Source: Patescibacteria group bacterium
Lineage (GTDB): Bacteria; Patescibacteriota; Minisyncoccia; Phycocordibacterales; Phycocordibacteraceae
Reading direction: 5' to 3'
NCBI GenBank assembly: GCA_040390125.1
Contig: JAZJYZ010000001.1
Location: forward strand, 307,026 to 371,025
Length of the DNA: 64,000 nucleotides
Positions 1 through 64,000 of the stretch are shown here, piece by piece. The notes beneath the pieces were generated by a model, which was not told the DNA's origin, searched no databases, and was given only the letters and a program-made list of their open reading frames with translations. The position numbers were made by a program, and so were the translations under genes. How positions within the stretch are numbered: the stretch's first letter is position 1; each line of letters opens with the position of its first letter.

Positions 1-357
1 GAGAATGTCTCGAATGCACGTGCAAAAGCGATGGGTGCATCATCCGTTTCGGATCACGCACAGGCAGAAAACATGCTCACAGGAGCCTTGAAGAGTATCT
101 TCGCAATCGCAGAAGCGTATCCAGATTTGAAAGCCAATCAAAACTTCTTGGAACTTCAGCGTGAACTTTCTGACACTGAAAATAAAGTCATGGCATCTCG
201 TCGTTTCTACAATGCGAATGTTATGAGTCTCAACACTGCAATAGAGCAATTCCCAGGCAATCTCATTGCAGGTCCTTTCAAGTTTACCCAAATGGAACTC
301 TTCGAGCTCGCCGAAGGCGAGCAAGCTGCCCGCCAGCCTGTCGCAGTAAAGTTCTAA
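1..357 (+). CDS. lemA: LemA family protein, C-terminal part (5' end lies outside window)
   Basis: Frame is open from nt 1. Translation ENVSNARAKA...FYNANVMSLNTAIEQFPGNLIAGPFKF matches the LemA C-terminal region. It is followed by htpX, as in the common lemA-htpX pairing. Confidence 0.7.
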   Translation, partial: ENVSNARAKAMGASSVSDHAQAENMLTGALKSIFAIAEAYPDLKANQNFLELQRELSDTENKVMASRRFYNANVMSLNTAIEQFPGNLIAGPFKFTQMELFELAEGEQAARQPVAVKF

Positions 358-441
358 AGAGCAGGTTTCGGCTTTCGGCTTTCGGCTTTCGGCTTTTCAG
401 AAAGCTAGAACCTAGAACCTGAAAGCTGTAAGCTAATTAGT

Positions 442-1329
442 ATGTCCACCCTCTACCAAGATCAAGCATCGAATATCCGAAAGACATGGCTTCTCATGGG
501 TGTTTTCCTTATAGCCGTAATCGGCATCGGTTGGGGAGTTTCTTGGTATTACGACTCGCCAGCGATTCTCTACGTGGCGGTGGCTTTCTCGATTGTGATG
601 AACGTCGGTTCCTACTGGTTTTCGGATCGTGTAGTGCTCTCGATGACGCATGCAAAACCCGCTACTCGTGAGGAATTTTTTGACTTCTATACCGTTACCG
701 AGAATCTTGCCATCACGGCAGGGCTTCCATCGCCAAAACTGTACGTTATCAACGACCCCGCACCGAATGCTTTTGCAACCGGCAGGAACGAAAAGCATGC
801 CGTCGTCGCTGCGACGACGGGGCTGCTCTCGATGCTCACCCGTGCCGAGCTTGAGGGCGTCATCGGCCACGAGCTTTCTCACATTAAAAATAAAGACATG
901 CTTCTTATGACCGTGACGGTGGTCTTGGCTGGCTTTATTGCCATTCTCGCTGACATGTTTATACGGATGTCGTTTTTTGGTGGAGGGAATCGTGATAACG
1001 ACAGCAAGGCAGGAGTTATTATGGCGATCATCGGCATCGTTGCCGTGATTTTGGCTCCGATTGCAGCACAGCTCATCAAGATGGCGGTGTCGAGGAAGCG
1101 TGAGTTTCTTGCGGATGCATCTGGTGCACTTCTTACTCGCTACCCCGAAGGCTTAGCTTCAGCACTTCAGAAAATTAGCTCCTACGGTGCTCCAATGCGA
1201 AACGCAAATACGGCAACAGCACATCTTTTTATCGCAAACCCATTTGGTGCAGGTGCAATGAAAGGCGTTACCAAATTGTTTATGACGCACCCACCAGTAG
1301 AAGAGCGAATCAAGGCACTTCTCGATTGA
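442..1329 (+). CDS. htpX: M48-family zinc metalloprotease HtpX
   Basis: 295 aa with N-terminal TM helices, a HELSHIKNKD (HExxH) motif, additional TM helices and a conserved C-terminal region typical of HtpX. Confidence 0.85.
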   Translation: MSTLYQDQASNIRKTWLLMGVFLIAVIGIGWGVSWYYDSPAILYVAVAFSIVMNVGSYWFSDRVVLSMTHAKPATREEFFDFYTVTENLAITAGLPSPKLYVINDPAPNAFATGRNEKHAVVAATTGLLSMLTRAELEGVIGHELSHIKNKDMLLMTVTVVLAGFIAILADMFIRMSFFGGGNRDNDSKAGVIMAIIGIVAVILAPIAAQLIKMAVSRKREFLADASGALLTRYPEGLASALQKISSYGAPMRNANTATAHLFIANPFGAGAMKGVTKLFMTHPPVEERIKALLD

Positions 1330-1358
1330 GTTCCTTGATACCGTTTAGAGTTTTAAAT

Positions 1359-1382
1359 TGTGCAACACCTAGGTGTTGCACA
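1359..1382. repeat. 24-bp perfect palindrome TGTGCAACACC-TAG-GTGTTGCACA; a second copy is at 35743-35766
   Basis: The inverted repeat is read directly from the sequence. A near-identical palindrome (TGTGCAACATCCGGATGTTGCACA) occurs at 35743-35766. Confidence 0.6.
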
Positions 1383-1463
1383 GAAAGGGAGTTGATACAA
1401 AAAATACCCCTATGGGGCTTTGGTGCATACGAAAGGTGACCCTAAGGCTTTACTGCCTATAGG

Positions 1464-1598
1464 TTAAAAACCTACTAATTTTTTTAAAAGCTCTACAGCC
1501 ACCCCGGCTCCGATGTTGAGTCCCAGACTTTCTAGAATCGCACCGACTCCAGCGACTCCGACTGCACCCGCTGCCAATTTTTCTTTTTCAAATGCCAT
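1464..1598 (-). CDS. Tiny glycine-rich peptide ORF (44 aa, MAFEKEKLAAGAVGVAGVGAILESLGLNIGAGVAVELLKKLVGF)
   Basis: ATG-to-TAA ORF found by manual translation; it is below the ORF-track cutoff. A conserved ~35-nt upstream block is shared with the paralogous ORF at 1757-1912. Neither ORF has a recognised homolog. Confidence 0.25.
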   Translation of the reverse strand: MAFEKEKLAAGAVGVAGVGAILESLGLNIGAGVAVELLKKLVGF

Positions 1599-1756
1599 AG
1601 AGGTGAAAAATGAGCGTTAATAAAGTTCGACCCTTCACTCATTAAACTTCTATGAAGACAGGGAAGTTTCTTTTCTAAAATAAAAAATTCCCAGTCGGGA
1701 ACGTTAGTTGCACACACAACAAGCGAGTGCACCCGCTTGTTGTGCTGGATCGGTAG

Positions 1757-1912
1757 CTATGATCCGTGCTTCTCTCCGCCTATGAAACCGGAGGCGAAAG
1801 GAGCAATAGTCCAATGACCTGCTGTCTTTCCTCCCTCTGTGCTCCTACCGCTTGCGTATCCAAGACCACTTCGAACGCCCACTTCGCTCAAACTTCTTTC
1901 AAAGGATGCCAT
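1757..1912 (-). CDS. Tiny peptide ORF (51 aa, MASFERSLSEVGVRSGLGYASGRSTEGGKTAGHW...)
   Basis: Found by manual translation. Shares the MA(S)FE start and a conserved upstream block (cttcatagaagtttaat..ggtcgaa.ttt) with the 1464-1598 ORF. A 10-bp-stem hairpin at 1716-1745 lies immediately downstream. Confidence 0.25.
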   Translation of the reverse strand: MASFERSLSEVGVRSGLGYASGRSTEGGKTAGHWTIAPFASGFIGGEKHGS

Positions 1913-1994
1913 AGGGTTTTAAAATTTATTTTTTTATAAAATTTCGACCTTTCCATTATTAAACTTCTATGAAGCTCCATAGGTTACGAAAACG

Positions 1995-2201
1995 TTACCC
2001 GAAGGCAAGGTTAGGCTCCGTATTCTGCGGAAGTAAAGTTTCTTCTAGCCGTTCTTCTATTTCTCGAATCACCTCGTGTGCAACTCGTATTTCTACAACT
2101 AGCTTTCTAAAAACTACTTTTCCTTTTTCTGCAAGTTTGCGAGCTTTAGCTGTTGCTCGTCCTTCAGGTTTTTTCCTCAGCTCATGTCGCAGTAATCCCA
2201 T
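1995..2201 (-). CDS. Hypothetical basic/coiled small protein (68 aa)
   Basis: ORF with protein-like composition (RHELRKKPEGRATAKARKLAEKGK...EIEERLEE). The overlapping plus-strand ORF 1969-2274 is Ser/Arg-rich and low-complexity, so it is less plausible. Confidence 0.35.
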   Translation of the reverse strand: MGLLRHELRKKPEGRATAKARKLAEKGKVVFRKLVVEIRVAHEVIREIEERLEETLLPQNTEPNLAFG

Positions 2202-2480
2202 AGGAATGCAGATGCCTTTTACTATCCATCGCTTCGTTTTTTTGCTCGCTGTACTTCACCTAAAAAACCTATAGCGTCACTTCTGTGTCTTCTTGCGATG
2301 CTTTCTGATCGCCCAAGAATGTTGGCCGCTTCGCTGATTAGCGCTCGAACACGTCTCTTGTCTGCACCTCCTTCCATATGTACGTATTTTTTAAGCTAAT
2401 AAAACGATCTCTCTCTCGCTTATATAACTTTAGTAAAAGCATCACGGTTTCAAATATGTTATATAGAAGAACACGAGCTA

Positions 2481-2565
2481 GGAGGCGTCGGATAGCGGTT
2501 TATTCCACCACCTTGGAAAGGTGGCGTACCGAAAGGTACCGAGAGTTCGAATCTCTCCGCCTCCG
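2481..2565 (+). tRNA. tRNA-Ser (anticodon GGA), class II, no encoded CCA
   Basis: Acceptor GGAGGCG/CGCCTCC. Anticodon stem CCACC/GGTGG with loop TTGGAAA. Long variable arm GTACC-GAAA-GGTAC. T-arm GAGAG-TTCGAAT-CTCTC. Discriminator G. Confidence 0.9.
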
Positions 2566-2569
2566 CAAA

Positions 2570-2743
2570 ATAATGAGCCAAATGTGTGGACATTGGGCAA
2601 TTATATTTTTGCGAGAAGGCGGAGAGATTCGAATGGGAGTGCCGCAGTTTCCGCCGAGCACGGCGGACGGCACGAGCGTGGTCAGGCGGAGAGAGGAGCT
2701 GGCGACGAACGAGCGCTTGACCGAATCTCTCCGCCTCCGCAAA
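2570..2743 (+). mobile_element. tRNA-Ser-associated miniature element: ~155-bp insert bounded by a 21-nt direct repeat of the tRNA 3' end (2549-2569 and 2723-2743), with an inverted T-arm/acceptor copy at 2617-2631
   Basis: Exact 21-nt direct repeat gaatctctccgcctccgcaaa. The inverted copy 2617-2631 forms a perfect 15-bp helix with 2722-2736. An internal hairpin GTGCCG-(CAGTTT)-CCGCCG-AGCA-CGGCGG-A-CGGCAC is present. The same architecture recurs at four other tRNAs in this window. Confidence 0.45.
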
Positions 2744-2745
2744 GT

Positions 2746-2775
2746 AAAAACCGCCCTGCATGCAGGGCGGTTTTT
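2746..2775. terminator. Bidirectional rho-independent terminator (AAAAACCGCCCTGCA/TGCAGGGCGGTTTTT)
   Basis: A perfect GC-rich 13-bp stem flanked by an A-run and a T-run. It sits between the plus-strand tRNA-Ser locus and a minus-strand small ORF. Confidence 0.75.
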
Positions 2776-2794
2776 ACTTAAGGCACCGAGGGAG

Positions 2795-2962
2795 CTAGCC
2801 CAAAGCCTGCATGACGATCCAGAATGCTCCAGCCGTCAGTACAAACCATACGCCGAGACCAACAGGGGAGCCCCACGAAAACCAGGAGCCCCAACTTCGC
2901 CAATTGCGCATATGGTCGCGCATGAAGTCTTTTTCCTCGTCAGAATTCATTGATTCAACCAT
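2795..2962 (-). CDS. Hypothetical small membrane protein (55 aa, MVESMNSDEEKDFMRDHMRNWRSWGSWFSWGSPVGLGVWFVLTAGAFWIVMQALG)
   Basis: ORF found by manual translation; it is below the ORF-track cutoff. It has a C-terminal hydrophobic helix and ends just before the bidirectional terminator. Confidence 0.3.
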   Translation of the reverse strand: MVESMNSDEEKDFMRDHMRNWRSWGSWFSWGSPVGLGVWFVLTAGAFWIVMQALG

Positions 2963-3134
2963 AGAATTTGTTGATTAATAATGTGTACATTCGACCAGCT
3001 CTTTTGCGGGCAACCATCGCTCCTTGATGCAGGCCGAGCGGGCGTGCGGAGACAGTAAAGATGGGTTTATCGCTGATATTTAGTATACAACATTGTCGCT
3101 TTTCGAAAAATAACCCCTGCGGTATAATTGCATT

Positions 3135-3575
3135 ATGGCAATAATCAATCCTCATATTAACTTCAACGGCAATGCTGAAGAAGCATTCAATTTTTATAAA
3201 TCAGTCTTTGGGGGAGCGTTTGCAAATATTACACGCTTCAAAGACTTATCTAGTCCTGAATTCCCGGTAGCCGAAAGCGAGGCAAATAAAATAATGCACA
3301 TTGCTCTGCCAATCTATAAAAGTCATGTGCTAATGGGCAATGACGTTCCAGAAAGCATGGGGCGAACAAATGAAAACGAAAACAGATCTAAAATAATTAT
3401 TAGTGCAGAGAGTCGTGAAGAAGCCAGTAAATTATTCAACGGTCTTTCTGAGGGCGGAAAAATTGAAATGCCAATGGCTGACAGTCCTTGGGGTTCCTAT
3501 TTTGGAATGTTTAGAGACAAATATGGTATTGAATGGATGGTAGATTTTGATCCAAAATATAACGGGCAAAAGTAA
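3135..3575 (+). CDS. VOC/glyoxalase-superfamily protein, PhnB/YjdN-like (3-demethylubiquinone-9 3-methyltransferase domain)
   Basis: 146 aa. The motifs FNGNAEEAFNFYKSVFGG and MHIALPI...GND match the PhnB-like family. Confidence 0.65.
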   Translation: MAIINPHINFNGNAEEAFNFYKSVFGGAFANITRFKDLSSPEFPVAESEANKIMHIALPIYKSHVLMGNDVPESMGRTNENENRSKIIISAESREEASKLFNGLSEGGKIEMPMADSPWGSYFGMFRDKYGIEWMVDFDPKYNGQK

Positions 3576-3595
3576 ACTACTGAGGGGTTAGTTTT

Positions 3596-3799
3596 TTATT
3601 TCTTGTACTCCAAAATATCTCCCGGCTGACACTCCAATGCTTTGCAAATCGCTTCAAGCGTAGACAGTCGGACAGCTCTAGCTTTCCCGTTTTTCAAGAC
3701 GGAAATGTTGGCCATAGTGATGCCGACTTTCTCGGCAAGCTCGGTGACGCTCATTTTCCGCTTCGCCAGCATCACGTCGATGTTAATGATGATTGCCAT
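3596..3799 (-). CDS. XRE-family HTH transcriptional regulator (YozG-like)
   Basis: 67 aa containing an HTH (MSVTELAEKVGITMANISVLKNGK). It lies immediately downstream of a DUF2975 membrane protein, which is the canonical pairing. Confidence 0.85.
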   Translation of the reverse strand: MAIIINIDVMLAKRKMSVTELAEKVGITMANISVLKNGKARAVRLSTLEAICKALECQPGDILEYKK

Positions 3800-3804
3800 G
3801 ATGG

Positions 3805-4305
3805 TTAGACAGTTAAGTCGTTCTCGGCTTTTATATCCACTGCACTCTGCAAGATCCTCTCAAACATCGCCGCCGCCGCGGCAATGATTATAGAAGCGAA
3901 AATAATAAAAACACCTACCGCAACACCACCTGCCGCATCATCATTCCCATGGTTGAGCATTATGAAAATTTCTCCCCCCACAACAAAAGCAATAATGACT
4001 GTCGCGCAGTATTTTATAGTGCGGATAGTTTTCACAGCTTCTGATGAGAATATCTTATTTTGTCTGACGTATCCCAACACTTTAAATGCCCCATACAGTG
4101 CAAGAAATAATGGGATGGACGCAATATACGCATACACCAAGAATGGATCGTCGAAGTAAATTTCAAAAACGCTAGTGGCGTTCGCGTTGACACCCTCGAT
4201 GTGAGGTTCCCATAAGAGGAGAGCAAGAGCGCCGACGCCCAAAGCCACAATGACTACCTGAAGAAATATTGTCGAACCCTTTTTCATATGATTTAACGAA
4301 ATCAT
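3805..4305 (-). CDS. DUF2975-like membrane protein
   Basis: 166 aa with 4 predicted TM helices. It forms an operon with the downstream XRE regulator (6-nt gap). Confidence 0.55.
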   Translation of the reverse strand: MISLNHMKKGSTIFLQVVIVALGVGALALLLWEPHIEGVNANATSVFEIYFDDPFLVYAYIASIPLFLALYGAFKVLGYVRQNKIFSSEAVKTIRTIKYCATVIIAFVVGGEIFIMLNHGNDDAAGGVAVGVFIIFASIIIAAAAAMFERILQSAVDIKAENDLTV

Positions 4306-4480
4306 GTCGGTGCAACTGATCCTACGGGATCATGTCGCGTATCGTCCCTAAGACGCGACGCGAGCACCGACTGCTATTAATTATTCATAACCCCATCCTA
4401 ATTTAGGGTTTATCGTTTGTCAATATATATTTATCGTTATTTTTAACCTATATTCAGTGATGTTGGAGTGACGTCGAGAG

Positions 4481-5149
4481 CTAAATTTCTGCCATGTGCT
4501 CAGAATCACTCGCAAGGAGATCACGGTAAAAGTCGAACAATCGTTGTGTCTTAGCGTCTACTCGTATTTCCAGATTATGATTGAAATCGCTATGTTGTAA
4601 TCCGGGTATGTTGATATTTTGGGCATGAGGCACTCGGGTACGGCCTAGTCCTGCATACAGCATCACATTTGCCAGTCGCTGGTAGCTATCAGCGTCGGAG
4701 AAAACATTTATTACTCGAACAGAAGGTGGCACTTTTCTTTCGAATCTGAAATGCGGTGTTGCCACATACACGAGTAATTTTATAGGCAGGTGTGTATTTT
4801 GAGCCACTTTTGCGGCAACGGCTCCCCCGAGGCTTTTCGTGAATAAGAATATTTCTCGATCCGTATAGTGTAAGAGAACCCGTTCAAGTTCCTGTGCGGC
4901 TGTATGTATCGCAAATGGCGAGATACCGCCTGACCAATGGAACACCAAGGTTTCGGCGGGGATAGCCCTAAAACTCGTCTCCAGTGCTGGTAACCATGCA
5001 TCTTCTTCTACCTCTACTCCAAAGTGGGAATAGAATTTTTCTAATACCGCACTCAGTACAGGTATGCGACTTAACTTAGTCTTAGATCCAGGGACGATGA
5101 TTATGAGTTTTTTATTTGGCATGATCTGACTTGATTGTAGCAAGTGCAC
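4481..5149 (-). CDS. alpha/beta-hydrolase-fold protein (hypothetical)
   Basis: 222 aa with a nucleophile-elbow-like FTKSLGG and conserved His/Asp candidates. No closer assignment is possible. Confidence 0.45.
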   Translation of the reverse strand: MHLLQSSQIMPNKKLIIIVPGSKTKLSRIPVLSAVLEKFYSHFGVEVEEDAWLPALETSFRAIPAETLVFHWSGGISPFAIHTAAQELERVLLHYTDREIFLFTKSLGGAVAAKVAQNTHLPIKLLVYVATPHFRFERKVPPSVRVINVFSDADSYQRLANVMLYAGLGRTRVPHAQNINIPGLQHSDFNHNLEIRVDAKTQRLFDFYRDLLASDSEHMAEI

Positions 5150-5249
5150 CCGTATTTAGATTTGGGTATGACCATATCGATGTCTCGCTCGCTCAGAATC
5201 CGCATCAAAAAACAGTGCCCTAATGTGTCGAGCTTGATAGGCTGTATGT

Positions 5250-6389
5250 ATGGGCTTATTTAGCCGGCACCTTGCGAGTCATTTTTTTGGTCTTGCTGGA
5301 GCGCTATTTGTAAATCGTAGCGAGTCGAAGGTATTACCCTACACGTTACCGCCAATTTTAGGTTCGATAACGGAGGAAGAAGTGCGTGCATTGTTTCAGT
5401 ACGAAGTGTATGGGGTAATGCCGGAAACATTGCCGGATATGAGTGCAGGAGTTGTTGAGGAAGGGGAAGCTTTTAATGGCACTGCGAGCAGAAAACAAAT
5501 AGCCCTGACTTTATCTCGAGGCGGTAGGTCGGCGACACTTAATCTTCTCATTTACATACCTAAAGGGATGAAATCCTATCCGGCAATTCTCGCTTCGAAC
5601 TTTGATGGAAACTATTCCGTTTCTTCTGACGGAGCGGTGCTCGCGACACCGGTGTGGTCGAGGCGTTTCGCCGGGACGAAACGAGTGTTTCATGAAAGGA
5701 ACAGAAACAAACACGCAAATCGACTACCGGTTGAGGTCATATTGGAGCAGGGATATGCAGTGGTGACATTTTGTTATGGCGACGCAGATCCTGATTATGA
5801 TGATGGTTTTAAAAACGGAGTACATGCACTCTATCCAGAGCTCCAAAGTAGGGAAGATAATTGGGCGTCTGTAGGAGCCTGGGCGTGGAGTTTTTCTCGT
5901 GTGCTCGATTTTTTACAAACCGAAAAAGAAATTGATGCAAATCGAGTAGCGCTATACGGATTTTCGCGTCTTGGAAAAGCATCTCTGTGGGCGGGAGCAT
6001 GTGATTCAAGATTTGGGGCAATCCTATGTGAAGGGTCAGGTAAGGGAGGTGTGTCGCTTTCACGTCGAAATTTTGGTGAATCGCTACACCTTATCAATCT
6101 TCGTTTTCCGCACTGGTTTTCTAAGTCTTTCCACGGGTATGCACAAAGACCACAGAAACTTTTGGTAGATCAGCATATGCTCATGGCACTCATGGCACCT
6201 CGTCCGCTTCTTGTATCAGTTGGAAAAGATGACTGGTGGTCAGACCCTGAGGGTACGAAGCTCGCACTTCAAGCGGTTGAGGAGAAAGCAGGAAAGAGCA
6301 CATACCTCTATGAGCATGAAGGTACACATGAGCCTCGTCTGGTTGATTGGGGTCGGTATCTTGATTTTCTTGATGCCGAGATGTCTTAG
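5250..6389 (+). CDS. alpha/beta hydrolase, glucuronoyl-esterase-like (CE15-type G-x-S-R-x-G motif)
   Basis: 379 aa. GFSRLGK resembles the CE15 GCSRxGK catalytic motif. Length and position are consistent with a CE15 domain. Confidence 0.5.
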   Translation: MGLFSRHLASHFFGLAGALFVNRSESKVLPYTLPPILGSITEEEVRALFQYEVYGVMPETLPDMSAGVVEEGEAFNGTASRKQIALTLSRGGRSATLNLLIYIPKGMKSYPAILASNFDGNYSVSSDGAVLATPVWSRRFAGTKRVFHERNRNKHANRLPVEVILEQGYAVVTFCYGDADPDYDDGFKNGVHALYPELQSREDNWASVGAWAWSFSRVLDFLQTEKEIDANRVALYGFSRLGKASLWAGACDSRFGAILCEGSGKGGVSLSRRNFGESLHLINLRFPHWFSKSFHGYAQRPQKLLVDQHMLMALMAPRPLLVSVGKDDWWSDPEGTKLALQAVEEKAGKSTYLYEHEGTHEPRLVDWGRYLDFLDAEMS

Positions 6390-6517
6390 GTCAACAGCTG
6401 AACGGCGAGCACCACTAGTGCAACGACGAGAAGCGTATGAATAAAGCTACCTCCTACTTTAAAACTAAATCCAAAAAGCCAGAGGATAATTAATATAGCA
6501 GTAATGGTCCAGAGCAT
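6386..6517 (-). CDS. lmo0937-family small membrane protein (43 aa, MLWTITAILIILWLFGFSFKVGGSFIHTLLVVALVVLAVQLLT)
   Basis: Found by manual translation; it is below the ORF-track cutoff. Composition and length match the lmo0937/DUF5670 family. It has a 4-nt convergent overlap with the upstream gene. Confidence 0.5.
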   Translation of the reverse strand: MLWTITAILIILWLFGFSFKVGGSFIHTLLVVALVVLAVQLLT

Positions 6518-6569
6518 AGTTTTAGAATAATTATTATAACGTTATGTAAATTCCGTACGCTTTTTATTT

Positions 6570-7073
6570 TTATACAAAAAGTTTAAGTTTCTCGATTCCT
6601 CGATGTACTTGTACGGCAATAGTGTTTCTTGTCTGTCCCGTGAGATCTGAAATTTCTTTTAGCGACAGATCTTGTATGTAACGCATGCGAAGGATATTTC
6701 GGTAGGGTAGTGGAAGGCGTTGAATTAAAAGCAGTGCGGATTGTCCATCCAGAGCGTTCTGCATGTGCTCGGAGTCACCAGCACTTGGCTCGAACCCTTT
6801 TTCTAAAATAGCATCCAGAGATGTTGATTTGCGTTTTCGATATTCGTCAATGATTAAGTTATTGAGAATGTGATAAAGAAACGCCTTCATCACTTCAATG
6901 TTTCCACCCTTCACGAGATACTTCCATGTTTTCATAAAGGTGTCCTGCACTAAGTCTTGGCTCACTGCATGATCGCCTACTTTAAAAAATGCATGCGATG
7001 TAAGCCCCTTTTCGTAGTCGTGATGAGCAAGAGCGAGTGTCGCTTGCTGTGTTTGTTGTTTTAAGGTCATCAT
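6570..7073 (-). CDS. ECF (sigma-70 family) RNA polymerase sigma factor
   Basis: 167 aa. Region 2 (DLVQDTFMKTW) and region 4 (LPLPYRNILRMRYIQDLSLKEISDLTGQTRNTIAVQVHRG) are both recognisable. Confidence 0.85.
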   Translation of the reverse strand: MMTLKQQTQQATLALAHHDYEKGLTSHAFFKVGDHAVSQDLVQDTFMKTWKYLVKGGNIEVMKAFLYHILNNLIIDEYRKRKSTSLDAILEKGFEPSAGDSEHMQNALDGQSALLLIQRLPLPYRNILRMRYIQDLSLKEISDLTGQTRNTIAVQVHRGIEKLKLFV

Positions 7074-7285
7074 ACGTGAAATAAAACCGATAACTTTTCT
7101 TTCGTATTTTTATAAAAACAGTAACGACGACACCCTACAGATTTTCTGTGATGTCTTCGTAACTGTATGCATTACATCAGTCTTACGGTGAAGTTAGCAT
7201 GAAGCACATAATGCTGTGTCTACTTGGACAAAAGAGTCAGGTATCATGCGTCCAATTGCAATAATTCAATAGCCAGATCGGCTGT

Positions 7286-7867
7286 ATGATTATGAAAAGA
7301 AAAAATACTTCGAAGCAAGCTCTTCAATCAGAAGCAGGTTTTGTGAATACGGTATGGGAAAGTAGCTGGATCTATATCAAAGCTGTTGTTGATGTCGTAC
7401 GAGAGCCCGTATTAATTCTTGATACAGAGTTTCGAGTAATGACTGCAAATGAGTCTTTCTATCGAATGTTTCAGGTTGAACGAAGCGACACTGAAGGCAG
7501 GATCGTCTATGAACTTGGAAACGGCCAATGGAATATTCCCGCACTCCGTAAATTACTTGAGGATATCTTACCGCACAACACCTTTTTTAAAGGTTTTGAA
7601 GTTGTGCATGATTTTCCTTTCATCGGGCGCAAGATACTGATGCTGAATGCCCGTGAGATACATTCGACAGAAGATATAACAATAGGAACATTTCCTCCAA
7701 TCATATTGTTAGCTATGGAAGACGTGACAGAAATTATGGTGGTTGCCGAAACGTTTGCAAATCACGCCAATCAGGTTGGAGTAAAACTCACAGAACGTAC
7801 CGAAAGGCTGGAAGTTCATATTAGAAAGTTAGAAGCAGAGATTAGCGAGCTTAAAGCCCAGCTCTGA
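7286..7867 (+). CDS. PAS-domain protein with C-terminal coiled coil
   Basis: 193 aa. PAS-like core (REPVLILDTEFRVMTANESFYRMF ... ILMLNAREI). It is divergently transcribed from the ECF sigma gene. Confidence 0.55.
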   Translation: MIMKRKNTSKQALQSEAGFVNTVWESSWIYIKAVVDVVREPVLILDTEFRVMTANESFYRMFQVERSDTEGRIVYELGNGQWNIPALRKLLEDILPHNTFFKGFEVVHDFPFIGRKILMLNAREIHSTEDITIGTFPPIILLAMEDVTEIMVVAETFANHANQVGVKLTERTERLEVHIRKLEAEISELKAQL

Positions 7868-7957
7868 TAATGACTATTTGTATGGATCTGTAATGGAGGT
7901 ATCACTGTAACGTCTTGGTCTGCAGGCAGGTTTATTTTTTAAAAAAGTACGAGCTAT

Positions 7958-8317
7958 ATGGATTCATTTAATTCTGCAACAACTAAACCACTCTATCGAG
8001 GCACCCAGATTGTTTGGTACGTTCTTGGTCTCGTAGAAGTATTGTTGCTTTTTCGATTTGTACTAAAGCTACTCGGTGCAAACGTGGGCGCCGGATTTAC
8101 CAGCTTCATCTATGGAGTCACGAATGTTTTGGTGGCACCATTCCTTAGTGTATTTCGCATTATTTACGTTGAAGGAAGTATTTTCGAATGGACTACGCTT
8201 CTTGCGATGCTCGTGTATTGGATTATTGCTATAGGTATTATAAAATTGTTCTTGATGGGTAAAACCGTTTCTACTCCTGAGGCTGCGGTCAAATTAGACC
8301 AACAGGAGAGTAAGTAG
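7958..8317 (+). CDS. YggT-family membrane protein
   Basis: 119 aa. Two TM helices with a LLLFRFVLKLL-type motif typical of YggT. Confidence 0.5.
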   Translation: MDSFNSATTKPLYRGTQIVWYVLGLVEVLLLFRFVLKLLGANVGAGFTSFIYGVTNVLVAPFLSVFRIIYVEGSIFEWTTLLAMLVYWIIAIGIIKLFLMGKTVSTPEAAVKLDQQESK

Positions 8318-8353
8318 TCATTATTATTTAAAGTTTCTTCGCTAAAAACGCTT

Positions 8354-8605
8354 ATGGGAATCATTCTTTGGATTATCTTTGGTGCATTGGTGGGCTGGAT
8401 AGCCTCTCTTATTATGAAAACTGATGGGCAACAGGGTGCGGTGCTTAACATCGTAGTTGGGATTGTAGGGGCTGTCATTGGGGGCTGGCTTGTTAGCTTC
8501 TTTGGGGGGAGCAGTATAACTGGCTTCAATCTGTACAGTTTTGTTGTTGCTCTTCTTGGTGCAGTGGTATTTATTGCTATCGTCAAATTTCTACGACGTG
8601 CGTAA
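8354..8605 (+). CDS. GlsB/YeaQ/YmgE-family stress-response membrane protein
   Basis: 83 aa. [21 protein letters not shown]...[11 protein letters not shown] is a strong match to the transglycosylase-associated-protein family. Confidence 0.8.
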
Positions 8606-8733
8606 AGTAGGGTAAGGCCTACAGTCGAAATTCCAGAGTTTAGGTGAGCAGTGACGTTTTGAGATGGGTTCCGTAAGGAGTACCATATCCTAGGGAATAG
8701 GGTTATTACGTTACTACTATTTTTCTTATTTAT

Positions 8734-9147
8734 ATGGACATCACTATTAACTATTTTTCACTTTTTGTTGCAGCGTTTGTTGCCGTAGGCCTTGGTGTAG
8801 TTTGGTATTCGCCGTTTGTGTTTGGCAAGCAGTGGATGGCAGCCTCTGGTGTTTCTCCGGAAAAAATGGAGGAAGGGAAGAAGCGAATGCCACTCGGCAT
8901 TGTTGGTGGATTTATTTGCCAACTTGTTACTGCGTACGTGCTCGTGCATTTTGCTTCTTTGTTTGGCGTCGTAAAAATATCCGAAGCGCTTGCGCTTGCT
9001 TTCTGGGCGTGGCTTGGGTTTAGTGCAGCTACGTCACTCCATGCAGTTTTTTGGGAAGGAAAGCCTGCAGTCTACTGGGCAATAAATGCCGGGTACCAAC
9101 TCGCATCCTTCGGAGCTATGTCTTTGATTCTTATGTTATGGCGCTAG
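8734..9147 (+). CDS. DUF1761-family membrane protein
   Basis: 137 aa. The N-terminus MDITINYFSLFVAAFVAVGLGVVWYSP is typical of DUF1761. Confidence 0.6.
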   Translation: MDITINYFSLFVAAFVAVGLGVVWYSPFVFGKQWMAASGVSPEKMEEGKKRMPLGIVGGFICQLVTAYVLVHFASLFGVVKISEALALAFWAWLGFSAATSLHAVFWEGKPAVYWAINAGYQLASFGAMSLILMLWR

Positions 9148-9187
9148 CTGTCCCTAAGCACCGCATGTACTCTATTTATATATAGAG

Positions 9188-9217
9188 AAATATCCGCAGT
9201 TTTCACTGCGGATATTT
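9188..9217. terminator. Bidirectional terminator hairpin (AAATATCCGCAGT-TTTC-ACTGCGGATATTT)
   Basis: A perfect 13-bp stem sits between the 3' end of the DUF1761 gene (plus strand) and the 3' end of rnpB (minus strand). Confidence 0.75.
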
Positions 9218-9227
9218 CATCTGTGAT

Positions 9228-9575
9228 ACGTTTGCGCCGATAAGCCGAATTCTGTTGCACCGAGTTGGTGCAGACAATCATTTATCTGGGACGTACATTG
9301 CTGTACGACTCGAGCGGCACTCCTTGCTTTCGCAAGGCACGGCCTTGCACTCTGGTACGCATTTAGCCGTTGCACCCCTACCTTACGGCAGGGCTCACCC
9401 TGAATGAAATCATTCAGGGGCCATTGGCTTTCGCCTCCGGCGTTTCTGTTCGCAGCACTCACTCCTCGTATCAAGGAGTGTGCGGGCGTTACCCGCTACC
9501 ATTGTTTCCGCCTTGCGACGGATGAGTGTTCGGACTTTCCTCCCTTTTTAAAGAGCGATTGTCTGGCGCTTTCCG
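9228..9575 (-). ncRNA. rnpB: RNase P RNA, bacterial type A
   Basis: The minus strand carries GGAAAGCGCCAGACAAUCGC (P1/P2; cf. E. coli GAAGCUGACCAGACAGUCGC). It carries GGGAGGAAAGUCCGAAC (the P4 5' strand). It also carries GGUAACGCCCGC, CAAUGGCCC and ACAGAAUUCGGCUUAUCGGCGC (the P4 3' strand plus the 3' end). Confidence 0.85.
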
Positions 9576-9797
9576 CATTGTACAATATTTTTGCTATTAG
9601 TGCAATAAAAAATTGTTTTACTTAAAGATGGCAAGGCGATGCCTCGCCATTCAAGTGCCTTTTTGCTTTTTTAGATTCTTCTAATGGAGGAGTATAGGTT
9701 TTAATCCAAAATCTATAACTCATAACCTAAAAGCTATACGCTAGTTTATGGTACACTTTTCTCATACTTATTTATCATAAAGTTTATATTAGAACGT

Positions 9798-12128
9798 ATG
9801 CAGGATTCTACGAACCATGTCAGTCACACTCCTTCAATACTTGGCAGACTTTCAGGATACATTGTCACCGCTCTTGTGTTGTTATTGCCGATTTTCTTCA
9901 TTCCTAATGCTGCATTTCCGTTTCAGTTCTCGAAAGTCGCACTTGCGCTAGCAGTGGTTGTTGTACTCTGGTTCCTTTTTTCGATACAAACACTTCGAAA
10001 AGGTGTTTTGTCGTTTACGTGGGTCCACTTCATACTGGCACTTTTAATTTTACCGGTTGCCTATTTTGTTGCATCCATTTTTTCTCCCGTTCCGACAGTC
10101 TCTTTCTTTGGCTATCAACTTGATCAGGATACGTTTGGCTTCATGGCTCTTGCCAGCGCTCTTTCAATTGCAACAGTGCTTGCAGTCAGATCAGAAAAAC
10201 AAATTTTTTCGGCATTGTTTGGATTCTTAATTGCAGGATGGGCGGTCTTAGTATTTCAGTCGATTCAGCTCTTTTTCGGAGTTCCTTTATTGCCAGGTTT
10301 GTTTACCTCTTCAGCTGTTAATACCGTTGGTACGTGGAGTGATTTTGCGCTTTTCATAGCGCTTCTCTCATCACTCATTTTGCTCGCACTAGAGGCGTTG
10401 GTACTTTCGGTGCCTGCGCTTATCGTACTTTCAGTTACGCTCGCTCTGTCTTTGTTTGTGCTTGCGATTGCCAACTTTTCTCTCGCTTGGTATCTCCTTG
10501 GTGGTGTGGCGTTCGTGATGCTTCTGCTTACGTTTACACGTAATCGCAGTACGGCATCCGGTAGCACGCTCCGTGCCAGTGGTGTTGCAGCGTGTCTTAC
10601 TCTCGCAGTCGCTGTGTTTTTTGTGTTCTTCGGTTCAGGATTGAGTACGGCTCTCCAAGGCAATTTCAAGGTAGATTCTTTGGAAGTACGACCATCAGTA
10701 CAAGGGACACTCGGTGTTCTGGAACACGTGTATGAGAAGAATGCATTTTTAGGTTCCGGACCAAATACGTTTGCGCAGTCTTGGCTTGTTGCCCGTCAGC
10801 CAGCAATTGTAGCGACGCAGTTTTGGAATGTTGAATTTAACTCAGGATTCGGAGCTATTCCAACTGCGCTGATTACCGGAGGTATTCTTGTGGGTCTTGC
10901 GTGGTTGGTGTTTATCTGCTGGTTTTTGTACACAGCCACTCGAGCACTGCTTACGGTACCTGCTGGGGAAGATAGGTCCTATTTCCTGATAGCCGCAACC
11001 TCTCTTGCTTCAACATTCCTGATCATTGCTCATATATTTTATGTGCCAAGCCAAGGTCTCAGCTTGCTCTTATTCCTCTTCATAGGTCTCTTCGTTGCAT
11101 CTTTGAAAGGAAGTGCGCTTGCTCGTCCAGTACATGTTGTATTTTCGCAGAGTCCACGTCTCGGATTTCTCTCGGTTTTGGTGGTTGCAGTGACGTTGGT
11201 GTTCTCTCTGGTAGCTGCATACGGCACTGGCGCAGTGTACGCAAGTGTTCTACAAGAAGGGCAGACAATTGCTCGCTCGAACGCAGGTGACATCGATGGT
11301 GCGATAGCTTCGGCAGTTTCCGCAGTAACTCTTTCTCCTCAAGATCGTTATTATCGTATGCTTACTTCACTTGCCCTCGCTAAGTTAAATGCACTAGTAG
11401 AGAAGGGTGGCTCTGATAAGGCAACGCAAGATGCGTTCCAGGCAGGCTTGTCGGATGCGGTTACTGCCAGCACTGCAGCCGTGAATGCAAATCCGCTGAG
11501 TTTTTCTAACTGGATGTCACGAGCATCTGTGTATGAGGCAGTCGTTCCGCTTGGTATTGATGGCGCAGAGGATAAGGCGATAGAAGCTCTTGAGGAGGCA
11601 CGGAAACGCAACCCAGGAGGTCCCGAAGTTGATTATCACCTCGCAAGCTTGAAGGCTTTCAAGAAGGACACCGCAGGTGCACGGACCTTTGCGCTTGCAG
11701 CAGTTGCAAAGAAGGCCGATTACACCCCAGCAATTCTGTTGTTGGCACAGCTTTCGCTCAATGAAGGAAAGATTGAAGATGCTATTGCTTCAGTCAAGGC
11801 GGCGATTGTATTTACTCCTCAGGATTCTTCTTTGCTCTATCAACTTGGGCTTTTACAGCTCGAAGCAAAACACTATGAAGATGCCGCCTCCTCGTTTATG
11901 TCTGCGCTCGCCATTACCCCAGACTTTGCGAACGCAACGTTTTTCTTAGGGCAAGCTGATGTGCTCTTGGGTAAAACTGACGCGGCGCTCACTCTATTCA
12001 AAGGCTTGCAAGAAAAGAATCCCGATAACGCACCTCTGCGTCAGGTCATAGATGCACTCGAGAAAGGTGAGAATCCTTTTGAGGGCGGGACCGTTACACC
12101 AGCTGAACAAACTCCAGCCAGCACATAA
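9798..12128 (+). CDS. Polytopic membrane protein, O-antigen-ligase/Wzy_C-like, with C-terminal TPR repeats
   Basis: 776 aa. There are ~10 N-terminal TM helices, and the C-terminal ~250 aa are TPR-like (ALAITPDFANATFFLGQADVLLGK...). This architecture is common in CPR genomes. Confidence 0.5.
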   Translation: MQDSTNHVSHTPSILGRLSGYIVTALVLLLPIFFIPNAAFPFQFSKVALALAVVVVLWFLFSIQTLRKGVLSFTWVHFILALLILPVAYFVASIFSPVPTVSFFGYQLDQDTFGFMALASALSIATVLAVRSEKQIFSALFGFLIAGWAVLVFQSIQLFFGVPLLPGLFTSSAVNTVGTWSDFALFIALLSSLILLALEALVLSVPALIVLSVTLALSLFVLAIANFSLAWYLLGGVAFVMLLLTFTRNRSTASGSTLRASGVAACLTLAVAVFFVFFGSGLSTALQGNFKVDSLEVRPSVQGTLGVLEHVYEKNAFLGSGPNTFAQSWLVARQPAIVATQFWNVEFNSGFGAIPTALITGGILVGLAWLVFICWFLYTATRALLTVPAGEDRSYFLIAATSLASTFLIIAHIFYVPSQGLSLLLFLFIGLFVASLKGSALARPVHVVFSQSPRLGFLSVLVVAVTLVFSLVAAYGTGAVYASVLQEGQTIARSNAGDIDGAIASAVSAVTLSPQDRYYRMLTSLALAKLNALVEKGGSDKATQDAFQAGLSDAVTASTAAVNANPLSFSNWMSRASVYEAVVPLGIDGAEDKAIEALEEARKRNPGGPEVDYHLASLKAFKKDTAGARTFALAAVAKKADYTPAILLLAQLSLNEGKIEDAIASVKAAIVFTPQDSSLLYQLGLLQLEAKHYEDAASSFMSALAITPDFANATFFLGQADVLLGKTDAALTLFKGLQEKNPDNAPLRQVIDALEKGENPFEGGTVTPAEQTPAST

Positions 12129-12152
12129 GTCTGGAAGGGAACGGGTTTATCT

Positions 12153-13799
12153 ATGGTGCGCACTGTCCTCGGGGTGATGACCCGGCCAATTCGAGGCCTT
12201 CATGAAGCAGCGTATGTGCTTGCGGGTTTTTCTATACTCTCGCAGGTATTGGCACTCGTGCGAGATCGGACGTTTGCACATCTTTTTGGTGCAGGCCCCA
12301 CCTTAGATGCATATTTTGCGGCATTCAGGATTCCGGATCTTCTGTTTGCTTTCTTAACGCTTTTTGTTTCGTCCTTTGCTTTGGTGCCGCTTCTCTCAGG
12401 AAAGGATAAAGATGCTCAAGGAGTCATTGTGGGGAATGTTCTGCTTGCGTTTGGTGTAAGTGCGATTGTGGTGTGTGGCATTCTTTTCTTTGCGATGCCT
12501 ACAATCGTACCGTTTCTTTTTCCGGGGTTTCCTCCGGAGACTCTTGCAAGTACGATACTTCTTTCCCGCATCATGCTGGTTCAGCCGGTGCTATTGGGTC
12601 TTTCCTCAATAGCCACATCTGTAGTGCAGGTCCTCAGACAGTTCATCATATTTGCGCTTGCCCCGATTCTTTACAACGTCGGTATTATTGCGGGGGCACT
12701 CTTCCTATATCCGCAGTTCGGCATTACAGGTCTTGCGTGGGGCGTGGCACTTGGTGCGCTTTTGCATGTGTCTGCACAAATTATCCCGATACTCGGGCAC
12801 GCCAGGCACATCGTGCGCCCCTCATGGAATTCACTCCGTGCGTCTATTGTTGAAGTTGCCCTGCCTTCGATGCCCCGTGCGCTTGCACTTTCATCTCAGC
12901 AGGTATTGCTGTTAGTGTTTGCTTCGATTGCATCATTAACCGCAGCGGGTACCGTTTCAACACTTGCTTTTGCGTTTAATTTGCAATCAGTCCCGCTTAC
13001 CATCATTGGTGTTTCTTATGCTGCTGCAATTTTCCCAGCACTCTCCGCATTAATAGCAAAAGGCAATACGGAGCTTTTTATGCGAGAGGTATGGGCAGGC
13101 GTTCGACATATCGTCTTTTGGACATTCCCCGCCATTACGCTCATCATTGTTCTCCGTGCGCATATCGTGCGCATTATTCTTGGCACTGGAGCATTTTCAT
13201 GGGATGACACGAGGCTCACCGCTGCTGTGCTTGCGTGTTTTGCGTTTTCTCTGATCGCACAATCAGTTATACTCATATTTTCTCGGAGTTACTACGCTGC
13301 ACACTCGACCCTTGTTCCTATTGTGGTAAACGTAGGAGGCGCTATTGTTGCAGGTGCGGGTGCCTATATCGCTGTGGTGTGGCTTGCTTCAGCAGAAATG
13401 CCACGATTTTTTATTGAAGATCTCTTTCGGGTAGCAGATGTGCCAGGAACTGCCATCCTCATGATTCCTATTGTCTATTCTCTTGTAATGCTTATGGTTG
13501 CGTGCACTTTCGGCTATCTCTTCGCACGTCGTTTTGGCTTCGAGGCACGGGTGTGGCATACACTCGGCACATCTTTTGCAGCATCAGTGATAGCAGCCAC
13601 GGGTGCATACGGAGTGTTGCAGTTTTCGGCTCCGCTATTGCCGACGACTACATTCTTCGGTATCTTCACTCAAGGACTGAGTGCTGGCATTGTTGGAGGT
13701 CTCTTGTGGCTTCTTGTCCTTTTCGTTCTCAAAAGTCAGGAACTAAAGGAGATACATGGAGCGCTACTCCATTTCTTCAAGAAAGGATTGAAAGCGTAA
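12153..13799 (+). CDS. murJ: Lipid II flippase MurJ (MviN)
   Basis: 548 aa with 14 TM helices. The N-terminus GFSILSQVLALVRDRTFAHLFGAGPTLDAYFAAFRIPDLLF is diagnostic of MurJ. Confidence 0.85.
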   Translation: MVRTVLGVMTRPIRGLHEAAYVLAGFSILSQVLALVRDRTFAHLFGAGPTLDAYFAAFRIPDLLFAFLTLFVSSFALVPLLSGKDKDAQGVIVGNVLLAFGVSAIVVCGILFFAMPTIVPFLFPGFPPETLASTILLSRIMLVQPVLLGLSSIATSVVQVLRQFIIFALAPILYNVGIIAGALFLYPQFGITGLAWGVALGALLHVSAQIIPILGHARHIVRPSWNSLRASIVEVALPSMPRALALSSQQVLLLVFASIASLTAAGTVSTLAFAFNLQSVPLTIIGVSYAAAIFPALSALIAKGNTELFMREVWAGVRHIVFWTFPAITLIIVLRAHIVRIILGTGAFSWDDTRLTAAVLACFAFSLIAQSVILIFSRSYYAAHSTLVPIVVNVGGAIVAGAGAYIAVVWLASAEMPRFFIEDLFRVADVPGTAILMIPIVYSLVMLMVACTFGYLFARRFGFEARVWHTLGTSFAASVIAATGAYGVLQFSAPLLPTTTFFGIFTQGLSAGIVGGLLWLLVLFVLKSQELKEIHGALLHFFKKGLKA

Positions 13800-13845
13800 T
13801 GTCTCACGTTTCTCGCACACACTCTATACTTCAGAGCATTGCTTT

Positions 13846-15735
13846 ATGAAAAACATTCGTAACTTTTCTATCATTGCACATATTGATCATGGTAAAAGCA
13901 CCTTAGCTGATCGCATGCTTGAGGTTACTAATACCGTGCCCCAACGCAAGATGCGTGAGCAGGTTTTGGACCAAATGGATTTGGAGCGAGAACGTGGCAT
14001 TACTATAAAAATGCAACCTGTGAGGATGGAGTACCATCCAGAGCGTAGAGGGCAGAGCGTAGAGGGTAGAGGGGATTCAGACCTCCCTGAAAGCTCAAAG
14101 CTCAAAGCTGAAAGCTCAGATTCAAAATATATTTTGAATCTGATCGACACTCCTGGACATATAGATTTTGCATACGAAGTATCTCGTGCCCTTACTGCCG
14201 TTGAGGGAGTGCTCTTGTTAGTGGATTCGACACAAGGTATTCAGGCGCAAACGTTGGCGACCCTCGCAATGGCACGGGATGCTGGGTGCGTCATCATTCC
14301 TGTGTTGTCGAAAATCGATATGCCGGCGTCCAGAGTGCCAGAAGTTCGCTCTGCCCTTGCACGTCTGCTTGATGTTGATGAGGAACAGGTATTGTCAGTA
14401 TCTGGAAAAACTGGAGAAGGAGTGTCTGAATTGCTCGCCGCTATTGTGGAGCGAATACCGCCTCCGTCTACTTCTTATCAGGCCACAGGTCAGGGCGGGC
14501 GGGCACTTGTATTTGATTTTTCATATTCGGAACATCGAGGGGTTGTAGCGTATGTGCGTGTGACTGATGGTGAAGTTAGGACTAAAGACACAATTTCTTT
14601 CATGGCAGTTGGAAAAAAGATGACTGCTCTTGAGACTGGGTGGTTAGTGCCGGCTGAGTTTCCGATTCCTGCGCTTTCTGCAGGGGATATAGGATATATA
14701 GTGACCGGCATAAAGGAGCCTGGAGTTGCGCTCGTTGGCGATACTATAAAAGCAGGAAACTCCACCTTGCCCGCCTTTGAGGGCTACAGTACCCCTAAGG
14801 CGGTGGTGTGGGCTTCTTTGTACCCTGACAGCCAAGATGGCTTTACGCTTCTAAAGCAGGCACTCTCCAGGCTTAAGCTCTCAGACGCTGCACTTTCATT
14901 TGAGGAGGATGGTTCTTCTATTCTTGGTAAAGGCTTTCGGTGCGGTTTCTTGGGAATGCTTCATATGGAAATCGTGACTGAGCGTCTGACTCGAGAATTT
15001 TCAATTACACCCGTCATCACTACGCCGTCCATTATGTATGAAGTGACAGATACAAAAGGGAAGACAGAACAAATATATACGCCAACACAATTTCCTCCAC
15101 ACGGAATGATCGCATCCGTTCGGGAGCAGTGGGTAAACATATCCATCATCACTCCTCCAACGTATCTCTCACCCATGACACAACTTTTGTATGAGTATGA
15201 GGCGACGATACATTCAGCTGACCTTTTTGGTTTGTCGGGGTATGGAGACGACAGGCTTCTTATTAAAGCTGAAATGCCACTTCGTGAATTGATGCGAGGA
15301 TTTTTCGACCGATTGAAAAGTGTGTCTTCAGGTTTTGCCTCACTCTCCTATGAGTTTGGCGACTTCCGTTCTGCCGATGTTGCAAGGCTCGATATTTTAG
15401 TGGCCGAAGAATTAGTGCCGGCGTTCTCACGTATTGTATCGACGCGTCGAGTTGAAGAGGAGGCACGAGCGTTTGTTGAAAAACTCTCAAACACCCTTCC
15501 ACGTCAGCAATTTGTTTTGAAAATACAAGCGCAAGCCGGAGGACGCATTATTGCCTCACGTTCACTTTCGGCGATACGTAAAGATGTGACGAGTGGTTTG
15601 TATGGAGGCGATGTTTCGAGAAAGAAAAAAGTGCTTGAAAAGCAGAAGAGAGGAAAAGAACGTCGAGGAGGACACGCCAAGGTGCAAATTCCCCCGGAGG
15701 TTTTTCTCAGGATGGTAAAACCGGACTCGAATTAG
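13846..15735 (+). CDS. lepA: Elongation factor 4 (LepA), carrying a repeat-derived in-frame insertion
   Basis: 629 aa. Contains IIAHIDHGKST, DTPGH and the C-terminal LepA domain. An extra ~30 aa (HPERRGQSVEGRGDSDLPESSKLKAESSDSK) lies between beta strands of the G domain. Confidence 0.92.
   Translation: MKNIRNFSIIAHIDHGKSTLADRMLEVTNTVPQRKMREQVLDQMDLERERGITIKMQPVRMEYHPERRGQSVEGRGDSDLPESSKLKAESSDSKYILNLIDTPGHIDFAYEVSRALTAVEGVLLLVDSTQGIQAQTLATLAMARDAGCVIIPVLSKIDMPASRVPEVRSALARLLDVDEEQVLSVSGKTGEGVSELLAAIVERIPPPSTSYQATGQGGRALVFDFSYSEHRGVVAYVRVTDGEVRTKDTISFMAVGKKMTALETGWLVPAEFPIPALSAGDIGYIVTGIKEPGVALVGDTIKAGNSTLPAFEGYSTPKAVVWASLYPDSQDGFTLLKQALSRLKLSDAALSFEEDGSSILGKGFRCGFLGMLHMEIVTERLTREFSITPVITTPSIMYEVTDTKGKTEQIYTPTQFPPHGMIASVREQWVNISIITPPTYLSPMTQLLYEYEATIHSADLFGLSGYGDDRLLIKAEMPLRELMRGFFDRLKSVSSGFASLSYEFGDFRSADVARLDILVAEELVPAFSRIVSTRRVEEEARAFVEKLSNTLPRQQFVLKIQAQAGGRIIASRSLSAIRKDVTSGLYGGDVSRKKKVLEKQKRGKERRGGHAKVQIPPEVFLRMVKPDSN
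14035..14127 (+). repeat. In-frame repeat insertion inside lepA (tandem agagcgtagaggg x2 plus gaaagctcaaagctcaaagctgaaagctca, followed by palindrome gattcaaaatat/atattttgaatc)
   Basis: The DNA in this segment is built of the same AGCT-rich motifs that populate intergenic regions. Its length is a multiple of 3 and it contains no stop codon. Confidence 0.6.
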
Positions 15736-16024
15736 TTTAGAGTTCCTAGTTCCTAGTTTTTCAATCAACTCTGGACTCTAAACTCAGTACTCTGAACTAA
15801 TTTCAGTACTCTGGACTAATTAAAGACTGGGAAATAGAGCAAAATCATGCTCGCAATAACCAAGACCGCCACTACGCTCCACACTATTTGGACCTTCCCT
15901 TTGTGTTTTTTATCGAACAACATAGAGGCAGTATACAATACAGAAGCTTATAGGTTCCAGCTGTCAGGTTCCAGCTTTTAATTTCAAGCTGAAAGCCGGC
16001 AGCTGAAAGCTAGAAGCTCTCTCA

Positions 16025-16399
16025 ATGACTCCCAAACAATGGAAACGACTGTTCGCCCGAATCATACTCTGGGCAGGACTCTCAATAGGAGTCGTACTTC
16101 TGGTGTTTCTTGCACTGGCAACGTGGCGTATATATGGCAAAGAACGTGAAGCTAGTTTTCAGCATAAAGATGCCGTGCAGGCTCTCTCGGAGCTCGGAGA
16201 GCGTAAGGTAGCGTTGACTGAGGATTTAAAAAATCTCGAAACCTCACGTGGCATCGAAGAGGAGGTGCGGAAACGCTACCCCGTGGCAAAACCGGGGGAA
16301 GAAGAGATACGTCTTATTTCTCCAAAGTCAGCTCCAAAAGCAACAAGCACCCCCACTGAAGCTTTTTGGAAAGGGTTTTTTGGTTGGTTTCATTGGTGA
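16025..16399 (+). CDS. Septum formation initiator family protein (FtsB/DivIC-like)
   Basis: 124 aa. N-terminal TM helix and coiled coil. SRGIEEEVRKRYPVAKPGEEEIRL matches the FtsB C-terminal motif. Confidence 0.65.
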   Translation: MTPKQWKRLFARIILWAGLSIGVVLLVFLALATWRIYGKEREASFQHKDAVQALSELGERKVALTEDLKNLETSRGIEEEVRKRYPVAKPGEEEIRLISPKSAPKATSTPTEAFWKGFFGWFHW

Positions 16400-16455
16400 A
16401 AGCGTGTTGAGGTGGAAAGTTGACATAACTTAACAAAATATGTACAATATCAATC

Positions 16456-17859
16456 ATGGCAGAAAGGCATAGACCAACACCGGAAGAAGCTACAGAGCCA
16501 GATCTTGATTTTTCTGTGTTTTTAGAAGAGATGACCGCTCATTTTAGTACCTTTGAGAGCAGGGCAGCCGAAGTTGTTGCATCTCCTGAAGGAGCACCCC
16601 GCCTCAAAGCTGTAGAAGTGACGGCGGGTGAAATAGGTGGGGCAATGGATAAAGTGCAAAGTGGTGCAGGACAAGCCGAGCTTGATTGGGTTCTTGATCC
16701 CGCGAACTTTGCGGAAGCATCAGAGATGCTTCCGGGAGATTATTATTATTTCTTCCCGCACGCAACTGATGTGGGTGATAATCGGAGGGTTCCATATGTG
16801 CGCACTCGTGGCGCCTCGTTTGGAGGGAACTCCCTTCCTCGCTCCGACGAGTGGGGTGAGAATGACCGCATTGTCGTCTTCGATAAAGAAAGAAGTCCTG
16901 CGCAGAGTTCTTCTAAGAAATCATTCCTCTCGGCCGAGCGTGTTCGTCGGATTAAAGATTTTTTCCTAAAAAGAAAAGCAAAAAATGCATCAAAAGTTGA
17001 ATTTAAAGGCATACCACTCTCGCGGAGGAGACTTTTGCAGTTTGTTGCCCTTGGAGCAGCAAGTGCCGTCTCTAGGGATACGCCAGTTTTTTCTGAAAAC
17101 GGCCATTTTGGAGTACCACTAGAAGAGAAGCCTCCTACAGATCCTCACGAGCGAGTTCTTTTTGAGGTAGCTCGGGCTGAACGCCTTCTAAAAGCATCAG
17201 ATCCCCTCGAGATGCTCAAGAGTCCCTATCTGGTAAGTGCACTGTATTACTCGGATGAGTTCATAGCAAAGATCAAAGCAGAGGGAGCTGAGAATTCAGG
17301 GCAGACCATCATAACTACTCTTGCCTCACAAATAACTCCTTTAGTTCGAATGCGTTTTATTACTGCATTGGAAAAGAAAGCAAAGGCATCAGGCCATTCT
17401 TTATACCAACCGATGGTTACACCACTTGATGTCGCTCATCTCGATTATGGGAAAGGGGAAAATCATCCCAATGCCTTAGATATATTTGCTTCTGAAGGAA
17501 CGAAGGTCCGCTCTGTGTACCCTGGCATCGTAATCCTTGCGGAAGATGGGTGGAATAGCAAAGATTCATTCTCCACAAGTTCTTTCAAGGGTGGCAATGC
17601 TGTCATCGTGTTTAGTCCCTACCAGAATAGCTTTCTCCGCTATTGTCATCTTGATACAGTATCTGCGCATGTAGGAAAATTTATAGACGCAGGAACCATT
17701 ATCGGTACTGTAGGTAATACCGGCGAAAATGCATCTCTTCCAGGGCATGGCAAACACCTACACTTAGAAGAAAATCTCGTCTTTTCTGTGCGAGGTGAAA
17801 TGCATCCAAGGGGTGGAAAAGGGCTCCGCATGGACTTTGATGCGATTGAGGGCAAGTAA
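16456..17859 (+). CDS. M23-family (LytM domain) metallopeptidase
   Basis: 467 aa. The C-terminal HPNALD ... YCHLD ... GNTGENASLPGHGKHLHLE matches the HxxxD and HxH zinc-binding motifs of M23 peptidases. Confidence 0.7.
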   Translation: MAERHRPTPEEATEPDLDFSVFLEEMTAHFSTFESRAAEVVASPEGAPRLKAVEVTAGEIGGAMDKVQSGAGQAELDWVLDPANFAEASEMLPGDYYYFFPHATDVGDNRRVPYVRTRGASFGGNSLPRSDEWGENDRIVVFDKERSPAQSSSKKSFLSAERVRRIKDFFLKRKAKNASKVEFKGIPLSRRRLLQFVALGAASAVSRDTPVFSENGHFGVPLEEKPPTDPHERVLFEVARAERLLKASDPLEMLKSPYLVSALYYSDEFIAKIKAEGAENSGQTIITTLASQITPLVRMRFITALEKKAKASGHSLYQPMVTPLDVAHLDYGKGENHPNALDIFASEGTKVRSVYPGIVILAEDGWNSKDSFSTSSFKGGNAVIVFSPYQNSFLRYCHLDTVSAHVGKFIDAGTIIGTVGNTGENASLPGHGKHLHLEENLVFSVRGEMHPRGGKGLRMDFDAIEGK

Positions 17860-17967
17860 GTCTCGTTCATAAGTTATTGTATCTTCACGTTTTTAAGCTC
17901 GCAGAATAGCTTTACTTTTTTGTTTTAGTATTGGACTATTAAGGCTTTCTTACTATAATTTTTTTAT

Positions 17968-19094
17968 ATGCCTCCACAAACATTGGATCAGCACTACCCC
18001 CTCAGTCCTCGGAAATTTTGGAAGAAAATGCTTGAGAAGTTCCCAGCGGGATTGCTGTTGCTTTTCATAACAGGAGTCCCTTCGATTCTTGGATTATTTG
18101 CACTCCGCTTAGATGCCACGATAGCAGACGTGTTGTTGCCCGCTATGGTTATCGCTGTTTTGGTGTCTTTGGTGCTTGTGTTTTTGTATGCGTGGTACGT
18201 CAAAGCGTATATTCGTCGGTATTACTACGATGCCAATGAGAACTTTGTAACAATCAAAAAAGTGTTTTTGCACCGGCTGAGATTCATGTACAGTATTCTA
18301 AAATCCAAGATGTATATGTTGATCAGGACATTCTTGACCGCATCATGGGTTTGTACGACGTGCATATTGCGAGTGCAACAGCTGCTTCTGCAATAGAAGC
18401 CCATATTGATGGTGTTGAAAAGGTCGCTGCGGATGGCCTCAAAGATCTTCTTCTTGGAAAAATTCAAGGTATAGGTACTTCAACCTCTACCGCACCAATT
18501 CAAGGAAATACGCCGCAGGCCCCTTCTGTCGTGCATCTTGCTGAGGATGTATCAAGCAAGACGTACCCCATAGTCGGGCGATGGTTGTTTTTGCAAGCAA
18601 TAGGTTCGTTGTTCTTTTCGCTCTTTGTAAGTGGAGCTATCCTCGTGTATCTCGTAATTCCCGGTGAGCACTCTGAGGCTTCTATTCTCACTAGTCTTGG
18701 CTTTACTGGGGGCGAAGTGTTTGTGGCGTGGTTTGTCCTATTTCTCTTCTTGTATGCTTTTTCTTTCGTGTATCAAATTCTCTGGAGGAACACCTTCTCT
18801 TTTGCGTTTTTGCCAGAATATATAGTGCTCAGGAAGGGTGTGATAGCGAGACAAGAAACACATCTTCCGTACCGTTCAGTGCAAGATGTAGCCGTTTCTC
18901 AAGGGATTATCGAGCGTATGTTTGGTCTTGCGACTGTTCGTATTGAAAACGCAGCTGCTCCTCAAATGATAGGGAAGACAGTGGTAAGCAGTGGCCTCAG
19001 AATCCCAGGTCAAGCTCTTCTGAAAGCGAATACACTGAGCGAGATAGTCAGAAATATAACGCTCACTAAAAATTCTTCACAGACCGGTTTATAA
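17968..19094 (+). CDS. bPH_2 (YdbS/YdbT-like) membrane protein, interrupted by a 1-nt frameshift in an A6 tract (18256-18261)
   Basis: ORF 17968-18396 encodes RRYYYDANENFVTIKK. ORF 18345-19094, extended upstream in its own frame, encodes KSVFAPAEIHVQYSKIQDVYVDQDILDRIMGLYDVHIAS. Joined, these give the conserved bPH_2 motif, and the junction falls at the AAAAAA run. Confidence 0.55.
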
Positions 19095-19142
19095 TGGCTC
19101 TTTAGGCTTTAAAGGAGCCTATTTGCGGGATTAGTTTAGTGA

Positions 19143-19170
19143 AAGAAACATGAACTATTTCATGTTTCTT
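19143..19170 (+). terminator. Terminator hairpin (AAGAAACATGAA-CTAT-TTCATGTTTCTT)
   Basis: A perfect 12-bp stem with a T-rich 3' side, downstream of the bPH_2 gene. Confidence 0.6.
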
Positions 19171-19281
19171 CCGATTCCGTTTCGGAAATAGCCGATGCCG
19201 TTAGGCAGGCTATAGGAGGGACGAACGGGTGCATCACCTGAATTACATAAGTAATTCTCTCCAAGGTACACTCGGAAAGTA

Positions 19282-19352
19282 GCGGGTATGGTTTAGTGGC
19301 AGAACATCTGCTTCCCAAGCAGAGGACCCGGGTTCGATTCCCGGTACCCGCA
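19282..19352 (+). tRNA. tRNA-Gly (anticodon CCC), no encoded CCA
   Basis: Acceptor GCGGGTA/TACCCGC. Anticodon stem TCTGC/GCAGA with loop TTCCCAA. T-arm CCGGG-TTCGATT-CCCGG. Confidence 0.88.
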
Positions 19353-19358
19353 CATTTT

Positions 19359-19380
19359 GTTTCGATTCTCCCATCCCGCA
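19359..19380 (+). repeat. Degenerate direct copy of the tRNA-Gly 3' end (gtttcgattctcccatcccgca vs ggttcgattcccggtacccgca), 6 nt downstream of the tRNA
   Basis: 17 of 22 positions are identical. It is followed by the cactgagc..cgaag motif that is shared with other tRNA-associated elements in this window. Confidence 0.4.
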
Positions 19381-19489
19381 CTGAGCAAAGCGAAGGGGGA
19401 TGAGAATGCTCCCTGCGGAGCATTCGTAGGGGACTGTACGCTGAGTCAGGTGAAAGGGGCTATGTGTAGTGGTGCTGTACACTTGAGGC

Positions 19490-20221
19490 ATGCACACGAC
19501 GCTCGTATACAAGACGCCGTTTTGGAAAGAGGCCGTTATAGTGTTATGTGCGCTTGCATTCATCGGGGTTGGGGTATTAATTATGTATGCGGCCTACACA
19601 GACGGTAAGTGGATTGGGTATGTAATTGGACCAATCGGCATCCTGTTTGGTGTAATCGGTGCTGTTCTATCGGTCAGCAGTCGGACAGTACTGAGGCTCG
19701 ATGCCGGGGGTGTGTTCGTACAGCCACACTTCTTGTCAAAGCAAACAATCTCGTGGAGTAATATAGAGCGGTTTGAAAAGGTTGTTCAAACATTCAGCCA
19801 GAAGAGTCGTTTCGGGTTGAGCGAACACAAGATGGCGTACCTTGGAATTTATTTAAGACAGCCACGTGAAGCTGGTGTTGCATTCGAAGTTGCTCAGACA
19901 GTATTTGAAAAAATTGATGCAAAGAATGCCAAGGATCCGCTCATTGAAAAACAACGGCAAGGACACGTTTTTATTACCGGACTTCTTCTCCCGGGGAGCA
20001 TCGATACTGTGCTTCGTGAAGTACGTGAATATCATAGTCGTATGGTGGGGGATTCGGTTCACTATGAGCTGGCCGAAGTTTTACCAAGCACAAAGGGGTT
20101 GTTCAAACCATCAATCTACCTGATAGTGGCAGGAATTGTGACTGCTGCATTCCTTCTTCTGTTTCTGGCCTCATTCATAACTGGCATGACACCAGAGCAG
20201 TTGCTTAACTCAATTTTCTGA
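19490..20221 (+). CDS. Hypothetical membrane protein (2 N-terminal and 1 C-terminal TM helix)
   Basis: 243-aa ORF with no recognisable motifs. Confidence 0.45.
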   Translation: MHTTLVYKTPFWKEAVIVLCALAFIGVGVLIMYAAYTDGKWIGYVIGPIGILFGVIGAVLSVSSRTVLRLDAGGVFVQPHFLSKQTISWSNIERFEKVVQTFSQKSRFGLSEHKMAYLGIYLRQPREAGVAFEVAQTVFEKIDAKNAKDPLIEKQRQGHVFITGLLLPGSIDTVLREVREYHSRMVGDSVHYELAEVLPSTKGLFKPSIYLIVAGIVTAAFLLLFLASFITGMTPEQLLNSIF

Positions 20222-20395
20222 TGAATGTACAAGGCGTAAAAGCATAGTCTACTTTTGGGAAAATTTTGCGTGCCACCACATACAAGGCAATCGAATTTGT
20301 TGTCCACATGAATTGTATAAACAATATAATTGTGATATTGTCAAAATAAATTCGATTACCCTCGGATTTTTATATTTAAATCCAGTATCAAAAAT

Positions 20396-22324
20396 ATGTG
20401 GAAAGCTAAATTTTTTGTTCCAGTAATTGCGGTTCTTTTGTTTGCTGGCACAGTTGCCCCGGCTCAGGCAGCTTCGCTCTCCGAAGATCAGATTCAGTCG
20501 ATTCTCGGTCTTTTGAGTTCGTTCGGTGCTGACACTTCGGTTATCGGTAATGTAAGTGCTTCACTTCGTGGCCAGGCGACGAGTGTGGCAAGTGCACCCG
20601 TTTCCTCATCGTCAGTGTGTTCGTACGTATCCGGACTTTCGCAAACCCTCTACGAGGGTATTTCTGACGGGGCGACTGGCGGTCAAGTTACGATGCTCCA
20701 AAAGTTTCTTGCCGCTGATTCATCAATATATCCCGAGGGTTCCATCACTGGTTATTTTGGTCCCGCAACCGAACGTGCCGTGCAGCGCTGGCAAGTGCAG
20801 AATGGTGTCGTCTCATCGGGAAGTCCGGAGACAAATGGCTACGGCGTTGTCGGATCAATGACACGTGCAGCATTTGCAAAGCGATGTGGAAATACGTCGT
20901 CGCCATCGTATACGACACCGATGCCAACCAAGCCACTTCCTACTACTCCGACGACGAATCCGAAGACGAACACATGGCCGAGCATTACGTTTAGCTACAT
21001 TTCTTCGGGTAACGTGATTGGGTCATACGCCAATCTTCCTGCAAATTCGCAGATACGACTCGTTAATAGTTCGACAGGTCAAGCGTATACAGCACAGAAC
21101 ACATTGGTATGGTCTGGAGGAAGCGGATCGCTCAGCATTCCTATTCCGAACGATTTGCCAAACGGCTCGTATTATTTGCGCGTAACTGATTACTACAGCC
21201 CTTCAACAACGATACTGGAGAGTAAGGCATTCCAAACTGGCTCGGATGTGCAGACACAATCCGTCACGATTAGTCAATTCAGTGCCTCACCAACGACGGT
21301 GAGTGCAGGACAAGCGATACTGTTCACGTGGAGCTCAAACTTGAGCCAAAATGATATCTCTGTCTATGGAGGCGGATGCAACATTGAAGGCGTTACCCAA
21401 AATAACGTTGCACTCAATGTCACTTCAGGATTTGTAGGTGCAAGCGGCTCAGTCACGTATGTCGCACCAGCGACGGCGAAGTACACGCTCCTGTGTTCTT
21501 CAGGTGGGAAAGATGGTTCGTCAAGTGCATCAGCACAGGCAACGGTCTATGTAGGACAGCAGCAAACAAACTCAGTAGTGATTAATTCGTTCACTGCTTC
21601 GCAAACGTCGGTGTCATCTGGTCAGCCCATTGTGCTCTCGTGGAGTTCAAACCTCACAGACAACGACATTTCGTATTACGGTGGCGGGTGTGACATCTCG
21701 GCTTTGACAAGCTCCAATCAACAAATCCACCTCACCTCAGGTTCTACCAGTGGTGCAAGCGGTTCCATTAGCTATACGCCAGCTCTTACAGCGACATACA
21801 CTCTGACCTGTAGTGCTGGCGCCAAAGACGGATCGCCGATGAATACTAAACAAGTGACGGTATACCTTGAATCGTCCATCCGTGGGGTGACTGCAGTGGG
21901 CGTCTATGAAGGGTCATACCCTTCAGGCGTTCAGCATTCATATAACTTTCACCCCGAAGGGACGGTGAATGTGAAAGTGACTGGCGATACTGGGCAGAGT
22001 CGTGACCTTGTCCTCACCTCGTACGAGCCGGTCAATTGGGTGCTCTCGGTCCCGAGCAATGTAATCATCAGCAAAATAATCGTGACAGGCTATCATAAAT
22101 CGCGAGTCACGAATGTTCCGTCCGGTACGCAGGTTGAATATCACTCATATGATACCGATGGACAGTATTACTATGCTTATCAGAGCTCGGGTGAATCGTT
22201 TAACCAGATCAAGCAGTGGCTTACTGGGCTCTATAGGGCATCTGACGGAGAACTGTATGGTAATTTCGTATTTCCAGGCTACAGTGCTTCCTCTGTAGAA
22301 GTATATGTCGGATATAAGGGCTAA
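20396..22324 (+). CDS. Secreted protein with a peptidoglycan-binding domain (PG_binding_1-like) and two tandem ~100-aa Ig-like repeats
   Basis: Signal peptide MWKAKFFVPVIAVLLFAGTVAPAQA. QVTMLQKFLAADSSIYPEGSITGYFGPATERAVQRWQ is a PG-binding motif. The repeats run QSVTISQFSASPTTVSAGQAILFTWSSNLSQNDISVYGGGC... and NSVVINSFTASQTSVSSGQPIVLSWSSNLTDNDISYYGGGC... Confidence 0.55.
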   Translation: MWKAKFFVPVIAVLLFAGTVAPAQAASLSEDQIQSILGLLSSFGADTSVIGNVSASLRGQATSVASAPVSSSSVCSYVSGLSQTLYEGISDGATGGQVTMLQKFLAADSSIYPEGSITGYFGPATERAVQRWQVQNGVVSSGSPETNGYGVVGSMTRAAFAKRCGNTSSPSYTTPMPTKPLPTTPTTNPKTNTWPSITFSYISSGNVIGSYANLPANSQIRLVNSSTGQAYTAQNTLVWSGGSGSLSIPIPNDLPNGSYYLRVTDYYSPSTTILESKAFQTGSDVQTQSVTISQFSASPTTVSAGQAILFTWSSNLSQNDISVYGGGCNIEGVTQNNVALNVTSGFVGASGSVTYVAPATAKYTLLCSSGGKDGSSSASAQATVYVGQQQTNSVVINSFTASQTSVSSGQPIVLSWSSNLTDNDISYYGGGCDISALTSSNQQIHLTSGSTSGASGSISYTPALTATYTLTCSAGAKDGSPMNTKQVTVYLESSIRGVTAVGVYEGSYPSGVQHSYNFHPEGTVNVKVTGDTGQSRDLVLTSYEPVNWVLSVPSNVIISKIIVTGYHKSRVTNVPSGTQVEYHSYDTDGQYYYAYQSSGESFNQIKQWLTGLYRASDGELYGNFVFPGYSASSVEVYVGYKG

Positions 22325-22342
22325 CTAACGGTCTTTCTGAAC

Positions 22343-22376
22343 AAAAACATCGTCTGTGAAAGCAGACGATGTTTTT
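22343..22376 (+). terminator. Rho-independent terminator (AAAAACATCGTCTG-TGAAAG-CAGACGATGTTTTT)
   Basis: A perfect 11-bp stem followed by a T-run, immediately after the stop codon of the secreted protein gene. Confidence 0.8.
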
Positions 22377-22487
22377 GTTTAATAACCATAAGTACAATTT
22401 AGATTATCCGAATGATTTAGATACAAATAAAAAGTGGCGGGCTTTTTGATGAGTGCTATACTACTCAGACTTAAAAATAGAAAAATT

Positions 22488-22745
22488 ATGGATCAACCAA
22501 CACAGCAAAAGACCGTCGCTATATACTCAACGCCAACCTGCCATTTCTGCCAAATGACAAAGGATTTCTTTGCCGAGAAAGGTATAGAGTACACGAACTA
22601 CGATGTATCGAAGGACTTGGAAAAGAGACAAGAGATGTTCAGTATCACTAGCCAGATGGGCGTGCCCGTTACAGTAATAGGGGACGACGTTGTTATTGGT
22701 TTCGACAAAGAAAAGCTTTCAGAGCTCCTGAACATCACCGAGTAG
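22488..22745 (+). CDS. Glutaredoxin-like protein (CxxC = CHFC), NrdH/Grx family
   Basis: VAIYSTPTCHFCQMTKDFFAEKGIEYTNYDVSKD...VPVTVIGD has a thioredoxin fold. Start chosen at the in-frame MDQP, because ORF-track start 22434 adds an atypical 18-aa leader. Confidence 0.65.
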   Translation: MDQPTQQKTVAIYSTPTCHFCQMTKDFFAEKGIEYTNYDVSKDLEKRQEMFSITSQMGVPVTVIGDDVVIGFDKEKLSELLNITE

Positions 22746-22763
22746 TCCAAAAACCCGCCATAT

Positions 22764-22816
22764 GCTCCCGATTTTGTTAGTGCACAGCACTTAGAAAATC
22801 GCAGTCCCCTTGGGGG
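22764..22816. repeat. 53-nt palindromic interspersed element, copy 1 (gctcccgattttgttagtgcacagcacttagaaaatcgcagtccccttgggg), embedded in the loop of a terminator-like stem (aaacccgcc...ggcgggttttttt)
   Basis: Near-identical copies lie at 40911-40962 and 49256-49308 (the latter in reverse orientation). The internal imperfect 15-bp inverted repeat is CGATTTTGTTATTGC / GCAATTAGAAAATCG. Confidence 0.7.
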
Positions 22817-22840
22817 GCGGGTTTTTTTGTGCTTCGCTCG

Positions 22841-22890
22841 TGTGTTTACACTGAGCGAGTCTGCGAGTCGAAGTGTGGTCACGAATATTT
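22841..22890. repeat. tRNA-associated motif gtgtttacactgagcgagtctgcgagtcgaagtgtggtcacgaat (family shared with 56090-56150, 56282-56320 and 19376-19400)
   Basis: A 35/37-nt match to 56282-56318, which directly abuts tRNA-Leu(TAG). Here it lies 128 bp from tRNA-Arg. Confidence 0.5.
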
Positions 22891-23017
22891 TTCCTGACAG
22901 AAAAATTTCTCGACCCCGCCTCGCAGTTTTTGCCTTTCGTTCCACTCAAACAAAAACATTGCTGTGGCAGGCACAAAAGCAGAAAATCTTCCGCAGGGAA
23001 GATATTTCTGTCTTTTG

Positions 23018-23089
23018 TGCCCTCCTCAGGAGTCGAACCTGAATTTAAGGTTTAGGAAACCTCCGTTCTATCCATTGAACTAAGAGGGC
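23018..23089 (-). tRNA. tRNA-Arg (anticodon CCT), no encoded CCA
   Basis: Read on the reverse complement: acceptor GCCCTCT/GGAGGGC, D-arm GTTC-AATGGATA-GAAC, anticodon stem GAGGT/ACCTT with loop TTCCTAA, T-arm TCAGG-TTCGACT-CCTGA. Confidence 0.85.
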
Positions 23090-23139
23090 ATGTTAATTTG
23101 TTGCGTGCCCTAGTCTAACACGGTGCTATACTTTTTTGC

Positions 23140-23439
23140 ATGGACGAACAAAAATTGAGCGAAATGTACGACCTTACTAAGGAGAACAATAAGATGCTCA
23201 AAGCTATGCGTCGTGACGCATTTGTTGGAGGTATCGTTAAGTTTATTTTTTGGATTATTGTGTTTGTGGTTATACCGTACCTCACGTGGCTTTATGTCCA
23301 GCCCTACCTTCAAGGGTTCCTCGATACGTACCAGAAGGTTCAGCAGACGGCGGATAGTGTCAGCAGTAGCACGACTGCTGACTTCTCTCAGTTCCAAGAG
23401 TTTTTGAAGAAGTTTGGTATCAATCCAAGCGAAAAGTGA
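23140..23439 (+). CDS. Hypothetical small membrane protein (99 aa, one TM helix)
   Basis: ORF whose central hydrophobic helix is IVKFIFWIIVFVVIPYLTWLYV. No recognised family. Confidence 0.4.
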   Translation: MDEQKLSEMYDLTKENNKMLKAMRRDAFVGGIVKFIFWIIVFVVIPYLTWLYVQPYLQGFLDTYQKVQQTADSVSSSTTADFSQFQEFLKKFGINPSEK

Positions 23440-23481
23440 ATCCTAGATTTTAGTTAGAAATTCGGCTAGAATGCACAGATT

Positions 23482-23554
23482 GCTGGGATAGCTCAGTTGG
23501 TAGAGCGCTTCCCTGAAGAGGAATAGGTCCCCGGTTCGAGCCCGGGTCCCAGCA
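23482..23554 (+). tRNA. tRNA-Phe (anticodon GAA), no encoded CCA
   Basis: Acceptor GCTGGGA/TCCCAGC. D-arm GCTC-AGTTGGTA-GAGC. Anticodon loop CTGAAGA. T-arm CCCGG-TTCGAGC-CCGGG. Confidence 0.9.
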
Positions 23555-23588
23555 CACTTAAAAATTTGTTATAATTTTCCACATTGCT

Positions 23589-24191
23589 ATGGATTTTACT
23601 TTTGTACCAAAACACTACGCATCCCGTTCACACGAAAAGATGCAGGAAGTCTTGATGGATCCAAACGCTCCGGGGCCTTCGATTCACTACTACATGATTC
23701 GAGGTGGCTCTGACCAGCGTAATATTACCGTGTGGGAGCCAGGAACTATTGCGGGTGAATACATAAAAACATATGGCCATTACCACATTGGAGATCTCGA
23801 TGAAACCTACTGGATATTGTTTGGAGAGGGGGTAGCACTACTTCAAAAACTTGCTGTTGATGAGGCGGGAAATCCTATAGTTGACGTTGTTGAAGAATTC
23901 AAAGCTGTTGCAGTAAAAACTGGTGACAGCGTGTACATGCCTCCAGGGTATGGGCATTTGGTGGTGAACATAGGGAATACCTATTTTGCAACAGCAGACG
24001 ACAGTCCGGTGAATTTTGACGAAGCAAATCCTGTGTCTCTCCCTGGGCATGCAGACTATGAGATGGTGAAGACAATGCGAGGCTTTGCATATTACGTTAT
24101 TGAAAAAGATGGCAAGCCTGCACTCGTCAAAAACCCTCTCTATAAAGAAATCAAAAAAGCCGACTTCGGTGGACTTGAGTTAGTTGGGTAG
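23589..24191 (+). CDS. pgiA: Cupin-type glucose-6-phosphate isomerase (archaeal cPGI family)
   Basis: 200 aa. TYGHYH, YMPPGYGHLVVNIG and KNPLY align with Pyrococcus cPGI (TKGHFH, YVPPYWAHRTVNIG, DNPRW). Confidence 0.7.
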   Translation: MDFTFVPKHYASRSHEKMQEVLMDPNAPGPSIHYYMIRGGSDQRNITVWEPGTIAGEYIKTYGHYHIGDLDETYWILFGEGVALLQKLAVDEAGNPIVDVVEEFKAVAVKTGDSVYMPPGYGHLVVNIGNTYFATADDSPVNFDEANPVSLPGHADYEMVKTMRGFAYYVIEKDGKPALVKNPLYKEIKKADFGGLELVG

Positions 24192-24255
24192 AGATTATAG
24201 AGATAGTAGTTTTCCTACACTCTCTACCTTCTCTAGTATCTCTATCGTCTCTAAT

Positions 24256-24741
24256 CTAGTTTCCTTTGACTTTCAATTTCGTCTGTCGATTCTTGTTTAT
24301 TTTTGGAAGTTTGAGTGTAAGGAGACCATGTTTCTCGCTCGCTTCAGCTGAATCCACATCGATTTCCGCAGGCAGAACAACAGTTCGAGCAAATGCGCCC
24401 CAATAGAGCTCTCTGTATACGTATCCGTCTTCGCTGATTTCTTTCTGGTCAACACGCTTGCCTTGTATGGTTACCATGTCTCTCGTGATAGCGATATCTA
24501 AGTCCTCTGGACGAACTCCTGCAACCAGCGCACGGATAACTATATCTGCATCAGACTGGTATACGTCGACGGTAAGTTGTGCGGCACCCGGCTCTTCATG
24601 CTCTGGAATGCTCACGGGAGCGACGTCTTCGTCGTAGGATGTACCACCTCGCACCGACGCTGGTTTTTCTTCAAACGTATCAAAATCGTTATCGAAATTC
24701 GACCCAGTGAGTCGATCAAAGAATGAAGGTTTTTTTGCCAT
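24256..24741 (-). CDS. Hsp20/alpha-crystallin family small heat shock protein
   Basis: 161 aa. The alpha-crystallin domain runs DVYQSDADIVIRALVAGVRPEDLDIAI...ELYWGAFARTVVLPAEID. Confidence 0.85.
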   Translation of the reverse strand: MAKKPSFFDRLTGSNFDNDFDTFEEKPASVRGGTSYDEDVAPVSIPEHEEPGAAQLTVDVYQSDADIVIRALVAGVRPEDLDIAITRDMVTIQGKRVDQKEISEDGYVYRELYWGAFARTVVLPAEIDVDSAEASEKHGLLTLKLPKINKNRQTKLKVKGN

Positions 24742-24757
24742 TGCTTTTAAGATTTAA

Positions 24758-25492
24758 TTATTTGCTTCGTTTCATAAATATCTTTTCCCACCAGAGAGGT
24801 CGTCGTAAACCTTTGACACGCTCGAGTGCGAGAAGAACGAAAATGATACCAACCCAGACGCCCAAAAATACCGTGAGCGCACTTGAGGAGTCAGTGCTAA
24901 TTATAAGGAAGTTAAAGAGCGCATGCAATGTAATTGCGAGGATAACTCCAATACATCCATAAAAGATTTTCTCTGTCCGTTCTCGATAGTAGGCGAATGC
25001 GAGTGCTCCGCCGATAACTGCTGAAGAGAGTACGTGTACCAGTGTGGCGCCGATAAAGCGTAGGTTTCCCGCAAGTAGACTGTCGAAGAAATGCCCATCA
25101 ATAATGGGGCTAAATATAAAGAATGCGTTTTCAAGTGCTGCGAACCCTAGGGAAACGGTAATGAGATAAATTGGAAAATCAATAGGTTCGTCTACGTCAC
25201 GTTTTCGGAGAACCATTGTATAGGCTAAAAGAAACTTTATTACCTCCTCAATTGCCGCCCATACTAAAATGAGCAGAAATCCTATGTCTAGGTATGATGC
25301 GGCAACTTGTTGAAAGGGAAGGACGACGAGGACGGCCACCATGCCCGATAGGAATGCCAAAAAAATAAGCCCTCTAGGCTCTGGGCGTCTGGAGTCCTCA
25401 AAGAGCCAAAAGGCAAGCCATATGAGCACAGGCACAAGTCCGAATGCAAAAGCAACTAATGCTGATTCAGCCCCATGAAGGAAGGATGGCAT
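24758..25492 (-). CDS. PrsW-like intramembrane metalloprotease (CPBP/PrsW family)
   Basis: 244 aa with 6-7 TM helices. Contains the EEVIKF (EExxK) and GFAALEN motifs. Confidence 0.55.
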   Translation of the reverse strand: MPSFLHGAESALVAFAFGLVPVLIWLAFWLFEDSRRPEPRGLIFLAFLSGMVAVLVVLPFQQVAASYLDIGFLLILVWAAIEEVIKFLLAYTMVLRKRDVDEPIDFPIYLITVSLGFAALENAFFIFSPIIDGHFFDSLLAGNLRFIGATLVHVLSSAVIGGALAFAYYRERTEKIFYGCIGVILAITLHALFNFLIISTDSSSALTVFLGVWVGIIFVLLALERVKGLRRPLWWEKIFMKRSK

Positions 25493-25587
25493 TCCTGTAT
25501 TCTAACGCACGAGCAGGGGCTAGTGGTCAGCGTTTAGCGTTTAGTGTCTGAATTTCTGAAACTTCACTAAACCCTAGCCACTAAACA

Positions 25588-27858
25588 CTAACCCCTAGCT
25601 TCCGGCCAGGGAGCCACTAACAAAAGCTCAGTTTCTTTTTTTGGGAGGTACGTCCAGATTTCTTCCGTGACGAATGGCATGAATGGATGCAGAAGCTTCA
25701 GGAAAAGAGTCAGTATGTAATAGAGAAGTCTTTGTCGTGATGACTTGCTTCTGGCATCCTCTCCTTTAAGTATAGGCTTTGACTCTTCAAGTATTTCGTC
25801 TGCAAACCGGTGCCAGATAAAATGATACAGAAGATCGAACGCAATATCGATGCGGAATTTTTCTATATGTTCTGAAACGTGTTTGGCGAGTACGTCTGCT
25901 TCCCGAGCGAGTGCTTCGTCGGTTTCTGTGTACGGTGCATCTGTAGTGGTTCCTCCACCATTTTCAAGTACGAATCTAGAAATATTCCATATCTTGTTTG
26001 CAAAATTCTTGTATCCACGTATCTTCTCTTCCGAAATTTTACTGTCGGTGCCAGGTGCCATTCCGGCAATCAAAGAAACACGTACAGCGTCCATTCCGTA
26101 TTTCTCTGCCATATCAAGTGGATCAATGTTATTTCCAAGAGATTTTGAAATTTTTCGTCCCTGTCCGTCACGCACAAGCCCATGAAGGTACACCTTTTTG
26201 AAAGGAACTTCATCGAGGAGGAATCCGCTCATGAGTATCATGCGTGCCACCCAGAAGAAGATAATATCGTAGCCAGTTTCAAGAATCGAGGTGGGGTGGA
26301 AGGTTTTCAGATCTTTCGTCTCATCAGGCCAGCCGAGCGTAGAAAAGGTCCACAGTCCCGATGAGAACCATGTGTCTAAAGTGTCTGGATCTTGTTCCCA
26401 TCCTTCACCCTCCGGTTTTTCTATGCTTACGCACATTTCTTCTGCGTCAGTCTCCGTAGCATGATCCCTGCGGATCCGACCAGGGGTCGCCTGTTCACTG
26501 TCCACTGATTGCTGCCCACTATTTCGGTACCAAACCGGTATTCGGTGCCCAAACCAAATTTGTCTGGAGATGCACCAATCTCGAAGATTATTGACCCAAT
26601 TGAAGTACGTTTTTTCATATCTTTCAGGTGTAATTTCGACAGCATTGCTCTCAACAGCTTCTTGCATCATTTTTTTCAAAGTCGTTTTCTTTCCATTTTT
26701 TTCAAACTCCGTATTGACCCCAACAAACCACTGTTTTTTTATTTGAGGTTCAATGATTCCACCACCGCGGCTATTTGTGGCAATGTTGTGAATGTATTTC
26801 TCGTCTATCTTCTCAATAAGACCTTTTGCTTTGAGTTTTTCAATGATGAGCGGTCTCGCTTTCTTGATGTGTTGCCCTGCTAACTCACCTGCGATAGAGA
26901 GGAGGATGCCACGATCATCTATGACTTGTTCTATATCAAGGTTGTGACGTTTTGCGATTTCGAAGTCCACCTGTGAATGTGCAGGCGTGATGGTCATGAC
27001 GCCAGAGCCCATCTCCATATCGGCCGCGTCGTCTTTAATGATGGTTGCCGTGATGGGTCCGTTAATCCATTCAAGATCTATAGTTTGTCCGTGTTTCCAC
27101 TCTTTGTAACGAGCATCATCAGGATGCATGACGACGTATTTATCGCCAAATTTTGTCTCGGGACGCACGGTGCCTATAACAAAAGGGCCGTATTTGAAGT
27201 AATAGAAGGGAACAGACTCTTCGACGTAGTCCATCTCGTCGTCTGAAACGGTTGTTTGAAGTTTAGGATCCCAGTTCACAATCCGGCTACCTCTATAGAT
27301 GAGACCGGCGTTGTACATTCGCACAAAAGCCTCCATGACGGCGTGGTATCGGCGGTCATCCATGGTGTAGGCGTACCTCGAAAAATCGAGCGATGCTCCC
27401 ACATGCTTCATTTGCTCAACAATTGTTTTTTCACTTTCTTTCACGAAGGTATCTATTCGGCTTAAAAGCTCTTCTCGGCCAAGATCATGGCGGGTTTTCT
27501 TCTCTTTTTTGTAGAGCTCGCCTTCGACTTTTGCTTGAGTGGCGATAGCCGCCGAGTCAGTGCCAGGAATCCAAAGAGCACGCTTTCCTTGCATTCGTGC
27601 ATGACGCACTAATATGTCCTCAATAACGAGCATCAACGCAGAGCCCATGTGAAGGATGCCAGTGACGTTTGGTGGTGGTAGCACCATTGAAAATGCTTCC
27701 GTACGCTCTTTTTGACCTTCGGCGCCGTTCAGAGGGGGTAAGTTGTCAGGGTTGAAGTAGCCACTCTCTTCCCAGCGAGTATATATAGAAGGTTCGGCTT
27801 CTTTAGGGTTGTAGGGTTGTAGGAATTTAGGGTCCATAAATACGATATTACTCTCCAA
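25588..27858 (-). CDS. valS: Valyl-tRNA synthetase (short form lacking the C-terminal coiled coil), with a repeat-derived in-frame insertion
   Basis: 756 aa. HMGS (HIGH-like), KISKS (KMSKS), and WCISRQIWFGHRIPVWY, which is ValRS-specific. An inserted segment NSGQQSVDSEQATPGRIRRDHATETDAEE is encoded by repeat DNA at 26443-26532. Confidence 0.85.
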   Translation of the reverse strand: MESNIVFMDPKFLQPYNPKEAEPSIYTRWEESGYFNPDNLPPLNGAEGQKERTEAFSMVLPPPNVTGILHMGSALMLVIEDILVRHARMQGKRALWIPGTDSAAIATQAKVEGELYKKEKKTRHDLGREELLSRIDTFVKESEKTIVEQMKHVGASLDFSRYAYTMDDRRYHAVMEAFVRMYNAGLIYRGSRIVNWDPKLQTTVSDDEMDYVEESVPFYYFKYGPFVIGTVRPETKFGDKYVVMHPDDARYKEWKHGQTIDLEWINGPITATIIKDDAADMEMGSGVMTITPAHSQVDFEIAKRHNLDIEQVIDDRGILLSIAGELAGQHIKKARPLIIEKLKAKGLIEKIDEKYIHNIATNSRGGGIIEPQIKKQWFVGVNTEFEKNGKKTTLKKMMQEAVESNAVEITPERYEKTYFNWVNNLRDWCISRQIWFGHRIPVWYRNSGQQSVDSEQATPGRIRRDHATETDAEEMCVSIEKPEGEGWEQDPDTLDTWFSSGLWTFSTLGWPDETKDLKTFHPTSILETGYDIIFFWVARMILMSGFLLDEVPFKKVYLHGLVRDGQGRKISKSLGNNIDPLDMAEKYGMDAVRVSLIAGMAPGTDSKISEEKIRGYKNFANKIWNISRFVLENGGGTTTDAPYTETDEALAREADVLAKHVSEHIEKFRIDIAFDLLYHFIWHRFADEILEESKPILKGEDARSKSSRQRLLYYILTLFLKLLHPFMPFVTEEIWTYLPKKETELLLVAPWPEARG
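26461..26526. repeat. Intragenic copy of the two-hairpin element (atgatccctgcggatccgaccaggggtcgcc) plus a cactgtccactg motif, in frame within valS
   Basis: The same element occurs intergenically at 43113-43142, 35796-35848, 42228-42258 and 53925-53955. The second hairpin shows compensatory changes between copies (cgacc/ggtcg vs cgatg/catcg vs cgacg/cgtcg). Confidence 0.65.
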
Positions 27859-29065
27859 GCTTTAAATTCCCAAGTGCAGACAAGTCACTCGTTTTGCTCA
27901 TGCCTCCAGCATGCCGGAGATATCCTGCAACGCCAATCATGATGGCATTGTCCCCAGTGAGACTAGAGTCGGGGAAGGCGAGAGTGACTTCTCCAAAGGA
28001 GTCATTTACTAACTCTGTAAGCGCACGTCTGATTTCTCTGTTAGCAGAGACTCCACCTCCTACCGCAAGAATTTTTGGTTTAGTTATTTCAAGTGCACGC
28101 TTTGTTTTTATGACTACAACGTCTCGTGCTGCATTTTCAAATGCTTCCGCAATCTGCTCTTTGTCGTGTTCCTCTAACTTATCCATACTGCGGAGTTTAT
28201 AGAGCACTGCCGTTTTAAGTCCTGAGAAAGAGAAATCGCACGTGTCATCGTGTGCCATGGGTCGGGGAAACGTAATCCCACTGTCTTCGCCTCTCTCTCT
28301 AGCCCGCAGTGCTGATGCGGCGATCTCCGGGCCACCCGGGTAGGGAAGCTCGAGTAAGCGTGCCACTTTGTCGAACGCTTCGCCGATGGCATCATCTTTT
28401 GTTGCTCCTACGTGTTCATAGACGAACGGTTCTTTCATCAGTACAAATTCTGTGTGTCCACCTGAAATCAAAAGAGCCAAGATGGGGAAGTGTACAGTGT
28501 TTAGTGTATAGCGTTTAGGTTGAAGAAGGACTTCGGATTTTTCTGTCCACTGTCCACTGTCCACTATTCCCTTTCCCAGTAAGGCTGACACAATATGTCC
28601 TTCCATATGATCAATACCTAGAACCGGAATATTCCAGGCTCGTCCTAGGCTTTCTGCAAAGTTAATTCCAGTCCACAGCGCAGGCTCAAGCCCTGGCCCT
28701 CTCGTTACTGCAATGAGTGCGACATCGGGCTTTTCAGTAGCGTTTAGAAAAGTTCTTACGTCATTTCTGAATGCTTCATCACGGATGTTTTTGAGAGAAT
28801 TTTCATATGTAGAAGTGTCGTCTGTTTTCTTGTTCAGTAGTCCAGATGCCTTTAGGACTTGTGTCGCAAGTGGTGCAAGGTTGCCCTGGTGCTCCCGTTT
28901 TGCAAGGTTGGGGTAAACTCCACCGTATGGAGCATGAAGCGGTGCTTGAGAGTACAAAGCATCTCCAAGAACAGTAAATGTTGCTTCTTTGAAATCGCCC
29001 TCAGCCTCAATAATGGCTACCGCCGTTTCATCGCAACTGGTTTCTATAGAGAGTATTTTCACCAT
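27848..29065 (-). CDS. tsaD: tRNA N6-adenosine threonylcarbamoyltransferase TsaD (Kae1/Gcp), carrying repeat-derived in-frame insertions
   Basis: 405 aa (typical length ~340). Contains the IETSCDET, HMEGH and GGVSAN motifs. ~22 extra aa (IVDSGQWTEKSEVLLQPKRYTLNT) lie between HMEGH and FPILALLISGGHT and are encoded by repeat DNA at 28489-28563 (tccactg x3, gtgtttagtgt, gaagtccttcttc). Confidence 0.85.
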   Translation of the reverse strand: MVKILSIETSCDETAVAIIEAEGDFKEATFTVLGDALYSQAPLHAPYGGVYPNLAKREHQGNLAPLATQVLKASGLLNKKTDDTSTYENSLKNIRDEAFRNDVRTFLNATEKPDVALIAVTRGPGLEPALWTGINFAESLGRAWNIPVLGIDHMEGHIVSALLGKGIVDSGQWTEKSEVLLQPKRYTLNTVHFPILALLISGGHTEFVLMKEPFVYEHVGATKDDAIGEAFDKVARLLELPYPGGPEIAASALRARERGEDSGITFPRPMAHDDTCDFSFSGLKTAVLYKLRSMDKLEEHDKEQIAEAFENAARDVVVIKTKRALEITKPKILAVGGGVSANREIRRALTELVNDSFGEVTLAFPDSSLTGDNAIMIGVAGYLRHAGGMSKTSDLSALGNLKLGE

Positions 29066-29088
29066 GATTTTGAGGTATTATAACGTAA

Positions 29089-29643
29089 ATGCAAAGAAAC
29101 GACTTACTTGTTTGGATTGACCTTGAAATGACGTCCCTTCGGGATGTCACGAAGGACAGTATTATTGAAATTGCTGTGGTCATAACCGATGCCAACCTTG
29201 CCCTTGTGGCAGAAGGGCCTGACATCATCATTCATGCTGCCCAAACTGCGTTTGAAGGTATACCAAAAGACGCACTCGAAATTCACACAAAAAGTGGAAT
29301 TATCAATGAATCGGTTGCAAGCACCATAGCAATTCAGGATGCCGAAAAAGAAGTATTGGTATTTATTGAAGAGTACGTATCGCCTCAATCAAGTCCACTG
29401 TGTGGCAACTCAATACACATGGACAGAATGTTTTTGCGCATCCAGATGCCAACACTTGACTCGTATCTTCACTACCGTTGCATTGATGTGTCGACCTTGA
29501 AAGGCCTTGCAGAGCGTTGGAAGCCAGAGGTGTACGAGGGTTGGAGATCGGCACGAGGTCTAAAGAAACATCGTGCAAAAGATGACATTCTTCAGTCCAT
29601 AGAGGAGTTAAAATTTTATCGTAAACATTTTCTGAAAATATAA
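29089..29643 (+). CDS. orn: Oligoribonuclease (DEDDh 3'-5' exonuclease)
   Basis: 184 aa. Contains WIDLEMTSL, IIEIAVVITD, the HxxxD motif and the characteristic C-terminus. Confidence 0.85.
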   Translation: MQRNDLLVWIDLEMTSLRDVTKDSIIEIAVVITDANLALVAEGPDIIIHAAQTAFEGIPKDALEIHTKSGIINESVASTIAIQDAEKEVLVFIEEYVSPQSSPLCGNSIHMDRMFLRIQMPTLDSYLHYRCIDVSTLKGLAERWKPEVYEGWRSARGLKKHRAKDDILQSIEELKFYRKHFLKI

Positions 29644-29722
29644 ACATATACTTCTCCCCGCTACCCCGATTAATCGGGGTAGCGCTAACCACTTACTACC
29701 CGCTACTTTCTACCCACTCATT

Positions 29723-31501
29723 ATGAAATCAATCTGGCGTGAAGATTTTCCAAAAGATACGAACCCGTTTCACTTTTTTCTTTTCTGCTCGAAGCCGTAT
29801 TGGAAGCCTGCGACGGTGGCTCTTATTGCGGTTATTGTTGCGGGTTCGTTTTCAGCCTCGATTGCCTACGTATTTAAATTGATAGCAAATGCTGCCGCAG
29901 ATCTTACAGTTGGTGGTTCGTATGAGGCGTTGGCGTGGGCCTGTGCAATGTATGTTCTTTTTCTTCTTGCTGCAAAAGCGTCGTGGCGGGTTTCCGGGTT
30001 TGCGGGTATGCGGTGGGCAACGGGCGCTCGTGCCACAGCTCGTCAGACTTTGACGTCATACGTAACACTCCATAGTCGTGCCTATTTTTCTGATAGGTTT
30101 GCAGGCTCCATCGCTAACAAAATAAGCCACGCAGGGGGTGGCATGTTGGAGATAGTCGAGAAAATCCTGTGGGATTTTCTCGAGCTCATTGTCGCTGCGA
30201 TAGTGAGCCTCATCATTGCGTTTTTTGTTTCTCCCGCAATTGCGTGGATTCTTCTCTTCTGGCTTTTCACTGTTGTAATCATCAATGTGTATTTTGCACG
30301 CAAGCGTCGTCCGCTTTCAATGCACGCTCAAGCACTTGAGACCAAACTTACGGGTATGACCGTAGACCTTCTTTCTAACATCACCACAATGCAGGAGTAT
30401 GCCAGGCGTGAATTTGAAATGGATAATTTTAAGGATGCAATAATGGAACGCCGAGTGGCGGGATTGAAAAATTGGGGTTTCAGTGAATACGTACTTGTTT
30501 TTAATAATATTCTCCAGTTCATTTTCGGCAGTGCAATGCTTTTTATTGCGGTGACGCTTATGCATAGTGGCGTTATATCGTTGGGAGACATTATTCTTGT
30601 CATCGTGATCATATTCAGGATAGAAGGTCACTTGCAGAGTCTGGGGAACAATATAAATAGAATGTCCAACACCTGGGGCGAAGTTGAGGAGAGTCTTCAG
30701 GAGATAGTTGCACCTCACGAGATTGCCGACTCGGCCGATGCAAGTACCTGTAGCATTTCTGTCGGTGAGATACGTCTTGTGGACGTCGGCTTCAATTATG
30801 ACGATGTGCCTATATTCGAGAAATTGAATCTTTTTATACCTGCAGGACAGCGTGTTGGCATAGTAGGGAGGAGTGGTGCAGGTAAGTCGACATTAATGCG
30901 AATCCTTCTTCGTCACCATGAGCTTCATAGCGGGGCGGTTATGATTGACGGCACCGACATTGCACAGGTAACGCAAGACTCACTTCGTTGTGGCATATCA
31001 GTCGTACCTCAAGAGCCGTTGCTCTTTCATCGCTCTATCAGTGCCAATATTGCGTATGGAAAGCCTGATGCAACTCAGGCAGAGATAGAGGAGGCAGCAC
31101 GCCTTGCACAGGCTCACGATTTTATTCAAAGACTTTCCGAAGGGTATGAATCGCTTGTGGGGGAACGCGGGGTAAAGCTTTCAGGTGGTGAGCGTCAACG
31201 CATCGCCATCGCTCGTGCCATCCTTAAAAATGCCCCTATTCTTCTTATGGATGAGGCTACGGCGTCCTTAGATAGCGAGAGCGAAGTTGCTATTCAAAAC
31301 GCACTTCGAGAGCTTATGAAAGGTAAGACAGTTATTGCTATCGCACATCGTCTTTCAACCCTTCGAGAGATGGATCGCATTATTGTTATGGACAGAGGGA
31401 AAATAATTGAGGAAGGAACTCATGACGAATTAGTGAAAACGGGAGGTACGTATTCAGAACTTTGGAATCACCAAGCGGGAGGCTTTTTGCAGGACACATA
31501 G
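29723..31501 (+). CDS. ABC transporter, fused permease/ATP-binding exporter (MsbA-like)
   Basis: 592 aa with 6 TM helices. Walker A GRSGAGKST, the signature LSGGERQR and Walker B LLMDEATASLD are all present. Confidence 0.85.
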   Translation: MKSIWREDFPKDTNPFHFFLFCSKPYWKPATVALIAVIVAGSFSASIAYVFKLIANAAADLTVGGSYEALAWACAMYVLFLLAAKASWRVSGFAGMRWATGARATARQTLTSYVTLHSRAYFSDRFAGSIANKISHAGGGMLEIVEKILWDFLELIVAAIVSLIIAFFVSPAIAWILLFWLFTVVIINVYFARKRRPLSMHAQALETKLTGMTVDLLSNITTMQEYARREFEMDNFKDAIMERRVAGLKNWGFSEYVLVFNNILQFIFGSAMLFIAVTLMHSGVISLGDIILVIVIIFRIEGHLQSLGNNINRMSNTWGEVEESLQEIVAPHEIADSADASTCSISVGEIRLVDVGFNYDDVPIFEKLNLFIPAGQRVGIVGRSGAGKSTLMRILLRHHELHSGAVMIDGTDIAQVTQDSLRCGISVVPQEPLLFHRSISANIAYGKPDATQAEIEEAARLAQAHDFIQRLSEGYESLVGERGVKLSGGERQRIAIARAILKNAPILLMDEATASLDSESEVAIQNALRELMKGKTVIAIAHRLSTLREMDRIIVMDRGKIIEEGTHDELVKTGGTYSELWNHQAGGFLQDT

Positions 31502-31653
31502 ACTTCTTTGTTAGTTCGAGTCATTGCGCAAGCTTGAAAAAGCTCTTGAAACGAGCTATTCTCTCCCGTACCGTGCGGTGAGCAGAGGCTTTACTGCAGA
31601 GGTATAGAGAAAGAGTGCTCATGCAGAATATGCATTAACCTCTTTAGGGTTTT

Positions 31654-31726
31654 GCGCGGTTAGCTCAGTTGGTAGAGCGCGTCATTGACGTTGACGATGT
31701 CGGGGGTTCGAATCCCTCACCGCGCA
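31654..31726 (+). tRNA. tRNA-Val (anticodon GAC), no encoded CCA
   Basis: Acceptor GCGCGGT/ACCGCGC. D-arm GCTC-AGTTGGTA-GAGC. Anticodon stem CGTCA/TGACG with loop TTGACGT. T-arm GGGGG-TTCGAAT-CCCTC. Confidence 0.9.
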
Positions 31727-31986
31727 CTTGAGAGAGCTTCTTGCGAACGAGAGTGTGCAGTGAGCGAAACGCCTGCGCGTTTTGCGTAGGGATTCGAAGG
31801 GAATTTTTATGTTTTTTCAGCAGGAAAAACTAAAATTCCGGGGTCGAGGAGGGAGAATGCGACGGCACTCTCCCGAGGTGACCGAATCCTTCGCTCGTAT
31901 GAGGGATTCGAGTGAATCGTGCCGAGAGGCTTCAGGAAATTTTTCTGTTGTAAAATTATCCGTGACCGAATTCCTCATCGCACACC
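31727..31986 (+). mobile_element. tRNA-Val-associated element (~260 bp). It has an inverted T-arm copy (gggattcgaa), two degenerate direct copies of the tRNA 3' end (31878-31897 and 31966-31986), and the shared block aaaattatccgtgaccga
   Basis: The blocks gggattcgaagg, ggggtcgagga and aaaattatccgtgaccga are shared with the tRNA-Lys element at 56629-56814. The terminal copy accgaattcctcatcgcacac resembles the tRNA 3' end gttcgaatccctcaccgcgcac. Confidence 0.4.
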
Positions 31987-32023
31987 AGGTCTAGGAATTA
32001 GTGGTCCTCTTCTAATTTTTCTT

Positions 32024-32608
32024 ATGAATCCAATCGACATTTTAGCCAACGGGGGAATCGTGCTTTATCCAACCGATACTCTGTACGGGCTCGGAGTGGA
32101 TGCTGTGAATAGTGATGCACTCAAGAAACTGCGAGTGCTTAAAGGTAGGGAAGAGGGCAAGCCGATTTCTATTGTTGTTTCTGATATGAAGATGGCGGAA
32201 GAGCATGCGGAAGTGACACCGCTTGCATTGAAACTTGCCGAAGCATTTCTTCCAGGAAAGCTCACGCTTATTTTGAAAGCGAAGGACAACCTACCTCTCG
32301 AACTTACGGCTGGTACAGGCACTGTAGGGATACGCATACCTAATCACATTCTTTGTTTGAATTTGGCACGAGAGCTTGGTCGCCCTTACACTGCCACCTC
32401 TGCCAACGTGAGTGATATGGAACCTAAAAGCTCCGTGCCTGCCATACTTGCGCAATTCGGCTCGGCGAGCAGCCTCATTGATCGAACTATTGATGTAGGG
32501 GAGCTCTTGGAATCTCTTCCCTCAACTGTGGTCGACGCACGTGGAGCACTACCGCATATTATCCGTGAAGGCGCAGTTTCTAGGCAAGATATAGAAAATC
32601 TAAATTAA
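32024..32608 (+). CDS. tsaC: L-threonylcarbamoyladenylate synthase TsaC (YrdC/Sua5 family)
   Basis: Contains GGIVLYPTDTLYGLGVDA, IRIPNH and TATSAN. Start moved to the in-frame MNPIDIL at 32024, because the upstream part of ORF 31919 overlaps the tRNA-Val repeat element. Confidence 0.8.
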   Translation: MNPIDILANGGIVLYPTDTLYGLGVDAVNSDALKKLRVLKGREEGKPISIVVSDMKMAEEHAEVTPLALKLAEAFLPGKLTLILKAKDNLPLELTAGTGTVGIRIPNHILCLNLARELGRPYTATSANVSDMEPKSSVPAILAQFGSASSLIDRTIDVGELLESLPSTVVDARGALPHIIREGAVSRQDIENLN

Positions 32609-32687
32609 CCTCATTCTAGTGTTTTGCAAAACGTTGGAATGAAGTCGGCTTTTTGTATCCTTAATTATATGGCTATAGTATCAAGTC

Positions 32688-32729
32688 CGATATAGTATAA
32701 AAGTGCGACCGCACTTTTATACTATATCG
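32688..32729. repeat. 42-bp perfect palindrome cgatatagtataaaagtgcgaccgcacttttatactatatcg (copy 1; copy 2 at 35653-35694)
   Basis: The two copies differ at a single position (A/G). Together they bracket a 2.9-kb segment holding two tRNAs, an unknown HEPN-like protein gene and an alkA-like gene. Confidence 0.7.
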
Positions 32730-32772
32730 ACACTGTAGGTTGGAGTGCTAGTTTTTTACGGCAACTATTAGG

Positions 32773-32802
32773 ATCTTCAGATTACTGAAGATTAATTTTT
32801 TT
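32773..32802 (+). terminator. Terminator hairpin ATCTTCAG-ATTA-CTGAAGAT followed by TAATTTTTTT
   Basis: An 8-bp stem plus a T-run downstream of tsaC. Confidence 0.55.
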
Positions 32803-32808
32803 CTGTAT

Positions 32809-33651
32809 TTATTTTGGAAACACATCTACAAGTTCGTCAGAGTAGTAGAAAAGTGCTCCAAGTTCTCCGAATAAATACGTTTTTCCTCCTGTTTGAATAG
32901 CTGCACCTCCGGTAACAGGTGATGGGTTAGGGTTCGATTTTTGAAAACCGATATTAAAGAGTGTGCCGACCACATCTGGATTTTGCGTTATGTCGTAGCC
33001 TGCTCTCTTCCACTGTGCTTGAATTTCTTTTATATAGAGTGCTGTATAGAGGTATGAGTAGTAATGGTCTTTGGGGTCGGTGAGCCGTCTATAGAGCTCC
33101 ACGTCGTGCTCAACCCCTGCTGGGTATGCAATAAGGGCTTGCATTGCGGATCCGGGGTAAAAAGGAGATGAGGAATCCTGTGCATTAAGTTCAATCATGT
33201 TGGCGGTTTCTTGCTTGATTCCTGAAACGCCTAAGGAAAATTGCGAGAGGGAACCAAGGATTTTCAATGGTTCAAAATAGCTTTTAAACACTTCGCGTTC
33301 CGAGGTGAAGAATCGAATTTGCTCAGGGATTACCACCGTTGCAATCATACGTTTTGATACTCCGGTTTCTGACGATACCCGTGCAATTATCTCTGTATCT
33401 TTGAGGAGACCTCCTTTGACCGTCTCCCACTCAGGAGTTTTATTCCAAACGCACTCTGGGCGGTTCATATCGAGGCAGGGGATGGCGTCTGGTTTTTTCC
33501 CGAAGAATGCGTTTCTTTCATCAACTGCTCCACGCACATTCAAAAGTCCAAATTGCATGGCCACAAAGACCCCACTAAAAAGCACCCCAATAAGGGCGAA
33601 GATACCGATAAGTACAAAAAAAATTCTTTTGAAGATTTTATTACTATTCAT
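32809..33651 (-). CDS. Hypothetical secreted/membrane-anchored protein (280 aa, N-terminal TM/signal)
   Basis: ORF with N-terminal hydrophobic segment IFFVLIGIFALIGVLFSGVFVAM. No recognised domain. Confidence 0.45.
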   Translation of the reverse strand: MNSNKIFKRIFFVLIGIFALIGVLFSGVFVAMQFGLLNVRGAVDERNAFFGKKPDAIPCLDMNRPECVWNKTPEWETVKGGLLKDTEIIARVSSETGVSKRMIATVVIPEQIRFFTSEREVFKSYFEPLKILGSLSQFSLGVSGIKQETANMIELNAQDSSSPFYPGSAMQALIAYPAGVEHDVELYRRLTDPKDHYYSYLYTALYIKEIQAQWKRAGYDITQNPDVVGTLFNIGFQKSNPNPSPVTGGAAIQTGGKTYLFGELGALFYYSDELVDVFPK

Positions 33652-33704
33652 AGAGATTTACATGTCCAAAAATAGTCCCGCATTAAACGGGTTATTTTTC
33701 GACA

Positions 33705-33776
33705 TGACCCCACCGGGAATCGAACCCGGGTTCCAAGCTTGAAAAGCTTGTGTCCTAACCGTTAGACGATGGGGCC
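33705..33776 (-). tRNA. tRNA-Glu (anticodon TTC)
   Basis: Read on the reverse complement: acceptor GGCCCCA/TGGGGTC (one G-U pair), anticodon stem CAAGC/GCTTG with loop TTTTCAA, T-arm CCGGG-TTCGATT-CCCGG. A palindromic terminator lies downstream at 33661-33704. Confidence 0.85.
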
Positions 33777-33998
33777 GAACGAGAAGGAAAATGAATTTCA
33801 AGATTCATTTTCTTCGAGAGAGGCCCCGCTTAGCCGAAGGCGACTGGGGCCGAAGCAGAAAATATAGCATTTCCAACAAAAAATGCTAGAATCTCCAAGT
33901 TCTGCAAGGATTTTTGAAGAATAAGAGAATTGGAAAACTAGCTGGTTTATGGAAGTAAGTAATTTTACCTCCCTATACGGCTGACATAGTAAACATAC

Positions 33999-34085
33999 GG
34001 AGAGGTGGCTGAGTGGTCGAAAGCACCGGTTTCGAAAACCGGCAGAGGTGAAAGCTTCTCGGGAGTTCGAATCTCCCCCTCTCCG
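33999..34085 (+). tRNA. tRNA-Ser (anticodon CGA), class II
   Basis: Acceptor GGAGAGG/CCTCTCC. Anticodon stem CCGGT/ACCGG with loop TTCGAAA. Long variable arm. T-arm GGGAG-TTCGAAT-CTCCC. Discriminator G. Confidence 0.85.
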
Positions 34086-34128
34086 CCCGAAGAAAAAAGT
34101 ATCGTAGGTATGTTGAGACCTTGGTCTT

Positions 34129-34896
34129 ATGGAAAAAATTACCCGAGCAAAACAGCTTATTGATGAGCTCCAGATAAAAGTCACGGCTTATTTTGCAGCT
34201 GATCCATATAAAATTGGAACAAAAAAGGACCCAGTTAATGGGCGTCTTATTTATTACATTCAGGAAATTAAAGACCTTCCTGTTGAAATCAAAACAATAA
34301 CGGGAGATGTGATACAAAATCTAAGAAGTGCCCTTGATCAATTGGCTTATAGTCTTTTTATAAAAGCAGGTGGGGCGCCCGCAGATGCGAGACATGTTTA
34401 TTTTCCTATCGTTGAAAGTGAAATAAAATTCAAAGAGGCAAACACGCAAAAGAAAATAGCAGGCCTATCTCAGATAGCGGTGAATGCGATTATTGCAGTT
34501 AGGCCCTATAAAGAAGGGAATATAAGACTTTGGCAACTACATGAGCTGAATAACCTTGATAAACACCGACTTCTTATAACGGCCGGATCTTCTTTCGGAA
34601 GTATGGATATTGCATCGCATGCCTTGAGATTGTTGTCAGCAGGCATTCCTGGTATGGAAAATATTTCTATGCCGCCCGTATTTATAAAGCCCGCAGACAA
34701 TCTATTTCCTTTAAAGCAAGGAGACGAACTCTTTATTGATGGCCCAGAAGCCACTCCAAATCCTAAAATAAGTTTTAATATTCAGCTCGTTCTCAATGAA
34801 ACGGGTATCGCAGAGGGACAGCCCCTGATGCCTTTTCTTAGGGGAATGGCTGATGAGGTAGAAACTACTTTTAACGTTTTTAAGCCTTTGTTGTAA
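34129..34896 (+). CDS. Hypothetical protein (255 aa) with a possible HEPN-like Rx4H motif (RLWQLH); candidate defence/abortive-infection-type gene next to a tRNA
   Basis: No clear family match. The Rx4-6H motif is present once (NIRLWQLHELNNLDKHR). The gene lies 43 bp after tRNA-Ser(CGA), inside the segment bracketed by the 42-bp palindromes. Confidence 0.4.
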   Translation: MEKITRAKQLIDELQIKVTAYFAADPYKIGTKKDPVNGRLIYYIQEIKDLPVEIKTITGDVIQNLRSALDQLAYSLFIKAGGAPADARHVYFPIVESEIKFKEANTQKKIAGLSQIAVNAIIAVRPYKEGNIRLWQLHELNNLDKHRLLITAGSSFGSMDIASHALRLLSAGIPGMENISMPPVFIKPADNLFPLKQGDELFIDGPEATPNPKISFNIQLVLNETGIAEGQPLMPFLRGMADEVETTFNVFKPLL

Positions 34897-34975
34897 GGAT
34901 AGAATCACCAAGTCATCCTCGCTGTCGAGGTCTCGGCATGCCGTCCGAAAAGACGCTAGAATATCCTTATGGTGC

Positions 34976-35629
34976 TTGCAGTGGTGGATGCTAACTGTAA
35001 GTGGCCCGCCAGCAATGAATTCAACGAATCTAATGGTCGCTCTTAAGTATCTTTCCAAGGACACACACTTAGGAAAGGTGGTTAAGAAGGGTCCAAAGCC
35101 TGACTTTAAGCCTGCACGGAATGTCTATGAAGCGCTGGTGCGCTCTATTGTGTATCAACAACTCTCTGGGAAGGCAGCTGGGACAATACTTCGAAGATTT
35201 CTCGCTCTGTTTCCAGGAACTGGATATCCAAAGCCGGAAGCAGTGTTAAAAATGAGTATCGCAAAAATGCGAAGCGCAGGTCTTTCCGGGCAGAAGACTG
35301 CGTATATAAAAGACCTTTCGGCAAAATTCTTAGACGGCACTATAGAACCGAGGAAATTTAAGGTGATGACTGACGAAGAGATACGTACGCATTTAATTGC
35401 GGTGAAGGGTATTGGCAGGTGGAGTGCAGACATGTTCTTGATGTTTGCGTTAAACAGACCAGACGTGCTTCCAACCGGGGACTTGGGTATCCGCAAGGGA
35501 TTTCAAGAACTTTTTAAACTGAAAAACTTGCCCGATGCAAAGAAAATGGAGCGTTTCGCTGAGCCGTGGAAGCCATACCGCACTGTTGCCTCATGGTACC
35601 TGTGGCGGATTGCGGATTCACTAAAGTAA
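34976..35629 (+). CDS. DNA-3-methyladenine glycosylase II-like (AlkA C-terminal domain, HhH-GPD superfamily)
   Basis: VKGIGRWSADMFLMFALNRPDVLPTGDLGIRKG is the HhH-GPD motif with the catalytic Asp. The true start may be an internal Met. Confidence 0.7.
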   Translation: MQWWMLTVSGPPAMNSTNLMVALKYLSKDTHLGKVVKKGPKPDFKPARNVYEALVRSIVYQQLSGKAAGTILRRFLALFPGTGYPKPEAVLKMSIAKMRSAGLSGQKTAYIKDLSAKFLDGTIEPRKFKVMTDEEIRTHLIAVKGIGRWSADMFLMFALNRPDVLPTGDLGIRKGFQELFKLKNLPDAKKMERFAEPWKPYRTVASWYLWRIADSLK

Positions 35630-35652
35630 TTTCCAAAAAACTCCCGAGGAGT

Positions 35653-35694
35653 CGATATAGTATAAAGGTGCGACCGCACTTTTATACTATATCG
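35653..35694. repeat. 42-bp palindrome, copy 2 (cgatatagtataaaggtgcgaccgcacttttatactatatcg)
   Basis: Matches copy 1 at 32688-32729 except for one G/A difference. Confidence 0.7.
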
Positions 35695-35742
35695 TTGTAT
35701 ACGTCACTATTGCGCCGACACTTTAAGATTAATGGAATAATT

Positions 35743-35766
35743 TGTGCAACATCCGGATGTTGCACA
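35743..35766. repeat. Palindrome TGTGCAACATCCGGATGTTGCACA (second copy of the 1359-1382 palindrome family)
   Basis: Read directly from the sequence. Confidence 0.6.
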
Positions 35767-35795
35767 ATTTGGTAGCACAAATTCCTATTTCGTTT

Positions 35796-35848
35796 CGTAT
35801 TATCCTCTCGGATCCGATGAGGCATTTTGGTCCCTGCGGACACGATGA
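35796..35848. repeat. Two-hairpin element, duplicated/degenerate copy (ctcggatccgatgaggcat + ggtccctgcggacacgatgaagcatcgcc), followed by the AGCT-rich repeat
   Basis: Homologous to 43113-43142. Confidence 0.5.
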
Positions 35849-35889
35849 AGCATCGCCTAAAAGCTGAAAGCTAGCACCTAGAACCTAAT

Positions 35890-37146
35890 TCAGGTTCCTT
35901 CTTCCCAGCTTGAAAGGTATTTCTTTTGTTCGTCTGTGAGTGTGTCAACGTAGATGCCCATAGAGGCGAGCTTCAAGTTAGCAACACGAACTTCTATTTC
36001 TGGATCAATTTCATAGACTCCAGGTTTTAAATTTGCTTTGTTTGCGACAACCCATGAGGAAGCAAGTGCTTGCGTTGCAAAGCTCATGTCCATCACGGAT
36101 GCTGGATGTCCTTCAGCGGCGGCAAGGTTTACCAAGCGCCCCTCTCCGATGACGTACAATCTTTTTCCTCCAACTAAGTATTCATCAACATTTTTACGTA
36201 CATCTTTTGTGACTTTTTCAGCCATTGCCTCTAGAGCCTTGAGGTTTATTTCAACATCAAAGTGTCCCGAGTTACAGAGAATGGCTCCATCTTTCATGGC
36301 AGGGAAGTGTGCTTTATCAATGACGTTGATGTCGCCAGTCAAGGTACAGAAGATATCGCCAATTTTAGCGGCCTCTTTCATAGGCATGACCTCAAAACCA
36401 TCCATAACAGCTTCCAGAGCTTTGATTGAATCGACTTCAGTAACTACTGTGCGTGCTCCCATGCCACGTGCTCGCATTGCGAATCCTCGTCCGCACCAGC
36501 CGTATCCTCCGACTACCACGACCTTGCCTGCAATGAGCGCATCAGTTGCACGGATGATGCCGTCTAGCGTTGATTGCCCGGTACCATATCGGTTGTCAAA
36601 AAGATTTTTTGTCTTTGCATCGTTTACGGCAACAACAGGAATTTTTAGTGCACCGTCTTTTGCCATAGCCCTGAGGCGAATGACGCCGGTCGTTGTTTCT
36701 TCCATGCTTCCCATTATTTGCGTTGCTTTTTCAGGATGGTCACGATGAATAGTGGTGATGAGGTCTGCTCCATCATCCATAGTGATTACCGGGTTATGGG
36801 CAATTGCGGATTCAATGTGTGAGAAAAATGTTTCTTTATTCTCGGCTCGTATTGCAAACACGGGAATGCCGTAGTCGACAACTAACGATGCGGCAACATC
36901 GTCTTGTGTGGAGAGAGGGTTAGAGGCAACGAGAAGCACATTAGCACCGCCAGCTTTCAGTGTACGCATGAGGTTTGCGGTTTCAGCGGTGACATGTAGG
37001 CAGGCTGAAAAATTCATACCTTTGAATGGCTGTTCTTTTTCAAATTGTGCACGTACATCACGCAACACTGGCATGTCACGCTCTGCCCATTCAATTCTTT
37101 TCTTACCTTCGGGAGCAAGTGCTTTGTCTTTAATGTCGAATTCCAT
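35890..37146 (-). CDS. ahcY: Adenosylhomocysteinase (S-adenosyl-L-homocysteine hydrolase)
   Basis: 418 aa. Contains the NAD-binding [15 protein letters not shown] and conserved substrate-binding residues throughout. Confidence 0.9.
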
Positions 37147-37154
37147 AGTGATAG

Positions 37155-38093
37155 TTATGAGGGTAATGTTTCTTTAAAATTTTCCTTGTAGCGAGCGGCA
37201 AGGCTCACTGGGTTGAAAATGTGTGTCTGAGTACCTCGAAGCTCAACAGTATAACAAGCGACGAGTCCTGCAAGTTTTCCTATTGTTTCGAGTGGCCAAC
37301 CTTTGAGGAGTCCGTGCATGAAGCCTGCACGATAGGCATCGCCGGCACCTGTTGGGTCAATAGTGTTTTTTGGAGTCCCTGCGGGCACTTTGATAATCAT
37401 GTTGCCTTTTCGTATTTCTGAGCCGTTTGCACCAAACGTAGTAACGAGAATTTCTGTATGCGTGAGCATGTCTTCTGCACTCCACCCCGTTTTTTTTGTA
37501 ATCAGTGCACGTTCATAGTCGTTTACGATGCACACTTTCGCACCCTCCATTCCTTTTTTAATGTCCTCATCTGAGATATTGCCAATTTGTTGGCCTGGGT
37601 CAAACATAAAAGGAATGCCGTGTGTGCGACAAAACTCAGGAATTGCACGCATGTCTTCCGGGTTACCAGGACCAACAATCACGAAGGCATCACGGTCGAT
37701 AGTACGTTCGCTCAAAGCGTAGGGGAGTTGCATGGCGCCTGGATAGAAAGCGCTGATTTGGTTGTATTTCTGGTCTGTCATCACGGTAGCGAAAGCGGTG
37801 CGGACATTTCCGTTGATGCGTATGCGTCCGGTATCAATATGACGGGATTGTAGCCAATTTTGATACGGTTCAAAATCATTGCCAGCGTTGGCAACTATGA
37901 CGGCATCGTCACCCAAGAGGGCAAGGGTGTAGGCAATGTTGCCCGCAGTGCCTCCATATGACTCTTCCAATGAGTCGACATAGAAGCTCACGTTTATGTC
38001 GTGGATTTTTTCAGGCAGGATATGATCACCAAACAGACCCTTGTAGTCCAAGATGCGGTCGTAAGCGAGAGAGCCGGAGATGAAGATACGCAT
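37155..38093 (-). CDS. PfkB-family carbohydrate/nucleoside kinase (likely adenosine kinase)
   Basis: 312 aa. [13 protein letters not shown] is the PfkB signature 2. Adjacency to ahcY suggests adenosine salvage. Confidence 0.75.
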
Positions 38094-38229
38094 AGTGAAA
38101 TAGCTTTCAGCTTTCAGGTTCCGGCTTTCAGCTTCGAATTCAGAAAAGCTGAAACCTGACAGCTGGCACCTGAAAGCTTATTCGAGCAGTTTACCTCGTG
38201 GGTTGAAAAAATAAAAGAAATCAAAGTAC

Positions 38230-39153
38230 CTACTTTGTCTTTAAGTGAACATAGATGTCCTCAAGGGCTTTTACTGCGTCTCCCGCAGCGATGTTGTTTT
38301 GGTGGTACAAGCTACTTGTGCAGTCGCCCGCAGCCCAAATTCCTGTGCGTGAAGTTTTTTGCGTTTTGTGGTCAATAACGATGCGTCTGTACTGGTCAAG
38401 CTCCACAAGGCCGTCAACAAATTCAGTTGAAGGAACCATACCTATTTCCACGAATATACCCGAAACAGCAAGGCTAGTCTCAGCGCCGGTGGTCCGGTCT
38501 TTGTAGGTGAGTCCGTTCACAAATTTGTCTCCTGTGATGAGGCTGGTTTCAGCATTTAAGACTCCACGCATATTGGGGTGTGCAAGAACTTTCTCAACCG
38601 TTACAGGGTCGGCAGAATATTGGGCACCACGGTGCAGTAGAGTGACGCTCTTTGCGTAGGCGAGAAGCTGTGCCGCAGTCTCAAATCCGGCGTTGCCTCC
38701 ACCAATCACTACAACGTCACTACCTCCGAACAAGGGCCCGTCGCACGATGCACAGTAGGTGACTCCTTTGTTGTCGAATGTATCAGCACCGGGAACATTC
38801 AGCTTCCTTCTTGAGCCTCCAGCGGTTACGAGTACGGTTTTTGCACTGTATGATTTTCCACTTTTTGTAGTAAGGATGAAATGATCATCCTCTGCCACAA
38901 CCTTGAGCACTCGTTCTCCCTTAATGATGTCGACGACATCCCCCGCATACGCACGTACGTGTGCCTCTAAATTTTTTGCCAATTCTTCACCTGAGATTGC
39001 TGGCGTACCTATCCAATTTTGTATTTCTGCAGAAACAACGCTTTGTCCACCAAAAAGGTCAGTGATGAGCACTGTTTTTAAGAGTTTACGTGCGGCGTAC
39101 ACTGCGGCTGCTGAGCCTCCAGGGCCTCCTCCAATTATTGCAACGTCGAACAT
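38230..39153 (-). CDS. trxB: Thioredoxin-disulfide reductase
   Basis: 307 aa. Contains IIGGGPGG (FAD binding), redox-active CASCDG and the GGGNAGFETA NADPH site. Confidence 0.88.
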   Translation of the reverse strand: MFDVAIIGGGPGGSAAAVYAARKLLKTVLITDLFGGQSVVSAEIQNWIGTPAISGEELAKNLEAHVRAYAGDVVDIIKGERVLKVVAEDDHFILTTKSGKSYSAKTVLVTAGGSRRKLNVPGADTFDNKGVTYCASCDGPLFGGSDVVVIGGGNAGFETAAQLLAYAKSVTLLHRGAQYSADPVTVEKVLAHPNMRGVLNAETSLITGDKFVNGLTYKDRTTGAETSLAVSGIFVEIGMVPSTEFVDGLVELDQYRRIVIDHKTQKTSRTGIWAAGDCTSSLYHQNNIAAGDAVKALEDIYVHLKTK

Positions 39154-39288
39154 AAAAAGCTTCTAGCTTCTAGCTTATAGCTTTTAGCTTTAAACAGCAA
39201 GAAAAAAGAAATCCCCACTCTCTAATAAAAAAAGAAAGCCGGAACGTGCGTCATAATTCAGTTCAAAAATCTTTTTAAGAAAATCTTA

Positions 39289-39324
39289 CCCCCAACCCCT
39301 TTAGTTAACTAAAGGGGTTGGGGG
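39289..39324. terminator. 36-bp perfect palindrome CCCCCAACCCCTTTAGTTAACTAAAGGGGTTGGGGG; likely terminator for the minus-strand gene ending at 39379
   Basis: A perfect 17-bp stem. Confidence 0.55.
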
Positions 39325-39378
39325 GGGAGAAGTAAAGAAAAAAGCCGGAAATTTCCGACTTTCTTGATTCTTCAAGCT

Positions 39379-39591
39379 TTATTCAACGAAGGCACCCATA
39401 TTAACCCAAGAGTGTTTTAGTTTAGGCTGTCCTTCAGTCACTCGTACCTTTAGTTTCATACCGAAAGTTTTGAGGTGTACTGCTCGCGAGCCATCTGGAA
39501 GTCGTCTAGCGAACATAACATCCAATAGTCCGCCTGCGAAGTTCATTTTCTCGCCAGGCTTTACACCCTCCCAGTTTTTTGGACCCATCAT
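39379..39591 (-). CDS. Hypothetical small protein (70 aa) starting 1 nt after the ftsZ stop
   Basis: ORF 39379-39714 was trimmed to the in-frame ATG at 39591, because its upstream part overlaps the conserved ftsZ C-terminus. Sequence MMGPKNWEGVKPGEKMNFAGGLLDVMFARRLPDG... has no recognised family. Confidence 0.3.
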   Translation of the reverse strand: MMGPKNWEGVKPGEKMNFAGGLLDVMFARRLPDGSRAVHLKTFGMKLKVRVTEGQPKLKHSWVNMGAFVE

Positions 39592-39592
39592 G

Positions 39593-40777
39593 CTAGTTCT
39601 TACGGTTTCTGCGCAAAAATGCAGGAACTGCAGCCCATTCATCGTCTTCTTCGGCTGGTTTTGGGGCTGGCATGTCACGCCGTAGGGGAGGAACTGCTTC
39701 CTCATCGAGCTCACGATTTGCTGGCATCACCGTGTTGTATATCTTTCCCATTGGTTCTTCCTCTTTCTTTTCCTTCTTTACGCCGAGCTGGAAGAGAGGC
39801 TGACCTGTGTGGCCCCCTGTTTCCTCAGGAAAACCTGTTGCAATGACAGTGACACGAACTTCACCCTTCTTCAGACGCTCGTCCTTCGAAGTACCAAAGA
39901 TAACTTTTGCATTCTTGTCGATTGACTCCGTAACGATATGCGCAGCTGCTTGTACTTCAAGGAGTCCGAGGTCTTCTCCGCCAGCAATTGAAAGCAGTAC
40001 GCCTTTTGCACCATTGATAGAGATATCGAGAAGTGGGGAATTGATAGCCATGCGAGCAGCTTCTTCAGCACGCTTATCTCCCTGAGCAATACCAACACCC
40101 ATGAGTGCTGAACCTGCGTCCTCCATAATTGATTTGATGTCGGCGAAGTCGAGATTGATATTGCCTGGCGTGGTGATGAGGTCAGACACACCTTCGACTG
40201 CTTGTCGCAATACCTCGTCGCAGAGTGCGAATGCACTTCTAACCGTTGTGTTTTGATCAACAACAGCGAGCAAGCGGTCGTTTGGAATAACAATTAATGC
40301 GTCTACTTCTTTGCGAAGTTCATCGAGCCCTTGCTCTGCGAGGCGCATGCGCTGTTGACCTTCAAATGAGAACGGTTTTGTGACAACGGCAACGGTGAGT
40401 GCACCAGTTTCTTTTGCAATTTTTGCAACCACAGGTGCGGCGCCGGTGCAGGTGCCTCCACCCATACCTCCTGCGATGAAGACCATGTCGGAACCACGAA
40501 GTGCATCTTGTATTTCAGATTGTGTTTCTTCAGCGGCACGTTTTCCAACTGCAGGGTTCATTCCTGCGCCAAGTCCTCGTGTAAGGTTTTTACCAATATG
40601 AATTTTTGCTTTTGCAGATGACTGTTGAAGGTCTTGTGCGTCTGTGTTTATGACGATGAAATCAACCCCTTTCACTTTTGAGGTGACCATGTGATTGATG
40701 GCGTTCTTACCGGAACCGCCGATACCGACGACACGAATGCGGGCTGATGACTCCATTTCTGAATGTACCTGTGGCAT
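39593..40777 (-). CDS. ftsZ: Cell division protein FtsZ
   Basis: 394 aa. Contains GGGTGTG (tubulin signature), the T7 loop and the C-terminal PAFLRR FtsA-binding peptide. Confidence 0.95.
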   Translation of the reverse strand: MPQVHSEMESSARIRVVGIGGSGKNAINHMVTSKVKGVDFIVINTDAQDLQQSSAKAKIHIGKNLTRGLGAGMNPAVGKRAAEETQSEIQDALRGSDMVFIAGGMGGGTCTGAAPVVAKIAKETGALTVAVVTKPFSFEGQQRMRLAEQGLDELRKEVDALIVIPNDRLLAVVDQNTTVRSAFALCDEVLRQAVEGVSDLITTPGNINLDFADIKSIMEDAGSALMGVGIAQGDKRAEEAARMAINSPLLDISINGAKGVLLSIAGGEDLGLLEVQAAAHIVTESIDKNAKVIFGTSKDERLKKGEVRVTVIATGFPEETGGHTGQPLFQLGVKKEKKEEEPMGKIYNTVMPANRELDEEAVPPLRRDMPAPKPAEEDDEWAAVPAFLRRNRKN

Positions 40778-40910
40778 GGTTTTTTTGAGAGGTTATTAAC
40801 TAGTTGCCTCATCATAGAGAAAATGAACTCTCGTTGCAACATTTGACTTTCTTTTCTTTTTGTATCTAAAAACTAGAGACTATCTTAAGCTTCCAGGTGT
40901 CAGCTGCCAG

Positions 40911-40962
40911 GCTCCCGGTTTTGTTATTGCATAGCAATTAGAAAATCGCAGTCCCCTTGGGG
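40911..40962. repeat. 53-nt palindromic element, copy 2 (between ftsA and ftsZ)
   Basis: gctcccggttttgttattgcatagcaattagaaaatcgcagtccccttgggg, flanked by AGCT-rich repeats. Confidence 0.7.
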
Positions 40963-41018
40963 AGTTTCAGTTTTTCTGAATTAAAGCTGAAAGCCGAAAG
41001 CTGGCAGCTAAAACCTGC

Positions 41019-42191
41019 CTAAGGTAAAAATTGTCGCAAAAACCCAAGAGCGGAATTTCCAATGTCTTTGAGTGCGATGCCTGCGGCGGGCCTGGCAAAA
41101 TTGTCACCAGTGAGCCCCCATACGGTAAGACCGTACGCTACTGCCCATGATGAATCTTTTATTTTGGCGTCGGATGCAATATTAAGTGAAGCTATTTTTG
41201 AATGAAGTTTCAACGCTGATTCAGCGATTTCTTTTATGGGTCCAATACCTGAGCCACCACCTGAAAGCACAATGCCTGCCGGTAAGAGCTGATCTTTGCC
41301 GAGTTTTTTTAAATGCCCGTCAATAAGTTCGAAGATGTCGATGAGGCGTGCGGTAAGAATGTCATCGAATTTTTTCTTCGAATACGAGGCGTTTGTAATG
41401 GCACCCAATTTTAATTGTTCTGCTTCGTCCAAGGAGATACGAAGTCCGAGCGCAATGTCTTTGGTGATGTCCATTGAGCCAATGCGAAACACTTTGAGTG
41501 AGACTGGCATGCCGTTATCAAAGACCACAATGGAAACTGTTTCAGCGCCGATGTTTGCAAGAACGCACCCAGCTTTTTTCTCTGCGTTTGAAAGTGTGAT
41601 GATGGAACCTGCCAAGGGGGAGGCCATCGTGTCGGCAACTGCAATTTCTGCTCGCTCAACGGACTCGATTAAATCGTTTACATGCTGTTCAAGGCAGGTA
41701 ATGAAAAGAGTCTCAACAGAGAGCTTTGTTCCTTTCATGCCGTGCGGACGACCCAAGACTTCTGTTCCGTCTATAGAGAAGGTGAGGGGAACGGTGTGGA
41801 GAATCTTTCTATTCACGAGTCTTCCGGAAACGTTTTCACGTGACGCATCTATGGCTTTTTCTATATCGAGGTCAGTTACTTCAGCGTCTGCTCGTGCGAT
41901 GATTGCGTCGCCACGGCCTCGCACTTCATCAAGTCCGATGCCACCAATAGAAAGGAATGCTGTCTTTATTTTTACGCCGGCAAAATCTGCGGCTTGAGCG
42001 GCGGCAATTCTGATTGAGCGTGCGACGTCGTCTGCATTCACTATATAGCCATGGCGGAGTCCTTTTGATTCTGCGTAGCCCGTGCCTATGATTTTCGGAA
42101 ACAGTGATGCACGATCTGCGGATTCACGTGCAATAACAACACGCACCTGGTAGGTTCCGACGTCTATGCCAACTGCAATTCGGGAGGCCAT
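41019..42191 (-). CDS. ftsA: Cell division protein FtsA
   Basis: 390 aa with an actin-like ATPase fold. Contains GIDVGTYQVRVVIAR and LSGGGSGI, and sits directly upstream of ftsZ. Confidence 0.9.
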   Translation of the reverse strand: MASRIAVGIDVGTYQVRVVIARESADRASLFPKIIGTGYAESKGLRHGYIVNADDVARSIRIAAAQAADFAGVKIKTAFLSIGGIGLDEVRGRGDAIIARADAEVTDLDIEKAIDASRENVSGRLVNRKILHTVPLTFSIDGTEVLGRPHGMKGTKLSVETLFITCLEQHVNDLIESVERAEIAVADTMASPLAGSIITLSNAEKKAGCVLANIGAETVSIVVFDNGMPVSLKVFRIGSMDITKDIALGLRISLDEAEQLKLGAITNASYSKKKFDDILTARLIDIFELIDGHLKKLGKDQLLPAGIVLSGGGSGIGPIKEIAESALKLHSKIASLNIASDAKIKDSSWAVAYGLTVWGLTGDNFARPAAGIALKDIGNSALGFLRQFLP

Positions 42192-42227
42192 TTTAGCTAG
42201 GGGGTAGGGGTTAGCGATTAGGGGATA

Positions 42228-42258
42228 GGCGACGCTTCGTCGGATCCGAAGGGATCAT
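42228..42258. repeat. Two-hairpin element, reverse orientation (ggcgacgcttcgtcggatccgaagggatcat)
   Basis: The reverse complement atgatcccttcggatccgacgaagcgtcgcc matches the family. Here hairpin 1 has loop CTTC and hairpin 2 is cgacg/cgtcg. Confidence 0.6.
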
Positions 42259-42306
42259 GTGGTTTTTACCACAAAACGTTGTCGTCAAACTTATCCTATC
42301 ACGCAC

Positions 42307-42699
42307 TCAGCTATACGGGGTGGGGATTTTCAGTGTTTTGCAGAACTTTTTTTCGAGAGTTTCCATTTTTTTGCCATGGTCGTGCCCTTGCAAGTGGAGC
42401 ATGCCGTGGATGAAAAGGAAGGATAGGTAATTGTGAGAGTTCATTCCAAATTCTGGTGCTTTTTTTTTCACCATGCTCATGCAGATATAGAGTTCGCCAG
42501 TTTTTTTACTCAGAGGGAAGGCAAGGATGTCGGTTGCAGAGTCCTTACGGCGGTACTGACGATTAAGTGCTTGCATTTTTTGTGGCGGAATGAATACAAG
42601 CGAGAGCTCGTACGTTTTACCAAGCACTTTCTCTTTCATCTTCAAAAAAGGCACTCTAGGAGTAGAGTGCCGTGCCGTATTTGCGATTACGAAATTCAT
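42307..42699 (-). CDS. ybeY: rRNA maturation endoribonuclease YbeY
   Basis: 130 aa. HGMLHLQGHDH is the H3xH5xH zinc motif. Confidence 0.85.
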   Translation of the reverse strand: MNFVIANTARHSTPRVPFLKMKEKVLGKTYELSLVFIPPQKMQALNRQYRRKDSATDILAFPLSKKTGELYICMSMVKKKAPEFGMNSHNYLSFLFIHGMLHLQGHDHGKKMETLEKKFCKTLKIPTPYS

Positions 42700-42754
42700 T
42701 GCTGTGGATCCTCCCTAAAAGCTTACAGTTGAAACCTGAAAGCTACGAGCCTTT

Positions 42755-43006
42755 CTATCTTCCTCTTTTCTGAACTCGTGCTTTAGGGTCAACAAGACCG
42801 AGACGCTCTAAATTCGCTGTCTTTTCACGCTTGGTGATACGACGGAGTGCTGATGCACGACGCTTACTCTTTGAGAGATCACGAATTCTATAGCGGTTGT
42901 CTTTAACTCGGCGGATGATACCAGCACCAAGAACACGCTTTGAGAAGCGACGCACCAAACCCATCGTGTTTTCGGTCCCGGTCTTTGTTACTGAAACGTT
43001 AATCAT
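42755..43006 (-). CDS. rpsU: 30S ribosomal protein S21-like (bS21)
   Basis: Basic ~83-aa protein (GLVRRFSKRVLGAGIIRRVK...KSKRRASALRRITKRE) consistent with the bS21 pattern. Start trimmed to the internal ATG at 43006. Confidence 0.55.
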   Translation of the reverse strand: MINVSVTKTGTENTMGLVRRFSKRVLGAGIIRRVKDNRYRIRDLSKSKRRASALRRITKREKTANLERLGLVDPKARVQKRGR

Positions 43007-43112
43007 TGTGTTGTGTATTAAAGCACGGCTTAGAAGAAGCCGCAACTGAATGAAAGGTTCTAGGTGCTAGGTTCTAGCTTTAATTAAATTTTCAGAAAAG
43101 CTGTAAGCTAGC

Positions 43113-43142
43113 TGATCCCTGCGGATCCGATGAGGCATCGCC
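43113..43142. repeat. Two-hairpin element, canonical copy (tgatccctgcggatccgatgaggcatcgcc)
   Basis: Hairpin 1 is GATCC-CTGC-GGATC and hairpin 2 is CGATG-AGG-CATCG. It is flanked by AGCT-rich repeats at 43045-43110. Confidence 0.65.
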
Positions 43143-44308
43143 TAACTTCGGTGTCCTCGTGTCACGTAGTTTCCAAGTTTGTCTAAAGGTATGGTCGTCT
43201 GCACTTGGGTGGCGACGGAGCGGACTATTGCCGTGTTATCCAATGCTTCACGTTGTCCAATAATCGCAATGTATTTGGTGCCTGATGCTGTCCCTTTCTC
43301 TACTTGATCACGAAGGTTATCTGTCATAAGCGCTTGTCCTACTGCCACGTGAGCACGCCAAAGAGCCTCTAGGAGTGCGAAGGATCGAAGTTTCGCAGCA
43401 TCTCCGACGTGGACTATAAAGCAAGCTGGTTCGTCTTCGAGCGATTCAACATCGATACGTCCTTGCATTTCAATACTCATTGCTACGGCGGGCTCTGCGT
43501 GGGCGCCTCGGGCGCGCTTGGCGTATTCGTCGTAACGCCCGCCGGTTGCTATGCGCACACGTTCACCTTTTTTGTCTGTTCCTTCAATGGCAAAGAGCAG
43601 TTCTGATTCCACCCCAGGTTCTGCAATGAGGCGTGACTGAATAGAATAGGCAATACCCACTGATTCAAAAAGTGACAGCGTTGCGAGCATGGTTTTTCGG
43701 GAACTCTCTGAAAGGTAATCAATAGAGCGTGGCATCTGTTCCACTACGGGATCTTTTCGTTCGAGCATGGTGCGGTAGGCAAGATCAGGGTCGTGCGGAA
43801 CGATTGCTTTCAAATCTTCAGGTATTGCGTCGTTTCGTTTTTTGAAGAAGTTGCCGAGTTCACGTGTGAATCGTTTTCGTGATTCTGCATCTCCTACGGA
43901 GGACACCAGTACAGAAAGATCACTGAAGCCCGCCACCTCTGATATGGAGAGAGCGGTTTTTACAACTATTGCGGGTGCAATAGCGTGGCGTGTTGAGAAA
44001 ATCCCAAATGAAACTAGCGTGCCTGAACCTTTACGTGATACTCCCCAGGTTTGTATAGGGCCTTTACCACTCTCTGCAATGTTCACCAGTGCACTTGAAG
44101 CTGAAGTTTTTGCGTTAGCTCCATTACTGGCAGTTGCGAGTGCTCGTTTAGAAATGTTTGCGGGTGAACTAGTGAATCCGTATGCATAAGCAATACGTCC
44201 GATTGATTGTTCCAAAGATTCGTTCTGTTTTCCTTTTTCAAGTGAGCGCATATTTAGTAAGTAGTGAGTAGTAAGTGGAGGGTCGTGAAGAAAGAGGATG
44301 AAAAGCAA
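43142..44308 (-). CDS. Histidyl-tRNA synthetase-like protein (HisS/HisZ family, divergent N-terminal motifs)
   Basis: Contains IATGGRYDEY (HisRS motif 3) and a C-terminal anticodon-binding domain (YIAIIGQREALDNTAIVRSV). Motifs 1 and 2 are degenerate or low-complexity. The real start is probably an internal Met. Confidence 0.55.
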   Translation of the reverse strand: MLFILFLHDPPLTTHYLLNMRSLEKGKQNESLEQSIGRIAYAYGFTSSPANISKRALATASNGANAKTSASSALVNIAESGKGPIQTWGVSRKGSGTLVSFGIFSTRHAIAPAIVVKTALSISEVAGFSDLSVLVSSVGDAESRKRFTRELGNFFKKRNDAIPEDLKAIVPHDPDLAYRTMLERKDPVVEQMPRSIDYLSESSRKTMLATLSLFESVGIAYSIQSRLIAEPGVESELLFAIEGTDKKGERVRIATGGRYDEYAKRARGAHAEPAVAMSIEMQGRIDVESLEDEPACFIVHVGDAAKLRSFALLEALWRAHVAVGQALMTDNLRDQVEKGTASGTKYIAIIGQREALDNTAIVRSVATQVQTTIPLDKLGNYVTRGHRS

Positions 44309-44358
44309 GAATTTTGTTTTTGACTATCTTCTACATACGACATTCTACTTTCCATACT

Positions 44359-44973
44359 TTATTGTTGTAATGAAATGGTGCCGGGGAATAGGCCAATCTC
44401 GGATGGTGGAAAGAGTCGGACGAATGGGCGACCAACAATATCCTCACGTGGAAGATTGCCCCAGGAGCGAGAGTCAGAACTTTCGTTGCGGTTATCGCCC
44501 ATGACAAAGTATTCGTCGCTTCCTAGTGTGTAGACCTTGTATTCGTCTCGCATGCGGGATGGATCGATGAACGATTGGTCGAGCGTGATAGATTTTGCGT
44601 CTTTGCCACCACTAATAATAATGCGTTTACCCTGCATCTCTACTGTTTCGTTTGGTAAACCTATAATTCGTTTTATAAAAAATGTTTTTGGATCTTTTGG
44701 ATATCGCATTATGATGACATCGCCACGTTTTGGCTCTTCAAAACGGTAGGTTACTTGGTCAACGATGAGGTATTCGTTATTGTGGAATGTTGGCACCATT
44801 GAAGCACCTCGCACAATGAACGGTTGAGCAACGAACCAGCGGATAGGAACGACGATGAGGAGTGCGATGAGTGCGAATTTGATTGTGTCACTAACAAGTT
44901 CATTTCGCTCTTCATTCATGCAAAGAATTGTACGCCTGCGAGTCATTGCACGCAAGGTTTTTTTGTTGTGCAA
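44359..44973 (-). CDS. lepB: Signal peptidase I (S26 family)
   Basis: 204 aa. Contains GASMVPT (catalytic Ser), the catalytic Lys box RGDVIIM and GDNRNESSDSRSWG. Confidence 0.88.
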   Translation of the reverse strand: MHNKKTLRAMTRRRTILCMNEERNELVSDTIKFALIALLIVVPIRWFVAQPFIVRGASMVPTFHNNEYLIVDQVTYRFEEPKRGDVIIMRYPKDPKTFFIKRIIGLPNETVEMQGKRIIISGGKDAKSITLDQSFIDPSRMRDEYKVYTLGSDEYFVMGDNRNESSDSRSWGNLPREDIVGRPFVRLFPPSEIGLFPGTISLQQ

Positions 44974-45097
44974 TGTTATTCATGCAAAAATATTTTTTTC
45001 GTATACACTTTAAGGAGCTTCCAGGTTTCAGCTGTCAGGTTCCAGCTTGAATTTAAAAAGCTGAAAGCCGGTAGCTGACAGCTGAAAGCTCTGCATC

Positions 45098-45685
45098 ATG
45101 CATATCATTGTTGGTTTAGGAAATCCTGGAGAAAAATACGAGAACACTCGTCATAATATTGGGCGCACTACCCTCGATTGGTTTAGGAAGAAGTATGATT
45201 TTTCCGATTGGGAGTTTAATAAAAAAATAAATGCACATACTGCGGAGGGGAAGGTAGGAAAAGTGAAGGCACTTTTAATTATTCCTGACACTTTCATGAA
45301 TAATTCAGGTAAATCCGTCGCAGGATTAGTGAAATCAAAAAAGGCTGCGTCAGAACTGCTCGTTGTTTATGACGATTTAGATATTCCTTTTGGGTCTTTA
45401 AAGATTTCGTACGGAAGAAGTTCAGGGGGGCACAATGGTCTTGAGTCGATTATCCGTGCGGTTAAGACTAAAGATTTTCCACGGATACGCATGGGCGTGT
45501 CGCCGAGTACTCCGTCAGGGAAATTACGGAAACCTGCCGGCGAGAAGAAAGTGCTTGATTTTCTGTTGGGAGAATTTTCAAAAAAAGAGCGGGAAGTGAT
45601 GTCAAAGTTTTTGAAACAGGCAGGGGAGGCGATTGAGGTCGCCATTGCCGAGGGCTACCAGATGGCGATGAACAAGTGTAATTGA
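45098..45685 (+). CDS. pth: Peptidyl-tRNA hydrolase
   Basis: 195 aa. Contains MHIIVGLGNPGEKYENTRHNIG and the catalytic His20. Confidence 0.9.
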   Translation: MHIIVGLGNPGEKYENTRHNIGRTTLDWFRKKYDFSDWEFNKKINAHTAEGKVGKVKALLIIPDTFMNNSGKSVAGLVKSKKAASELLVVYDDLDIPFGSLKISYGRSSGGHNGLESIIRAVKTKDFPRIRMGVSPSTPSGKLRKPAGEKKVLDFLLGEFSKKEREVMSKFLKQAGEAIEVAIAEGYQMAMNKCN

Positions 45686-45915
45686 TTGCTATGTCAAAAA
45701 GTTATGAGGCGGAAGAGATTGATACTCCAACGTCTCTTAATAGAGAAGAACAACAGTGGCAAGAACTTCATGATGAGGCGATGGTGGAAGCACAGCGTCG
45801 AGGTTTAACGGGGGATCTATTGCGAGCGTGGATTGATGAAACTACTTCTGCATATGTAAATGCAATGCGTTCTATTGCTGAGAGACGTAAGCGTGTCAAT
45901 AAGAAACGACATTAG
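45682..45915 (+). CDS. Hypothetical small protein (77 aa), overlapping the pth stop by 4 nt
   Basis: ORF only, acidic/helical. A GC-rich hairpin (agtgctccgccc-ctttg-ggggcggagcact, at 45936-45966) lies downstream. Confidence 0.3.
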   Translation: MIAMSKSYEAEEIDTPTSLNREEQQWQELHDEAMVEAQRRGLTGDLLRAWIDETTSAYVNAMRSIAERRKRVNKKRH

Positions 45916-46327
45916 GGTTTTACTGGCGGACGCCAGAGTGCTCCGCCCCTTTGGGGGCGGAGCACTTGGACGGGTGACCCTTTTTACGAGAGGTATACTG
46001 AATTGTAGCTATGGTGAGACGAGATTATGAGGGCCACCACACTGAAAACATACTGGCTGCTTTAGAGGGTTTGAAAGTGAATGAAAGTTCCTGGTCTCCA
46101 ATGTTGCGTCGTGCGGAAGAAGGACGGAGTGCCGGGACTTCTTCTGATGAGAATCTTGAATTTGTGAAGCGTATTATATGTGACGATTTTAAACAGGTCG
46201 TGCAACTCCGAAAAACTCTTCAAGGAAAACTGAATTGAAATCTCAAATGCAGGGAAGATGCAAAGATAGGGTTTCAGAATTCAAAAAACACCTCGACATA
46301 CGTCGAGGTGTTTTTTATGCAAGAAGT

Positions 46328-47425
46328 TTATTTCTTCGTCTTCACAAACGAGAGCGTCATGCGGTGCTCTTTTGGTTCGAAAAGCGTAATCTTGAATGGA
46401 TATGTTTTCCCGAGGCCCAATGTTTCTCGGAGTTCAGCTTCTGAAGCGAACTCGGAGACGTGTACTAAGCCTGCAACACCTTCTTCGATAGAAGCCAATG
46501 CGCCGTATTTATTGTATTTGATGATTGCAGCGTTCACCTCGTCTTCTTTCTTGTACTTAGCAGCTGCGATAACCCATGGATCTTCCTGAAGTTGTTTCAA
46601 GGAGAGAGAAATCTTTCCGTCTTTGATGTCAATGATCTTTACTTTAATTGCCTCGTTCACTTTTGCGAATGCACGTGGATCCTCAACGAGACCCCAATCG
46701 ATTTCAGAAATATGCACCAAGCCCTCTAGACCGTCTTCAACTTTCACGAAGATGCCGAAGTCAACGACGCCAGTGACAACTCCGTCAACGACGTCGCCCA
46801 CTGCATAGCGGTCGACAAGTGTTCCCCTAGTTTCCTTTGAGGTACCTCGCTCCGAGAAGATGAGCTTTCCTTCACGAGGATCTGCAGTGATGATAGAAAC
46901 CGACATGTTGGTGCCGATGAGTTTCTTCAACTCATCCAAGATGAGTTGCTTTTCACCGTTTGCTACTCGTGGATAGTGTTCAGGTTTCAGCTGTGAGGCA
47001 GGAAGGAAGCCTTGAATACTCTGCCATGCAATGATCAGTCCACCTTTGTTTGCGTCTTTAACAGGAAGTTCAAAGACGGTTCCGGCGGCAATTGCTTTTT
47101 CAGCATCCGACCAAATCATCGCTTGACGTGCTTCCTTGAGTGAGAGTTCTATGTAGCCTTCTTTGTTGTGGCTTCCGACAATCTTTGCAGATACTGTGTC
47201 GCCCAGAGCGACTTTGCGTAGAACATCACGAGCGGAAAGATATTCACGTCCGTAAATGATGCCCGTTCCGAAAGGTGGAAGGTCTATGTAGATCTTTCCT
47301 GAACCAATGAAAATAACCGGTCCTTCGACCGTATCTCCTTCTGCTGGTGGAATGGCACTTTCAAGGAGAAGTTTCTCCATGGCCTCATTCACCACTGGCA
47401 CTACTATTTCTTTTTTCTTAGACAT
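46328..47425 (-). CDS. rpsA: 30S ribosomal protein S1 (short form, four S1 domains)
   Basis: 365 aa with repeated S1 OB-fold motifs (GTVVDGVVTGVVDFGIFVKVEDGLEGLVHISEI...). Confidence 0.85.
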   Translation of the reverse strand: MSKKKEIVVPVVNEAMEKLLLESAIPPAEGDTVEGPVIFIGSGKIYIDLPPFGTGIIYGREYLSARDVLRKVALGDTVSAKIVGSHNKEGYIELSLKEARQAMIWSDAEKAIAAGTVFELPVKDANKGGLIIAWQSIQGFLPASQLKPEHYPRVANGEKQLILDELKKLIGTNMSVSIITADPREGKLIFSERGTSKETRGTLVDRYAVGDVVDGVVTGVVDFGIFVKVEDGLEGLVHISEIDWGLVEDPRAFAKVNEAIKVKIIDIKDGKISLSLKQLQEDPWVIAAAKYKKEDEVNAAIIKYNKYGALASIEEGVAGLVHVSEFASEAELRETLGLGKTYPFKITLFEPKEHRMTLSFVKTKK

Positions 47426-47711
47426 TTAATCAGTAATCCGGCAAGCTACTTGCCGGAGAAGGTAGTAGGTAGTGGGTAGTAGGTAGTTATAAAGCTACTT
47501 ACCACTTTCTATCTTCTACATTCCGGACAAGGGTTAATCTTGTCAGAAGTGATATTAAAAAAGCTCGAAGGCTTTATGGGGGCTAGAGTATCAAAATAGA
47601 GCCCCAAACGCAAGTCTGGTTATTGCCCATTGAAATATATAGAATTGATATTCCTTGACTTTTCATAAAAAATTACTTACTCTGATTTTTAGTTATTTTT
47701 TAAATTTTTAT

Positions 47712-47921
47712 ATGACCACTACGCCAGAAGGTACACGAGTACTTACGCCAGAAGATCGCAAATTGGCTGAGGATTTTTTAAGATTCATAGCAGCTCCTAA
47801 TCTGGGTGCCCGTATAGCGGAAGCTCAGAAATGGGTGAGTGTTGGGGAAGGGATCTCACGGGTTTCTCGTGAGCTTAGGGGACCGGACACATTTCCTGAT
47901 AACTACGACCCTGAAGCCTAG
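47712..47921 (+). CDS. Hypothetical small protein, paralog A (69 aa, MTTTPEGTRVL...)
   Basis: ORF 47655 trimmed to the ATG that begins a ~39-nt block shared with paralog B (ttaaatttttatATGaccactacgccagaaggtaca). Confidence 0.4.
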   Translation: MTTTPEGTRVLTPEDRKLAEDFLRFIAAPNLGARIAEAQKWVSVGEGISRVSRELRGPDTFPDNYDPEA

Positions 47922-47948
47922 TAACTATAGTCATTGTTAAATTTTTAT

Positions 47949-48173
47949 ATGGGCACTACACCAGAAGGCACAATAGAACGAAGGCATCGGGACCGCCTAA
48001 AAGAGGATATGGATATGTTAGCTGACTGGGTGGATACTTCTGAGGCTATGGGTGAGGATATGAGTCGGGCTGATACTGTTTTGGGGTTACAATTAATCAG
48101 GGGATTTATTTTTGATGACTTAGATGCCGCAGGCATCCCTCCTCCTAGAAAGTTTCCTCCCTCTAAGCTCTAA
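47949..48173 (+). CDS. Hypothetical small protein, paralog B (74 aa, MGTTPEGTIERR...)
   Basis: Shares its 5' UTR and first 8 codons (33 of 39 nt) with paralog A. The remainder is unrelated. Confidence 0.4.
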   Translation: MGTTPEGTIERRHRDRLKEDMDMLADWVDTSEAMGEDMSRADTVLGLQLIRGFIFDDLDAAGIPPPRKFPPSKL

Positions 48174-48314
48174 GCTCTAAGCTCTAAGCTAAAAGCCCGA
48201 GGTGAGTGGGATGAAGGTGTGGGTGAAGATTGATTTTTCTCTCAACTCTAAACTAGGAACTCAGAACTCCCTCCAGTCTGTTCACTGTTCACTGTTTGCT
48301 GTACACTTGTCGGA

Positions 48315-48938
48315 ATGGTTATTCAACGTGCAGGCGGGTATTGTTTTAAAATTTCTTCAGGCGACACTACTATCGCTCTCAATCCTCCATCCTCGAAGAG
48401 CAAACATAAGGTTTCAAAATTTGGCTCAGACGTGGTCGTTATTTCCGTACCTCACCAAGATTGGAACGGAGCAGAGCAAGCAACGCACAATGGCAAAGAG
48501 CCTTTTGTTGTTTCAGGCCCTGGTGCATATGAGGTAGGAGACATAATTATTACCGGGTATGCAACACCTGGAACCTATGGTGATGTGATGTCGGATGTCG
48601 GCAATACTGTCTATATAATAGAGATGGATGGTATTCGTGTTCTTGCACTCGGTGCCCTTTCGGCCACAAAACTTCCTGCAGAAGTCAGAAGTGAGATTGA
48701 TAATATTGGCATTGTGCTTGTGCCGGTTGGTGGTGACACCCTTGATGCGAAAGCGGCACATGACTTGGTAAACACGATTGAACCGAAAGCGATTATTCCT
48801 TACGCTATTGAAAAGGATGATGCCTTGAAAGCATTCTTGAAAGCAGAAGGAGCTACGGATGTGAAGGCTACTGATAAATTTACCGTTCGTGCGAAAGAGC
48901 TTTCTGTTATGGATGGGGCAGTGGTGCTTCTCTCCTAA
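48315..48938 (+). CDS. MBL-fold metallo-hydrolase (beta-lactamase-fold Zn-dependent hydrolase)
   Basis: 207 aa. The SGDTTIALNPP ... VISVPHQD pattern and overall beta-lactamase-like fold signature are present. Confidence 0.55.
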   Translation: MVIQRAGGYCFKISSGDTTIALNPPSSKSKHKVSKFGSDVVVISVPHQDWNGAEQATHNGKEPFVVSGPGAYEVGDIIITGYATPGTYGDVMSDVGNTVYIIEMDGIRVLALGALSATKLPAEVRSEIDNIGIVLVPVGGDTLDAKAAHDLVNTIEPKAIIPYAIEKDDALKAFLKAEGATDVKATDKFTVRAKELSVMDGAVVLLS

Positions 48939-48940
48939 GT

Positions 48941-49198
48941 TTGCCGAGTAAGGCATCAAAAACTCAGAGTATGTTTAAGACTCTTGCAAAATTACGTCGT
49001 GCTCCAAACGAAGTACGTCAGAATTTTACTGCGTTCATTACGGTTATTATTGTTGCCTGCATTACTCTTATATGGTTTTTCTTTTTCATCACGTCACTTT
49101 TTTCTACTGATTTTTCTAAAGGGCTCGTTCCAGCAGTTGTAGATACTCCAGCCCCCGAGACTCCAGCCCCCGCACTTGAAGCACCATTTGCAAATTAG
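48941..49198 (+). CDS. Hypothetical small membrane protein with a Pro/Ala/Thr-rich tail
   Basis: ORF with one TM helix (FITVIIVACITLIWFFFFI). Confidence 0.3.
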   Translation: MPSKASKTQSMFKTLAKLRRAPNEVRQNFTAFITVIIVACITLIWFFFFITSLFSTDFSKGLVPAVVDTPAPETPAPALEAPFAN

Positions 49199-49255
49199 CT
49201 GTTAGGTTTTAGGTGTGAGGTTTGCTGTTAAAAGCTGACAGCTGACAGCTGGAAT

Positions 49256-49308
49256 CCCCCAAGGGGACTGCGATTTTCTAATTGCTACGCAATAACAAAA
49301 TCGGGAGC
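49256..49308. repeat. 53-nt palindromic element, copy 3 (reverse orientation), upstream of gyrA
   Basis: The reverse complement gctcccgattttgttattgcgtagcaattagaaaatcgcagtccccttggggg matches copies 1 and 2. It is flanked by cagctgacagctg AGCT-rich repeats. Confidence 0.7.
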
Positions 49309-49357
49309 CTGACAGCTGGAACCCAGAGTCTTTGAATGTTATTATAGAAGCTAAATC

Positions 49358-51826
49358 ATGGCTCGAAAGAAAGTGCAAACAGCACCTGAAGATAGCGCTC
49401 CGAAGGCCGACATGGGCCTTCGTGTCATTTCACATTCAATCGTTACTGAAATGCGTGAGTCGTACCTCGACTACGCAATGTCTGTTATTACCTCTCGTGC
49501 CTTGCCTGATGTGCGTGATGGTTTGAAGCCCGTGCATCGTCGCATTCTCTACACCATGCATCGCATGGGACTTACCGCTACATCAAAACCTCGAAAGTCT
49601 GCGGCGGTGGTTGGAGATGTCTTGGGTAAATACCATCCGCATGGCGACAGTGCTGTGTATGAAGCAATGGTAAAGATGGCGCAGAACTTCACCATGCGCT
49701 ACCCGCTTATTATCGGACAAGGAAACTTCGGTTCTATCGATGGCGACTCTGCAGCTGCTATGCGTTACACCGAAGCGAAGATGTCAAAACTTTCTGCTGA
49801 TCTTCTTTCTGACCTCGATAAAGACACCGTTGAATGGCGTCCAAACTACGATGGTACCCAAAAGGAACCTAACGTTCTTCCCGCAGGAGTTCCCAATATT
49901 CTTTTGAATGGAACCTTGGGTATTGCGGTGGGTATGGCAACGAATGTGCCTCCCCACAACCTTGGCGAAGTGGTAGATGCCACCGTGCATCTTATTGATA
50001 ATCCTGATGCATCGGTTGATGAGCTTTTGCAATTTGTTCAAGGGCCTGATTTCCCGATCGGAGGCATTGCATTTAACTCGAAAGATATTGCACACGCATA
50101 CGCAACAGGTCGTGGGCCTGTGGTTGTGCGAGGTAACGCAGAAATTACTGAAGACAAGAAAGGTAACAACATCATTCTTATTACGTCTATTCCGTATCGT
50201 GTAAACAAAGCCGACCTCATCATAAACATCGCAGACTTGGTGCGTGATAAAAAACTCGAAGGGGTGCGAGACCTCCGTGATGAATCAACCACCGACATTC
50301 GTGTTGTCGTGGAGTTGAAAAATAACGCCCAGCCGCAGCAGGTGTTGAATTATCTCTACAAACACACCCAGCTTGAGGATGCTTTTCACTACAACATGGT
50401 GCTTTTGGTGGATGGCGTTCCTGAAACACTTTCACTCTCGGCGGTTCTTTCACACTTCATCGAGCACAGAAAGGTTGTTGTAAAACGACGCACGGAGTTT
50501 GATTTGAGACGTGCCCAAGAGCGAGAGCATATTTTGCTCGGACTTAAAAAAGCACTTGATCATATCGATGAAATCATCAAAGTAATTAAGGCTGCAAAAG
50601 ATGTGCAGGGTGCACATGCTGACCTTCAAAAGAAGTTCAAATTCTCTGAGCGCCAAGCTACAGCAATTCTTGAAATGCGTCTGCAAAAACTTGCGGGCTT
50701 GGAGCGGAAGAAAATTGAGGATGAATTAAAGGAGATACAGGCACTCATCAAGGAGTTAGAAGAGATACTTTCTTCAACAAAGAAGATAATGAAGGTCGTT
50801 AAGACCGAACTTTTGGCACTTCGTGAAAAGTATGCGGATGAGAGACGCACCAAAATTGTGAAGGGTGGCATTAAAAATATGTCAGATGAAGATTTGATTC
50901 CTGACGAAGCAGCGATGCTCACTCTTACTTCTACTGGTTACGTAAAGCGCACATCCCCAAGCGAATATAAGAAGCAAAATCGAGGCGGTGTGGGCGTGAT
51001 TGATTTGAATACAAAAGAAGAAGACTTCGTTACTCGGTTCTTAGAGGGCTCGACACATGATTCAGTGCTCTTTTTCTCAGACAGGGGAAAGGTGTACCGA
51101 ACACGCATGTATGAAGTGCCTGAAGGTAGGCGTGCCACCAAGGGTAAATCAATAATGAATGTGCTCCCGCTATCTGCTGAAGAGCGTATTACGTCTATCG
51201 TTGCGTTGACTAAAAAATCCGCAACTTCTTCTTTCATGTTGGTGACCGAAAAAGGTGCAGCAAAGAAAGTGAAGGCGGATCAGTTTGAAGATGTACGTCG
51301 TTCAGGAATTATTGCGATGTCGCTCCAGACGGGGGACAGTTTGATTGCGGTGTTGCCCGTAGAGAAAGGAGATAGCGTTATTTTGGTAACCGCAGGAGGG
51401 CAGGCAATTCGGTTTAAAGAGTCTGACATTCGTGAGATGGGACGAACGGCTGGGGGAGTGCGGGGAATGAAGTTTGGTACCAAAGACAAAATAATCGCTG
51501 CCGATGTGATTAAGAGCGAGAAGGAGAGTGAAATACTCGTTCTTGCTGATATGGGCTATGGCAAGCGTACACCTGCGAAGGAATACAAAATACAAAAGCG
51601 TGGTGGCTCGGGTATTAAGACAGGAAAAGTAACACCAAAAACTGGCAGTATCATCGCCGCTCGTGTAGTTACTCCAGAGATGGCAGAAATAATTGTTGCC
51701 TCAAAAAATGGACAAGTGATTCGAACTGAACTTTCACAAGTGCCGACGCTTTCACGCGCAACACAAGGAGTTCGTATCATGAAGCTTCGTGAGGGAGATA
51801 AAATTGCGGCGTTCACTGCGTTTTAG
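49358..51826 (+). CDS. gyrA: DNA gyrase subunit A
   Basis: 822 aa. The N-terminus [26 protein letters not shown] and the active-site region AAMRYTE are present. The C-terminal beta-pinwheel carries a GyrA-box-like QNRGGVG. Confidence 0.93.
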
Positions 51827-52008
51827 CTTCCAGCTGTCAGGTTCCAGCTTTCAGCTGCCAGCTTCTGAATTCCGAGTTTCAGAAAAGCTGAAAGCTGAAA
51901 GCTGAAAGCCGACAGCTGGCAGCTGAAAGCTTTTAGAAATCAAAGCCAAAAGCCAGTTTTCTCCCCACCTACGCTTTCACTGTTAGGTAAAGCCTATATA
52001 ATGAAAAT

Positions 52009-52530
52009 GTGTTCTTAAATCCACGAGATATTCTTTCGCATCTTCCAATCACAGCACACTCAAAAGTGGGAGATTTTGGGGTGGGTGCAGGACACTATGC
52101 ATTTGCCTTGGCTGAAAAACTCGGGGCGGAAGGGAGCGTGTATGCATTTGATGTGTTTGGACCCGCCCTCGACACTATTCGCCGTGGAGGAGAGAAATAC
52201 CCTGCGGAGTTTCATACATTGCATTCTGATTTGAATGAACATATACCGCTTCGTGAAAATTTGTTGAATATAGCTGTTGTTGCAAACATACTTCATCAGA
52301 TTAATGAGCGTGAACGCTTTGTAGGAGAGGTGGCTCGGGTGCTACGCCCTGGGGGCACAGCGCTCGTCGTTGATTGGATGTCATCGTTCCGGAATATGGG
52401 GCCTGTGTCCGACTCGGTGCTGGCTCCCGGAGAAGCAGTACGATTGTTTAGACAGGCAGGTTTTGAAACTGGAGAGATGCTTCCTGCGGGAACACATCAT
52501 TTTGCATTTCTTGCCACTCTTGGCGACTAG
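52009..52530 (+). CDS. Class I SAM-dependent methyltransferase
   Basis: 173 aa. Motif I is VGDFGVGAGHYA and motif post-I/II is VYAFDV...LRPGGTALVVDW. Confidence 0.7.
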   Translation: MFLNPRDILSHLPITAHSKVGDFGVGAGHYAFALAEKLGAEGSVYAFDVFGPALDTIRRGGEKYPAEFHTLHSDLNEHIPLRENLLNIAVVANILHQINERERFVGEVARVLRPGGTALVVDWMSSFRNMGPVSDSVLAPGEAVRLFRQAGFETGEMLPAGTHHFAFLATLGD

Positions 52531-52587
52531 CCTCATGTTTGGAGAAAACTTGCAGGTTAGAGTGAATAGAGACGTTATACTATTCAG

Positions 52588-53880
52588 ATGAAACTCTTTC
52601 ATGTCATTGTGCTTGGTATTTTTCTTGCACTTGCCGTAGGTGCGGTAATTATTTTTGCTACATTTACTTCTCTTAATAAAAATAGTGTTGGCAGTGTTTC
52701 CATTTGGGGCTCTATACCACAAGCAACCTTCGACACATTGCTGGTGAGTATCAAAGAGGGGAATACTACATATGACGGCGTGTCGTATCGTTCAATTCCC
52801 GAGGGTGAGCTTATTCCCGCACTTGTTGAAGCGATCGCTGCGGGCCAGGGGCCTGACTTAGTAGTGTTCCCTGCGGAAAATCTTATATCTCAAAGTGACA
52901 AGCTCACCACTATCCCTTACAGCAATATCAGTCGTCGTGATTTTCAAAATACATTCATACAAGCAGGGGAGGTTTTTCTTGTTGAGAGCGGTTTAAAGGC
53001 GATCCCGTTTAGCGTTGATCCGCTCGTCATGTATTGGAACCGTACGTTGTTTGCAAATGCGGGTATTGCACAGCCACCAAGGTTTTGGGATGAGCTCTCC
53101 GACATGGCAACTCGCCTCACAAAAGCACAAGACAACGGTACGTTGACTCAAAATGCCGTTGCCTTGGGTACGTGGGACAACGTGGATCACGCAAAGGCCA
53201 TTTTTCTCACGCTTGCCTACCAGCTTGGAAACAGTGTTGTAGTAAGGAGTGGCCAAGGTTTGTATGTTTCAGTAATGAAAGACACTGCGGGCGGTAGTGG
53301 GGTACCTTCAGTTGATTCTGCACTTCGCTTCTACACAGATTTTGCGGACCCGGTAAAACCGATTTATTCATGGAATCGCTCACAGCCTGAATCACGTAGT
53401 GCGTTTTTGGGAGAGAAGCTAGGTGTATATTTTGGTTCCGCAAGCGAACTTGTAGGGATACGTGAAGCAAATCCGAATTTGAATTTTGATGTAGCACCTG
53501 TGCCGACTATTCGTGGAAATAATGGAGGAGTAGCGGCCGAACTTACCGGGCTTGCAATTCCTCGGGGAAGCAGGAATCCCGGAGGAGCACTGTTAATAGC
53601 AGAACTACTTACGAGCCCCGATTTGCAGGCATCTCTGCTCTCACTCATGTCTTTGCCATCGGTGCGACGTGATTCCGTTGGCACGTCTCCAAATGATCCT
53701 TACGGCACGATGTTTGAGAACGCAGCACTTCTTTCGTTTGCATTTCTTGATCCTGACCCAACAGCCACTGATTCAATTTTTAAACGTATGGTGGAGGGTG
53801 TTTCTTCGGGTAAACTGCAGGTGAGCGAGGCTACGGGTGGGGCTAACGATGAATTACAAGCACTTTTAGGGACACCTTAG
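52588..53880 (+). CDS. ABC transporter extracellular solute-binding protein (family 1, sugar-type)
   Basis: 430 aa with an N-terminal TM anchor and a periplasmic binding-protein-like fold. The AIPFSVDPLVMYWNRTLFANAGI motif is present. Confidence 0.65.
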   Translation: MKLFHVIVLGIFLALAVGAVIIFATFTSLNKNSVGSVSIWGSIPQATFDTLLVSIKEGNTTYDGVSYRSIPEGELIPALVEAIAAGQGPDLVVFPAENLISQSDKLTTIPYSNISRRDFQNTFIQAGEVFLVESGLKAIPFSVDPLVMYWNRTLFANAGIAQPPRFWDELSDMATRLTKAQDNGTLTQNAVALGTWDNVDHAKAIFLTLAYQLGNSVVVRSGQGLYVSVMKDTAGGSGVPSVDSALRFYTDFADPVKPIYSWNRSQPESRSAFLGEKLGVYFGSASELVGIREANPNLNFDVAPVPTIRGNNGGVAAELTGLAIPRGSRNPGGALLIAELLTSPDLQASLLSLMSLPSVRRDSVGTSPNDPYGTMFENAALLSFAFLDPDPTATDSIFKRMVEGVSSGKLQVSEATGGANDELQALLGTP

Positions 53881-53924
53881 TAGGGTACAATGGGAAACAG
53901 CCAGCTTTCAGGTTACAGCTTTTA

Positions 53925-53955
53925 GGCGACGTTTCGTCGGATCCGCAGGGATCAT
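53925..53955. repeat. Two-hairpin element, reverse orientation (ggcgacgtttcgtcggatccgcagggatcat)
   Basis: The reverse complement atgatccctgcggatccgacgaaacgtcgcc matches the family. Hairpin 2 is cgacg-AAA-cgtcg. Confidence 0.6.
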
Positions 53956-53981
53956 AGGAAAATACAAAGAAAATAAAAATC

Positions 53982-54347
53982 ATGAAAAAAACATTTGCTC
54001 GAGTCATCCCGCTTGCATTGCCATTTTTTCTTCCGCTAGCGGTTTTTGCTGCAGGTTGTGAAGGAGGGACGGCAGGGGGTCTCTGTAATCCTCTTGGATA
54101 TGACTCGTTGTGGACTTTTTTGGAAAGGATACTTAAGTTGATAGTCGAAATAGGCTTTCCCGTCATTGTGCTGTACATCGTATTCATAGGTTTCAAATTC
54201 ATCACCGCTTCAGGAAAGCCCGAGGAACTTGCAAAAGTCAGGAGCCTCTTTTTCTGGGCGATTATTGGTGCTCTAGTAGTACTTGGTGCTCAAGCCCTTG
54301 CTTTGGCAATCCAGGCTACAGTTAATGATATTCAACAAGGAATCTAA
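53982..54347 (+). CDS. T4SS-pilin-like small membrane protein (TrbC/VirB2-like architecture), paralog 1
   Basis: 121 aa: signal peptide (ALPFFLPLAVFAAG) followed by two hydrophobic helices separated by a short polar loop (ASGKPEELAKVRS). Confidence 0.5.
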   Translation: MKKTFARVIPLALPFFLPLAVFAAGCEGGTAGGLCNPLGYDSLWTFLERILKLIVEIGFPVIVLYIVFIGFKFITASGKPEELAKVRSLFFWAIIGALVVLGAQALALAIQATVNDIQQGI

Positions 54348-54365
54348 TTTCCTCGGTATGCAGGT

Positions 54366-54815
54366 ATGACACTCACTTCAATTATCAATACGATGACCGA
54401 GGTTGTGTTGTTAGCAGTTCCGTGGGGGTTTTTATTCTTGCTGTTCTATTGGAATATTTACAAGCTTATTACCGAGTCAGACAATGCAGAAAAACGAAAG
54501 CAGGCCGTTCCTCGTCTTGTGTGGAGCATCGTTGCACTTGCGGTAGTCTTTTCTATAGGAGGAATTGTTAATATTCTCAGCAATACGCTTCTTGGTTCAA
54601 ACAATTCAACGTTTGCACCCACAGATTCCACTCCCGTCACTCCTTTCACTCCTCGCACCTCGCCCGAAGATGGACCGAAAACTGAAACTCCAGCAACTCC
54701 TTCTGGTTCTTCTGTGAGCCCTGGCACTTCGCCTTTCAACCCGGATATCAACGACCCTGGTTTTGAAAGAGTTCCTCCAACATCAAGTGACCCTAATCCA
54801 ATACAGAATATTTAA
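54366..54815 (+). CDS. T4SS-pilin-like small membrane protein, paralog 2 (with Pro/Thr/Ser-rich C-terminal tail)
   Basis: 149 aa. Two hydrophobic helices flank ESDNAEKRKQAVPR. The tail is TPVTPFTPRTSPEDGPKTETPATPSGSS. Confidence 0.5.
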   Translation: MTLTSIINTMTEVVLLAVPWGFLFLLFYWNIYKLITESDNAEKRKQAVPRLVWSIVALAVVFSIGGIVNILSNTLLGSNNSTFAPTDSTPVTPFTPRTSPEDGPKTETPATPSGSSVSPGTSPFNPDINDPGFERVPPTSSDPNPIQNI

Positions 54816-54831
54816 AAAATTATTTGAATAT

Positions 54832-55185
54832 ATGAAAAAAATAATACGTATAAGTTTTATGAGCGCAGTCACATTAATGCCACTTTCGGCATTTGCAGCT
54901 GCTACCACCATCCAGGATGTCTTGCGCAATCTTGCAGACCCTATCCGCATGGCAACGATTACCGTTGTCTCGCTCGCACTCCTCGCATTCTTTTGGGGTT
55001 TGGCGATGTATGTTTTTGGCTCTTCAAACGATGAGAAGCGAAAAAAAGGCATCCCCATAATGATTTGGGGTATTGTGGCAATTTTTGTCATGCTTTCCAT
55101 AGCTGGCATTGTAAATATGCTCCAAGCAACTTTTGAAGTGGGTCCGGGCAATCTCCAAATCCCAACCATACGCAAAGCACAGTAG
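54832..55185 (+). CDS. T4SS-pilin-like small membrane protein, paralog 3
   Basis: Signal peptide MKKIIRISFMSAVTLMPLSAFAAA, then LALLAFFWGLAMYVFGSSNDEKRKKGIPIMIWGIVAIFVMLSIAGIV. Start set at the MKK just after the upstream stop codon. Confidence 0.55.
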   Translation: MKKIIRISFMSAVTLMPLSAFAAATTIQDVLRNLADPIRMATITVVSLALLAFFWGLAMYVFGSSNDEKRKKGIPIMIWGIVAIFVMLSIAGIVNMLQATFEVGPGNLQIPTIRKAQ

Positions 55186-55303
55186 TCTGGCTTAATCCAC
55201 ACACGCTTCGTATAGTGCCCCTTGAAACAAGGGAAATGGTACAATGAGCGGGCAATTATTATTCAACCTATTTATCCCTTAGCTTTAAAAGGCTTTTAAT
55301 TAT

Positions 55304-55672
55304 ATGAAAGGATTTTTAAAAACAAGTATTGCGACTGTAGTAGCGTTCGCTCCTCTTGCGGTGTTTGCTGCTGATGCTCAAAATGCCCTGTCAAAGATTG
55401 GTGCCCTCATAACACAAGCAACGCCAATCGTTGTAGCGCTCGCACTGCTCGCATTCTTCTGGGGCTTGGTTACTTACATCTTTGGCTCTTCAAATGATGA
55501 TAAGCGAAAGAAGGGTATTCACATTATGATTTGGGGTATCATCGCTCTTTTCGTGATGCTTTCAGTGTTCGGTATCATTAGAGCTCTTCAAAGCACTTTG
55601 GAACTCGATACGAGCGGAAGTATTAATATTCCTAAGGTTAATACTTCCGGAGGCGGTAGTGTCTCACAGTAA
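55304..55672 (+). CDS. T4SS-pilin-like small membrane protein, paralog 4
   Basis: 122 aa. Signal peptide, then LALLAFFWGLVTYIFGSSNDDKRKKGIHIMIWGIIALFVMLSVFGII, which is ~75% identical to paralog 3 across the core. Confidence 0.55.
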   Translation: MKGFLKTSIATVVAFAPLAVFAADAQNALSKIGALITQATPIVVALALLAFFWGLVTYIFGSSNDDKRKKGIHIMIWGIIALFVMLSVFGIIRALQSTLELDTSGSINIPKVNTSGGGSVSQ

Positions 55673-55775
55673 AAGTTCTTAGATTGTTCTGTAGTGACAA
55701 AACATCAGCGACAAAACTAACGTCGCTGATGTTTTGTCCGACTTTTCTCTCAAGGTATTGAAAGTAGAATAAGTT

Positions 55776-56033
55776 ATGGATGTTCTTTCTAACTTCATAG
55801 GTAAGATTGTCGAGCTCATACTCACGCCCATAATGGCGCTCCTTTTTGCCTTGGCGATGTTTTACTTCATCAACGGCTTGATTACATTCATCGCACAGGC
55901 AGACAATGCGGCAGAGAGAGCAAAAGGGACGAGGCACCTTTTCTGGGGGCTCATTGGTTTCTTTATAATGGTGTGTGTGATTGGAATTCTTACCGCTGTA
56001 ACTGGAACCTTCGGGGTGAGTTTACCGAAATGA
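55776..56033 (+). CDS. T4SS-pilin-like small membrane protein, paralog 5 (no signal peptide)
   Basis: 85 aa. Two hydrophobic helices flank QADNAAERAKGTRH. Followed by a terminator. Confidence 0.5.
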   Translation: MDVLSNFIGKIVELILTPIMALLFALAMFYFINGLITFIAQADNAAERAKGTRHLFWGLIGFFIMVCVIGILTAVTGTFGVSLPK

Positions 56034-56047
56034 GTTAACGAGAGAAA

Positions 56048-56073
56048 CAAAAACCCCGATTGATCGGGGTTTT
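56048..56073 (+). terminator. Rho-independent terminator (AAAAACCCCGAT-TGAT-CGGGGTTTTT)
   Basis: A GC stem with flanking A and T runs, immediately after the last gene of the pilin array. Confidence 0.8.
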
Positions 56074-56089
56074 TGTATTTGAAGTGTCT

Positions 56090-56313
56090 GCACTGAGTGA
56101 GTCATCGAATCGAAGTCTGGGCGAAGAAGGACTTGGTCACGAGTTACTAAGCATTTTGCTCCGTGTTTACTCCAAGTGAGTCTTTGGATTAAGTGCCCTT
56201 CGACTACTCTCACCCTTCGATTAAACTCAGGGTTTCGCTTCGCTCAGGGTACTTCGTCTCTCTTGCTCACATTTGCCCAGTGTTTACACTGAGCGAGCTT
56301 GCGAGTCGAAGTG
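56090..56313 (-). mobile_element. tRNA-Leu(TAG)-associated element. It holds a direct copy of the tRNA 3' end (tgggcgaagaaggacttgg, 56118-56136), the shared cgtgaccaa block, and two copies of the cactgagcgag...cgaagtg motif (56090-56117 and 56289-56313)
   Basis: In the tRNA orientation the layout is tRNA 3' end, then cacttcgactcgcaagctcgctcagtg, then a ~170-bp spacer, then cgtgacca, then agtccttcttcgccca, then gacttcgattcgatgactcactcagtg. This is the same architecture as the Ser, Lys and Val loci. Confidence 0.4.
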
Positions 56314-56395
56314 TGGGCGGAAGAGGACTTGAACCTCCACCCCTTGCGGGACTAGCTCCTAAGGCTAGCGCGTCTGCCAATTTCGCCATCCGCCC
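56314..56395 (-). tRNA. tRNA-Leu (anticodon TAG), class II
   Basis: Read on the reverse complement: acceptor GGGCGGA/TCCGCCC, anticodon stem CTAGC/GCTAG with loop CTTAGGA, long variable arm, T-arm GGAGG-TTCAAGT-CCTCT. Confidence 0.85.
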
Positions 56396-56553
56396 AATCC
56401 TCGAACAGTATCATTAGACGCAGTTCTATTCAAAGATTTACGCTTTTAAAATGTTCTTATTTCTGTTAGAGTTTCCGAATCCGCCCGTAAGCATAGCTTT
56501 CGGGCGCTTCATTCGAAGATAATGAAAATTAATTTTCATTATCCTTCTCATTC

Positions 56554-56626
56554 GCGCCCGTAGCTCAGTTGGTAGAGCGACTCCCTCTTAAGGAGACGGT
56601 CGTAGGTTCGAGCCCTACCGGGCGCA
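56554..56626 (+). tRNA. tRNA-Lys (anticodon CTT), no encoded CCA
   Basis: Acceptor GCGCCCG/CGGGCGC. D-arm GCTC-AGTTGGTA-GAGC. Anticodon stem ACTCC/GGAGA with loop CTCTTAA. T-arm GTAGG-TTCGAGC-CCTAC. Confidence 0.9.
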
Positions 56627-56628
56627 CA

Positions 56629-56814
56629 ATATAAAAACAGCACACAGGTGCTGTTTTTATATTGTGCGCCCGAGCAAGCGAATAGTTTCGCTTGCGTGTG
56701 GGACTCGAAAAGTGGAGTGTTACTTTCTGTTTCAGAAAGTCACGAGCTGGGGTCGAGGAAATTTACGAACGTAGGTGAGAAAATTATCCGTGACCGAGCC
56801 CTACCGGGCGCACA
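56629..56814 (+). mobile_element. tRNA-Lys-associated miniature element (166 bp), bounded by an exact 20-nt direct repeat of the tRNA 3' end (cgagccctaccgggcgcaca at 56609-56628 and 56795-56814)
   Basis: It contains a terminator hairpin (56634-56658). It contains an inverted T-arm copy (gggactcgaa). It contains the blocks ggggtcgagga and aaaattatccgtgaccga, which are shared with the tRNA-Val element. Confidence 0.45.
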
Positions 56815-56817
56815 TAT

Positions 56818-57375
56818 TTAAAACTCATACACATAGAGTTTATGTGGGTGTTTGCCAGTTCCCACAATTACCATCTCTATAGGTTCTTTTGTTTTGAAAG
56901 GGAAGTCGCACGAAACAACACGAGTTCCTTTTTTCAATTCCGCTTCGAACTTTGGTAACAGCTTCTGTACGACGTCAGGAAAGAGATACATGTAGATATG
57001 TGTCGCATTGTGGAGTGGCACACGTGAGAAATTTCTAAATAGAGTTTTTACGTTTTTGAGAGGTTTAAACCAGAAACGAATTTGGGTGAAGGTGTAGGGT
57101 AGTGGTGCTTTCTCAACGCCTGTCGCAAAAGCATCTGGGTACGCTGTGCCCATTGTTGCAATGACACGCCCATCTCCAGAGCCAAGATCATAGAATTGAT
57201 CGCCCGCTTTCATGGGGAGTAACCGTTTTACCTCATCAACTACATACTGAGGTATTGGTACGTACGGGACTCTCGTTGTTACGATTCCGTAGCTCATGAA
57301 GACTAAGAAGATGAAACAAATGAACCATATAAGAGTGAGCACTGCGTAGAGTGTCAGAATGAGAAACATAGTCAT
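56818..57375 (-). CDS. Class I SAM-dependent methyltransferase with N-terminal TM helix
   Basis: 185 aa. Contains YDLGSGDGRV (motif I) and an acidic motif II candidate. Confidence 0.55.
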   Translation of the reverse strand: MTMFLILTLYAVLTLIWFICFIFLVFMSYGIVTTRVPYVPIPQYVVDEVKRLLPMKAGDQFYDLGSGDGRVIATMGTAYPDAFATGVEKAPLPYTFTQIRFWFKPLKNVKTLFRNFSRVPLHNATHIYMYLFPDVVQKLLPKFEAELKKGTRVVSCDFPFKTKEPIEMVIVGTGKHPHKLYVYEF

Positions 57376-57409
57376 ATATGCGAGGTAGTATAGCTTATCT
57401 TTTTCTTAG

Positions 57410-57491
57410 TGCCCGGGGTGAGACTCGAACTCACACTCCTTACGGAACTCGATCTTAAGTCGAGCGCGGCTACCGATTACGCCACCCGGGC
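57410..57491 (-). tRNA. tRNA-Leu (anticodon TAA), class II
   Basis: Read on the reverse complement: acceptor GCCCGGG/CCCGGGC, anticodon stem CTCGA/TCGAG with loop CTTAAGA, long variable arm, T-arm GTGAG-TTCGAGT-CTCAC. Confidence 0.85.
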
Positions 57492-57959
57492 AGGTTTCTT
57501 ATTTTTACCACGATGAGTTGGTTTCAAGCTATGGCAGTTGGGGCAAAGCACTCTGAGGTTACTAAGTCTATTGTCCCTACTGTCTCCATTGATATGGTCC
57601 AACTCAAGAGGAATTCTACCGTCATCAGAGGTTTTTGCCCATCCGCATTCTTCACAACACTTTTCTTTTAAATTTGCTTTATAGAGTCTTCTTTTAAGTT
57701 TAAAGCTTTGAAAATCGACATTTTTTCTTAGGAGTTCTTTAAGTGGTCGTTCGTTGGTATGTGGTCGCTTAATACCTTTTAACCACCCTTTCCCCGTGAA
57801 ATGTTGTGTAGATATTTTTAGGTCTCTAATTCGTTTCTGTATTTGGACGTAGTTGCCACCTGCTGGAATTAGACTTAGACATTTCAAAACAGCTCGAATG
57901 CTTCGCGATTCACGTACCGCTTGTTTTAATTGGGCGTCATTCCAAGATTTTCTTCGCAT
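57477..57959 (-). CDS. Free-standing HNH endonuclease (homing-endonuclease-like)
   Basis: 160 aa. LELDHINGDSRDNRLSNLRVLCPNCH is the HNH motif with a CxxC...CxxC zinc finger. Its 3' end overlaps the first 15 nt of tRNA-Leu(TAA). Confidence 0.7.
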   Translation of the reverse strand: MRRKSWNDAQLKQAVRESRSIRAVLKCLSLIPAGGNYVQIQKRIRDLKISTQHFTGKGWLKGIKRPHTNERPLKELLRKNVDFQSFKLKRRLYKANLKEKCCEECGWAKTSDDGRIPLELDHINGDSRDNRLSNLRVLCPNCHSLKPTHRGKNKKPARVA

Positions 57960-58046
57960 TATTGTATAAAAGTATCATATTAAGGTAGACGCTCCATTAC
58001 TTATAAACACAAAATCATCTATAAAACCAAAGAAAATTATAACTGG

Positions 58047-58119
58047 AGGCCACGGCGGGAATCGAACCCGCGCAATATCGGTTTTGCAAACCGCTGCGTT
58101 TCCACTTCGCCACGTGGCC
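58047..58119 (-). tRNA. tRNA-Cys (anticodon GCA); CCA appears encoded (58044-58046)
   Basis: Read on the reverse complement: acceptor GGCCACG/CGTGGCC, anticodon loop TTGCAAA, T-arm GCGGG-TTCGATT-CCCGC, discriminator U followed by CCA. Confidence 0.85.
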
Positions 58120-58207
58120 TATGTGACTACAATACTACACTGACAAGCGAGAAAGAAGGAATGTGTTTACACATTTCTTTTTCGAGTGCCGTCAGTGAAA
58201 GCTCTGC

Positions 58208-58534
58208 TTAGGCTTGAGAGCTTCCCTCAACGCTCTCACCCATGTCAGGGTCAGGAAGAAAAGTGACTCTCGGGATGGTGTGTAATCGTGCTTGTGTCTT
58301 TAAGAATGCAAGAAACTCTTGTCGTTGGCGTGATAGGAAATCTGCAACGGCGTGTGTCTGGTCTTTTGGCATCACACTTACAAAGATGCGTGCCATTTTC
58401 CCGCCATCGGCAATTTGTACTTTTGTGACGGTAACGAGCGAACGCCGGTTTGATTCACGGTTGATAAAGTTTGCCGCTGCCGCACTTAATGCTGAAACAA
58501 AGCGCTCGTCTCTATGAATCTGGTCTCGTGGCAT
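58208..58534 (-). CDS. rbfA: Ribosome-binding factor A
   Basis: 108 aa. The KH-like fold motif INRESNRRSLVTVTKVQIADGGKMARIFVSV is present, and the gene lies directly downstream of infB. Confidence 0.8.
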   Translation of the reverse strand: MPRDQIHRDERFVSALSAAAANFINRESNRRSLVTVTKVQIADGGKMARIFVSVMPKDQTHAVADFLSRQRQEFLAFLKTQARLHTIPRVTFLPDPDMGESVEGSSQA

Positions 58535-58537
58535 GCT

Positions 58538-60037
58538 TCAGGATTTTTTGTGCATTGCACTTATGGTGTCACCAGAAACGATATCGGCTTTTGATTCCAC
58601 CTGTGCACCGAACTCCATTCCCTCGGGAACTGAATCAACGTCGGCACGTTGCATTTGAAGGTTGGTAATCTTGCCGGCTCCCACTTCAATGCCACGGCGA
58701 ATGATCATAACTTGATCTTTCAAATGAACGACGCCGGTCAATACTTTCCCGCCAACGACATGCTTTGCGCCTGCGCTTGAGAAGTGTTTTATGATGTGTG
58801 CGGTTCCAGAAATAGCATCTCCTTCCACTTCTGGTTTGTATTGCTTGATTTCTTCTTTCAACCAGTCACCGAGTTCGTAGATGATCGAACGGGTTTCAAG
58901 TGTGATGTGCTGTCTCTCTGCGAGATCTTTAGCAGAGGTGTCTGCTTTCACGTTAAAGCCAAGGACAATGGCAGGGGAGAATCCAATAAACGGCCTAATG
59001 TCATTATCAGAAATAGGCCCTACGTTTGCCGAGACGACATGCAGTTCAATGCCTTCTTCGGAGACTTTTGCGAGTTCATGTTCTAAGGCTTCGAGAGAGC
59101 CAGCAGTATCTGCTTTGAGGGCGAGGCGAATGAGAGTTCGTTTTTCAGGGGCGTCTCCCGTAGCTCCTTCTCTTGGTTTTGCCTGGGTCGGTCGTTTTGC
59201 TTCGTCTACAAATCTTTCTGCCTCTTTCTTTGTTTTGACCAGAATGAGTGTGGTTCCTACACGTGGTTCTGAATCAAATCCGGTAATGCGTGCTGGTTTA
59301 CCGCAAGAAATTTCTTTTACCTTTGCTCCAGTGAAGTCTTCTAGCGTGCGTAGTGGTGCCATTGCGCTTCCTGCCACGGCAAAGCCTCCAAGGGTTACTG
59401 TGCCCGCACGGATGATGACGGTGGCACTGATGCCTGCTTTTGGATCACGAGCAGATTCAAGCACTACGGCCTCAACGTCTTTTGTCTTGTCGCAGGTAAT
59501 GTTATGGAGGTCTGAAACGAGTCCAATGAGATCGAGAAGTTCAGGTACGCCAGCTCCTGTTTTCCCAGAAACTCCCACAAAAGGAATTTCACCCCCTAGG
59601 CCTTCGAGGTAGATACCGTTCTTCATTACGCTTTCTTTTGCACGCTCCAACGTGGCAGTGTCTTTATCAATTTTTGTGAAGGCGACAATAAAAGGAATAC
59701 CTGCCGCAAGTATTGCTTTGTGAGCTTCAAGTGTCTGGGGTTTTACACCGTCGTCAGCTGCAACAATAAGAATAGCGATGTCAGCGGAAGCACCAGCTCG
59801 AGCTCGCATCTTTTGGAACGCTTCATGGCCCGGAGTATCAATGAAGGTAATGTTGCGTACCCCCTCAGCCCCAGTATGAGTGACTTCATATGCGGAGACT
59901 CGTTGAGTAATTCCTCCTGTCTCTTTTGCAGCAACTGATGATTTGCGTATGTAGTCTAAAAGCGTCGTCTTTCCATGGTCAATGTGTCCCACAATGGCGA
60001 CGACTGGTTGTTTGCAGATGTTTGAGGTATCGGACAT
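58538..60037 (-). CDS. infB: Translation initiation factor IF-2 (short form without the N-terminal extension)
   Basis: 499 aa. Contains [17 protein letters not shown] and the NKID G-domain motifs, plus domain II/C1/C2 (beta-barrel) segments. Confidence 0.92.
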
Positions 60038-60135
60038 CTGCGAAGAATGCCACGAAATCTTTAAATTTTCAATATTTTAAGCCTCAATTTTCAAACTGAC
60101 AGTATCAGTGAAAATTGTACATTGAACCTTAAAAA

Positions 60136-60642
60136 TTATGTTTTAACTTTAAGATTATTTTTCGCTTCTTCGATTGCTCCCTTTTCTTCTTCAGACAGCT
60201 CACGTTCGGATACAAATTTTTTCACCGCTTTGGCGTATACACGTACTCCGTCTCTCGCATGAATGCCCGAAAGTACGGTGCCATCTCCTTGCTCATTAAG
60301 TAGTGCAACAATGAAGCTCTGCTGACCGCCTTCTCCGCCAAATGGGTCGAATCGTCGAACCGCTATTCCACGGATAGATTTTTCTAGACGCGCATCAATG
60401 TTGTCGAATGCGGTGGCTGATTTGAGTGCATGTGCTTCAAGTTCCCCGACACGTTCCTGTAATTTTCGAATAGTACCCTCAAGTGTTTTTCCATCGCCAC
60501 CACGCACCAATCGTCTGAGTCTCCGAAATAGAAAGAAATCTTGAATGAGAGCCCACACTACAAGAATAGTGAGTCCTGAAAGCACAGGATTTCCTTCAAT
60601 TGCTTCGATGATGTGTTGCACGACGATATCAGCACCTTCCAT
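60136..60642 (-). CDS. DUF4446-family protein
   Basis: 168 aa. N-terminal TM helix, then ...RFDPFGGEGGQQSFIVALLNEQGDGTVLSGIHARDGVRVYAKAV, consistent with DUF4446. Confidence 0.5.
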   Translation of the reverse strand: MEGADIVVQHIIEAIEGNPVLSGLTILVVWALIQDFFLFRRLRRLVRGGDGKTLEGTIRKLQERVGELEAHALKSATAFDNIDARLEKSIRGIAVRRFDPFGGEGGQQSFIVALLNEQGDGTVLSGIHARDGVRVYAKAVKKFVSERELSEEEKGAIEEAKNNLKVKT

Positions 60643-60715
60643 ATAGTGTAAAAGTATACCTTATGAAAATTGAAAATTTCGTACTCTGCTTTCTCGAGTT
60701 ATTATAGTAAAAGCT

Positions 60716-61936
60716 ATGTCCGATAATCATCGCATCTATCTCGATAACGCCTCCTCGACGCCAGTGCATCCAAAAGTTGCGAGAGCGGTGTATATGGCAC
60801 TTGAAGACATTTCAGGTAACCCGAGTGCCCCAAACACGGAAGGCCGAAAGGCGTATGAAGCAATAGAAAGAGCTCGCAAACAAATCGCTGACAGTCTCAA
60901 AGTTAAATCAGAAGAACTTCTGTTTACTTCAGGTGGCACTGAATCAAATAATCTTGCGATTCTTGGGCTTGCTGAAGCATTGCATTCAAAAGGGATCGAG
61001 TATTCGAAAATTCACATAGTGACGAGCACCGTTGAGCACAGCTCCATTTTGAAGACGCTCGAGATTCTGGAGTCTAGAGGAGTCCTCGTGATCTATGTCG
61101 ACCCTGATTTCGATGGGATTGTTCGTGCGGATTCTATTGTGGGTGCCATTACTCCTCAAACGGCTCTGGTAACTCTGGCACATGTGAACAGCGAAACAGG
61201 CATCATTCAGCCTCTCTCTGACATCAGTACGGAAATACTTCGATGGAAAGGTCGAGAAATAAGTGCATTTAAAAACTTGGTACCGGAGGCGTCCTTTCCG
61301 ATATTTCATATCGATGCCGCACAGTCACCACTGTACTTGGATGCAAGCCCCCATGCCTTTCGTGGAGATTTAGTTTCATATGATGCGCAAAAGTTGCGTG
61401 GCCCCAAAGGTATTGGTGTTTTGTTTCGTGATTTTTCCGTGCCACTTGTGCCAGTGTGGGGTGGAGGTACGCAAGAGAGAGGTATTCGTCCCGGAACTGA
61501 AAACGTTGCTGGAATCGTTGGTGCAGGAGTTGCATTTTCACTTGCGAAAGAAGGAAGAGCCGAGAGGGAAGTTCGTATTCGGGAACTCCGTGATTACTTA
61601 ATTGAATTGGTACTCCATGCTGTGCCGGACGCTGAATTAATCGGGCATCCAAAACGTCGCATTGCATCAAATGCGCTTTTTACGATTCCTGGAGCGGATG
61701 GCGATTATCTTTCGGTTCTCATGGATGAGGCAGGTGTGGCAGTTTCTCCACGGAGCGCCTGTGTTGGTACTGGTGGAAATATATCGCATGTAGTCATGGC
61801 GTTAACGGGCGATGAAAAAAAAGCAAAAGGAACTATACGTTTCTCCCTTGGAGTGGATACAACAAAAATTGACATTGAGCACGCCGTTTCTGCCCTCAAA
61901 GCTGTCCTCACCGTCGCCCGGTCGGGTCTCCACTAA
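60716..61936 (+). CDS. Cysteine desulfurase (aminotransferase class V, IscS/NifS-like)
   Basis: 406 aa. Contains FTSGGTESNN, the PLP-lysine region HIDAAQS, and the active-site Cys loop SPRSACVGTGGNISHV. Confidence 0.8.
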   Translation: MSDNHRIYLDNASSTPVHPKVARAVYMALEDISGNPSAPNTEGRKAYEAIERARKQIADSLKVKSEELLFTSGGTESNNLAILGLAEALHSKGIEYSKIHIVTSTVEHSSILKTLEILESRGVLVIYVDPDFDGIVRADSIVGAITPQTALVTLAHVNSETGIIQPLSDISTEILRWKGREISAFKNLVPEASFPIFHIDAAQSPLYLDASPHAFRGDLVSYDAQKLRGPKGIGVLFRDFSVPLVPVWGGGTQERGIRPGTENVAGIVGAGVAFSLAKEGRAEREVRIRELRDYLIELVLHAVPDAELIGHPKRRIASNALFTIPGADGDYLSVLMDEAGVAVSPRSACVGTGGNISHVVMALTGDEKKAKGTIRFSLGVDTTKIDIEHAVSALKAVLTVARSGLH

Positions 61937-62003
61937 TCTTTCACTCGCATTACTTGTTGTTCAAAGCTGAAAGCTGTAAGCTGAAAGCTAGAAGCTTCTG
62001 CAT

Positions 62004-62840
62004 ATGGATATCGAAGAGCTAACAAAATTTCAAATCGTCCTCCTCGTTCTTTTGGTGTCGTTCGTCACATCAATAGCGACTGGTATTGTGACTGTGTCAT
62101 TGCTTGCACAGGCGCCTCCAGGGGTGACACAAACTATCAATCAAGTTGTTGAGAGAACTATAGAAACGATAGTGCCTACAAATACAACGAATCCTGGTAC
62201 TACGAAAGAAACTACGGTTGTAGTGAAAGAGGATGACCTTATCACCGCTTCTATTTCACAGTCCCTCGGAAAGACTGGACGTGTCTTTGCTGGAATTTCT
62301 ACTACCACTCCAATTGTTGGTCTCGCTGCACAAATTGGACCTGCACTTTTTATTACGGATTCAAGTATCGTCGAGAAGGATCATCTTGTAGTTGTTGGTG
62401 CCACAACCGCAGTGTTTACGGTGTCACAGCGATTTCCTGAAATTGGTATTGCGACTCTTGTGCCAAAAACTTCCACGACCACTTTGGGAGCATCGTTCAA
62501 GATTGGTGATGTTGGTGCACTAAAGCTCGGAGCAACGACAGTAGCATTAGTAAGTGTCACTCAGGAGCGTGTTGCTATTGGTGCAGTAGCTTCCCGAACT
62601 GCCTCTACCGATGTTATTCCCGCAAAAGGTGTGGCACCAGTTTCAGTCAGGAATATAGACACCAACATAAATACAGCTCTTGTCTCAGGAACACCACTAG
62701 TGAATATTTTCGGAGATTTAGTCGGTATTCAAACGGGTGTCTCGCAACTTTCCGGAGGGGGCACCTTTATCGCTGTCAGTGATATCTTGGCACTTTTGAA
62801 AGCTTCTCAGGCGAGTTCCACACCAAAAGCTAGCTTCTAG
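62004..62840 (+). CDS. Membrane-anchored trypsin-like (S1C/HtrA-like) serine peptidase, divergent
   Basis: 278 aa. N-terminal TM helix. The C-terminal LVSGTPLVNIFGDLVGIQTG resembles GxSGGPLVN...G.IGINT around the catalytic Ser. Confidence 0.4.
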   Translation: MDIEELTKFQIVLLVLLVSFVTSIATGIVTVSLLAQAPPGVTQTINQVVERTIETIVPTNTTNPGTTKETTVVVKEDDLITASISQSLGKTGRVFAGISTTTPIVGLAAQIGPALFITDSSIVEKDHLVVVGATTAVFTVSQRFPEIGIATLVPKTSTTTLGASFKIGDVGALKLGATTVALVSVTQERVAIGAVASRTASTDVIPAKGVAPVSVRNIDTNINTALVSGTPLVNIFGDLVGIQTGVSQLSGGGTFIAVSDILALLKASQASSTPKASF

Positions 62841-62941
62841 CTTTTGGTGTGGGGCTGCTAGCTTTAATTTCAGAAAAGCTAGCACCTAGAAGCTTTTTCA
62901 TGTTTGTAACAAAATAATTACCCGAGTGGTATAATAGGCAT

Positions 62942-64000
62942 ATGCCTCCTCCATTCGGAAACTTCACAACGAAAGCAAAAGAAGCAGTACGCAAAGCCCA
63001 CGAGCTGGCTATTGAGCGTGGACAAAATCACGTAAGCTCACTGCACTTGGTGGGTGCTCTCGTGATGCAGGAAGAGTCAATTGTTCTGGCTATCTTAGAG
63101 CGACTCGACGTTGACACCGTTCTTTTTACGGATTCTGTTATCGAACTTCTTGAAGTTCCTCCAACTGGCTCAGTGTTGTCACCGTCGTATCAGTTGTATC
63201 TAACTCCCGATTTAGCACAAGCGCTCGAGTCTGCGGTCAAGATTGCCGGCTCATTCAACGAATCATTTGTCTCTGTCGAACACCTCTTCCTCGGTATCCT
63301 CGAACATCCAGGACCTGCTGCTGAGATTTTTAATCGGTTTCGCATTGATCGCAATGCGGTTGTTTCTGTCATGCAGGAATTTCGTGCAGGACGTACCACT
63401 GAAAGCGAAGCTCCGAAGAAAATGCGCGCCTTGGGAAAATACACTCGCAACCTTACAAAATTAGCGGCCGACAATAAGCTTGATCCTGTTATTGGTCGTG
63501 ACATTGAAATCAATCGAGTTATTCAAATTTTGTCCCGTCGTACAAAAAATAACCCGATTCTCATCGGAGAAGCGGGTGTTGGTAAAACTGCAATTGCGGA
63601 AGGGTTAGCTAGTCGTATGGCAGTAAATGATGTGCCGGAATCTCTGAAGGGGAAAGAACTTTTAATGCTTGATCTTGGTATGTTGATTGCTGGCACGAAG
63701 TACCGTGGCGAGTTCGAGGAACGCTTGAAGACCATAATGAAAGAAGTTGAAAAAGCCGATGGAAAAGTGATTTTGTTTGTTGATGAAATTCATACACTGG
63801 TTGGTGCCGGTGCCGCTGAAGGTGCAATGGATGCATCCAACATGCTCAAACCTGCATTAGCGCGTGGTGATTTCCGAGTAATTGGTGCTACGACACTGAA
63901 GGAGTACCAACAACACATTGAACGTGATCCTGCACTCACTCGGCGTTTCCAACCCGTGTTTGTCCAAGAGCCATCCGTTGAAGATGCTATTGCTATCCTT
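62942..64000 (+). CDS. clpB: ClpB/ClpC-type AAA+ chaperone, N-terminal part (runs off the window)
   Basis: Manual translation gives Clp_N repeats, then Walker [16 protein letters not shown], and Walker [15 protein letters not shown]. There is no stop codon before the window end. Confidence 0.88.

What the first reader, a model, noticed from the sequence alone, without database searches (positions are those of the whole stretch)
53982..56033. Tandem array of five paralogous T4SS-pilin-like (TrbC/VirB2-architecture) genes
Five consecutive small genes (85-149 aa) share a layout: signal peptide, hydrophobic helix, short charged loop (GSSNDEKRKKG in paralogs 3 and 4; the other paralogs carry their own short charged loops), hydrophobic helix. 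Paralogs 3 and 4 are ~75% identical, and one paralog has a Pro/Thr-rich tail. This matches the conjugative/T4SS pilin family that is expanded in CPR genomes, where it is thought to mediate host-cell attachment or DNA uptake. No VirB4, VirB6 or VirD4 gene is in the window, so the array may supply variable pilins to a distant apparatus. An ABC sugar-binding protein gene lies upstream and a tRNA cluster with element insertions lies downstream.
Basis: partly seen in the sequence, partly recalled or inferred. Interest (0 to 1): 0.55.

Follow-up and report, generated by a model that had tools for sequence, protein, structure and literature searches.

The report
Conserved VirB2-like pilin gene array
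Five neighbouring small membrane-protein genes in this ultra-small (Patescibacteria) bacterium all belong to the type IV secretion "pilin" family; such arrays are already described for this phylum, and this one is an ordinary, stably inherited example whose only fresh feature is its tight linkage to a sugar-binding-protein gene.

Summary
Five same-strand genes at 53982-56033 (121, 149, 117, 122 and 85 aa) each have two hydrophobic helices joined by a short positively charged loop. All five score above Pfam's cut-off for PF18895 T4SS_pilin, and gene 1 also passes PF04956 TrbC/VirB2.

The genes are real. Same-position orthologues exist in at least 79 species of class Paceibacteria, and dN/dS is about 0.1-0.2.

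VirB2-like arrays of 2-11 genes in Patescibacteria are already published. NCBI already names gene 1 'TrbC/VirB2 family protein'. This is therefore a new member of a known kind.

- **Position in the genome:** the array is not a variable cassette. It sits in a conserved chromosomal operon: gyrA, a small SAM methyltransferase, a membrane-anchored sugar-type solute-binding protein, 4-7 pilin-like genes, then a terminator.
- **Order within the array:** a TrbC-like gene comes first and an 85-aa gene last in about 90% of arrays. Only the middle genes vary in number.
- **Solute-binding protein link:** its gene lay directly upstream in 68 of 68 loci that could be assessed.
- **Secretion machinery:** no VirB4, VirB6 or VirD4 lies in the window or within 10 kb of the array in related genomes. 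Published tables list VirB4 elsewhere in the two closest relatives.

Pilus formation is inferred, not shown.

The parts
52009..52530 (+). Small class-I SAM-dependent methyltransferase (173 aa). It lies upstream in the same gene string and is a possible operon member.
   Evidence: It hits Pfam Methyltransf_11/25 and only generic NCBIfam methyltransferase models. It is present between gyrA and the SBP gene in 53 of 68 related loci. In several loci it overlaps the SBP start by 4 nt.
52588..53880 (+). Membrane-anchored extracellular solute-binding protein (430 aa, sugar/oligosaccharide type). It is the constant upstream partner of the array.
   Evidence: It hits PF01547 SBP_bac_1 at 2.7e-22. Its nearest solved relative is 4r9f MBP1 at 1e-14. 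It lies immediately upstream of the first pilin gene in 68 of 68 related loci, with a median gap of about 17 nt. NCBI names it 'extracellular solute-binding protein', MES2135010.1. No ABC permease or ATPase is adjacent.
53982..54347 (+). g1: TrbC/VirB2-like pilin paralogue (121 aa). It has a signal peptide (..VFA|AGC), a Cys..Cys-NPL motif and two helices.
   Evidence: It scores 45.3 bits on PF18895 (cut-off 26.6) and 28.8 bits on PF04956 (cut-off 27.9). The AF2 model has pLDDT 76.7 with helices 3-23, 43-75 and 80-118. NCBI names it 'TrbC/VirB2 family protein'. This gene type is first in 63-65 of 68 arrays.
54366..54815 (+). g2: pilin-like paralogue (149 aa). It has no signal peptide and carries a 76-residue Pro/Thr/Ser-rich C-terminal tail.
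   Evidence: It scores 31.4 bits on PF18895. The tail is 51% P/T/S. Orthologues are 101-179 aa with tails of variable length, and one orthologue has a signal peptide.
54832..55185 (+). g3: pilin-like paralogue (117 aa). It has a signal peptide (..AFA|AA), the loop GSSNDEKRKKG and a C-terminal IQIPTI motif.
   Evidence: It scores 32.3 bits on PF18895. Orthologues are 71-74% identical. The ATG start is supported by the orthologues.
55304..55672 (+). g4: pilin-like paralogue (122 aa) and a recent duplicate of g3. It has a signal peptide (..VFA|AD), the loop GSSNDDKRKKG and a C-terminal INIPKV motif.
   Evidence: It scores 30.9 bits on PF18895. The AF2 model has pLDDT 71.5 with helices 4-20, 25-60 and 65-98. 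It is 52.6% identical to g3 overall and 75% over the core.
55696..55738 (+). Perfect 17-bp hairpin between g4 and g5. It may be an internal attenuator or an RNA-stability element.
   Evidence: The region folds with MFE -34.2 kcal/mol and z = -4.8. It is not conserved in L002 or L003.
55776..56033 (+). g5: minimal pilin-like paralogue (85 aa) with no signal peptide.
   Evidence: It scores 32.8 bits on PF18895 and 36.4 bits on NCBIfam NF045849, a pilin-like conjugal transfer protein model (cut-off 40). This gene type is last in 62 of 68 arrays.
56047..56076 (+). GC-rich hairpin with a U-run: the intrinsic terminator that closes the operon.
   Evidence: It folds with z = -4.3. A strong hairpin at the same position but with a different sequence follows the last pilin gene in L002, L003 and L009, with z from -3.9 to -8.5.

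Best explanation
The five genes encode VirB2/TrbC-type ('T4SS pilin') subunits of a Paceibacteria (Patescibacteria) bacterium.

**Proposed mechanism**
1. Each protein inserts into the cytoplasmic membrane as a helical hairpin. The N- and C-termini face outwards and the Lys/Arg-rich loop faces the cytoplasm.
2. In g1, g3 and g4 a signal peptide is removed after the ..FA motif. g2 and g5 insert without a leader.
3. A monoderm-type T4SS encoded elsewhere in the genome then uses the membrane pool. In this class the virB4 locus usually lies near dnaA. The subunits either polymerise into a short pilus or conduit, or line its channel towards the host cell.
4. The five paralogues are fixed, non-interchangeable parts, not antigenic variants. 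These parts are a TrbC-like first subunit, a minimal last subunit, and middle subunits with exposed tails.
5. They are co-transcribed with a membrane-anchored sugar-type solute-binding protein. That protein probably acts at the same cell surface, in host-glycan recognition or nutrient capture.

**Shown:** family membership, two-helix architecture, paralogy, positional orthology, purifying selection, operon context and the absence of T4SS machinery nearby.

**Inferred:** membrane topology, leader cleavage, use by a distant T4SS, filament formation and any role for the SBP.
For: - **Family:** all five score above the PF18895 gathering cut-off, and g1 also passes PF04956 TrbC over nearly the whole model. 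There are sub-threshold hits to the NCBIfam pilin-like conjugal-transfer family NF045849.
- **Paralogy:** the g1 family and the g3/g4 family are homologous by hhalign (96.5% probability, E 8e-10).
- **Architecture:** AF2 gives helical hairpins. The loops carry net charge +1 or +2.
- **Leader removal:** orthologues of the leaderless g2 and g5 carry leaders, and the predicted cleavage leaves a mature N-terminus matching Met1 of the leaderless forms.
- **Orthology and selection:** positional orthology is shown and dN/dS of 0.08-0.18.
- **Conservation of the operon:** the same locus is found in 79 species, with the SBP upstream in 68 of 68 and fixed first and last gene types. The terminator position is also conserved.
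- **Literature:** 441 VirB2 arrays of 2-11 genes are reported in Patescibacteria, with mean identity 25% and maximum 54% (PMC12102498). The pilin array is essential in Ca. Southlakia (PMC10633639; PMC12857230). T4SS pilins are among the most highly expressed secreted proteins in Paceibacteria co-cultures (PMC10936435).
- **Machinery in relatives:** VirB4 is listed as present in the closest array-bearing relatives, GCA_004322365.1 and Greene0714_7.
Against: - No VirB4, VirB6 or VirD4 is in the 64-kb window or within 10 kb of the array in 79 related species. I could not check the rest of the source genome.
- Three of seven array-bearing assemblies in the published table are listed as VirB4-negative. 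Two of these are clearly incomplete, at 384 and 444 kb.
- There is no sequence-level link to any pilin of solved structure.
- Foldseek returns only generic helical hairpins, all with E > 1.
- Related two-helix proteins exist in monoderm conjugation systems that make no pilus.
- No pilus built from these proteins has been seen in any Patescibacterium (PMC12857230).
Confidence: 0.6

Rival explanations
1. The proteins are pilin-like in ancestry but work as a membrane-resident module together with the co-transcribed solute-binding protein. They could form an anchoring or oligomeric platform, or an unconventional uptake device. This module would act independently of a VirB4 machine and would not polymerise into a pilus.
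For: The SBP gene is immediately upstream in 68 of 68 loci, often within a few nt or overlapping. No ABC permease or ATPase partner lies nearby. No T4SS gene is near the array in any of the 79 species. Some array-bearing assemblies are listed as VirB4-negative. The SBP is strongly conserved, at 49-77% identity with an almost constant length.
Against: gyrA is equally syntenic (67 of 68), so conserved order alone does not prove a functional link. SBPs of this family normally feed ABC permeases, which may be encoded elsewhere. In Saccharimonadia the homologous arrays sit inside the T4SS cluster and are essential together with it. The VirB4-negative assemblies are mostly incomplete.
Confidence: 0.22
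2. The array is a diversifying set of interchangeable pilin variants, used for host-range or antigenic variation and supplied to a distant apparatus.
For: Intra-array identity is low, at 15-28% for g1 against the others. Gene number varies from 4 to 7 between species, and the middle genes are the variable ones. The g2 tail varies in length and sequence. The literature suggests this reading by analogy with Bartonella and Anaplasma.
Against: Every paralogue has a same-position orthologue that is much closer than any paralogue. dN/dS is 0.08-0.18. Divergence equals that of the neighbouring SBP gene. The first and last gene types are fixed in about 90% of arrays. No repeats, recombination scars or mobile-element genes lie inside the array.
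Confidence: 0.1
3. The genes encode unrelated small membrane proteins, such as holin-like or stress proteins, and the pilin HMM hits come from hydrophobic composition alone.
For: The hits are modest, at 31-45 bits, and the proteins are short and hydrophobic. Fold search cannot discriminate between helical hairpins.
Against: All five exceed the curated threshold, while the best competing Pfam hit scores 15.4 bits or less. g1 aligns to nearly the full TrbC model. Precomputed PF18895 and PF04956 annotations recur on dozens of orthologues. IMG independently names one orthologue 'VirB2 component (pilin)'.
Confidence: 0.05

Closest known systems
VirB2-like pilin arrays of Patescibacteria (Quinonero-Coronel et al. 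2025, PMC12102498; the essential array in the T4SS cluster SEML1_0006-0019 of Ca. Southlakia epibionticum, Wang et al. 2023, PMC10633639)
   Same: Both are tandem sets of small PF18895/PF04956 proteins. Both show low intra-array identity: the published mean is 25% with a maximum of 54%, and here the range is 15-53%. Both are chromosomal, lie outside any mobile element and have no relaxase nearby.
   Different: This array is in class Paceibacteria and is detached from the virB4 locus. It sits in a fixed gyrA-methyltransferase-SBP-array operon. I did not find that context described in the papers I read. Essentiality has not been tested.
TrbC/VirB2 conjugative pilins of diderm T4SS (PF04956; Agrobacterium VirB2, RP4 TrbC)
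   Same: Both have a signal peptide, two hydrophobic helices and a short basic loop. g1 passes the family threshold.
   Different: g2-g5 do not pass PF04956. There is no adjacent virB operon. The envelope is monoderm. There is no evidence for cyclisation, lipid binding or filament formation. No similarity to solved pilins is detectable.
Pilin-like two-helix proteins of monoderm conjugation systems (NCBIfam NF045849 Mbov_0395 family; NF045890 pLS20_p028 family)
   Same: They share the small two-transmembrane hairpin architecture, and there are sub-threshold HMM matches (g5 scores 36.4 against a cut-off of 40).
   Different: All matches are below the curated cut-offs. Those proteins are single-copy genes inside conjugative elements, whereas these form a five-gene chromosomal array with no conjugation genes.
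Amplified virB2 paralogues in Bartonella and Anaplasma T4SS loci
   Same: Both have multiple tandem VirB2 paralogues.
   Different: Those are thought to serve antigenic or host variation. Here the paralogues are ancient, positionally fixed and under purifying selection.

Membership tests
Pfam PF18895 T4SS_pilin | HMM score at or above the gathering cut-off of 26.6 bits | tested here: met
   The five proteins g1-g5 score 45.3, 31.4, 32.3, 30.9 and 32.8 bits.
Pfam PF18895 T4SS_pilin | Small protein with two hydrophobic helices joined by a short charged loop, with an optional N-terminal leader | tested here: met
   Hydrophobic segments and loop charges are given, the AF2 helices, and the alignment.
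Pfam PF04956 TrbC/VirB2 | HMM score at or above the gathering cut-off of 27.9 bits | tested here: inconclusive
   g1 passes narrowly at 28.8 bits over model positions 10-97 of 98. g2-g5 give no hit.
TrbC/VirB2 pilins as T4SS components | Encoded with, or in a genome that has, VirB4 and other T4SS machinery | not testable with these tools
   The machinery is absent from the window and from the 10 kb on each side of the array in 79 species. Published Table S1 lists VirB4 in 4 of 7 array-bearing relatives, including the two closest.
TrbC/VirB2 pilins as T4SS components | Polymerises into an extracellular, lipid-associated filament | not testable with these tools
   Foldseek returns only generic hairpins, and no sequence link to solved pilins exists.
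Patescibacterial VirB2 arrays (PMC12102498) | Two or more PF04956/PF18895 genes in tandem, or separated by one non-pilin gene | tested here: met
   Five consecutive genes are present.
Patescibacterial VirB2 arrays (PMC12102498) | High divergence within the array (published mean 25%, maximum 54%) | tested here: met
   g1 is 16-28% identical to the others. The closest pair, g3 and g4, is 52.6% identical.
SBP-dependent ABC importer | The SBP gene is accompanied by permease (BPD_transp_1) and ATPase genes | tested here: not met
   None is present in the operon or in the scanned window ORFs, nor in the annotated relatives' loci. The rest of the genome was not examined.

The most novel reading that the evidence does not exclude
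The membrane-anchored SBP-fold protein and the VirB2-like array may form one dedicated surface module that is conserved across class Paceibacteria and genetically uncoupled from virB4. For example, the SBP could act as a glycan-recognising receptor or tip partner of a pilin-based conduit used to attach to, or draw nutrients from, the host. That would be a previously undescribed partnership between a solute-binding protein and T4SS pilins.
Probability: 0.18. Interest if true: 0.6.

Novelty: new member of a known kind. Interest (0 to 1): 0.3.

Why it matters
The T4SS and its pilin arrays are among the few systems shown to be essential for the epibiotic life of Patescibacteria, and what they do is unknown. 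This locus does not change that picture.

It does add one usable fact. In Paceibacteria the array is a fixed-order, vertically inherited operon welded to a conserved sugar-type binding protein rather than to virB4. This argues for a heteromeric structure built from specialised subunits rather than antigenic variation. It also names a concrete candidate partner, the SBP, to test in the Paceibacteria-methanogen co-cultures that now exist.

Tried and rejected
- **Fold search:** Foldseek of the g1 model against the PDB gave no match with E < 1e-3, only generic helical hairpins such as ATP synthase subunit c and T3SS needle proteins. It is uninformative for this fold.
- **Sequence links to solved pilins:** profile searches of the g1 and g3/g4 families against PDB sequences returned only noise, such as GPCR helices and FliL.
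- **Plasmid pilins:** tblastn of g1 against 72,556 plasmids found nothing meaningful.
- **VirB4 near the array:** I scanned the large ORFs around the array in 79 species. Those with Pfam hits were IF-2, aminotransferase, a class I aminoacyl-tRNA synthetase (Pfam tRNA-synt_1), PrkA and FAD oxidase. Five ORFs of about 500-700 aa had no Pfam hit.
- **Reaching the rest of the source genome:** the exact-protein look-up returned only a 4.5-kb Logan contig.
- **Read-through fusion of g1 and g2:** they share a frame and are separated by TAA plus 18 nt. I rejected this because the frame relation is not kept in orthologues.
- **Lipoprotein processing of g1 (..AAGC):** I rejected this because the lipobox is not conserved among orthologues.
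- **The g4-g5 hairpin as a conserved regulator:** I rejected this because it is absent in L002 and L003.
- **SBP link outside the syntenic locus:** the SBP search listed only close orthologues, so it could not test this.
Full report
**What is there**

The interval 53982-56033 holds five consecutive + strand genes.

| Gene | Coordinates | Length | Leader |
|---|---|---|---|
| g1 | 53982-54347 | 121 aa | yes |
| g2 | 54366-54815 | 149 aa | no |
| g3 | 54832-55185 | 117 aa | yes |
| g4 | 55304-55672 | 122 aa | yes |
| g5 | 55776-56033 | 85 aa | no |

For g3 the mechanical ORF list extends to a TTG at 54763 and overlaps g2. Orthologues all begin MKKII.. at the ATG.

Each product has two long hydrophobic segments separated by a 10-15 residue loop of net charge +1 or +2. 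g1, g3 and g4 also have a classic leader: a basic N-terminus, a hydrophobic core, then ..VFA|A or ..AFA|A. g2 and g5 begin directly at helix 1. g2 carries a 76-residue tail that is 51% Pro/Thr/Ser.

- A signal peptide is present in only three of the five proteins.
- The loop differs by one residue between g3 (..NDEKRKKG) and g4 (..NDDKRKKG).
- g3 and g4 are 52.6% identical overall. They are 75% identical only over the 56-residue core.

**Family**

All five proteins score above the curated threshold of Pfam PF18895 T4SS_pilin, at 45.3, 31.4, 32.3, 30.9 and 32.8 bits against a cut-off of 26.6. g1 also passes PF04956 TrbC/VirB2 (28.8 against 27.9) across nearly the whole model. The best competing Pfam hit is only 15.4 bits.

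NCBIfam gives only sub-threshold hits to a pilin-like conjugal-transfer family, NF045849. The best is g5 at 36.4 bits against a cut-off of 40.

The g1 family and the g3/g4 family are homologous by profile-profile comparison (96.5% probability, E 8e-10).

AlphaFold2 models built with family alignments give a leader helix plus a two-helix hairpin. The g1 model has pLDDT 76.7 and the g4 model 71.5.

The fold is too simple to discriminate. Foldseek against the PDB gave nothing below E = 1. Profile searches against PDB sequences and tblastn against plasmids found no pilin. The link to experimentally characterised pilins therefore rests on the Pfam models alone.

**Source and context**

The proteins are in NCBI as MES2135011.1 ('MAG: TrbC/VirB2 family protein', g1) and MES2135010.1 (the SBP). 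They come from a 748,944-bp contig of a 'Patescibacteria group bacterium'. The other four genes are named 'hypothetical'.

The window is ordinary chromosome. It carries GyrA, LepA, MurJ, a class I aminoacyl-tRNA synthetase (Pfam tRNA-synt_1), TsaD, FtsZ, FtsA, IF-2, signal peptidase I, Pth and eleven tRNAs.

Every ORF of 379 aa or more, and all but a handful of the shorter ORFs of 150 aa or more, was scanned against Pfam. None is VirB4, VirD4 or VirB6. My pilin HMM finds no sixth copy in the window.

**Comparative evidence**

Exact-protein look-ups and a scan of one genome per species found the same locus in 79 species. These are labelled Parcubacteria, Paceibacterota, Kaiser-, Zambryski-, Campbell- and Wolfebacteria.

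I surveyed these loci with HMMs built here. Among the 68 loci with at least 1.5 kb upstream:
- All 68 have the SBP orthologue directly before the first pilin gene. The median gap is about 17 nt, and several show 4-nt overlaps.
- 67 have gyrA upstream.
- 53 have the small SAM methyltransferase in between.
- Arrays hold 4-7 pilin-like ORFs.

Each window paralogue is closest to the gene in the same slot of its relatives. Identity is 58-78% in L002, L003 and L009, and 47-53% for g1, g3 and g5 in L004 and L006. Identity between paralogues is only 23-53%.

Across the 68 arrays the g1 type is first in 63-65 and the g5 type is last in 62. The middle genes vary in number and type.

dN/dS against two relatives is 0.08-0.18. 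dS is near saturation, so these are rough values. Protein divergence of the pilins (71-78%) matches that of the SBP (71-72%), while GyrA is 98% identical.

A strong hairpin with a U-run follows the last pilin gene in the window. A hairpin with a different sequence sits at the same place in L002, L003 and L009. This marks the end of the transcription unit.

Leaders come and go among orthologues. L009 has one on its g2 orthologue and L002 has one on its g5 orthologue. The predicted cleavage leaves the same mature N-terminus as the leaderless forms.

**Machinery**

No T4SS ATPase or channel gene lies within 10 kb of the array in any related locus.

Table S1 of Quinonero-Coronel et al. 2025 lists VirB4 as present in four array-bearing assemblies. 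These are GCA_004322365.1 (my L003/L015) and Greene0714_7 (L014), which are the closest relatives in the genome scan, plus Athens0714_16 and a Campbellbacteria MAG.

The same table lists VirB4 as absent from three assemblies of 384, 444 and 643 kb. That paper also reports that in Paceibacteria virB4 usually lies near dnaA/dnaN.

A distant apparatus is therefore plausible, but I could not verify it for this genome.

**What is already known**

The same paper reports VirB2-like pilins (PF04956 and PF18895) in 1,948 VirB4-positive Patescibacteria assemblies. It also reports 441 arrays of 2-11 pilin genes, with mean identity 25% and maximum 54%.

In Ca. Southlakia epibionticum a series of predicted pilins inside the T4SS cluster is essential. 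A 2025 review calls these the only VirB2-like pilins in monoderm systems and speculates that they form a pilus.

In Paceibacteria-methanogen enrichments, T4SS pilins, including two adjacent genes, are among the five most highly expressed secreted proteins of unknown function.

The kind of feature is therefore known, and the present array fits it.

**Mechanism**

The best-supported reading is as follows.
1. The five proteins insert as N-out/C-out hairpins with the basic loop inside.
2. The leaders of g1, g3 and g4 are removed by signal peptidase I.
3. A VirB4-type machine encoded elsewhere uses the membrane pool to build a pilus-like conduit or channel lining at the host contact site.

Fixed order, deep positional orthology and purifying selection argue for specialised, non-redundant subunits rather than interchangeable variants. 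The candidates are a conserved TrbC-like subunit, a minimal subunit, and middle subunits with exposed tails.

Every step after 'family member with hairpin architecture' is inference.

The main rival is that the array works with the co-transcribed SBP as a membrane module independent of VirB4. The invariant linkage and the lack of adjacent ABC partners keep this alive. It is weakened because gyrA is equally syntenic and because homologous arrays sit inside T4SS clusters elsewhere.

**Verdict**

The pilin-family interpretation is supported, but the 'variable pilins' gloss is not. This is a new member of a known kind.

The SBP-array operon conserved across Paceibacteria is a modest addition. I did not find it in the papers I read.

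Noticed in passing
window 55117-55185 and 55600-55672; also L002-L092 array genes: After helix 2, many g3/g4-type proteins carry a short conserved C-terminal motif, [IVLT]-x-[IVLTP]-P-x-[IVLC] (window: IQIPTI and INIPKV). It occurs in 59 of 128 g4-type and 10 of 34 g3-type ORFs, and almost never in the g1, g2 or g5 types. A 68-70 aa single-helix, non-pilin protein occupying slot 4 in L004 and L006 ends with a similar motif (VPEVPRV). It may be a processing or docking signal.
   Followed up: partly
window 55696-55738: A perfect 17-bp hairpin with a 9-nt loop lies between g4 and g5 (z = -4.8). It is absent from the same spacer in L002 and L003.
   Followed up: partly
window 56313-58119: A tRNA cluster (Leu-tag, Lys-ctt, Leu-taa, Cys-gca) is interspersed with two genes. 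One is a membrane-anchored DOT1-like gene resembling a protein-lysine methyltransferase (56818-57375, - strand; NF041081 at 64 bits, below its cut-off). The other is an HNH endonuclease gene (57477-57959, - strand) whose 3' end overlaps tRNA-Leu(taa) by 15 nt. Both genes are also present in relative L002.
   Followed up: partly
window 52009-52530: A small generic SAM methyltransferase lies between gyrA and the SBP gene in 53 of 68 related loci. It sometimes overlaps the SBP start by 4 nt, so it may belong to the same operon. Its substrate is unknown.
   Followed up: partly
window 44359-44973 (- strand): A signal peptidase I gene (Peptidase_S26) lies 9 kb upstream and is syntenic with the array in relatives. 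It is probably the housekeeping LepB. It is noted only because the RP4 pilin-maturing TraF is a member of this family (from my own knowledge).
   Followed up: no
window 53982-54815: g1 and g2 are in the same reading frame, separated only by a TAA stop and 18 nt. The frame relation is not kept in L002, so it is probably coincidence.
   Followed up: yes
window 5250-6389: A 379-aa protein matches the Pfam 'fungal' glucuronyl esterase family PF22244 (GCE_fung) at E 3.5e-30. This is an unexpected carbohydrate esterase for a reduced genome.
   Followed up: no
window 16456-17859 and 20396-22324: A 467-aa M23 peptidase and a 642-aa protein with a peptidoglycan-binding domain were found. Similar PG-binding secreted proteins are reported as highly expressed in Paceibacteria parasitising methanogens (PMC10936435). 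M23 domains occur in some Patescibacteria VirB1-like proteins.
   Followed up: no
window 7958-14000: The + strand shows a strongly negative AT skew of about -0.22 over 8-14 kb. This coincides with a run of membrane-protein genes: three small membrane proteins at 7958-9147, a 776-aa polytopic protein with C-terminal TPR repeats, and MurJ.
   Followed up: partly
window 2378-2953: This 191-aa ORF overlaps tRNA-Ser(gga) at 2481-2566 on the same strand. It is probably not a gene.
   Followed up: no
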